Shown piece after piece: positions 1 to 34,489 of a DNA stretch of 34,489 nt. This stretch comes from Candidatus Hydrothermarchaeota archaeon (lineage in GTDB: Archaea; CAYFZR01): contig JBHIEG010000022.1 in the NCBI GenBank assembly GCA_046760505.1, forward strand, positions 1-34,489, written 5' to 3'. The translations under genes and the position numbers were made by a program. Under the pieces are notes generated by a model, which saw only the letters and a list, made by a program, of their open reading frames with translations, did not search any database and was not told the DNA's origin. Within the stretch, counting starts at the first letter, position 1. Every line of letters begins with the position of its first letter.

Positions 1-2
1 CC

Positions 3-1568
3 GCTTTAGCCATAATATTTAGCATATCCGGATTTACTCTTTTTAAATGGAAATTTCCCACTTTTGTAGATATTTATTATCATCTAAGCGTGATGCGCGG
101 CTTTGATATGGCAAATGGTATAGTACTTCATGATTTCTGGGAATTCGCTCCGGTAGGAAGACCACACCTATATCCTCCCCTAATTCACATAATAATGCTC
201 TTTCTCTACAGATTGGGCTTGGATGTCTTGACAATCGGTAAAATCATGAGTTTTTCTATGTTTCCTTTATCTTTGATAACTGTATGGTTTTTTATGCGAG
301 AGATTTTTGATACAAAGAGTGCATTCTACAGTGTTTTATTGCTATCCATCCCTTTTCAATGGTTTTGGAGTCAAACAACGACAAATGCGATTGCATTTGT
401 TTTAATACTAACTCCTTTGATATTCTATTTCATCGAAAAGGAGAAAAAGATCGCAAGCATTGTTTTGATGGTTTTTTCCCTCTATTCTCATTTAAGCATG
501 CCGCATATTATTACCATAGCACTGTTGATTTATGGATTTCATAGAAAAGAGAAGAGAAATATGATTCTTACTGTATTGGGTGTTTCATATCTGCTTTATC
601 TTCCCTGGGGATTACATATTCTTAAAAATTTGGATGTAATAAACCCGGGTGTAGGATCTCTTTTTTACGTTGAATTTCACATAATTTTATTACTGCTTGC
701 TCTTTTTGGAATTTACATTTGCTACAAAAACAAGGGAGAATACTACCTTTTATCGTCTCTTTTTTTCGCGATGCTCCTAATACTTTTGAGATATCCATTC
801 AGATTTTGTTTTCATGTGATTTTGCCCATGTCCATGCTTGGCGGTATTTCTATTGCAATGGTGCATGATAGAATAAGTGAAAATAGAATAATGAAAAAGA
901 TTGATGCAAGATATCTTGAAATTCTTCTCATGATATTCATCATATTTGCATTAAACCTCGGGAATTTTACACTATATACAACAGTGTTTGAAAACAAGTT
1001 AGAATTTACAGTAGAAGACACGACCATTTTTAAGGTAATGGATTATAGACCAAATGAAAAAATGGTGATTGGCTGGTTTATGAAGTATTTTGGAGAGATT
1101 ACCGATAAAGACGTTTTTAAACTAATAGAAATTGTAAGAGCCAATACTGAAGAGAATGATATAATATTCACTAATGAAGGAACATATGGTTGTTTTATAA
1201 CATCTTTTACCGGAAGAAGACAAACAGGAGCAATGTTCCGCGAATTTTTGCCAAAAGAGCAATTAGATTACTCATTCATAGATCTTGTTGTGCTACACAG
1301 GATAGGAGAAGAAGACTTTAAAAGAATATACGAAAAACTTGAACCAGGAAAGAGACCGCCTTCATTGATTTTTTTAGATAGAATAGATGATATAAAGGTA
1401 TATGGGGTAAAAAAAGAAGTCAAAAAGAGAAATTTTATGGCTCCTTCACCCGTAATATCTATCAACGCTGCCATGTTCTTATTTCTTCTAGGTATTTTGT
1501 TGATTTTTTTAGATGTCACGTCTCTCTCATCAAAATTATTATTAAAATGGGGATTGAAGACTAACTAA
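3..1568 (+). CDS. GT-C-fold (AglB/STT3-like) multi-pass membrane glycosyltransferase, 5'-truncated by the window edge
   Basis: The frame is open from position 3 (ALAIIFSISGFTLFKWKFPTFVDIYYHLSVMRG), so the track start at 90 is too late. It has DxYYH then APVGRPHLYPP, many TM segments and a soluble C-terminal domain starting NDIIFTNEGTYG. Confidence 0.65.
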   Translation, partial: ALAIIFSISGFTLFKWKFPTFVDIYYHLSVMRGFDMANGIVLHDFWEFAPVGRPHLYPPLIHIIMLFLYRLGLDVLTIGKIMSFSMFPLSLITVWFFMREIFDTKSAFYSVLLLSIPFQWFWSQTTTNAIAFVLILTPLIFYFIEKEKKIASIVLMVFSLYSHLSMPHIITIALLIYGFHRKEKRNMILTVLGVSYLLYLPWGLHILKNLDVINPGVGSLFYVEFHIILLLLALFGIYICYKNKGEYYLLSSLFFAMLLILLRYPFRFCFHVILPMSMLGGISIAMVHDRISENRIMKKIDARYLEILLMIFIIFALNLGNFTLYTTVFENKLEFTVEDTTIFKVMDYRPNEKMVIGWFMKYFGEITDKDVFKLIEIVRANTEENDIIFTNEGTYGCFITSFTGRRQTGAMFREFLPKEQLDYSFIDLVVLHRIGEEDFKRIYEKLEPGKRPPSLIFLDRIDDIKVYGVKKEVKKRNFMAPSPVISINAAMFLFLLGILLIFLDVTSLSSKLLLKWGLKTN

Positions 1569-1578
1569 GATTTAGGGT

Positions 1579-2943
1579 GTGAACATGAACATGGAAAAAG
1601 TGCAAACAGAGTTTTCAATTAAAAAGTTAATTGTCATATTTTTTTTAATTTTCACCATATTTACAAAAACTTACCCTAATTCATGGAACGATGCCTCAAG
1701 AATGAACACAATAGAATCATTGGTTGAGAGAGGAACCTTTATAATTGACAATTCGACATTTTTCAATATCGGTGCAGATAAAGTATTCATAAATGGACAT
1801 TTTTACTCAGATAAGCCTCCTGTACTTTCTTTTCTGGCATCTGGACTATATCTAATTTTGCATAAGTTTTTTAACTTATCATTCAATAGTAGTGATAGAA
1901 ATTCCCTTCCCTACTACTTATTAACTCTTTTTATATGCGGACTTAGTTCAGTTTTATTATCATTCTTTTTTTATAAGTCATTGAGTCTATTAGGTGTAGA
2001 AGAAAGATTAAAATATATATTGGTTGGAAGTTTGATCTTCGGCACGTTAGTATTTCCTTATACAACGGTATTTAACAATCATATAGTAGCTGCTTGTCTA
2101 CTTTTTATCAGCTTTTACTTATTGTTGAAAACTAAATTCTGTCAAAATGGATTTAAGGGGGAAATTTTTCTTACTAGTTTCCTTACAAGTTTAGCAGCCA
2201 CCATAGATATACCATCAGGGGGGATTTTTTTCATATCATTTCTATTTTATATCTTGGCTGATAACAAGTTAAGAAAACATGCATACATCTACCTTTCAGG
2301 TGCACTTATTCCTCTTTCACTCCACGCACTTTTAAACATTCAAATAACAGGAGATCTAAAACCAGCTTATCTACATCCCGAATATTTCAAATGGGAAGGC
2401 TCACCATGGCTAGAAGAAGAGTTTAAAGGTGTTATATCAGGAATTAAATTTAATCACGACCTACTATTTATTCTAAAGTATTCTTTTCACTGTCTGTTCG
2501 GATATAGGGGATTATTTTCATATAGCCCCATACTGCTCTTTTCTCTACCAATGTTTTTTAGAGCGATTAAAAATAATACTCAAAACTTAAGAAAAGAGAT
2601 ACTTATGATATTTCTCAGTTGTTTTCTTATCGTGTCTTTTTACGTTACCTTTTCTACAACCTACGGAGGTATGTGTTATGGAATGAGATTTTTCATACCC
2701 TTTACGCCACTAATTTTCTTTATTTCAGCTATTTATATCTGTGAGAGTTCTTCAGAACGACTATTAAAAATGTTTTATGTCTTTTTATCGATTTCACTTA
2801 TCATATCCCTCATAGGTGTTTATAATCCTTGGTCGGGCGGGGATTTTCCATTGTTGACAAATTTATCTCGAATTCTAAGGGTAAATAGGGAATTCATTCC
2901 GATTTTAAAGTATATTTTTGATTATATTAGAGATATTGTATAA
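1579..2943 (+). CDS. Multi-pass membrane protein, probable GT-C (ArnT/PMT-like) glycosyltransferase
   Basis: N-terminal TM, then external loop WNDASR...HFYSDKPP (DKPP is typical of ArnT-like GT-C), roughly 11-12 TM segments, late YGMRFFIP motif. Start could be ATG 1585 or 1591. Confidence 0.55.
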   Translation: MNMNMEKVQTEFSIKKLIVIFFLIFTIFTKTYPNSWNDASRMNTIESLVERGTFIIDNSTFFNIGADKVFINGHFYSDKPPVLSFLASGLYLILHKFFNLSFNSSDRNSLPYYLLTLFICGLSSVLLSFFFYKSLSLLGVEERLKYILVGSLIFGTLVFPYTTVFNNHIVAACLLFISFYLLLKTKFCQNGFKGEIFLTSFLTSLAATIDIPSGGIFFISFLFYILADNKLRKHAYIYLSGALIPLSLHALLNIQITGDLKPAYLHPEYFKWEGSPWLEEEFKGVISGIKFNHDLLFILKYSFHCLFGYRGLFSYSPILLFSLPMFFRAIKNNTQNLRKEILMIFLSCFLIVSFYVTFSTTYGGMCYGMRFFIPFTPLIFFISAIYICESSSERLLKMFYVFLSISLIISLIGVYNPWSGGDFPLLTNLSRILRVNREFIPILKYIFDYIRDIV

Positions 2944-2954
2944 ACAGGTATTAC

Positions 2955-2970
2955 GGAAATCTTTAAATTT
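2955..2970 (+). promoter_or_regulatory. Putative BRE/TATA box for a leaderless transcript starting at ATG 2992
   Basis: GGAAAT-C-TTTAAAT with the box at 2962-2968, about 25 nt upstream of an ATG that has no SD. Downstream genes overlap or abut through 10327. Confidence 0.5.
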
Positions 2971-2991
2971 AAGTACTCTAATTTCTGCTAC

Positions 2992-3642
2992 ATGAACGCC
3001 AAAAATATAGCCATAATATTGCTTTTCGTTTTTTTAGTGGGCGCAGCTTATTTCATGCTCACTTCTGAAGAAGAAATATACAACGTAGAATTACTAATAA
3101 CGCCCTACCAGGAGCATTCGGAATTGCCCCCTAATTTAGGGAATATAAGGAATATAACTCAGATAGACGGGACTTTTTACTTGGATTTCAGGACTAAAAA
3201 TCCTAATTTCTATGATTTGCTCAAGAATATAGGATATATCAAAATCGCTTACGTATCTAGCCAAGGAGATCCTACCAAGAACATCAGAGATACGGTCAAA
3301 AACGCCAAAGAAGTTTACATCCTTTATGAAAGGTCTCAGGATGATTATGCTTACCAAAGAGTTGTCCAATCTGTAATCGAAACATCTCACGCAGTAGGAT
3401 TCGTCCATAAAGAAGATGTGGTTACAGCCAAGGAATACGGTTTGCTCTACAAGACTTTGTATCTATTGCATTACATAGGAAGGGAAGAGAAGCCAGTCAT
3501 TTTAATTAAAGATCCTAAAAAAACAGATAAAAATGTTATTGTTGTAAAAAAAGGAAGATCAATCGAAATAAATGCCAAAAATCCTGACGATTTATTTGAA
3601 GTTACGATGAATTTGAAACAAGTAATCGTCTCGGTGGTATGA
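2992..3642 (+). CDS. Membrane-anchored or secreted hypothetical protein
   Basis: 216 aa, basic N-terminus plus hydrophobic segment (MNAKNIAIILLFVFLVGAAYF), rest soluble. ATGA overlap with the GT4 gene. Confidence 0.7.
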   Translation: MNAKNIAIILLFVFLVGAAYFMLTSEEEIYNVELLITPYQEHSELPPNLGNIRNITQIDGTFYLDFRTKNPNFYDLLKNIGYIKIAYVSSQGDPTKNIRDTVKNAKEVYILYERSQDDYAYQRVVQSVIETSHAVGFVHKEDVVTAKEYGLLYKTLYLLHYIGREEKPVILIKDPKKTDKNVIVVKKGRSIEINAKNPDDLFEVTMNLKQVIVSVV

Positions 3643-4691
3643 TGAGGATATGCATGGTTGGTATGTTTCCTCCGCAGATAGGAGGAATATCAACTTATAA
3701 CTTTAATTTAACTAAAGAATTGAGAAGAAAAGGTCATCACGTAGAGATAATCTCGTACGAAAAAAACGATGAATTCATCACTCACAAGGCTTATCACATA
3801 AAAATACCGATTCTTAGAGGAATTACATTTTTCATCTCTGCACTAATTACTTTCTTAATTCTGAATAGGAAGAATAGATTTGATGTTATTCATGGACATT
3901 ATTTACTGCCAGCAGGATTGGTGGCGGTAGTTTCCAAAAAAATAGCAGGAACGAAGGCAGTAGTCATGACTTATGGTTCAGATATTCTTGTTTTGGGTAA
4001 AAAATGGTATTTAAGACCTATCTTAGCATGGATAATGAAATCTAGCGATTTAACAATTGTTTTAAGCAGAAAACTTAAAGAAGAAGCAATAAAGATGGGT
4101 ATAGAAGATTCAAAGATAAGATTGGCTCCTATAGCCATTGATGAAGAGTTATTTAATCCAAACATAGAGTCGAACATAAAGAAAGAATTTGGAATAAAAG
4201 GAGATGTGATACTCTTCGTTGGAGCCTTGGTTAAGCAAAAAGGTCTTGAATATCTCATCGAAGCATGCAATATTCTAAGAGAAAATCTTGAATTTACATT
4301 GATTGTGGTAGGAGATGGTCCATTAAGAAAAGAACTGGAGAAAAGATCTGAAGGACTAAACATCATATTTACTGGCTTCAGAAAAGACGTAAATAGGTTT
4401 ATGAAGGATGCCGATATTCTGGTGTTACCGTCAATCTCAGAGGGTCTTGGTTTCGTTGTTTTAGAGTCTATGGCAGTTGGAACCCCTGTTTTAGCAACTA
4501 AAGTAGGTGGGATACCAGAACTTATTGAGAACGGAAAAAATGGCGTGCTTGTAGAGCCTGGAGACCCTGTTGCTCTGGCAGATGGGATAAAAAAGTTACT
4601 CAAGGAAAAAGAATTTCGCGAAAAAATCATAAAGAGTGGTTTTTCAAAAATAAGAAGAGAAGATGTCTCTGCCATATATGGAGGTATCTGA
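3639..4691 (+). CDS. GT4 family (GT-B) glycosyltransferase
   Basis: FPPQIGG, DVIHGH, LFVGALVKQKG, VVGDGP, LPSISEGLGFVVLESMAVGTP (EX7E), GGIPE. Confidence 0.95.
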   Translation: MMRICMVGMFPPQIGGISTYNFNLTKELRRKGHHVEIISYEKNDEFITHKAYHIKIPILRGITFFISALITFLILNRKNRFDVIHGHYLLPAGLVAVVSKKIAGTKAVVMTYGSDILVLGKKWYLRPILAWIMKSSDLTIVLSRKLKEEAIKMGIEDSKIRLAPIAIDEELFNPNIESNIKKEFGIKGDVILFVGALVKQKGLEYLIEACNILRENLEFTLIVVGDGPLRKELEKRSEGLNIIFTGFRKDVNRFMKDADILVLPSISEGLGFVVLESMAVGTPVLATKVGGIPELIENGKNGVLVEPGDPVALADGIKKLLKEKEFREKIIKSGFSKIRREDVSAIYGGI

Positions 4692-6086
4692 CTGAAGAGA
4701 AATTTGATATTGCTGATGCTATTCGTGGGCATAATTCGAGTTATACCTAATATGAACGGCATCGCTGGACTAGATACCTATTTACATCTCACAATATGTG
4801 ATCTTGTATACAAGGGATTACTTATTCAGAGAGATCTTCTTAGCATCTTTGGATTAAGGGCATATGGTTATCCAACGGGATTTCATTCTCTTTTATCTTC
4901 CCTCTCTTATCTTTCCAATACACATCTAAATACGTTATTTATAATAATTCCATCTGTGCTCTCTTCTATTATAGCGGCTACATTTTTTTTATTTTCTAAG
5001 TCCTTTAATCTAACGGATAAAGAGGCTTTTCTTTCTACACTTCTTTTTACTACTGCTCCATCGTTTGTTCAGAGGAGTTCATACTCTATACCGGAAATAG
5101 TCGGTATACTGTTCTTTTTACTCTCACTATCTTTCCTCTTAAGATGGAATGAAAAAAAAGATAGAAAAATGATTTTTTTATTCCTTTTGGTCTTTTTCGC
5201 ATATGCTTTAACCCACAGAGGAATATTTTTTCTCTTAATTGTTATGTTCATATTCTTTCTAGTTTATTTCAGGGAGGAGGTAAAGAGATATTCCATTCTT
5301 ATTTTTTTTGCAATATTAATACTCATTTTAAGCGGCATAGGTATAGATTTGGTCCAAAGAATCCCATGGGAACCGGTTACCGCTAAGGGTTTTATTTTAT
5401 CATTAGGTCCTATCCTATTTTTCCTCGGTATTATAGGTATTTTTAATGCATTCGAAAGAAGAGAAAAAAGGGATATATTTCTTTTATCGTGGATAGTCGC
5501 ATTTGGATTGATAGGAACGATGAGTTTTAGATTCAGGGACCCCTATCTTGCTATACCTTTCTCTTTGATTATTAATCCGGTAAGAAAAGACTATCTAAGG
5601 ATACTGATACCCATAGTAATAATCGTTGGGGCAATACAATCCTTTTATGTTATAGAAAATGGCTTATACCGATTAGATAAACCAACAAAATACAGTCTAT
5701 CGTTTTTGCAAGAGAACAGCGATCAGAACTCCGTTGTATTGACATGGAGGATAGAAGGATACTGGATAAATGGGCTGGCAAAAAGGAGAGATATAATAAT
5801 ATGGAATAAATTTTATCAGGGTTTTTTTAATAAACCACCGTCTTATAAAGAATCTCTGGAAAAATATAAAGATGTTGAGGAGATATTTAGAACAATTAAC
5901 TCTAGCAGATCATTTGAACTCATGGAGAAGTACAATGTCTCATACATATATTTTTCTAGGGATATGCTTAACATGGATACCTTGGAATATGGTTTGATAG
6001 AATATATAGATAAAAATGAAAGGTTTTCTCAAATATACGCGAATCCTATGGCTAGAGTTTATAAGGTGGATTTGAATGAGGCCTGA
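4692..6086 (+). CDS. GT-C-fold (AglB/STT3-like) membrane glycosyltransferase
   Basis: GLDTYLH, YGYPTGFH, PEIVG, many TMs, C-terminal NSVVLTWRIEGYWI and KYNVSYIY as in STT3 soluble domains. Start is either CTG 4692 (GGAGGT at 4680-4685) or TTG 4704. Confidence 0.65.
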   Translation: MKRNLILLMLFVGIIRVIPNMNGIAGLDTYLHLTICDLVYKGLLIQRDLLSIFGLRAYGYPTGFHSLLSSLSYLSNTHLNTLFIIIPSVLSSIIAATFFLFSKSFNLTDKEAFLSTLLFTTAPSFVQRSSYSIPEIVGILFFLLSLSFLLRWNEKKDRKMIFLFLLVFFAYALTHRGIFFLLIVMFIFFLVYFREEVKRYSILIFFAILILILSGIGIDLVQRIPWEPVTAKGFILSLGPILFFLGIIGIFNAFERREKRDIFLLSWIVAFGLIGTMSFRFRDPYLAIPFSLIINPVRKDYLRILIPIVIIVGAIQSFYVIENGLYRLDKPTKYSLSFLQENSDQNSVVLTWRIEGYWINGLAKRRDIIIWNKFYQGFFNKPPSYKESLEKYKDVEEIFRTINSSRSFELMEKYNVSYIYFSRDMLNMDTLEYGLIEYIDKNERFSQIYANPMARVYKVDLNEA

Positions 6087-7233
6087 AATTATATTTTTTA
6101 CGGTTCAAACTCTCTATTTTTTGGGTGCATTTATCGGTTTTTTGAATCCGAAGACTAGATACTTACTCGAAATAGGTTTTGAAGGCTTTCCTTATAAAGC
6201 CATTATTTTCCTGCTCTTAGGTGCAATATTCTTTTGTATTGGATCTCTTCTCGCGGATAAGAAAGGAACGATTCATGAATGGAAAAAATCAATCAAAGTT
6301 TTATTTTTATTGTTCTTATTTTTGATTTCTTTATCACTTATTAAGTTTGTATTGAAATTTACCATGCTACAGTCTTTTGGATTGGCTTTGATTACAGTAA
6401 TTTCTGTTTTTTCCTTCCTAGAAATTCTGCCAAGATATCCCTATGAGACATGCCTTTCATATTCTATAACAGGTATAGGTTTTCTACTTTTGAATTTCTT
6501 TTACATAGGAGGAATTCCTTTTTTTAACCCGCTTCTGAAAGGATATACTCAAAATTTAATATGGGGTATTGGTTTCATCTTTAGTTTACTTGGGAGCATA
6601 TTCTGTTTGAAACTTTGGAAGAACAAATCACAAATGATTTTGAGTTACTTTTTAAGCGTTATAGTAATTATTTTATTGGCATTATCAGCATACAGATCAC
6701 AGTTCCTAGTATTTGTATTTGCGATTTTTTTTGTATTCGATAGGAAGCCCTATCTTAAATTATTATTTTTGACGTTGTTCTCGCTGGCTGTTTTCTTATC
6801 ACTTACCAAGTTGACGAGTGATCTGGATTTATCTATGGTGGAGATATTGTTCTACAGACTAGGTTTTTCACTGAGTGTTTTGGAGAATATCATAGATCTA
6901 GGGATATTTGGTGTAACGCATGGAAAACTCTGGTTTTTGAAAGAGCCAAGGGTCCTTTTGGGAGAGATGGCACTCGGGTATAGTCATAATACCACCGCCA
7001 CAATACTAGGCACTCTTTGGTTGGACGGCGGTCTGATAGAATCTATTTTGTTTATGACAGCAATTGGCTTCCTTTGTAGAATGCTCTATGAACTTAGAGA
7101 AAGTGATTTACTCTCTCCTTTGTATGCGATTTCAATCTCGCAGGTTCTTGTATGGATTGAGATAGGGCCTGATCTCTACTCATTAATTCCGATAATTCTC
7201 TCTGCTCTCTCGATTAAGTGGTGGAAGAAATGA
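6076..7233 (+). CDS. Putative oligosaccharide repeat-unit polymerase (Wzy-like, archaeal DUF70/O_anti_polymase type)
   Basis: Highly hydrophobic 385 aa with GGIP, LSAYRS and TTATILGTLWLDGG motifs as recalled for this family; lies between GT genes. Confidence 0.65.
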   Translation: MRPEIIFFTVQTLYFLGAFIGFLNPKTRYLLEIGFEGFPYKAIIFLLLGAIFFCIGSLLADKKGTIHEWKKSIKVLFLLFLFLISLSLIKFVLKFTMLQSFGLALITVISVFSFLEILPRYPYETCLSYSITGIGFLLLNFFYIGGIPFFNPLLKGYTQNLIWGIGFIFSLLGSIFCLKLWKNKSQMILSYFLSVIVIILLALSAYRSQFLVFVFAIFFVFDRKPYLKLLFLTLFSLAVFLSLTKLTSDLDLSMVEILFYRLGFSLSVLENIIDLGIFGVTHGKLWFLKEPRVLLGEMALGYSHNTTATILGTLWLDGGLIESILFMTAIGFLCRMLYELRESDLLSPLYAISISQVLVWIEIGPDLYSLIPIILSALSIKWWKK

Positions 7234-8105
7234 TAAATCCCGTCATATCTTTTCTGGTCACGATTCTCCTAACTCCACTGTGGATAAAATATGCGAAGAG
7301 AGCAGGAATAATAGGAACAGACCTGCATAAAGAGGAAAAAAAAGAAGTAGCGGAGATGGGTGGAATACCTATTTTAGCAGGTCTTTTTTCTGGTGTTTTT
7401 CTAAGTTTTGATTACGAATTGCTCCCAATCGCCCTCTACCTAATTTCAGTATCATTTCTCGGGATCACAGACGATCTCCTGAAATTTGACAAGGTAGAAA
7501 AAATCATTTTACCAGGCATACCAGCGCTAATTTTGGGTTTCAAAAATCCTCTTCTGATGCCTTATTTGTTTATAACATCTTCAGTAGTTTTAAACTGGAC
7601 AAATATGCTTGCGGGTTTGAACGGTCTTGAATCAGGACTTGGAATTTTACTGCTGGCATCTTTCTCCATAATATCTTTTCTTACTAAAAATACTGGCGCA
7701 TTCCTTTTATCCTCTTGCATGATGGCCTCTCTCCTTGCATTTTTATACTACAACAGGTATCCAAGCAGGATATTCCCGGGCGACTGTGGAACCATGCTTA
7801 TAGGGGCGGTTTTCTTTTCTGTAGTTTATTTGACAAAAGTTGTAATTCCGGCTTTCATAGTACTCATTCCCTATTTGATGGATTCTGCTCTAAAGTTCCT
7901 CTCAGCAGGCATAATGAGAAGGGAGGAGAAAAAGCCAACTAAAATAAAGGATGGTTTGTTATATTCAGCGGGAGATTACAATTCCCTCATAAGGGTAATC
8001 ATAAGTATAAGACCGATGAGTGAGAAGAAGGTGGTATATTGTATATGGATGATTCAAACAGTCTTTTCTCTTTTAGGAATTCTATCCTTCTTATTGTTAT
8101 ATTAA
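7230..8105 (+). CDS. UDP-GlcNAc:dolichyl-phosphate GlcNAc-1-phosphotransferase (AglH/Alg7-like, MraY/GPT superfamily)
   Basis: GTDLHK...VAEMGG, GITDD, NMLAGLNGLE, YNRYPSRIFPGDCG. ATG 7230 overlaps the upstream TGA (ATGA). Confidence 0.88.
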   Translation: MINPVISFLVTILLTPLWIKYAKRAGIIGTDLHKEEKKEVAEMGGIPILAGLFSGVFLSFDYELLPIALYLISVSFLGITDDLLKFDKVEKIILPGIPALILGFKNPLLMPYLFITSSVVLNWTNMLAGLNGLESGLGILLLASFSIISFLTKNTGAFLLSSCMMASLLAFLYYNRYPSRIFPGDCGTMLIGAVFFSVVYLTKVVIPAFIVLIPYLMDSALKFLSAGIMRREEKKPTKIKDGLLYSAGDYNSLIRVIISIRPMSEKKVVYCIWMIQTVFSLLGILSFLLLY

Positions 8106-10327
8106 CAATATCAATTTCATCTTTTTCTCTGCTTCAAAAATTTCCAATTGGTTACGATAGTTACTATCATATGAGAATAGCCAATGAAGTTTCAAACGGA
8201 AGTTTAATACAATACGATTATAGGAGTGCTGCTCCCCATGGAAGGCCACATTTGTATCCTCCAGCATTTCATATTCTATCTGCTGATTTGTTATTGCTTT
8301 CTGAATTAGATATAATTAACATATTCAGGATATTGCCAATGGCATTCCTTATTTTATCGTCTTTATCTTTTTGGATATTTGTAAAAAATATGTATAATGA
8401 AAAGATAGCCTCATATGCAACCGTATTATTTTTACTTTCTCCTACCTATGTTATAAGAGGATTAACGCCTACCCCAGAGAGTTTGGGAATAGCATTGATT
8501 CCATTGATTCTTTTTTTATCGCTGAGAAATTCTTTCATTTTGACTACTCTTTTTTTAGGATTTCTGGGAATTTTAAGTTCTTTTTCATTTATTGTAGGAG
8601 TAATATGCGTTCTAATATTTTCTAGAAGGAGGTTGCTTATTATAATCGGTTCGCTTTTGTTATCCTCCCCTTTCTGGTATACCTTACTCCATTACTATTT
8701 GAATGGATATGAAATACACCCATTCTTATCTTACACAAATTTAATATACTACCCAAAAAGGCTTGGATATGTTCAGACATTTTTGTCGCTCTTAAGCCTT
8801 TCATTTGATCCTTTAACCCTTTTCGCTTCTATAATCTTTATTCTATCTCAAAGCCATCACTTTTTCACGATTACATCAGATAGATTCGTTACTTTTCTAG
8901 CCATACCTCTAGGCGTGCTCGCTGGTAGAAAGATTGCAGGGATTAAAGATAGGATTGAGATAAAAAATGAAAGAATCTACATCAGAAAAGAAATCGTCAT
9001 GCTTCTTCTATTAACAATCGTTCTGGCGCAAGCCTTATTCTTCTTAAGTGAGACGAAAGCTTCGCTCTCTAACCATGAACTGAATTCATACGAATTCCTC
9101 TCTACCTTACCAAAAAATTCGATAGTTTTATCTGAATGGCAGGTTGCACCAAAGATATTATTTTTCTCTCATGTAAGAAGCGTAAAGGGAGCTTTTGGAT
9201 ACAGTATAGCAGACTTGGAAGAAAGAAACAGAGATGTCAAACAAATGTTAAAGGGAAACAAAAGTCTCCTGAAAAAATATCGGATAAATGACATATACAT
9301 CTCAAATAAAGAAAGAAAAGAGGGATTCAATGAAGAATTTTTCAAATCTAGCGTTTCAAAGGTATACGATGGCATAGATATCTCTATATACGAATACTTT
9401 CCGGTTAAGGTAAAGGTATGGAGCTGGCCCAATGCGAAAAAAGGCGCATTTACCATATTTTGTGATGACGTATCCCCTCATTACAGTTTTGATTGTCTGA
9501 ATAAATTCTTATCCACGGTAAACGAAAAGGGAGGAAAAGTCGATTTATTCGTAATACCAAACCACATGGGTAAATATAAGATTACAGAAGCAAGTTCAGA
9601 ATGGAAAGAATACGTAAAGAGAGCTTCAATTAAAAATGAACTGGGATTGCACGGATTTTACCATAACGAGAGAAAATGCGACTGTTACTGGGAAAAAGAT
9701 TATGAAGAACAGAAGAAGAATATAATGGAAGGAATAAAATTGTTTAACATGGCTTTTGACAAAAAACCAAGAGGATTTCGGCCGCCGGGATGGAAGTACA
9801 ATGAGGATACCATATCCGTTCTGAGAGATCTAAACTTTACGTATTCCGCTTCTACTTGGTATTATGGAAAGAATATGAGTTTTACTGATAAAATATTTCC
9901 ATACTGGCGCGAAAATATTCTAGAAATTCCTTCAACAACAGGAGATTACTTATGGGAATTTAAAATGGATGAAAAAAATGCATTAGAGAGATTTGAAGAA
10001 GTATACGCTAAGAACGGATTGTACAGTATGCAGGTTCACCTTCAGTATTCCTGCAACGAAGAAGGTTTACGCCTAATTTCTAGCATCTTGGAAAAGGCAA
10101 AAAAGAGGGATATGTGGATTACCTTGCCAAAGGAAATCGCTGAATTTTATATTCTGAGGAAAAATGTACACATAGATTATAGCATGGTTGGAGATATATT
10201 AACAATCGATATTGAGAACGGCAACGATATCGATGTCAAGGGATTAACTTTAATGATAGGTAACGAGACAGTAGTATTGGATCTAAAGCCAAAGGAAATA
10301 AAAAAATACAGGTTAAAACTCGGATAG
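8039..10327 (+). CDS. GT-C (STT3-like) membrane glycosyltransferase fused to a C-terminal CE4/NodB polysaccharide deacetylase
   Basis: N-half FPIGYDSYYH, APHGRPHLYPP, PESLG plus TMs. C-half TIFCDD, LHGFYH, GFRPPGW, QVH. Start TTG 8039 or ATG 8045 after AGGTGG, overlapping the previous gene by about 60 nt. Confidence 0.75.
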   Translation: MYMDDSNSLFSFRNSILLIVILTISISSFSLLQKFPIGYDSYYHMRIANEVSNGSLIQYDYRSAAPHGRPHLYPPAFHILSADLLLLSELDIINIFRILPMAFLILSSLSFWIFVKNMYNEKIASYATVLFLLSPTYVIRGLTPTPESLGIALIPLILFLSLRNSFILTTLFLGFLGILSSFSFIVGVICVLIFSRRRLLIIIGSLLLSSPFWYTLLHYYLNGYEIHPFLSYTNLIYYPKRLGYVQTFLSLLSLSFDPLTLFASIIFILSQSHHFFTITSDRFVTFLAIPLGVLAGRKIAGIKDRIEIKNERIYIRKEIVMLLLLTIVLAQALFFLSETKASLSNHELNSYEFLSTLPKNSIVLSEWQVAPKILFFSHVRSVKGAFGYSIADLEERNRDVKQMLKGNKSLLKKYRINDIYISNKERKEGFNEEFFKSSVSKVYDGIDISIYEYFPVKVKVWSWPNAKKGAFTIFCDDVSPHYSFDCLNKFLSTVNEKGGKVDLFVIPNHMGKYKITEASSEWKEYVKRASIKNELGLHGFYHNERKCDCYWEKDYEEQKKNIMEGIKLFNMAFDKKPRGFRPPGWKYNEDTISVLRDLNFTYSASTWYYGKNMSFTDKIFPYWRENILEIPSTTGDYLWEFKMDEKNALERFEEVYAKNGLYSMQVHLQYSCNEEGLRLISSILEKAKKRDMWITLPKEIAEFYILRKNVHIDYSMVGDILTIDIENGNDIDVKGLTLMIGNETVVLDLKPKEIKKYRLKLG

Positions 10328-11587
10328 AGAACTTTGTTTCTTTCTTGACTTTCTTTTCTTCCCCTTAGTTCCATCTGTCTGATAATCACCAATAAGGAAG
10401 TTAACTTCTTCTTCGTCGAATTCGAAGAATCTTATTAAATCTTCGGGATTTTTATTGTTTTTTAGAATGGTTTTAAGGAAAGGTATCTCCATTGAAGCGA
10501 GTTTTGAAGACTTATGGGTCTTTGCTCCTATCTTTGTGGCTATTCTCTTCGTCATCTCCCTTTCTTTTTTTGTTCTCGAGAGACTATAGAATATACTTGG
10601 ACGTTTATACCGGGTGAATTTTTTGTACGGAGAATTCTTTGCTGAAGAAACTCCACAAGAAATAAGATCGCTTACATAACCGAGAAAACCCCAGTATTGT
10701 CTCCTAATTATCCTTCCCATGAACACGTCTCCCCTCGATATGTATTCATAGGCATCTCTTATTTCCTCTGAATTTTCGTATTCTTCTGGTATATTGCTGG
10801 CTATCCATTCAATCAACAATTTAGGATCCTCGCTAGAATCCAAAATTGCTTTTCTAGCGGTATCAATTCTCCTAGATTTAAATATCTTGCTTAATGTATT
10901 GAATACGGATTCTTCCCTGTCCCTGGAGCTTAATGTTTCAAGGTCTTCCTGAGTGATCTTTTTTCTACCCTGAGAAATGGACTGAAGGTCATTTATTGCA
11001 GACCGCAAATCACCTTCGTTCATCTTGGCAATTATTTCGAGAATCTTCTTTTCAAATTCAATTCCCTGATCTTTGCATATCTTTTCCAGAATTTTTACTA
11101 TGGTAGAAGAATGAATCTTCTTAAACTCTACGGATTTGCAATAGCTTTTTAAAGTTCTAAGCTGGGTTGCATAAGGATCGTTTGCTATCAGTATTATTGG
11201 ATTTCTTGTATCTTTTATGATTTCAATGATTCCTTTTACTCCTCCTCTGTCCTCTCTTCCTGTGATGCCATCGATCTCATCGAGCAAGATTAGCCTTTTC
11301 TCTCCCCTGTTTAATGTAGATGTTTGAGATGCTGGACCGACTATCTCCTTTATAATCTTATATGATCTCTGATCAGATGCATTCAGTTCAATAAAATCGT
11401 AGCCCAAATCGTTTGCAATAGCTCTTGCAAGAGATGTTTTTCCTGTTCCAGGAGGTCCGTATAACAATAAAGCCTTGTATTTGCCTTTTTTCCATGAATC
11501 TATCCATTCTTCTACTTCCTTTATAGCCTTTGGGTTTCCAAGAACCTCTTTTACACTTTTTGGCCTGTAATCTTCAGTCCAGAGCAT
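10313..11587 (-). CDS. rfcL: Replication factor C large subunit
   Basis: MLWTEDYRP, GPPGTGKT, ELNASD, LLDEID, GDLRSAIND, C-terminal PIP box QSSLSEF. ATG 11587. Confidence 0.96.
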   Translation of the reverse strand: MLWTEDYRPKSVKEVLGNPKAIKEVEEWIDSWKKGKYKALLLYGPPGTGKTSLARAIANDLGYDFIELNASDQRSYKIIKEIVGPASQTSTLNRGEKRLILLDEIDGITGREDRGGVKGIIEIIKDTRNPIILIANDPYATQLRTLKSYCKSVEFKKIHSSTIVKILEKICKDQGIEFEKKILEIIAKMNEGDLRSAINDLQSISQGRKKITQEDLETLSSRDREESVFNTLSKIFKSRRIDTARKAILDSSEDPKLLIEWIASNIPEEYENSEEIRDAYEYISRGDVFMGRIIRRQYWGFLGYVSDLISCGVSSAKNSPYKKFTRYKRPSIFYSLSRTKKEREMTKRIATKIGAKTHKSSKLASMEIPFLKTILKNNKNPEDLIRFFEFDEEEVNFLIGDYQTDGTKGKKRKSRKKQSSLSEF

Positions 11588-12986
11588 GATCAATCACGAA
11601 TTCACAGTAGTCGTTACCCATTGATACGCACTTCGTTTCTTTAAAGCCTGAGCACCTTATTCCTAGTGTTTCAAAGTAGGCTGTCAGGTAGTGACCGATC
11701 CAGAAGCAATAAGGAGTGCCCAAGTTTATTCTTTTCTTAAATCCTGCATCCAGATAACACTCATGAACACGATATTTAGCGTATTCTTTAGAAATATCAA
11801 CTATTTCAAACCTTCCAAGACCAAGTCTTTCCATTATATAGATTAAATCATTTGCAGCTTTTTTTATGTCCTTTGCGCCAGAAAATTTTCCCGAAGCAAT
11901 TCCAATTGTTCTTGCAGAAGATTTCAATGTCTTCCCTGCTCCAACCCCCTTGAATTCCATTATTAATGCAAGTCCAAGCGCATGTATTAGATGCATCATT
12001 GCCATATCTCCCATTTCTCTGATTTCTTTACCTTCTAGGAAAGAGGTTAGATCTCTGATTAGAATTTCCTCTATTTTCTTGGATACGTCTTCCCAGTCAA
12101 CCTCAACTCTAGTCCTTTCTTTTCTTTCGCGAGTATAGATAACGAACTCATCATAAGGATCGCCCATGGCCTCGCATTTTACCTCTGAAAAGCCAGATAC
12201 ATCGATTTTTGCACTCTTTAGAGCTGAAAGAAGGTATTCACCTATCCAAGTGCAGTAGGGAAAGTCCAAAACCAAATTAGAGTACAAACCCGTACTCAGA
12301 TAGGAATCATATACTCTATAAACTATCTTTTCATCTGAATACTCTATCAACTCAAGGCGGCATATTCCCAGTCTTTCGGATATATCTGATAGTTCTTTGG
12401 ATATGCCCTCCAGATCATCTGCGCTAACACTTTCTCCTGCTGCACCTCCAATTATGTGAGAAGATATCTTCAGGATGTCCCCCACATTCTTTCCCTTGTA
12501 ATCATGGATCAGGGATATACCCAACGTATGGATGAAGTGCATCGATGTTTTGTCTCCCATTTCCCTTATCTTTTCTCCCTTTATGTACCTCTTAATCTGA
12601 TTTTTTATGATGCTGAGTAGTTTATGGGAAAAGATATACCAGTCCACCACATATGGCTTAGATATGGGTATCAGATTTTCATCAATGTCGAGTAATGAAT
12701 TTTGTTTCTCAGAATACACTTTTTTGAGTACTTCAAGCAATTCATCGTCGGATTGTATGCCTATTATCACCTCTTGCCCTATATATGTGGTTGGGGCTTT
12801 CCTTACGCCATATTTTTCTGCTACCCATGGATTTTCTACCGCGTCTACTGAATAGAGTTCTAATGGGATATTTGCATCTTCTGCAACTCCTATCAATAAG
12901 GTTGCCAGAAATTCGCAGTAAACGCATGTCGGAGTGGTAAACATTATCGATTTTACCGTATACATGTCGTTCTTTTCCATTACCAT
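11574..12986 (-). CDS. Thioredoxin-like domain fused to two V4R domains
   Basis: FTTPTCVYC...YGVRKAPT (Trx fold). Two internal repeats beginning IREMGD and ending EVKCEAMGDPYDEF / ETKCVSMGNDYCEF (V4R). Confidence 0.8.
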   Translation of the reverse strand: MVMEKNDMYTVKSIMFTTPTCVYCEFLATLLIGVAEDANIPLELYSVDAVENPWVAEKYGVRKAPTTYIGQEVIIGIQSDDELLEVLKKVYSEKQNSLLDIDENLIPISKPYVVDWYIFSHKLLSIIKNQIKRYIKGEKIREMGDKTSMHFIHTLGISLIHDYKGKNVGDILKISSHIIGGAAGESVSADDLEGISKELSDISERLGICRLELIEYSDEKIVYRVYDSYLSTGLYSNLVLDFPYCTWIGEYLLSALKSAKIDVSGFSEVKCEAMGDPYDEFVIYTRERKERTRVEVDWEDVSKKIEEILIRDLTSFLEGKEIREMGDMAMMHLIHALGLALIMEFKGVGAGKTLKSSARTIGIASGKFSGAKDIKKAANDLIYIMERLGLGRFEIVDISKEYAKYRVHECYLDAGFKKRINLGTPYCFWIGHYLTAYFETLGIRCSGFKETKCVSMGNDYCEFVIDHALD

Positions 12987-13023
12987 TCACTATCTCTCAT
13001 TCTGTGAGTTTATGTAGTTATAA

Positions 13024-13112
13024 TGGCGCCGGAGAAGGGATTTGAACCCTTGAGTTTCTTTCGAAACACTGGATCTCGAGTCCAGCGCCTTCCCGGGCTA
13101 GGCTACTCCGGC
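13024..13112 (-). tRNA. tRNA-Ser(CGA), CCA encoded
   Basis: Reverse complement GCCGGAG...CTGGA-CT-CGA-GA-TCCAG, long variable arm GTTTCGAAAGAAAC, GGGTTCAAATCCC, CTCCGGC-G-CCA. Confidence 0.97.
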
Positions 13113-13137
13113 TTAAATTAGATTTTAAATAACCCCC

Positions 13138-13161
13138 TAATATTAAACACACTATATATAT
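13138..13161. promoter_or_regulatory. Divergent TATA-like boxes for tRNA-Ser (-) and iscS (+)
   Basis: TTTAATATTA on the minus strand about 26-35 nt upstream of the tRNA; TATATATA near 13153-13160 upstream of SD GGTGAGG and ATG 13193. Confidence 0.45.
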
Positions 13162-13192
13162 CAACCTTATCATAAATTAATTTGGTGAGGTT

Positions 13193-14359
13193 ATGAGAAG
13201 GATTTATATGGATCATGCAGGAACTACGCCTATTCATCCAGAGGTACTCCAAGAAATGCTCCCTTACCTTAGAGAAAGATTTGGCAACGCATCTACCCTA
13301 TATTCCATTGGAAGGGAGGCAAGAGAGGCCTTAGAAACCTCTAGAGAAAGAATTTCAAATTTAATTAACGCAGAGAGAGAAGAAATATACTTCACAAGCG
13401 GAGGCACAGAATCAGATAACTGGGCGATAAAGGGCGTAGCACTTGCAAGCAAAAACAAGGGTCACATCATCACATCATCCATTGAACATCATGCAGTCAT
13501 AGATCCATGCAAGTATCTTGAAAAATTGGGCTTCGATGTAACTTTCTTGGAAGTTGATAAATATGGACTGGTAGATCCAAACAAACTGGAGGATGCAATA
13601 AGGAAAGATACAATTTTGGTTTCTATTATGCATGCCAATAACGAAATAGGAACCATTGAACCAATAGAAGAACTCGCAAGGATAGCAAGAGATCATGGCA
13701 TATTGTTCCATACTGATGCTGTCCAGACGGTAGGGAAGATAGAAGTCGATGTAAAGAAGCTGGACGTAGATATGCTCTCAATATCTTCCCACAAAATATA
13801 TGGTCCAAAGGGAGTTGGCGCTCTCTATATAAGAAAAGGTACAAAGATAGATCCCTACATGCATGGAGGAGGACAAGAAAGGGGAATGCGATCCGGAACT
13901 GAAAATATAGCAGGAGTAGTGGGTTTGGGAAAGGCATGTGAAGTAGCAAAGAAGAACTTAAAAAAAGAGGAGGAAAGACTTACCAACCTTAGAGACAACC
14001 TGATAAAGGGAATATTTGATAGAATAGACGACGTAATTCTGAACGGGCATCCCGAGAGGCGATTACCGAACAACGTTAATGTAAGCATTGAGTACATAGA
14101 GGGTGAATCTTTAATTTTAAGATTGGACGAAGAAGGTATTTGTGCTTCTACAGGCTCTGCATGCTCCTCTAGATCCTTGGAGCCAAGTCATGTCCTTCTC
14201 GCCATAGGCCTAACACCGGTTCAGGCCCATGGTTCCTTGAGGCTTACGCTAGGTAAAGATAACACGGAAGAGGACATAGATTACGTTTTAGAAAAACTTC
14301 CAAGTATAGTAGCAGAATTAAGAGAGATATCCCCTCTTTATGCAAAAAGAAAAGCTTAA
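13193..14359 (+). CDS. iscS: Cysteine desulfurase, group I (IscS/NifS)
   Basis: YMDHAGTT, FTSGGTES, HTDAVQ, SSHKIYGPKG (PLP Lys), STGSACSS (catalytic Cys). Confidence 0.96.
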   Translation: MRRIYMDHAGTTPIHPEVLQEMLPYLRERFGNASTLYSIGREAREALETSRERISNLINAEREEIYFTSGGTESDNWAIKGVALASKNKGHIITSSIEHHAVIDPCKYLEKLGFDVTFLEVDKYGLVDPNKLEDAIRKDTILVSIMHANNEIGTIEPIEELARIARDHGILFHTDAVQTVGKIEVDVKKLDVDMLSISSHKIYGPKGVGALYIRKGTKIDPYMHGGGQERGMRSGTENIAGVVGLGKACEVAKKNLKKEEERLTNLRDNLIKGIFDRIDDVILNGHPERRLPNNVNVSIEYIEGESLILRLDEEGICASTGSACSSRSLEPSHVLLAIGLTPVQAHGSLRLTLGKDNTEEDIDYVLEKLPSIVAELREISPLYAKRKA

Positions 14360-14360
14360 T

Positions 14361-14756
14361 TCAGTCCCCAATTACCTTAACCACAACCTTCCTTGCCCTG
14401 GGACCATCCAATTCTACGAGAAAGATCTTCTGCCATGTTCCCAGCAATAGCTCACCATTTTCCACGGGTATAACTTGGCTCTGACCGATTAAAGAAGCAA
14501 GGAGATGAGAGTGTGCATTTCTATCGATTATATCGTGCCTATATCCGGCTCCTTTTGGAACCAGTTTTAAAAACATTTCCATGAAATCATGGATCAGTCC
14601 GGGCTCGTTTTCATTTAGCAATACTCCTGTTGTGGTATGTTTGGTGAATATCAAGGCGAGTCCATTTTTTACATTGCTTTCTTTAACCATGCTCTTTACC
14701 TGAGCAGTTATATCAATCAACTCGAAATCTTTACCTGTCTTTACCTCAAATTTCAT
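14361..14756 (-). CDS. yjbQ: YjbQ/UPF0047 family protein (secondary thiamine-phosphate synthase activity)
   Basis: HTT...NENEPGL, YRHD, NAHSHL, LGTWQ...ELDGPR. ATG 14756 after GGGGTGA. Confidence 0.93.
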   Translation of the reverse strand: MKFEVKTGKDFELIDITAQVKSMVKESNVKNGLALIFTKHTTTGVLLNENEPGLIHDFMEMFLKLVPKGAGYRHDIIDRNAHSHLLASLIGQSQVIPVENGELLLGTWQKIFLVELDGPRARKVVVKVIGD

Positions 14757-14810
14757 TACATCACCCCTAAAATTTAATATCATAAATGAATCTAACTTGG
14801 TGGGATATCC

Positions 14811-16685
14811 ATGAAGATGTTACTTGTCCATTCAGATTATATAAGTTACGAGGCTAGGGAAAAGACAAAGGTTGCTGAAGAAACTGATTCAAAAAAAGGC
14901 TATTTAGAGGATGTCTTAGTTAGTTTTATAGCGGTAGAATCAATTGATGAGAAGGACAGCAAATATGTCATAGAGAATTCCGTCTCAGAAATATCAAAGA
15001 TAGCGAAAGATGTTGGTTCACGAAACATCTGTCTTTATCCATATGCTCATCTCAGTTCAGATCTTGCAAAGCCCACTTTGGCAATAGATATATTAAAGCA
15101 AATGGAGTTTAGGCTCAGAGATCTCGATTACAATGTATTAAGGGCTCCCTTTGGCTGGTACAAATCTTTTGAATTAAAGTGTAAAGGACATCCTCTCTCA
15201 GAGCTTTCAAGGAGCATAACCCCTTTAGAGCAAAAAGAAGTTGTATCAAAGGCACTTATTGATGAAGAGAAGGCAATTTCTCACTGGTACATCTTAGATC
15301 AGGATGGAAAATTGATAGAAATATCAGATTTTGACTTTGAAGGATACAAAAATCTAGAAAAATTTGCAAACCATGAGATAGCGAAAAGCAGGATCGTGGA
15401 TAAGATCCCTCCTCATGTGGAGTTAATGAGAAGATTAGAAATAGCAGACTACGAAGCAGGCTCTGATCCTGGGAATATGAGGTACTATCCTAAGGGAAGG
15501 TTGATAAAATCTTTGCTCGAAAGATACGTTTTAAACAAAGGAATAGAATACGGAGCCATGGAAGTGGAGACTCCTATAATGTATAACATGGATCACCCTA
15601 CCCTGAGAAAATACCTTGATAGGTTTCCTGCAAGGCAGTATTCAATAGAATCAGAAAAGAGGAATCTATTCCTAAGGTTTTCTGCCTGTTTTGGACAGTT
15701 TTTGATGAACCATGATATGACAATATCGTATAAAGATTTACCTCTTAAGATGATAGAAATGACAAGATATAGCTTTAGAAGAGAGCAGAGAGGGGAATTG
15801 GTTGGATTGAAGAGATTGAGATCATTTACCATGCCAGATATGCATACTCTCTGCGCCAATATGGACCAAGCCATGAAAGAGTTCAAGAATCAATACAAAT
15901 TATGCATAGATGTATTGAGAGAAATTGGATTAAGTATAGATGATTATGAAGTTGCAATTAGATTTACAAATGATTTTTATGAAAAAAACAAGGAGTTCGT
16001 CAATGAACTAGTAGATATAGTCGGGAAACCTGTTTTAATAGAGATGTGGGATAAAAGATACTTCTATTTCGTTCTTAAATTTGAGTTTAACTTTATAGAT
16101 GCTTTAGACAAGGCAAGCGCTTTATCCACGGTTCAAATAGATGTTGAAAATGGCGAGAGGTATGGTATTAGTTTTGTAGACGTTGATGGGGAAAAGAAAT
16201 TCCCCATAATACTTCATTGCTCTCCAAGCGGTGCGATAGAAAGATGTATCTACGCTTTACTGGAAAAAGCCCACCTTAAAATGGAGGAAGGCTATTTACC
16301 AACTCTACCGCTGTGGTTGTCTCCAATTCAGGTTAGAGTTATACCGGTATCAAATGCCCATCTAAGATATGCAGAAGAAGTTCACGGTGCTCTTAAAAAA
16401 TCAAAGATAAGGACAGATTTAGATGATAGAGACGAAACACTGGGAAAAAAGATTAGAGATGCAGGAAGGGAATGGATTAACTACATTGTAGTAGTGGGAG
16501 ATAAAGAGGTAAGAGAAGGCACTATTACAGTTACAATAAGGGAAGGATCTAAAGTAGATGAGACTAAAAGGAAGGAAATGAAATTAGAAGATTTGATAAA
16601 TGAGATAAAAGAGCAGTGCAAGGATATGGTTTTCATGCCTCTCTCTTTGCCTGATAGAGTATCGGTAAGACCCAAATTCAGATAG
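14811..16685 (+). CDS. thrS: Threonine--tRNA ligase, archaeal type
   Basis: Archaeal editing domain [22 protein letters not shown]; catalytic [23 protein letters not shown]; anticodon-binding C-terminus. Confidence 0.98.
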
Positions 16686-17660
16686 GTGTCTTTTTTGGAG
16701 GTAAAAAGAAAAATATTGGTAGGCCTTGTTGTTATCATCATTCTGATTGGAACAATTGGATTTAAGCTTTTGGAAGACTTAGGATGGATTGATGCCCTTT
16801 ACTTTACCATATCAACCATAACTTCAGTTGGATACGGTGATATCACTGTTAAGACGAGAGTCGGCGAGTTATTCGCAATCTTTATGATAATTGCAGGCGT
16901 TGGAATATTTTTCTCTACAGTATCCTACATAGTGCTATCTATTATCGAGTCAAAGATTGCATCACTGATTGGAGTGATTGAGGCTAGAAAGTTAAAGAAT
17001 CACGTTATAATATGCGGATACAATCCAATTGCAGATCAGATTACAGAAGAACTTAAAAATTACGGGATCCCCTTTGTCATAGTTGAAAACAGGGAAGATG
17101 CCATAAAAAAACTAAGGGTAAAAAACATTCCATATTTTGAGGCAGATCCCTCGGATGAAACAACTTTGAAGACCTTAAACATCCACTCAGCAAGATCACT
17201 CATAGCAGCAACTGATGATGATGCAACAAACGCATATACGGTAATTACTGCTCGTAGCCTTAAACCAGACCTAAGGATAGTAGCAAGAGCAGATGACGAA
17301 GATATCGTGACAAAACTCTATAGTGCTGGAGCAGACAGAGTAATAATGCCAAAAGCGATTGGATCTAAGTTAATTTCGAGAGCAGCAATCACCCCCTACG
17401 TGGCAGAGTTCATGGATAAAATTACCTTATTCAAAGACGTTGAACTTGTAGAATACCCAATCGAGGAGGGATCACAGTTAATAGGACTAAGTTTAGAGAA
17501 ATCAAGAATCAGAGAAGAGACTGGAGCTTCTGCAATAGGAATCTGGAAGAGAGGTAATTTTATACCAAATCCGGATCCAAAAACAATTCTGGATAAAAAC
17601 GATGTGTTGATACTGATAGGCACAGATAAACAATTCAGGAAATTGAAAAAGATGTTATGA
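16686..17660 (+). CDS. 2-TM potassium channel with RCK (TrkA-N/TrkA-C) domain
   Basis: DALYFTISTITSVGYGDI pore, HVIICGY RCK start, C-terminal TrkA-C. Start may be TTG 16695 (AGGTG at 16684-16688). Confidence 0.93.
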   Translation: MSFLEVKRKILVGLVVIIILIGTIGFKLLEDLGWIDALYFTISTITSVGYGDITVKTRVGELFAIFMIIAGVGIFFSTVSYIVLSIIESKIASLIGVIEARKLKNHVIICGYNPIADQITEELKNYGIPFVIVENREDAIKKLRVKNIPYFEADPSDETTLKTLNIHSARSLIAATDDDATNAYTVITARSLKPDLRIVARADDEDIVTKLYSAGADRVIMPKAIGSKLISRAAITPYVAEFMDKITLFKDVELVEYPIEEGSQLIGLSLEKSRIREETGASAIGIWKRGNFIPNPDPKTILDKNDVLILIGTDKQFRKLKKML

Positions 17661-18334
17661 TGGATCATGTAATTGTATGTGGATATGGAACAATAGGGGA
17701 AGGCGTAGTCAATGACCTGAAGGAAAAGGGAGTAGACATGGTTATCATTGATAAAGACGAGGAGCGCTTGAAGGAATTAAAAGATAAAGGTATTGTTGGG
17801 ATAGTAGGAGATGCAACAAAAAAGGAAACACTGGAAAAGGCAGGAATTCATAAAGCCAGATCCTTAATAACTGTTCTTAGGTCAGATACATCCAATGCAT
17901 TTGTTGTTCTAACGGCGAGATTATTAAATCCGGGAATTAGGATAATTTCAAAGGCAGAAGTTTTAGAGAGTATAGACAAGATGTATAAAGCCGGAGCATC
18001 TAAAGTAGTATCTCCTCTCATGATAGGAGGCAGGATGCTTGCAAAATCAGCTGTTTTACCTTTTGTAGCAGATTTCTTGGACAGAATTACGCTAATGGAG
18101 GATGTAGAAATAGGCCAGTTTACCGTGCAAAAGAATTCAAGTGCTAAAGATAAATCACTGAAAGAACTTAGGTTTAGGGAGATTACTGGTGCATCTATTA
18201 TCGGAATATGGAAAAAAGGTAATTTAAATACGAGTCCAAGCCCTGAGGAAATATTGGAAGAAGGATCAATAATTCTTGCAATGGGAACTCGAGAGGAATT
18301 AAAAAAGGTTAGAGAACTCTTAGAAGGAATCTGA
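17657..18334 (+). CDS. Soluble RCK (TrkA-N + TrkA-C) protein
   Basis: HVIVCGYGTIG, GDAT, LEKAGI; paralogous to the channel's cytoplasmic part; ATGA coupling. Confidence 0.92.
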   Translation: MMDHVIVCGYGTIGEGVVNDLKEKGVDMVIIDKDEERLKELKDKGIVGIVGDATKKETLEKAGIHKARSLITVLRSDTSNAFVVLTARLLNPGIRIISKAEVLESIDKMYKAGASKVVSPLMIGGRMLAKSAVLPFVADFLDRITLMEDVEIGQFTVQKNSSAKDKSLKELRFREITGASIIGIWKKGNLNTSPSPEEILEEGSIILAMGTREELKKVRELLEGI

Positions 18335-18342
18335 TTGAAAAA

Positions 18343-19479
18343 TCATTCAAATCTCAAGGCATCCACTGGATTAAGCCTCGAAGCCCGGTAGGCGGGATAT
18401 AAACCTCCCAGCACTCCTAGTGACACAGCAAAAACCATGGCTTTAAGAGCCAGTGATGGCGTAACTACTGCTGTTAGTGCAGGAAAGGAAATTTTTATCG
18501 AGAATACAGTTCCAATTCCCAGCGTGATTCCTAGTATGCCTCCTATGAATCCAAGAACTAGGGATTCAATGAGGATATTCTTTAAAACATCTAGGTTGCT
18601 CCACCCCATCGCCTTTAATAATCCTATTTCTCTCGTCCTTTCAATTACAGACATTAGCATCGTATTCGCTATGCCAATCCCACCTACTATGGCTGCGATA
18701 CCTGAAACAGCCCAAGAGGCTGTTCTAACTGTGGACATCAGACTTTCGAGCTCTTCAGTCATTTCCTCAGGGGTATGGGCGTCCAATTCATCAAACCTTA
18801 ATTCAATAATGCTTGCTATCCTTTCCATTTCAGAGGGATCTTCAGTTTCAACGTTTATGGATGAAACTTCATCTTTGTCAAAGCCAACAATCTCCTGGGC
18901 GATTTCTAGAGGGATAGCAATATAGTTATCAATAGCTCTCGAGCCACTTTCATATATGCCCACAACCCTAAAACTTTTTCCTTCTACCTCAATTTTGCTA
19001 CCAACGCTTTTTTTGAAGTTATCAGCTACGATTTTTCCGAGAACACATGAATATTTGTCATGCGTGGTCAATGTCCTTCCCCTGATTATTCTTGTGGAAT
19101 AAGCGCCTCCTCTCCTTTTTCTTGTCTTTTCAGGGTCTATACCTATGATAGAGGGCATCTGAGGACCCATCTTAATGGATTTACCGTCTATATTCCATAC
19201 GGGTGCAAATATTTCAGGCGAGGCGACTCTTACCCCCTTAATATTTTCTATTTTTTCTGCGTAATCTATCGATATTTTGCTGAAAACAGGGTCCATGACA
19301 TCGTCTTCCCAAACCATTATGTTCTGTATCTTTCCTATGGCCTCTGATGCCTCATGCTCTAATCCTTCTGAGATCGATACGAGTGCGATTACAGCCGCTA
19401 CACCTATTGTTATTCCTAAAATCGCCAGGAATGTTCTTGCTTTTCTCCTAGTTAGGTTTTTCAGGGCGAAATATATCAT
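18343..19479 (-). CDS. ABC transporter permease, MacB/FtsX family
   Basis: Minus strand: 18343 is TCA and the reverse complement reads PVDALRFE*. KNLTRRKARTFLAILGITIGV, GGIGIANTMLMSVIERTREIG, YPAYRASRLNP. ATG 19479. Confidence 0.95.
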   Translation of the reverse strand: MIYFALKNLTRRKARTFLAILGITIGVAAVIALVSISEGLEHEASEAIGKIQNIMVWEDDVMDPVFSKISIDYAEKIENIKGVRVASPEIFAPVWNIDGKSIKMGPQMPSIIGIDPEKTRKRRGGAYSTRIIRGRTLTTHDKYSCVLGKIVADNFKKSVGSKIEVEGKSFRVVGIYESGSRAIDNYIAIPLEIAQEIVGFDKDEVSSINVETEDPSEMERIASIIELRFDELDAHTPEEMTEELESLMSTVRTASWAVSGIAAIVGGIGIANTMLMSVIERTREIGLLKAMGWSNLDVLKNILIESLVLGFIGGILGITLGIGTVFSIKISFPALTAVVTPSLALKAMVFAVSLGVLGGLYPAYRASRLNPVDALRFE

Positions 19480-19830
19480 AAATATATTTAGATAACAATT
19501 AGGGGTTAATATCTTGTGGTTTGCCAATCAGATATCGAGTCAATATTTTCGATAAATTGCAAAAAAGTTACGTTTTCGATAAAAAATCCGTAAAAATGCC
19601 AAGACAAATTAAATAAATTACTACATCCAATCTTATATTGAAGGCGCCGTATATCTTTAAGGATGGGGAGATTTTTTGGCGCCTTCGCCTTTGCCTTTAA
19701 TATCTTTAATATAATTCTCTTGATTAAATCCATGCATTGAAAATACCTTTATAATGCAGATTGATATAGTGTAGAATTGTCCAAATTCCAAGCTTAATAA
19801 AAAACACGGTCAGTTAGAGAAGGAAAAAAG

Positions 19831-20409
19831 ATGAAAGATCTTGATCTGAAACAAGAAATTATTAGAAAAGCAGTTCACTTGACATCCGTTATCATAGTAT
19901 TGCTCTACTATATGCTGGATAAAAATATCACTCTATTTCTCTTGACCGTGGTCTTGATCATACTTATAGAAATAGAATTTGTTAGAATAGAATGGGGTAA
20001 GAAAATTCCCTTTTTCTGGAGATTTTTCAGAGAAAAGGAAAGAGAGTCGCTGGGAGGAGAGGTATTTCTTTTGATCGGTGCAATAATAGCCATAAGTGTG
20101 TTCGATAAAGAGATAGCATCCGCAGCCATTTTAATGACGACGTTTGGGGACATGTCTGCTGCAATATTTGGAAAGGCATTTGGGAAAAAAAAGGTGCCTA
20201 AACTTGAAAGTAAGTACGTGGAGGGGTGCTTAGCCGAGCTTTTCATCGACATTGGGATAGGATATTTTTTCTTGCAAAATTTAGTTGTCTCATTGATTAT
20301 GGCGGTTACGGCTACTACAGTAGAGACAATTGTGACAAAACTTGATGATAATCTTCTTATTCCCCTGTTCGCAGGTTTCAACGGTCAATTGGCTTTAATT
20401 CTATTCTAG
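19831..20409 (+). CDS. CTP-dependent polyprenol/dolichol/phytol kinase-like membrane protein (SEC59/DGK1/VTE5 family)
   Basis: EIIRKAVH, FGDMSAAIFGKAFG, KYVEG, DDNLLIPL. Confidence 0.85.
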   Translation: MKDLDLKQEIIRKAVHLTSVIIVLLYYMLDKNITLFLLTVVLIILIEIEFVRIEWGKKIPFFWRFFREKERESLGGEVFLLIGAIIAISVFDKEIASAAILMTTFGDMSAAIFGKAFGKKKVPKLESKYVEGCLAELFIDIGIGYFFLQNLVVSLIMAVTATTVETIVTKLDDNLLIPLFAGFNGQLALILF

Positions 20410-20457
20410 TGGCTTAAAATTCAAATATGTTCTGCTAATGATTTTTGCACTGTAATC

Positions 20458-20637
20458 TTATAAAGCTGTCAAGTTTTCCAATTTAAGCCTCTTTCTTTCT
20501 TCATTCAAGTATTTTTTTAAGGCATTTCTGATAATTGCTGACTTACTTATCTCATAGCCAAACTTTTCTTCAAAATCTGTTATGAATTTCTCCATTTCCC
20601 GAAAGGTTTTAGCATCTATATTTACCGACACAATCAT
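20458..20637 (-). CDS. Ribbon-helix-helix (CopG-like) DNA-binding protein, 59 aa, not in the ORF track
   Basis: Hand translation MIVSVNIDAKTFREMEKFITDFEEKFGYEISKSAIIRNALKKYLNEERKRLKLENLTAL*: beta-strand IVSVNI, then helix, then SKSAIIRNALKKYL RHH signature. Confidence 0.82.
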   Translation of the reverse strand: MIVSVNIDAKTFREMEKFITDFEEKFGYEISKSAIIRNALKKYLNEERKRLKLENLTAL

Positions 20638-20667
20638 AACAGATTTAATATCTCTCTAATGATTTAT

Positions 20668-20684
20668 AAATTTGATTCAAATTT
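20668..20684. promoter_or_regulatory. Palindromic putative operator in a divergent promoter region
   Basis: AAATTTGA-T-TCAAATTT, perfect 8-bp arms, about 30 nt upstream of the RHH ATG and overlapping TTTATAAA (20663-20670). Confidence 0.45.
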
Positions 20685-20770
20685 CATACAAATATTAATT
20701 ATACTAAATGATAAAATTTATATATATTTATTAATAATAATTAAGAATCCTGATAACTGGAGGTGAGAAT

Positions 20771-20905
20771 ATGAAATCCTGTGAAAAATGCCGCTACTAC
20801 GGACATTACCACCCCAAGTGGTGTTACTTCCTTGGAATAGAAAATAAAAACACTGAAGTAGCCCAACACTGTGGATACTTCGTCAATAGGGAATTGAATT
20901 TCTGA
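20771..20905 (+). CDS. 44-aa four-cysteine microprotein, not in the ORF track
   Basis: GGAGGTGA SD at 20759-20766; MKSCEKCRYYGHYHPKWCYFLGIENKNTEVAQHCGYFVNRELNF*; upstream TTTATATA. Confidence 0.75.
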   Translation: MKSCEKCRYYGHYHPKWCYFLGIENKNTEVAQHCGYFVNRELNF

Positions 20906-21003
20906 TAAACAACGCCACAAAGAAAACTTGGGGTTCAACCCATTCTCGACTTTTTAATTTTAAACCAGAATTTCATACGTTTGTTTATAAATGTCTTTAA
21001 AGA

Positions 21004-22143
21004 TCATTTGTAAAAGGCAAGAGTATTGTTTCCCTCCAATTCTGTTGTTCCAATGAACAAACTTCCATTGGAGATCGCTGGACTTGAAAATAAACGGCCA
21101 TTTGTCTTGAATTTCCATTTTAACTGCCCGCTTTTAGCATCTAGCGCATACAAATAGTGATCATCTGATCCAATGTATACTACACCAGATTTAAAGTATC
21201 CTTTTCCCCTAGAAACCACCGGACTTGAGTATATGCGGCCTCCAGTCTCGTATTCCCATTTAAGCTTCCCGGTATTGGCGTCTAACGCATATACGTGGTT
21301 GTCCCAAGATCCAACATAGACAATACCATCATAGACCGCGGGACTTGATTTCACATCATCTCTTGTCTCATATTTCCATATTAATTCTCCACTTTTTGCG
21401 TCTAAAGCATATAGGTAATTGTCATCAGATCCAACATAAACAATATCATTATAAATCGCGGGACTTGATTCTACGTCTCCTAAGGTTCTAAATTTCCATA
21501 TTAATTCTCCACTTTTTGCGTCTAAAGCATATAGGTAATTGTCATCAGATCCAACATAAACAATATCGTTATAAATCGCGGGACTTGATTTCACGCGAGA
21601 ATTTGTCTTCGATTTCCATATTAACTCTCCACTTTTTGCGTCTAAAGCATACAAACAACCATCGAGGGCTCCAACGTAAACTATTCCCTCCCGAGGTGAA
21701 GGACTGGAGTAATACAGTGGAACACCGGTCCCATATTTCCATATTAACTCTCCACTTTTTGCATCCAAAGCGTAGATGTAGCTGTCCCAAGATCCAACAT
21801 AGACAATACCATTATAAACAGCGGGACTGGAGTATACTCTGTCTCCGGTTTTAAATTTCCATATTAACTCTCCACTTTTTGCATCCAAAGCGTAGATGTA
21901 GCTGTCCCAAGATCCAACATAGACAATACCATTATAAACAGCGGGACTGGAGTATACTCTGTCTCCGGTTTTAAAACTCCACTTGAGTTTTAGGGGCGGT
22001 TCTAAATTTTCTGAAGTTACGCCTGAGTGCTGAACATCATGTCTAAACATTGGCCAATTTTCATTAATTGATTTTTCAGATTTAAGACAGTCCACATTAA
22101 ATAAAATCAGAATTAAAACCGCCATGAGGATGTATTTCCTCAT
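21004..22143 (-). CDS. Secreted PQQ-like (BamB-type) beta-propeller repeat protein
   Basis: Signal peptide MRKYILMAVLILILF, WPMFRHD, about eight 40-aa repeats SSPAVYxGIVYVGSxDxxLYALDAKSGELIWK. ATG 22143 after GGTGGTGA. Confidence 0.93.
   Translation of the reverse strand: MRKYILMAVLILILFNVDCLKSEKSINENWPMFRHDVQHSGVTSENLEPPLKLKWSFKTGDRVYSSPAVYNGIVYVGSWDSYIYALDAKSGELIWKFKTGDRVYSSPAVYNGIVYVGSWDSYIYALDAKSGELIWKYGTGVPLYYSSPSPREGIVYVGALDGCLYALDAKSGELIWKSKTNSRVKSSPAIYNDIVYVGSDDNYLYALDAKSGELIWKFRTLGDVESSPAIYNDIVYVGSDDNYLYALDAKSGELIWKYETRDDVKSSPAVYDGIVYVGSWDNHVYALDANTGKLKWEYETGGRIYSSPVVSRGKGYFKSGVVYIGSDDHYLYALDAKSGQLKWKFKTNGRLFSSPAISNGSLFIGTTELEGNNTLAFYK
21372..21590. repeat. Near-identical 99-bp direct repeat at 120-bp period
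   Basis: 21372-21470 vs 21492-21590, one mismatch (21448 A / 21568 G). Confidence 0.9.
21735..21975. repeat. Exact 120-bp tandem duplication
   Basis: 21735-21855 is identical to 21855-21975. Confidence 0.95.
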
Positions 22144-22216
22144 TTTCACCACCTTTTAATAAAGGTGGAGGTAAGTCACACTGTCATACTTTCTAGGGGG
22201 GATAAATACATTTCGA

Positions 22217-22611
22217 TCAGGTAGTAGAGCAACTTTTATCAAATACTGGAATTCTTTCCACGAAATTTATTTCTGCCTTAATATCTTAGATTATACTTTA
22301 AGAGAGCATAAGGCTTTGATTTTTCAATCTCGTAACCTTGAGTTGCAAATATTTTCTTTGTCCTTCAACATATCTTCCTTTGATTTTTTAGAGACATAGT
22401 TGAAGTCTAAATCAATTGATAGTCTACTTATTTTAAGATAGATAAAGTTGATAGCGGTTCCACCCTTTAAAACAAGCGTTTCTCTCAGAAAATTTTCTTC
22501 GTAAATCGCCTTCAATAAGAATGTTAGCCTGTAGACTTTTTCCAAAATATCCTTCTGAAACCTGGTTTTCTCTGATAAATCCTCGAAATATTTCCTATCG
22601 ACCTCAAGCAA
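22217..22611 (-). pseudogene. AbiEii-family nucleotidyltransferase toxin, frameshifted and deleted
   Basis: ILEKVYRL, LKGGTAIN, RLSIDLDF, then continues in other frames as IFATQGYEIEKSKPYALLKYNLRY* and IKAEINFVERIPVF. Confidence 0.82.
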
Positions 22612-22670
22612 ATCGAATCAACTCTTCTAAATTTCTTCTAGGCCTCCTGCATAATCCATGGATCGATTTT
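22604..22670 (-). pseudogene. Remnant of AbiEi antitoxin
   Basis: DYAGGLEEI* followed by NLEELIRFA*, whose TGA overlaps the start of the toxin ORF. Confidence 0.5.
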
Positions 22671-22812
22671 CTGACTCCATACACTACTCAGCGCCAATGG
22701 GGGTTCGAACGAAATTGTAAAACCTAAATTATCGCAAAAATATTGCTCTATTTATTAGCGTTTTTTGTAAAAAATAAGCAAGTACATTGGATTTTTAATA
22801 TGATATTGGTAG

Positions 22813-22898
22813 TGCAGGGGAGGGGATTTGAACCCCCGAAGGCACTACTGCCAACAGATCTTAAGTCTGTCCCCTTTGACCTTCTCGGGCACCCCTGC
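22813..22898 (-). tRNA. tRNA-Leu(TAA), CCA not encoded
   Basis: GCAGGGG...ACAGA-CT-TAA-GA-TCTGT, variable arm GGCAGTAGTGCC, GGGGGTTCAAATCCCCT, CCCCTGC-A followed by CTA. Confidence 0.97.
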
Positions 22899-22907
22899 AC
22901 GACAAAC

Positions 22908-22933
22908 ATATTTAAATATAGGTGTCTTAAAAG
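22908..22933. promoter_or_regulatory. Compact divergent promoter for tRNA-Leu and rpl40e
   Basis: TTTAAATA at 22911-22918 (+) within palindrome ATATTTAAATAT; TTTTAAGA on the minus strand at about 22925-22932. Confidence 0.5.
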
Positions 22934-22950
22934 TTTGCTGGTGCTTGAAA

Positions 22951-23118
22951 ATGCCGATTCCACAACCAGAATTAAGGGAAATTGCATCTAAGAGACTGCT
23001 GAACAAGAAGATTTGCCGTGATTGCGGCGCTAAAAATCCCTGGAATGCTAAAAGATGTAGAAAGTGCAGGGGAACCAACCTAAGATCCAAGCACAAGGAA
23101 CTAGGAAGAGGAAAGTAA
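22951..23118 (+). CDS. rpl40e: 50S ribosomal protein L40e
   Basis: [29 protein letters not shown]. True start ATG 22951; the track ORF from 22828 runs through the tRNA. Confidence 0.95.
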
Positions 23119-23119
23119 T

Positions 23120-23764
23120 CTACCTGATTCCAAGTATCTTTTCTACCGTGGGTTTAAAATGCTCGTAGTAATGGGCGGAATTGCTAAATGTGGTCAATGA
23201 AGACATTTCCACTCCTATTTTCTCCCCAACATATTTCCCCAATTCCGTAAATGCATATTGATTTGCCATCCATGCTTCTCCTAAATCATTAGATCTTAGA
23301 TAACATGTGAGGTGCAACTTATTATCTCTAACTTTAAAGTCTGTTACAATTAGGCATGGAATATCTTCTGCATACAAATCAACCCATGGATACCATGTTA
23401 TTGCGATGGCTCTCCTGCTCTCTTTAAAATCGGATAGAATCCTTATAACTTCATTTATTTGGTCTATTCTCTTCTCTCCTACACTATAATCCCTCAGTCT
23501 TTCTCCATACGTATAAACGAATCCTGTGGGATTTTCTGGGGTCAAGAGTTGTGGAACGTAGTTCTCTCTTACCGCTTCTTCCTTTAATGGATAGAGGGGA
23601 TGAAGTCTGTTCTCAAAGGGCTTTTGAATGTGTATAAGTAGGCCTAAGATTTCCCTTGTCTTCTGTTCATGCCCTGCCATAATATCTCTTCCATTTCGAT
23701 ATATAACTTCAAGAGCCCTAACCCATGCTTCGCTTGGAGTTTTAGCATTAATGTAGTGAGGCAT
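23120..23764 (-). CDS. thyA: Thymidylate synthase, archaeal type
   Basis: GFVYTYGERL, SRRAIA, DIPCL (catalytic Cys), RSND, AN (dUMP-specifying Asn), SAHYY. ATG 23764 after AGGTGG. Confidence 0.88.
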   Translation of the reverse strand: MPHYINAKTPSEAWVRALEVIYRNGRDIMAGHEQKTREILGLLIHIQKPFENRLHPLYPLKEEAVRENYVPQLLTPENPTGFVYTYGERLRDYSVGEKRIDQINEVIRILSDFKESRRAIAITWYPWVDLYAEDIPCLIVTDFKVRDNKLHLTCYLRSNDLGEAWMANQYAFTELGKYVGEKIGVEMSSLTTFSNSAHYYEHFKPTVEKILGIR

Positions 23765-23765
23765 A

Positions 23766-24692
23766 TCAACCACCTTTTTTGTTTGCTAAAAGTTTTTTTG
23801 CACTTACCATGTTTCTAAGTTTTTTAAATGCTACATCTCTCGGTAACAATCTCATACCACAGTCTGGGTCTATGATTATGTTTTCATTGCCAAGCCTTGA
23901 AACAGCGTAGTTTATTAAATCGAAAATAAAGTTCACATCCTCTACTGAGGAAGTTTTTGTGTCTACACATCCAAATCCTATTTTTTTATCTGATCGTCTT
24001 ATTTCATCTACTTCGAGCAAATCAAGGTTTCCTGGATTTCCCCCAAACTCAAGATCTAGGTAATCAATGTATTTGACTTCTAGCAGATCCAGGAACACAT
24101 CTCTGACATCTCCGCAAACGTGTAGTAAAACAGGTATGTTCAAATGCTTTGCTATGAACTCTACCGCTTCTATTCCGAGGGTTAAGTCTACTGTTCCTGT
24201 AGAGAAAACAGGCTCGTCTATCTGTAGGGCTACCGCTTTGTTTTGCTCAAGTTTCTTAGCCTCATATCTCATTACGATAGCCAGATCCATTACTAGATCT
24301 TCGATTCTATTTTTGTATGGAGATTTTTCCACATTGAGAGAATGGGCCATCGTACTTGGTCCGGTTATTATTCCTTTCACCCTTGCCTTTGAGTTTTTCC
24401 TCTCTATGATCTTTCGGGTGAAAATTAGATCCTTTACCGTAATCGGAGAGGAAGGAGGAAAGATCTCAGAAGTTACCTCGAGATTTTCATTTATACCTTC
24501 TATTTTTTCTGCAAAAATCCTTATCATATCTGCTCTTACCTGTCCATCCGAGATCCAGTCTATGCCAGCACTTATTTGATCTAAAACTGCCTGTTCAATC
24601 GCATTTTTATACGGATCAAACTTACCAAGCAAGAGATCTTTCAGATTTCTTCTTGGAAGTACTGGATAACTCCCCACTACCGTGGTTATCAT
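23766..24692 (-). CDS. metE: Core (single-domain) methionine synthase, methylcobalamin:homocysteine methyltransferase type
   Basis: MITTVVGSYP, SDGQVR, KGIITGP, QIDEP, Zn ligands LHVCG and PDCG; 308 aa with no folate-binding N-terminal barrel. Confidence 0.92.
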   Translation of the reverse strand: MITTVVGSYPVLPRRNLKDLLLGKFDPYKNAIEQAVLDQISAGIDWISDGQVRADMIRIFAEKIEGINENLEVTSEIFPPSSPITVKDLIFTRKIIERKNSKARVKGIITGPSTMAHSLNVEKSPYKNRIEDLVMDLAIVMRYEAKKLEQNKAVALQIDEPVFSTGTVDLTLGIEAVEFIAKHLNIPVLLHVCGDVRDVFLDLLEVKYIDYLDLEFGGNPGNLDLLEVDEIRRSDKKIGFGCVDTKTSSVEDVNFIFDLINYAVSRLGNENIIIDPDCGMRLLPRDVAFKKLRNMVSAKKLLANKKGG

Positions 24693-26026
24693 TGTAAATC
24701 CTCTCTCAACTTGATTATGCATTTTCCACCCTGAATGCCTCCTACAGGCTTATTCGGTGTACCCAACGAGTGCAGACACCTTGCCAGCATTGCTGCTCCT
24801 CTTGCCAGGCCATCTTCCACGAATACAATCCTTTCAAATCCCATTTCTCTTAGTCTTTTATCTATTAACTCAGGCTTTTTTCCTGTTGTACCGGCTCTTC
24901 CTGTTATCCCTACAGCGTAGTGATAGTCGATTACATTCTTGGATAGGGCAAGTTCGATTATTCTGGATACTATCTCTTCAGAGGTTATATCGATCAGTGC
25001 TCCTAGATGAGATTTATTTTTTCTATAAACTTCAGCTCCAATTTTGTTTAGTTCCATAAAAGCGTCTCCGTTTTTACCACAATCACATCCTATTAATGTA
25101 ACGTTTGATTTTCTTGCCATTTCAGGGGAGACAGGAATCGTCCCATATTTTGAACCGTTTTTTATTTCCTCTATGTTTATGAATTGAAAAACATCATCTA
25201 TGTATTTTTTTGCCCTTCGATAGTCAATTCTACTTGCTCTAAATTTAAATTCTATTGCTGATTTTACCTTAAATTTTACTAAGGAATCCAAAATTGCACC
25301 AGCCAATCCACAAAGATTTCCTTTCGTATTTGCGTAAGGTAAATTATCATCACATATTCTGCCTGCTAACGTGGTTCCTAGATCAATGGAAACGCATGGA
25401 TTTCTATAGTCTATGGGGGTGTCTTTTGCCGCTGATTTTATTCCTGCCGTAACAAGTTCACCTTCCATCTCATTTCCCGCCAGCATGCCGCTTGGAGGCA
25501 ATACGCTTGCCACGGCACCATCAAAGTATACTCTATCAATCAACGTATATTTTTGAAACAGATAAGGCATGTTTTCTTTGTTCAGATAAGCAGTCATCTG
25601 TCTTGGTCTTATTCCCGCGAGAAGGCATCCATTCGCAAGTGCCTTTATAACGCTGTCCACTTCTTCGGGTCTTTCAAAGCCTGCAACCACGCCGGTAGAT
25701 CTTACCACAAAATGAACATCTTTAACTCCGAGCCTAGATTCTTCCAGAGTTTTTTTTATTGTATCTGAAATGAACTTCGATACTCCTTCTTTCGTCAGGT
25801 CTTGCTTCCATACCGTCCTCCCAAATACTTCTCCTCTAGCGGGTATGTCTTGAGTTAGCCTTACGCCCTTGTTTACCAGATAGGTTTTTCCGGTTTCAAG
25901 GTTTGTGGCTAGCACAATGCATTTTGTCGTCGTGTTACCTAATTCCACAGATAAAACAACCAAGAATGGTCCCTTTTTAACATCATGCCACGGAATATAA
26001 TCGCTTTTTGCACATACTACTGACAA
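24689..26026 (-). CDS. Methanogenesis marker protein 14 (DUF2114)
   Basis: SVELGNTTTK, FVVRSTGVVAGF, NEMEGELVTAGIK, RNPCVSIDLGTTLAG, GITGRAG, DGLARGAA, PVGG, recalled as the family pattern. TTG start after GGGGA. Confidence 0.85.
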   Translation of the reverse strand: MSVVCAKSDYIPWHDVKKGPFLVVLSVELGNTTTKCIVLATNLETGKTYLVNKGVRLTQDIPARGEVFGRTVWKQDLTKEGVSKFISDTIKKTLEESRLGVKDVHFVVRSTGVVAGFERPEEVDSVIKALANGCLLAGIRPRQMTAYLNKENMPYLFQKYTLIDRVYFDGAVASVLPPSGMLAGNEMEGELVTAGIKSAAKDTPIDYRNPCVSIDLGTTLAGRICDDNLPYANTKGNLCGLAGAILDSLVKFKVKSAIEFKFRASRIDYRRAKKYIDDVFQFINIEEIKNGSKYGTIPVSPEMARKSNVTLIGCDCGKNGDAFMELNKIGAEVYRKNKSHLGALIDITSEEIVSRIIELALSKNVIDYHYAVGITGRAGTTGKKPELIDKRLREMGFERIVFVEDGLARGAAMLARCLHSLGTPNKPVGGIQGGKCIIKLREDLQ

Positions 26027-26027
26027 T

Positions 26028-27248
26028 TCAATCCCCTTTTAATGCATGATAAACCGCTTCTCTTGTGCCCTCTCTATCCATGCCTGCTAAGATAAATACG
26101 TAACGTCCTTCCTTCCTAAAGCCAATGGAAAGAAAAGGCTCTAAACTGTTTCTTGTAATATTGTATTCTTTCATGAGAGCTTTTGAGTAAATATTTACAT
26201 CAGGACCTCCAATTAGTACTATGTCGTTTGAAAAATATTTTTCTAGATCTAAGTCATCGAAGAAGATGCCTTTTGTTTCTATTCTCTCAGAGAGTATTGA
26301 TGCACTCTCGTAATCGTATTCTGGGGCTTTTTTTCCTACTATAACAATGGGAACTGTTTCTTTTAAATAATCATTAGCGTTTACCACTTTGGTCTTTTTA
26401 AAGGAAATAAGTCTTAGAATATCATTTAAATCGCCTTTCTCTAAGAGAAGATTTGATTTTCTTTCCGCGTGTTCTCTGTACTCTATGTTACCTGTTACTT
26501 TGTATAGTGTATGGAAGGAGTTTATTTCCATCCATGATGTTTTATTTGTCCATTTTAGATAATTATAGGTCATTTCTGCTTTTTTAAGAATATTTCTATC
26601 TTTTTTGAATGAATAATAAATTAGCAATGCATTTAGTGCATGAACAGTAGGCAAATAGGAGGCTTCTCCTTCGTATTTTGGTACCAAAATAGGAAAGCCT
26701 CCATTTGATTTTTGAGAATCCATTACGATATCAATTATCTCCTCCGAGCGTTTAAGATATGTCTCTTTTCCGCTAACTTCGTAGGATTTCAATAGAATCA
26801 CCGAATAGTCAGAGAGTCTCACGATAAATTCTGAACCGCAATGACCATTGATCCAATTACACGCTCTTAAGATGGAAGAATAGACATCTCCTTCTCCAAG
26901 TATTTCTGAGTATTTTAGCAATGAAAGAGTTGCATATGCTGTATCTTTGAATTGAAATGATTTTCTACCCCAACTTCCCCATGGATTCTGCTCTGATAAT
27001 AAAAAATCTTTCCCTCTTTCAATACTTTCTAACACCTCTCCGTCTTTTGTCACCTCGTAAAATTCTATTAACGCAACAATATTCTTTGAAGTTAGTTCTA
27101 TACTTGGAAAACCTTTATCTCTCCAGTAGCCTTCCTCATCTTGCATTTCTAATAATTCCTTCGCGAGACTTTCATTTAAATTAGACAGACAATACGATGG
27201 ATGCAACAACGTTACAAAGGAAAAAATAGATAGGATAACTAACCTCAT
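26028..27248 (-). CDS. Secreted alpha/alpha-barrel (prenyltransferase/squalene-cyclase-like repeats) protein with a C-terminal S-layer-like domain
   Basis: Signal peptide from ATG 27248; QDEEGYW, QNPWGSW, QKSNGGF repeats; C-terminal IVIVGKKAP...D, IVLIGGPDVN, ILAGMDREGTREA. Confidence 0.7.
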   Translation of the reverse strand: MRLVILSIFSFVTLLHPSYCLSNLNESLAKELLEMQDEEGYWRDKGFPSIELTSKNIVALIEFYEVTKDGEVLESIERGKDFLLSEQNPWGSWGRKSFQFKDTAYATLSLLKYSEILGEGDVYSSILRACNWINGHCGSEFIVRLSDYSVILLKSYEVSGKETYLKRSEEIIDIVMDSQKSNGGFPILVPKYEGEASYLPTVHALNALLIYYSFKKDRNILKKAEMTYNYLKWTNKTSWMEINSFHTLYKVTGNIEYREHAERKSNLLLEKGDLNDILRLISFKKTKVVNANDYLKETVPIVIVGKKAPEYDYESASILSERIETKGIFFDDLDLEKYFSNDIVLIGGPDVNIYSKALMKEYNITRNSLEPFLSIGFRKEGRYVFILAGMDREGTREAVYHALKGD

Positions 27249-27397
27249 GGTTAGAGTTTTGATGTCACTTTTTTTCCAGAACAAAATATTCACGCACCTT
27301 TTTCAGAAAAATTTAAATATATACATTGTCCTTATTTAATTTAAACCTCTAAGATCCCTGTTTGCGCAAGACGCTCGTCAGACTCTGGAGGGTATTG

Positions 27398-30300
27398 ATG
27401 GTATTCATTAAGAAGATCACCATAGACAACTTTAAATCTTTTCCCAAGAAGACCACCATCCCACTGTCCAAGGGCTTCACCGCAATTACCGGACCAAACG
27501 GAAGTGGAAAGAGCAATATAATCGATGCTCTCTGCTTTGTCTTAGGAAAAAGCAGTGCAAGGTCCATGAGAGCATATAGGCTCTCTGAACTGATATACCA
27601 TGGTAACGGAAACACTTCTGCCTATGTATCCATTCACCTCGATAATTCCGAGAAATCAATTCCTATTGATAGCAATGAGGTCGTTATTTCTCGAAAAGTT
27701 GATCCAGACGGAAAAACAACCTATTATCTCAATCAAAAGAGAGTAACCAGGTCAGAAGTCATAGACTTTCTAAGTTCAGCATTACTGCATCCTGATGGAC
27801 ACAATATAATACTCCAAGGAGATGTGAACAGAGTAATCGAAATGTCTCCCGTGGAAAGGAGAAAGATCATAGATGAGGTAGCAGGGATAGCAGAGTACGA
27901 TGAAAAAAAGGAAAAGGCCATAAAAGAACTTGAAAAGGTTGAAGAAAATCTGAAACAAGTGGAAATAGTGTTAAAAGAGGTACAAAATCTCCTAGAGAAA
28001 CTTAAAGAAGAGAGAGAAGAGGCATTGAGATACAAAGGACTTCTAAAAGACTTAGAAAGAAAAACTGCTAGCCTATATTATTCAAGGCTTTGCAATGAGA
28101 ATGAAAGTTTAAGTAGAATAAAAAATAAAATAACAAGGCTCAACGAAAGAAAAAACTCTATTTCAGATGAAATTAAAAAAATAAACTCGTATGAAGAGGA
28201 AAAACTCAAAGATCTGGAAGAAATCAGGAATAAAATAGCAGAAATCACTGAAAAGGATAGAATAGATCTATTTAAAAACATAGAAGATATAAAAGGAAAA
28301 ATTTCACACATATCCATCCTCATAGATCAGAAGAATAGAGAAATAATGAGCAAAGAAAACGAAATATCGCACCTGAATAGTAGAATTAATGAATGCCTGA
28401 ATTCTATCAAAAACACAGAAACTTTAATAGAAAATTACCGGGAGAAAGAGAAAGATCTAAATGAAAAGATTAGTGAAAAGGAGTTCCAAATCAAAAGCAT
28501 CAATGAGAAAATATCTGAAAAAGAGGCACGCGATCTGGAGATTAAACGGGAGATTTTCTCGATAAACAAGGAATTAGAGCAAAAAATAGAAAGGAGGTAT
28601 ATCATAGAAAAAGACCTTGATAGACTTAAAAGTGCTCTTGAGAGAAACGAAAATGAACTTGAATCCTATTTAAAACAGCGCGAAAGCGAAGAAAAAACTT
28701 TTAGAGAGTTAGAGGATAAAATTTTGAAAATAAAATCCAGAACCGAGAAAGAAAAAGAAGAATTCAAAAGAATTGCTCATGAGATTGAATCTCTCATCAA
28801 TAAGGATAAAGAAATAAAAAGAGAGATTCTGAGAGTTGAGAAGGAATTATCCAATCTTTATGTAGATTTTAATAGAATAAATTCCAAAATCAAAGAAGAG
28901 GAGAAATTAAAAGGATACTCCAAGCCTGTAAAAGAAATCTTAAGATTAAGAGACGAAAATAAGATAGAGGGAGTATACGGAACCATAGGTGAGTTAATCG
29001 AAGTAGATCCAAAGTATGAAATAGCTGTAGATGTTGCTGGAAGAGGGAGATTAAACTTCATAGTTGTTAGAGATGAAAATATAGCGGAAAAAGCAATAAA
29101 ACATCTCAAAGAGAACAAAATAGGCAGAGCTACTTTTCTTCCTTTAAACAAAATGAAAAAGAGAAAATTTTTTGAGATATCTGAAGAAGGTTCATATGGC
29201 TTTATTGTGGATTTAATTAAATATGACAAGAGATTTGAAGATGCTATATGGTATGTTTTCGGCGACACAATACTGATTGAAAATCTCGCTGTTGCGAAGA
29301 AAATTGGAATTGGAAAATTTAGAATGGTAACACTGGATGGAGACCTGATCGAGAAAGGGGGCGCAATGACCGGTGGTTTTTATGAAGGTAAAAAGTTATC
29401 GAAAGAAAAGATTGATTTAAAGAGAATTTTAGAAAAAATAGATGAACTGAAAGTTTATAAGGATAAATTAGAAAAGGATAAGGAGATTTTATTAGAAAAC
29501 ATATCAGATCTTGAAAGAAAACGAAATGATCTCGAGAATAAAAGACTAAAAGGTGAATTAGAGGAGGAAGAAACAAGAACAAGATTGGAAGGGCTTGAGT
29601 ACAAAATTAAAAAGACAGATGATCGAGTTTTGCAAACCAAAGATCTTATTGAAAGGGTTAAAAGAGAAATAGAAAATAAAGAAGTTATTTTATCAGATTT
29701 AAATGCCGAAATCGAGGAGCTTGAAAAGAGAAAAAATGAATTGGAATCTGAACCTCTTTTTGTAAATGAAAATCTATTCAACGAAGTAAAGATCTTGGAG
29801 CAAGAGCTTATTGAACTGAAGAATCAAAAAATGGATGTAGTTACAAAATTAGAATCAGAAAAATCAAAACTGAATATACTCAATCAAAGATTTCTCGAAC
29901 TGGAAAGCAAGAAAAAAAGCATCCATGAGGAGATAACGAATCTAAGGGAAGAACTGTCAGATGCTAGTAATGAACTTTTAATTCATCAGAATAGACTGAA
30001 AGAAATGGAAGAAATTGAAAATAAAATACTAGAGGGGCTAAAAGATCTTAAAGAAAAAAGAGATTTAATAAAATCTAAATTAACCGAATATAGAGAGTTA
30101 AAAAATAGAATGAATGACGAAATAGAGTCAATTGATCAAGAAATCTCTCAATTAAACACCAACAAAGCAAAAATAGAGGCGAAAATTGAGAATCTGAGCA
30201 ATCAGCTTGAGAAGATTAAGTATGAAGGCAATCCCGAGAGATCAAGTATAAAAGAACTTGAGGAAGAAATAGCAAAAATTGAACATGAAATATCAATGAT

Positions 30301-30895
30301 GAGCGATATAAACCTGAAATCAATAGAGGACTTTGAAAAGACGAGCGAGAGGAATAGAAAATTAATAGAGCAAAAACAAAAACTGGAGGAAGAGAAAGGA
30401 GCAATACTAAATTTCATGGATGAAATAGAGAAGAAAAAGCTGGAAGTTTTTATGGACGCTTACAATGCTATCAGCAAGAATTTTGAGGAAATATTCTCCT
30501 TCTTGTTGTCGGGTGGAGAAGCAAGACTCTCCCTAGAAGATCCATCTAACCCCTTAGAGTCCGGACTTCTTTTACATGCTAGCCCTAAAGACAAGCAATT
30601 GAAAAGAATAGAAGCACTTTCCGGTGGAGAGAAAACACTAACCGCTCTTTCATTCCTTTTTTCTGTTTTAAAATACCGTCCAGCACCTTTTTACGCTTTA
30701 GACGAAATAGACATGTTCTTGGATGATGAAAATGTTGAAAAAATAGCCTCTTTGATTCAAAAATACTCAAAGGAAGGCCAATTCGTTGTTGTTTCTCTTA
30801 GAAAGCCAATGATAAAACTTGCTGACCAATTGCTGGGGGTTACACAACAAAAAGGAGTTTCTAAGGTAGTGGCGATAGAGTTAGATGGAAGGTAG
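27398..30895 (+). CDS. smc: Chromosome segregation protein SMC
   Basis: NFKSF, GPNGSGKS, hinge GRATFLPL/GAMTGG, LSGGE, LDEID, long coiled coils. ATG 27398 after GGAGG. Confidence 0.98.
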   Translation: MVFIKKITIDNFKSFPKKTTIPLSKGFTAITGPNGSGKSNIIDALCFVLGKSSARSMRAYRLSELIYHGNGNTSAYVSIHLDNSEKSIPIDSNEVVISRKVDPDGKTTYYLNQKRVTRSEVIDFLSSALLHPDGHNIILQGDVNRVIEMSPVERRKIIDEVAGIAEYDEKKEKAIKELEKVEENLKQVEIVLKEVQNLLEKLKEEREEALRYKGLLKDLERKTASLYYSRLCNENESLSRIKNKITRLNERKNSISDEIKKINSYEEEKLKDLEEIRNKIAEITEKDRIDLFKNIEDIKGKISHISILIDQKNREIMSKENEISHLNSRINECLNSIKNTETLIENYREKEKDLNEKISEKEFQIKSINEKISEKEARDLEIKREIFSINKELEQKIERRYIIEKDLDRLKSALERNENELESYLKQRESEEKTFRELEDKILKIKSRTEKEKEEFKRIAHEIESLINKDKEIKREILRVEKELSNLYVDFNRINSKIKEEEKLKGYSKPVKEILRLRDENKIEGVYGTIGELIEVDPKYEIAVDVAGRGRLNFIVVRDENIAEKAIKHLKENKIGRATFLPLNKMKKRKFFEISEEGSYGFIVDLIKYDKRFEDAIWYVFGDTILIENLAVAKKIGIGKFRMVTLDGDLIEKGGAMTGGFYEGKKLSKEKIDLKRILEKIDELKVYKDKLEKDKEILLENISDLERKRNDLENKRLKGELEEEETRTRLEGLEYKIKKTDDRVLQTKDLIERVKREIENKEVILSDLNAEIEELEKRKNELESEPLFVNENLFNEVKILEQELIELKNQKMDVVTKLESEKSKLNILNQRFLELESKKKSIHEEITNLREELSDASNELLIHQNRLKEMEEIENKILEGLKDLKEKRDLIKSKLTEYRELKNRMNDEIESIDQEISQLNTNKAKIEAKIENLSNQLEKIKYEGNPERSSIKELEEEIAKIEHEISMMSDINLKSIEDFEKTSERNRKLIEQKQKLEEEKGAILNFMDEIEKKKLEVFMDAYNAISKNFEEIFSFLLSGGEARLSLEDPSNPLESGLLLHASPKDKQLKRIEALSGGEKTLTALSFLFSVLKYRPAPFYALDEIDMFLDDENVEKIASLIQKYSKEGQFVVVSLRKPMIKLADQLLGVTQQKGVSKVVAIELDGR

Positions 30896-30898
30896 GTT

Positions 30899-31579
30899 AT
30901 GGAGGTAGAATTACAACCCATAGACATATTGCTAGATTTGGTAATAAAAGAAGAACTCAATCCTTGGGACATAGATATAATAGAGATCACGGACAAATAT
31001 GTAGAAAGAATAAACCAGATGAAAGAGTTAGATTTGAGTATTCCAGGAAGAGTTCTACTTTCTACATCAATTCTTTTAAGAATAAAGTCAGATATTCTTG
31101 TATTGGAGCAGAGCAGGGACGAGGAAGAAGAATACGAAGAGCAAATATTCCATGATTTCGATGAAAGTGAATACACATACGAGAAAAAGAGCAAACGTGA
31201 AGACATTAATATCCCCTCTTTTCTCCCAATAACAAGAGAGCATAAAAGAAGAGTTACTCTTTTTGAACTGGTAGACGCGCTAGAACTAGCATTGAACGAG
31301 GTAGAGATAAAGAAACAACATCCTAAGAAGAAAAGAAAGACTGAAGTAAAGATCGAACTTGACGAAAGACTGGTTAGAGAGCAAATTACAGATGTTTACG
31401 AAAGGATAACGTCCTTGACGAACAATGGACCTATAAAGTTCAAAGATTTGTTATTGAACAATGACAGGGAGGAAATTGTGTCTTTGCTTCTTATAATCCT
31501 TTATCTATCCCAAAAGGAGAAAATATATATTTGGCAGGATACCTTGTTTGGAGACATTTTTATCAAGAGGTTAGGTTAA
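30899..31579 (+). CDS. scpA: Kleisin ScpA
   Basis: LNPWDIDI, ILLRIKS, RRVTLFELV, QDTLFGDI; follows smc. Confidence 0.95.
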   Translation: MEVELQPIDILLDLVIKEELNPWDIDIIEITDKYVERINQMKELDLSIPGRVLLSTSILLRIKSDILVLEQSRDEEEEYEEQIFHDFDESEYTYEKKSKREDINIPSFLPITREHKRRVTLFELVDALELALNEVEIKKQHPKKKRKTEVKIELDERLVREQITDVYERITSLTNNGPIKFKDLLLNNDREEIVSLLLIILYLSQKEKIYIWQDTLFGDIFIKRLG

Positions 31580-32095
31580 ATGAAAAAGGAGATAGAGGCC
31601 ATATTGTTTGCTTCAGGAAGGCCTATCTCACTAAAGGAAATTCAGGATATCTTAAACAAAGATACAAGGAAAAATGCTCTAAAGGAGAATGAAATCGAAC
31701 TTTTTGTCAGAAAACTTATGGATGAATACAATGAAAGAGATTCTGCCATAGAAATCATTGAATTACCTGAAAAAAACTATGTAATGCAACTTAGAGCTGA
31801 ATATGCATCATTTTCACATAAATTTGCAAAATTAGAGATTAGCAGAAGTCTTATCAAGACTCTAGGTTTTATCGCTTTTAATCAGCCGATCAAACAATCT
31901 GAAGTGGTGAAGGCAATCGGAAATAAGGCCTACAGACACATAGAAGCCCTGATTGAATTTGATTTCATTCAAGCAGAAAAAAAAGGTAGAACAAAGGTAT
32001 TAAAAACTAAAAAGAAATTTTCAGAGTATTTCGGATTACCTTATGAGCCTGAGAAAATTAAGAAATATATCGGGGCGCTGATGAAGGATATCTGA
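31580..32095 (+). CDS. scpB: ScpB (kite subunit)
   Basis: IEAILFASGRPIS, IAFNQPI, GRTK...TKKKFSEYFGL. Confidence 0.95.
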   Translation: MKKEIEAILFASGRPISLKEIQDILNKDTRKNALKENEIELFVRKLMDEYNERDSAIEIIELPEKNYVMQLRAEYASFSHKFAKLEISRSLIKTLGFIAFNQPIKQSEVVKAIGNKAYRHIEALIEFDFIQAEKKGRTKVLKTKKKFSEYFGLPYEPEKIKKYIGALMKDI

Positions 32096-32210
32096 ACGTT
32101 CAACGAGAATTTGGGAATTTAAAAAATCCTCCTCAAAGTTTTTAATTCGAGAGGTTTATATATTATTTCTAACGCATTTTTATATCAGATTGAACAAATA
32201 AAATTTAGGG

Positions 32211-32684
32211 GTGATGATCTTGAGTTGGGATCCATGGGAAGAATTTAGAGAGATAGAAAAGCGCATGAACAGACTTTTTAGAGATTTATGGGGATTGAGA
32301 CGAGGATGGAGACCAAGCCTTCCAGCAAGAGAAAGGGCAATAGAACCCAGGGAAGAAGGATTGATTCAGCCCTTCACAGATATAATCGAGACAGATAAAG
32401 AGATAGTGGTAAGCGCAGAAATTCCTGGAGTGGCGAAGGAGGATATCAATATCAATGTCACGGAGGACAGCATAGAGATTTCTGCAGAGACGAAGCGCGA
32501 AGAAAAAGAAGAGAGAGAAGGTTATATACGCAGAGAAAGGAGTTATGGAAAGTACTACAGGTCCTACTCGCTGCCATCAAGTGTGAATCCGGATGAAGCA
32601 AAGGCGACCTATAAAAATGGAGTTTTGGAAATAAGACTACCAAAAACAGAGGTAAAAAAAGGTAAAACCATAAAGATAGAGTAA
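32211..32684 (+). CDS. hsp20: Small heat shock protein Hsp20
   Basis: WDPW, AEIPGVAKEDI, RERSYG, ATYKNGVLEI, C-terminal IKI. Likely start TTG 32220 after GGGGTGA. Confidence 0.96.
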   Translation: MMILSWDPWEEFREIEKRMNRLFRDLWGLRRGWRPSLPARERAIEPREEGLIQPFTDIIETDKEIVVSAEIPGVAKEDININVTEDSIEISAETKREEKEEREGYIRRERSYGKYYRSYSLPSSVNPDEAKATYKNGVLEIRLPKTEVKKGKTIKIE

Positions 32685-32689
32685 TTCTA

Positions 32690-32708
32690 TCTTTTTCTTT
32701 TTATTCTC
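32690..32708 (+). terminator. Oligo-T archaeal terminator after hsp20
   Basis: TCTTTTTCTTTTTATTCT just after the stop codon. Confidence 0.5.
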
Positions 32709-32753
32709 TGAATTACACCTGAAAGAAATAATAAGCGACCAAAGTCAAATTTA

Positions 32754-33149
32754 CTAATCAGGGTCTGAAATCTCACTTAATACTCCTTTCTCCATCTGGT
32801 ATCTAAGAAGAGAAACTCCGCAATCGTCGCATCGATTGAAATAATCGTTAAAGCGGTGTGAATTCACAGACTTAAAGTCAATTTCGCATAGTTCGCATGA
32901 CTTGGAAAGAATTCGCAAAACGTTACTCTTTTCTTTGGTCCCTAGGAATCTCCAACTTCTATCTGTGAGATCAAATCTGAGGTCTGAAAAATCGATCGTG
33001 CATTCTTCACAAGAACTTGTACAGATTCCATCTTCTCCGCAAAGGATTCCAATTATCGCTCTTGCAACTCTGTCCGACTTCTTTCGAACAAATAATGACT
33101 CCGTTAAAATTCTCTTAAGGTCTTCTTCAATCTCGATTATCCTCTCCAT
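32754..33149 (-). CDS. Cysteine-rich hypothetical protein
   Basis: 131 aa, SD GGGGAGG, eight Cys including three CxxC. Confidence 0.7.
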   Translation of the reverse strand: MERIIEIEEDLKRILTESLFVRKKSDRVARAIIGILCGEDGICTSSCEECTIDFSDLRFDLTDRSWRFLGTKEKSNVLRILSKSCELCEIDFKSVNSHRFNDYFNRCDDCGVSLLRYQMEKGVLSEISDPD

Positions 33150-33329
33150 GTCCCTCCCCTTCTACTCATTGCAATCCTCTTATTGGGAGGACAAAATTAA
33201 TTTACGATTTCCATACTAAAATCTCTTTCGAAAATGAATTAAAATTAAATTCATTCAAGTGAAAAAAACTTTTTAAATTTTTAGAATTAAAAATAATCAC
33301 TTATCCGGAATAAGTCATCTTAAAAAGTG

Positions 33330-33692
33330 TCAGAGATCTTTTTTTCCTTCAAGTTCTCTGATTTTATTTAATATGGCCTTTGTGATATCGTTGTCCCGCT
33401 TGAAAATCGTGACTACTCCAGCACTTCCTGAGACGTTTCCCAAATCATCTGTCAGATAGACGTTTCCTCTTTCAAGAACTCCGTATTTTTTGAAATCAGC
33501 CTTTCCATAGCATGATTCCGTAACATATACGCAAGAACTCCAGTCTTTCTTTTGAACTTCTAGGCTCGAGGAATAGCAGATAAGATAACCTTCCTTGTAC
33601 TCGAGAGTTCGCTTTCCGTGAATTATTGCGCATTCTATTATTTCATTAATATCTCTTCTTTCAGGATCCATTGGAAACTTTATCAAGGTCAA
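33330..33692 (-). CDS. Hypothetical protein
   Basis: 120-aa ORF with TTG start after AAGGGA, protein-like composition, no motif recognised. Confidence 0.55.
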   Translation of the reverse strand: MTLIKFPMDPERRDINEIIECAIIHGKRTLEYKEGYLICYSSSLEVQKKDWSSCVYVTESCYGKADFKKYGVLERGNVYLTDDLGNVSGSAGVVTIFKRDNDITKAILNKIRELEGKKDL

Positions 33693-33771
33693 TTTAATCC
33701 CTTGAAAAATTTCTGACGAAAAATGTTAAATAGGAATTATATAAAATTATGGAATACTCGAAGGTGTCCCA

Positions 33772-34074
33772 ATGTTTAGAGAGCTGGAGCTGGAAAAAAA
33801 AGCCCGCAGAATATTGAATGTTCCATGGAATGCCACTCATTCGGACATCAAAAAAGCATATAGATCCATGATCAAAGATTTTCACCCAGATAACAGACCG
33901 GGAGACAAGTGTTTAGAGGAGAAGTTCAAGGCAATAACTGAGGCGTACGAAATTCTTACAAACAAAAGGAATTCCAGAACTTATACTCTTTTGAACATGA
34001 CCGTGGACCCTGAAGATTCTAAGGTAAAATCCTATGAGGAATGGTGGAAAGAAAACTTCTTTTGGGTTATTTAA
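33772..34074 (+). CDS. Small J-domain (DnaJ class C) protein
   Basis: ILNVP...IKKAYR...FHPD...EEKFKAITEAYEIL; SD AAGGTG. Confidence 0.9.
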   Translation: MFRELELEKKARRILNVPWNATHSDIKKAYRSMIKDFHPDNRPGDKCLEEKFKAITEAYEILTNKRNSRTYTLLNMTVDPEDSKVKSYEEWWKENFFWVI

Positions 34075-34489
34075 AAAATAGATGACAGAAATAGGTGCTT
34101 TTGGTATTATTTTGTTTTATCAGAGTATCTCCATGCAACTTCAAAATTTTGTTTAAGACACTTAACGCATGATGAATATTCTATTGTTGAGATTTCGAAG
34201 ATGTCATCATCAAGCCACAGTAAGTTGTAAACCATATCTGAAAAGGTTACAGAACCCGTGTTTACATCTTTTCCCTTCCAATTCGCGTATATCCTACTTT
34301 AGTAACAGATACGGGGCATAATCTTTTTATTTCTTCTGAAGGTTCTTCTCCAAGGGGTAAAATTATCTTAAGATCTTTATTTTGGGATCGAATTTATTGC
34401 ATTAGTCTTTTTGATAATTTTCTTTTTCGAGATTTTAATGGCGAGAATTCGCAAAATGGAAAGGAACTGAGATCTTGAAGTAAAAAATG

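Follow-up and report, generated by a model that had tools for sequence, protein, structure and literature searches.

Within the analysed stretch of DNA from an uncultured methanogen-like archaeon (the window, 34.5 kb in total), positions 3–10327 carry eight open reading frames, g1 to g8, all on the plus strand. The distances at the successive junctions from g1 to g8 are +10, +48, −4, +12, −11, −16, and −67 nt, whereby four of the seven junctions overlap and the largest gap is 48 nt, in agreement with an earlier note on this DNA that described eight same-strand, mostly overlapping genes. The window edge cuts the 5′ end of g1, with about 11 codons missing as judged from the N-terminus of its orthologue in the only syntenic relative, locus L001; because the window starts inside this gene, no sequence upstream of it is visible. 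The true start of g2 is likely ATG 1585 (its Atlas record begins at residue 3) and that of g8 likely ATG 8045 (its relative P0001 begins at residue 3). Seven of the eight genes (all but g2) have orthologues in identical order in L001, with 62–85% amino acid identity and dN/dS values of 0.08–0.15, and for this reason g1–g8 are taken as real genes and not chance reading frames. The cluster genes are under purifying selection, which was counted together with the operon structure in favour of the explanation preferred below. Overall, g1–g8 look like most of an operon whose product would be a lipid-linked glycan, of the surface or of proteins, from which part of the acetyl groups is removed.

Gene g7 (7218–8105) encodes a predicted AglH/Alg7-type polyprenyl-phosphate GlcNAc-1-phosphate transferase of the PNPT superfamily. 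It matches Pfam Glycos_transf_4 (PF00953) at 1.6e-21 and, in the PDB, DPAGT1 at 1.9e-8 and MraY at 3.3e-9. Residue-by-residue alignment places it in the GPT/AglH/Alg7 branch of the superfamily: its N..N.LAG.NGLE.G stretch matches human DPAGT1 (5lev), whereas MraY (5jnq) has Asp residues there, and the stretches DD and PSR.F.GD can be aligned as well. The GPT/WecA-type initiator expected at the locus is thereby borne out. A pseudomurein MraY-type transferase was considered for g7 and rejected, as NF053644 reached 63.3 bits against a cut-off of 450 and no Mur-ligase-like genes were found among the window ORFs scanned with Pfam and NCBIfam. Cytoplasmic glycosyltransferases, likewise expected, are represented by one gene, g4 (3639–4691), a predicted GT4 (GT-B) enzyme matching Pfam Glycos_transf_1 (2.1e-45) and Glyco_transf_4 (9.1e-23), with all NCBIfam equivalog matches below threshold; a single such enzyme at the locus is a small number for assembling a repeat unit. 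The preceding g3 (2992–3642) encodes a protein of 216 aa with one N-terminal TM/signal-anchor helix (residues 6–24, its sole hydrophobic segment) and gave no match in Pfam or in the PDB at E ≤ 10. Its orthologue in L001 is 78% identical with a dN/dS of 0.105, and about 45 nt upstream of g3 are conserved between the window and L001.

The polytopic membrane protein encoded by g6 (6076–7233) is a firm member of PF01901 (arCOG03206-type). The match to Pfam O_anti_polymase (PF01901) has an E-value of 1.8e-34 and 120 bits against a cut-off of 24.2, covering positions 5–326 of the 335 in the model. Its structure neighbours in the Atlas include PF01901 itself (TM 0.78) and Wzy PF14296 (0.68), followed by FtsW/RodA (SEDS) at 0.57 and Wzy_C at 0.56. 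The AF2 model of g6 was unusable (pLDDT 42), and support for the fold comes from Pfam, the Atlas model, and a published HHpred match of 98% between the PF01901 family and Wzy PF14296 (PMC5898192, cited in part). Together these matches agree with the Wzy fold anticipated for the gene and support its assignment as a Wzy-like protein that may act as a polymerase.

Four GT-C proteins had been claimed for the locus. Three of them, g1 (3–1568, open at its 5′ end), g5 (4704–6086), and the N-terminal module of g8 (g8N, 8039–9409, aa 1 to about 445), are, judged from sequence, paralogues in the STT3/AglB/PglB superfamily that keep the EL1 Asp and a conserved Arg. The g8 AF2 model has a pLDDT of 90.7, and Foldseek matched g8N in the PDB to yeast STT3 (1.4e-11), human STT3A/B (about 7e-11), AfAglB (7.8e-9), PglB (1.5e-8), and ArnT (1.3e-6). 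BLASTP linked g1 and g5 to g8 at 1.1e-17 and 7.8e-12, respectively, and g1 is a member of family profile A1, built from 39 family members, which, when run against PDB sequences, matched AfAglB at 7.7e-17, STT3A at 1.7e-16, and PglB at 4e-13. The g1 protein, with an extra C-terminal TM helix, has no Pfam family of its own, and its relatives occur widely among archaea and bacteria. The g5 match to PMT_2 (1.8e-5, 25.5 bits) lies slightly below the cut-off of 26.1; within the family, 14 of the 39 members match PMT_2 and four match STT3. Residue D40 of g8, which aligns with the N-terminal Asp stretch of AfAglB, is kept in all 39 members and R282 in 37, and g5 retains the EL1 Asp and the equivalent of R282. 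The WWDYG motif of oligosaccharyltransferases binds the +2 Ser/Thr of the sequon; WD[YF]G stands at the aligned position in three of the 39 family members and in none of g1, g5, and g8N. Since the motif W-x-[DEN]-[YWF]-G is absent from g1, g2, g5, and g8, the earlier statement that the window holds no canonical AglB is correct. The fourth GT-C candidate, the accessory gene g2 (1579–2943), has no homologue in L001 and no PDB sequence match. It may encode a PMT/ArnT-like GT-C, as suggested by a match to NCBIfam LA_3751/LA_3752 putative glycosyltransferase (4.1e-17, 62 bits, below the cut-off of 200) and by Atlas feature and structure neighbours that include PMT, PMT_2, and RgtA-like clusters (TM 0.79–0.88). 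The GT-C claim thus stands for g8N on model and fold, and for g1 and g5 on paralogy and the family profile, with g2 represented by this sub-threshold match and the Atlas leads.

The remainder of g8 (whole gene 8039–10327), g8C at 9410–10327, consists of a CE4/DUF2334 domain (aa about 458–700) and a terminal beta-sandwich (aa about 710–760). Pfam matches to DUF2334 (2.9e-19, 69.9 bits, cut-off 26) and Polysacc_deac_1 (4e-10, 40.2 bits, cut-off 23.1) were accompanied by Foldseek matches to CE4 folds between 2e-8 and 1e-5, among them 3rxz (2.3e-8), ArnD (6e-8), HP0310, PuuE, and PdaC. The metal and catalytic site of CE4 enzymes is formed by Asp-Asp, His-x3-His, and Arg-Pro motifs. In g8C, D476-D477, H538/H542, R581-P582-P583, and H667 are present, and the Asp-Asp, His..His, and Arg-Pro-Pro elements align with relatives, HP0310, and 3rxz. 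The domain is by sequence and model a CE4 deacetylase with predicted activity, as the earlier note had proposed, and it is predicted to be extracytoplasmic, given the STT3 topology. The STT3-like::CE4 fusion is kept in both genomes (window and L001); no further example was found among the 157 proteins compared, and the fusion appears lineage-restricted.

The sister locus bears on the final acceptor. In L001, an AglB-like gene of 681 aa (P0157) with a WDYG motif lies 11 nt upstream of the g1 orthologue, exactly where the window sequence is cut. It matches STT3 in Pfam (8.1e-5) and archaeo_STT3 (7.1e-12), and its WDYG aligns to the WWDYG of STT3A. The link to AglB comes from this one relative. 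Because such a gene heads the L001 operon, Asn residues of surface proteins are the probable destination of the product, and the claim that the system is distinct from ordinary N-glycosylation is unsupported. Nor did the genes co-occur across related genomes as had been supposed, the complete set being present in one of 80 related loci. Around STT3-like genes with at least 5 kb on both sides (31 loci, cluster genes counted by phmmer at E ≤ 1e-3), 28 loci contained no other cluster gene, and the nearest g8N relatives (Methanofastidiosum, L002–L012) lie in housekeeping gene contexts; membership of such clusters is thus no general trait of the STT3-like family. Partial analogues were seen in L015 and L054 (GPT + GT4 + GT4 + STT3-like + GT4) and in L018 (LPG_synthase_TM + GT2 + two tandem STT3-like genes), the latter arrangement being of the Dol-P-sugar ‘three-component’ type.

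Several parts of a complete pathway are encoded neither in the window nor in the 20.3 kb of L001. A flippase (Wzx/AglR) and a Dol-P-sugar synthase (GT2) are absent from both: Pfam searches of the 30 larger window ORFs and NCBIfam searches of 16 window ORFs gave neither a MOP/Wzx nor a GT2 family, and the L001 ORFs include no MOP-family Wzx; the statement that the window has no flippase was thus right. No PCP family that would indicate a Wzz/PCP chain-length regulator was found in the window with Pfam or NCBIfam, and neither locus holds a Wzz/PCP or export gene.

Our preferred explanation, held with modest confidence as a whole, is that positions 3–10327 form the larger part of an operon assembling a dolichol-linked cell-envelope glycan. 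On the cytoplasmic face, g7 would make Dol-PP-GlcNAc, its family being established and its substrate presumed, and g4 would extend it by one or more sugars, with a nucleotide sugar as donor. A flippase encoded outside the window and the L001 locus would move the intermediate outward, where g6 may polymerise or otherwise handle the Dol-PP-linked unit, an activity suggested by its fold class. The proteins g1, g5, and g8N, presumably STT3/AglB-derived with loss of the sequon-binding WWDYG, would together with the strain-variable g2 perform extracytoplasmic transfers, either of sugars from Dol-P-sugar donors or of glycan to non-sequon acceptors. The CE4 domain of g8 would de-N-acetylate HexNAc outside the membrane, beside its own GT-C module. 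Most probably these genes represent an elaborate protein-glycosylation cluster of the agl type and not a separate route to a free polysaccharide, the polymerised product and final acceptor being proposed from gene content. In the earlier interpretation, the parts list was right and the separation from N-glycosylation was unsupported.

The same parts list would also fit a version of the earlier note's reading, a Wzx/Wzy-type pathway separate from protein N-glycosylation, whose product would be an envelope polysaccharide, either free or anchored to lipid (capsule, sacculus, or lipoglycan), to which the GT-C enzymes would contribute branches only. The window itself has no AglB, GT-C families related to the STT3-like proteins (PMT_2, ArnT, ALG12, AftA) use polyprenyl-P-monosaccharide donors, and the L018 context combines GT2 with a flippase-like gene. 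Against this, an AglB-like gene stands first in the L001 version of the operon, and neither locus supplies Wzx, Wzz/PCP, or export functions, which makes such a polysaccharide a possible but rather doubtful product. Somewhat less probable still is that g8 is a fused ArnD-ArnT-like pair, in which the CE4 domain would deacylate a lipid-linked amino-sugar donor (e.g., Dol-P/PP-GlcNAc to GlcN) and the GT-C module transfer that sugar, giving cationic GlcN decoration and not deacetylation of a finished polymer. The conservation of the fusion in both genomes would suit this, as would the presence of ArnD among the best CE4 structural matches of g8C (8t0j, 6e-8, TMt 0.63), of ArnT among the GT-C structural matches of g8, and of a GlcNAc-PG deacetylase, acting on lipid-linked GlcNAc, as the best NCBIfam match of g8C (6.1e-9, below cut-off). 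However, peptidoglycan, polysaccharide, and xylan CE4 enzymes match g8C equally well, all these matches are far below the family cut-offs, and ArnD works at the cytoplasmic side of the membrane, in contrast to the predicted outside location of g8C.

Polymerases and ligases of the Wzy/WaaL type have a common fold class, and g6 could accordingly be a WaaL/PglL-type ligase moving Dol-PP-linked glycan to lipid or to Ser/Thr of proteins. In the Atlas, the first-ranked feature cluster for g6 carries the automatic name ‘putative O-Antigen ligase’, and clusters of Wzy_C ligases resemble g6 at TM 0.52–0.56. The Wzy PF14296 match (0.68) is higher, three STT3-like proteins plus AglB already provide transfer activities, and the literature HHpred match is to Wzy (PMC5898192, in part), so we judge a ligase unlikely. 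The lowest probability was given to g5 or g2 being the missing flippase, a highly unlikely role suggested by analogy with the GT-C-like Agl23 of Haloarcula hispanica, for which Dol-PP-oligosaccharide translocation in proteoliposomes is reported in the part of PMC11182771 used here. No MOP-type flippase is present in the window or L001, and g5 matches TIGR03663 ‘flippase activity-associated protein Agl23’; yet this match is weak (4.5e-5, 22.7 bits against 126) and confined to the generic GT-C core, g5 retains the catalytic-type Asp and Arg of its family, and a flippase may be encoded elsewhere in the genome.

As a presumably dolichol-linked, probably protein-bound glycan system, the cluster resembles the archaeal Agl N-glycosylation clusters of the AglH/AglB type (e.g., Methanococcus, Sulfolobus) in combining an Alg7/AglH-type Dol-P-charging GPT (g7) and a soluble glycosyltransferase (g4) in one operon, with an AglB-like oligosaccharyltransferase added in L001 and extracytoplasmic final steps. 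It differs from them by a Wzy-like gene of PF01901, by three extra STT3-family paralogues that lack WWDYG, one of them carrying a fused CE4 domain, and by the absence of an AglR/Wzx-type flippase and, in the window cut inside g1, of AglB. With STT3/AglB/PglB (GT66), g1, g5, and g8N have in common the fold, detectable sequence homology, the retained EL1 Asp and conserved Arg, and a soluble domain after the last TM helix; in contrast, they span about 440–520 aa against 590–970 aa for AglB, and WWDYG is degenerate in all three and in 36 of the 39 family members. The bacterial Wzx/Wzy O-antigen/capsule pathway (WecA, GTs, Wzx, Wzy, Wzz, WaaL) likewise brings together a PNPT initiator, a cytoplasmic glycosyltransferase, and a Wzy-superfamily membrane protein, but the archaeal locus is without Wzx and a recognisable Wzz/PCP, would use a dolichol carrier with a eukaryote/archaea-type GPT, and its terminal transferases would be STT3-like and not WaaL. 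The g8C domain shares the CE4 fold and motif set with extracytoplasmic de-N-acetylases (PgdA, PdaC, PgaB/IcaB), and in the ArnD/ArnT pair a CE4 enzyme is functionally linked to a GT-C enzyme; unlike in these, the CE4 domain of g8 is covalently fused to an STT3-like GT-C.

In the unrelated Halobacterium salinarum, the S-layer glycoprotein carries an N-glycan of repeating units (PMC2952790, cited in part), which offers, by glycan type, a precedent for a repeat-unit polymer built on Dol-PP and joined to protein outside the cell. The earlier note did not recognise a characterised pathway, which is partly right: the association of PF01901, a 1-TM protein, and PMT/STT3-like enzymes is already known, though as a prediction. 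In the part of their work drawn on here, Makarova et al. (2015; PMC5898192) describe a module of arCOG03206 (pfam01901), arCOG03414 (1-TM), and arCOG00563/00566 (PMT/STT3-like glycosyltransferases), typically with two PF01901 paralogues, and predict a glycosylation/LPS-like pathway. Similarly, g6 stands beside STT3-like GT-C genes, between g5 and g7/g8, and g3 is a small single-TM protein like arCOG03414, a likeness of architecture alone. As differences, the window has one PF01901 ORF, and GPT, GT4, and CE4 genes, present here, are missing from the five PF01901 neighbourhoods in part 153 of Supplementary Table 3 of that source. The interest of the locus lies in its oligosaccharyltransferase-like enzymes without the sequon-binding motif, one of them fused to a deacetylase.

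The cluster runs along the forward strand from position 3 to 10327 as eight genes: g1 (3–1568), whose 5′ end is cut at the window edge about 11 codons inside the gene, g2 (1579–2943), g3 (2992–3642), g4 (3639–4691), g5 (4704–6086), g6 (6076–7233), g7 (7218–8105) and g8 (8039–10327). In other sources, g2 begins at ATG 1585 and g8 at ATG 8045, each two codons further in. The junctions from g1 to g8 measure +10, +48, −4, +12, −11, −16 and −67 nt, with overlaps at four of the seven. The 3′ end of g8 converges with the replication factor C large-subunit gene (RFC-L) on the reverse strand, the two sharing 15 nt (10313–10327), so that a terminator would have no space between them. The remaining genes of the window, whose GC content is ~31–41%, are housekeeping and methanogen-like: RFC-L, an archaeal ThrRS with editing domain, NifS, DUF2114 and SMC/ScpA/ScpB. 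Three reverse-strand features among them were recorded in passing. A 470-aa protein (11574–12986) combines a thioredoxin fold at its N-terminus with a V4R domain at its C-terminus, the C-terminal part also matching the MsvR model at 3.4e-12, below the cut-off. A 95-aa ORF beside tRNA-Leu(TAA) (22324–22611 and 22812–22898) matches the AbiEii toxin nucleotidyltransferase family over no more than its first ~50 positions, and may have been left behind by a mobile or defence element. A 421-aa protein (26028–27293), weakly similar to S_layer_C (1.4e-6), is a surface-protein candidate that might accept the glycan.

Species-representative genomes were scanned with a 12-sequence alignment of the N-terminal GT-C half of g8 (g8N), g1 and their relatives, which yielded 80 loci. 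In one of them, from an uncultured archaeon (L001), the g8N match has 74% identity, and orthologues of g1, g3, g4, g5, g6, g7 and g8 stand in the same order, followed as in the window by RFC-L, the thioredoxin-V4R gene, which here too adjoins RFC-L (12488–14071), and NifS. Pairwise amino acid identities between the two loci are 62–85%, with Nei-Gojobori dN/dS of 0.08–0.15 for each of the seven, among them g3, which has no known family. Together with the ORFs and the four overlaps, this synteny and dN/dS bear out the description in the earlier note of eight co-oriented, largely overlapping genes. After NifS, L001 has a nucleotidyltransferase/HepT-like pair of toxin-antitoxin type (15417–16108, forward strand) that is absent from the window, and the synteny stops there. 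The one cluster gene without a counterpart in L001 is g2: there, the g1 orthologue is followed by 69 nt (L001:3831–3899) and then g3, the ~45 nt preceding g3 being kept in both loci. The contrast between presence and absence of g2 is clean and typical of variable surface-glycan loci; a recent foreign origin by composition was rejected, since the GC3 of g2 (0.28, vs 0.30–0.38 in its neighbours) is not distinctive.

Just 11 nt 5′ of the g1 orthologue, L001 carries a forward-strand gene for a 681-aa AglB/STT3-like protein (226–2271), before which the contig holds only 225 nt of AT-rich non-coding DNA. The protein matches Pfam PMT_2 (5.1e-6) and STT3 (8.1e-5), the archaeo_STT3 model (7.1e-12 over 430 residues) and, in the PDB, human STT3A/B, with a WDYG stretch aligned to the WWDYG of STT3A, the sequon-binding motif of oligosaccharyltransferases (OSTs). 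With these STT3 matches and WDYG directly before g1, an AglB-like OST therefore heads the orthologous operon. Judging by L001, the window is cut exactly where such a gene would stand. The statement that canonical AglB is missing holds for the window, yet probably reflects an edge effect; the proposed distinctness from ordinary N-glycosylation is left unsupported by an operon with an AglB-like OST at its head. The interpretation given in the earlier note is, overall, supported in part.

Three of the cluster proteins are related to STT3 themselves. By BLASTP, g8 matches g1 (1.1e-17) and g5 (7.8e-12), the direct g1–g5 comparison being not significant. A phmmer search of the full library with g8 returned 466 proteins at E ≤ 1e-3, and 36 matches of the N-terminal type were aligned with g1, g5 and g8N. 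In the PDB, the profile of these 39 sequences found Archaeoglobus AglB (7.7e-17), human STT3A (1.7e-16), PglB (4e-13) and yeast STT3 (1e-12); in Pfam, 14 of the 39 members match PMT_2 and four match STT3. An AF2 model of full-length g8 from a 50-row alignment reached pLDDT 90.7 and pTM 0.70, and the closest Foldseek matches of its membrane half in the PDB were yeast and human STT3 (1.4e-11 to 4e-10), AfAglB (7.8e-9) and PglB (1.5e-8), with ArnT (1.3e-6), ALG12 and AftA further down. Asp40 (g8 numbering) is conserved in all 39 members, and Y73, P75 and R282 in 37 each. A WD[YF]G at the position of the AglB WWDYG occurs in three of the 39 and was not found at that aligned position in g1, g5 or g8N. 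STT3 homology and fold without WWDYG therefore argue that these three are STT3-fold GT-C enzymes, not oligosaccharyltransferases in the strict sense. The ~510-aa Methanofastidiosum relatives of g8N were considered as canonical AglB: they match Pfam STT3 at 2.5e-9, yet lack a WWDYG-type motif.

The C-terminal half of g8 matches DUF2334 (2.9e-19) and Polysacc_deac_1 (4e-10), and the structures it resembles are those of CE4 enzymes: 3rxz (2.3e-8), HP0310, PuuE, ArnD (6e-8) and PdaC. The CE4 motif residues D476-D477, H538/H542, R581-P-P and H667 are present. The domain would lie outside the membrane, since STT3 homology puts the soluble domain following the last TM helix there. Among 157 proteins compared, in a check that covered the best 150 of the 466 phmmer matches, both halves were matched only by the g8 cluster itself (P0001) and the L001 orthologue (P0002), as against 108 with the N-terminal and 43 with the C-terminal half only. 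The STT3-like::CE4 fusion thus appears lineage-restricted, and no description of it was found in the literature searched.

The initiating step is represented by g7, a PF00953 match (1.6e-21) that comes closest, among solved structures, to MraY (3.3e-9) and human DPAGT1 (1.9e-8). Its N..N.LAG.NGLE.G stretch agrees with DPAGT1, where MraY has Asp residues, and the DD and PSR.F.GD stretches likewise align; these DPAGT1-type motifs mark g7 as a predicted initiating transferase of the AglH/Alg7 type. A pseudomurein/MraY-type enzyme was rejected on the same motifs and on a score of 63 bits against the pseudomurein MraY model, whose cut-off is 450. The g4 product is a GT4 enzyme (2.1e-45), and g6 is a firm member of PF01901 (1.8e-34; 120 bits vs a cut-off of 24.2). 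The ESM Atlas model of g6 (pTM 0.80) fell near structural clusters of PF01901 (TM 0.78), Wzy PF14296 (0.68), FtsW/RodA (0.57) and Wzy_C ligases (0.52–0.56); its fold class rests on Pfam and the Atlas, the AF2 model from only three near-identical sequences reaching pLDDT 42.2 and pTM 0.32. Word-index searches with g6 returned its own cluster only, which says nothing on family size, as Atlas and Pfam show relatives. In PDB sequence searches, g2, g3 and g6 gave no matches. The g3 product, with a single hydrophobic segment near its N-terminus, could be assigned to no family (no Pfam match at E ≤ 10). A sub-threshold match of g2 to the LA_3751/LA_3752 putative glycosyltransferase family (4.1e-17) and Atlas neighbours at TM 0.79–0.88, partly labelled PMT, PMT_2 or RgtA-like, suggest a fourth GT-C of a type different from g1, g5 and g8N, the weakest of the four GT-C assignments.

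Literature searches by family name gave only unrelated work for PF01901 and incidental mentions for DUF2334. In Makarova et al. (2015; PMC5898192), pfam01901 (arCOG03206) proteins are Wzy-like by HHpred (98%), typically occurring as two paralogues with the one-TM protein arCOG03414, often beside the PMT/STT3-like glycosyltransferases arCOG00563/00566, and an archaeal LPS-like or glycosylation pathway is predicted from this association. The neighbourhoods examined from its Supplementary Table 3 have no GPT (the g7-type initiating transferase), GT4 or CE4 gene beside arCOG03206.

Co-occurrence across related genomes, which the earlier note had proposed to check, was not borne out: the complete gene set is present in one of the 80 loci, and in 28 of the 31 whose STT3-like gene is flanked on either side by ≥5 kb, none of the other cluster genes turned up (phmmer, E ≤ 1e-3). 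The closest relatives of g8N (~27–29% identity), from Methanofastidiosum and related MAGs (L002–L012), are stand-alone proteins of ~450–520 aa. The Methanofastidiosum locus L004 has a housekeeping context, its g8N-like gene lying between two ~440–450-aa ORFs (8575–9897, reverse; 11337–12689, forward) neither of which has a match in Pfam or NCBIfam. Genes of the g1 type occur widely, in archaea (Bathyarchaeia, Theionarchaea, Jordarchaeia) and also in bacteria, e.g., Omnitrophota, Hydrogenedentota, Planctomycetota and Actinomycetota. A partial set recurs in an Altiarchaeota locus (L015:5250–12530) and in an uncultured archaeon (L054:5596–12456) as consecutive GPT, GT4, GT4, STT3-like and GT4 genes, with TruD before them and a DNA-alkylation repair gene after them; in L054 the final GT4 has the opposite orientation, and the L015 GPT was detected by phmmer, not at the Pfam threshold of 1e-5. 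Two Jordarchaeia loci (L059, L064) have a GPT 2–3 kb downstream of the STT3-like gene. In Micrarchaeota (L018:2157–6990), five genes run in one direction: LPG_synthase_TM, of a flippase-like family; a GT2 of 230 aa; an ORF of 121 aa; and a tandem pair of STT3-like genes. This order resembles the three-component arrangement of polyprenyl-P-sugar synthase, flippase and GT-C, and would be that expected of Dol-P-sugar-dependent extracytoplasmic glycosylation.

The structure of the operon, its synteny with one relative, the conserved residues and the assignment of families and folds come from the comparisons themselves; all substrates, the polymerisation, the acceptors and the order of steps in the following scheme are inferred. 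Dol-PP-GlcNAc would be formed by g7 at the cytoplasmic face and extended by g4, and the intermediate would be exported by a flippase with no recognised gene in the window or L001. Outside, g6 would polymerise or otherwise process the Dol-PP-linked unit, g1, g5 and g8N, plus g2 in this strain, would carry out extracytoplasmic transfers, and the CE4 domain of g8 would de-N-acetylate HexNAc beside its GT-C module. Delivery to protein would fall to the AglB-like enzyme, seen in L001 only. Overall, we hold this picture to be moderately probable.

Several alternatives compete with parts of it. The genes could serve a free polysaccharide pathway; a synthase-dependent PNAG-like one was rejected, as the window has no GT2 synthase, and protein delivery in the preferred scheme draws on the AglB-like gene of L001. 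With ArnT and ArnD among the structural matches of its halves, g8 might work as an ArnD/ArnT-like donor deacetylase, and g6, with Wzy_C ligases among its more distant structural neighbours and Wzy and PF01901 among the nearer ones, might be a ligase. Neither the window nor the 20.3 kb of L001 contains a Wzx/AglR-type flippase or a GT2 Dol-P-sugar synthase, and a GT-C-like protein might provide the missing flippase. Agl23 of Haloarcula hispanica, which is GT-C-like and, as reported in PMC11182771, able to flip Dol-PP-oligosaccharide in vitro, leaves room for such a role, albeit g5 reaches only 22.7 bits against the Agl23 model, whose cut-off is 126. These four alternatives are not mutually exclusive in every detail.

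A further-reaching proposal, which we regard as unlikely, is that g1, g5 and g8N form a new functional class of GT66-related enzymes that place or remodel a Wzy-polymerised Dol-PP repeat glycan on acceptors that lack an N-x-S/T sequon, with g8 coupling on-site de-N-acetylation. According to PMC2952790, Halobacterium salinarum assembles a repeating-unit N-glycan on Dol-PP, and enzymes yet to be identified attach it whether or not Ser/Thr stands at +2. If true, the proposal would supply a genetic candidate for this sequon-independent S-layer glycan, and a methanogen-related lineage would have a polymerised, partly cationic envelope glycan.

Pathways for archaeal envelope glycans are poorly mapped beyond a few model species. 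Here, a single operon unites a predicted eukaryote-type GlcNAc-1-P transferase, a Wzy-like protein, up to four GT-C enzymes and a fused, predicted extracellular deacetylase; three of the four GT-C enzymes are putative OST descendants without the sequon-reading motif, and the sister genome adds an AglB-like gene. If the predictions hold, the OST scaffold has been re-used for other extracytoplasmic transfers, and the genes are testable candidates for polymerised or amino-sugar-bearing archaeal N-glycans; if they fail, this is an ordinary strain-variable surface-glycan operon of an uncultured archaeon. Overall, the system falls into a kind already known, lipid-linked glycan assembly of the agl or Wzy-like type, in which the OST-derived paralogues without a sequon motif and the STT3-like::CE4 fusion are the uncommon elements.
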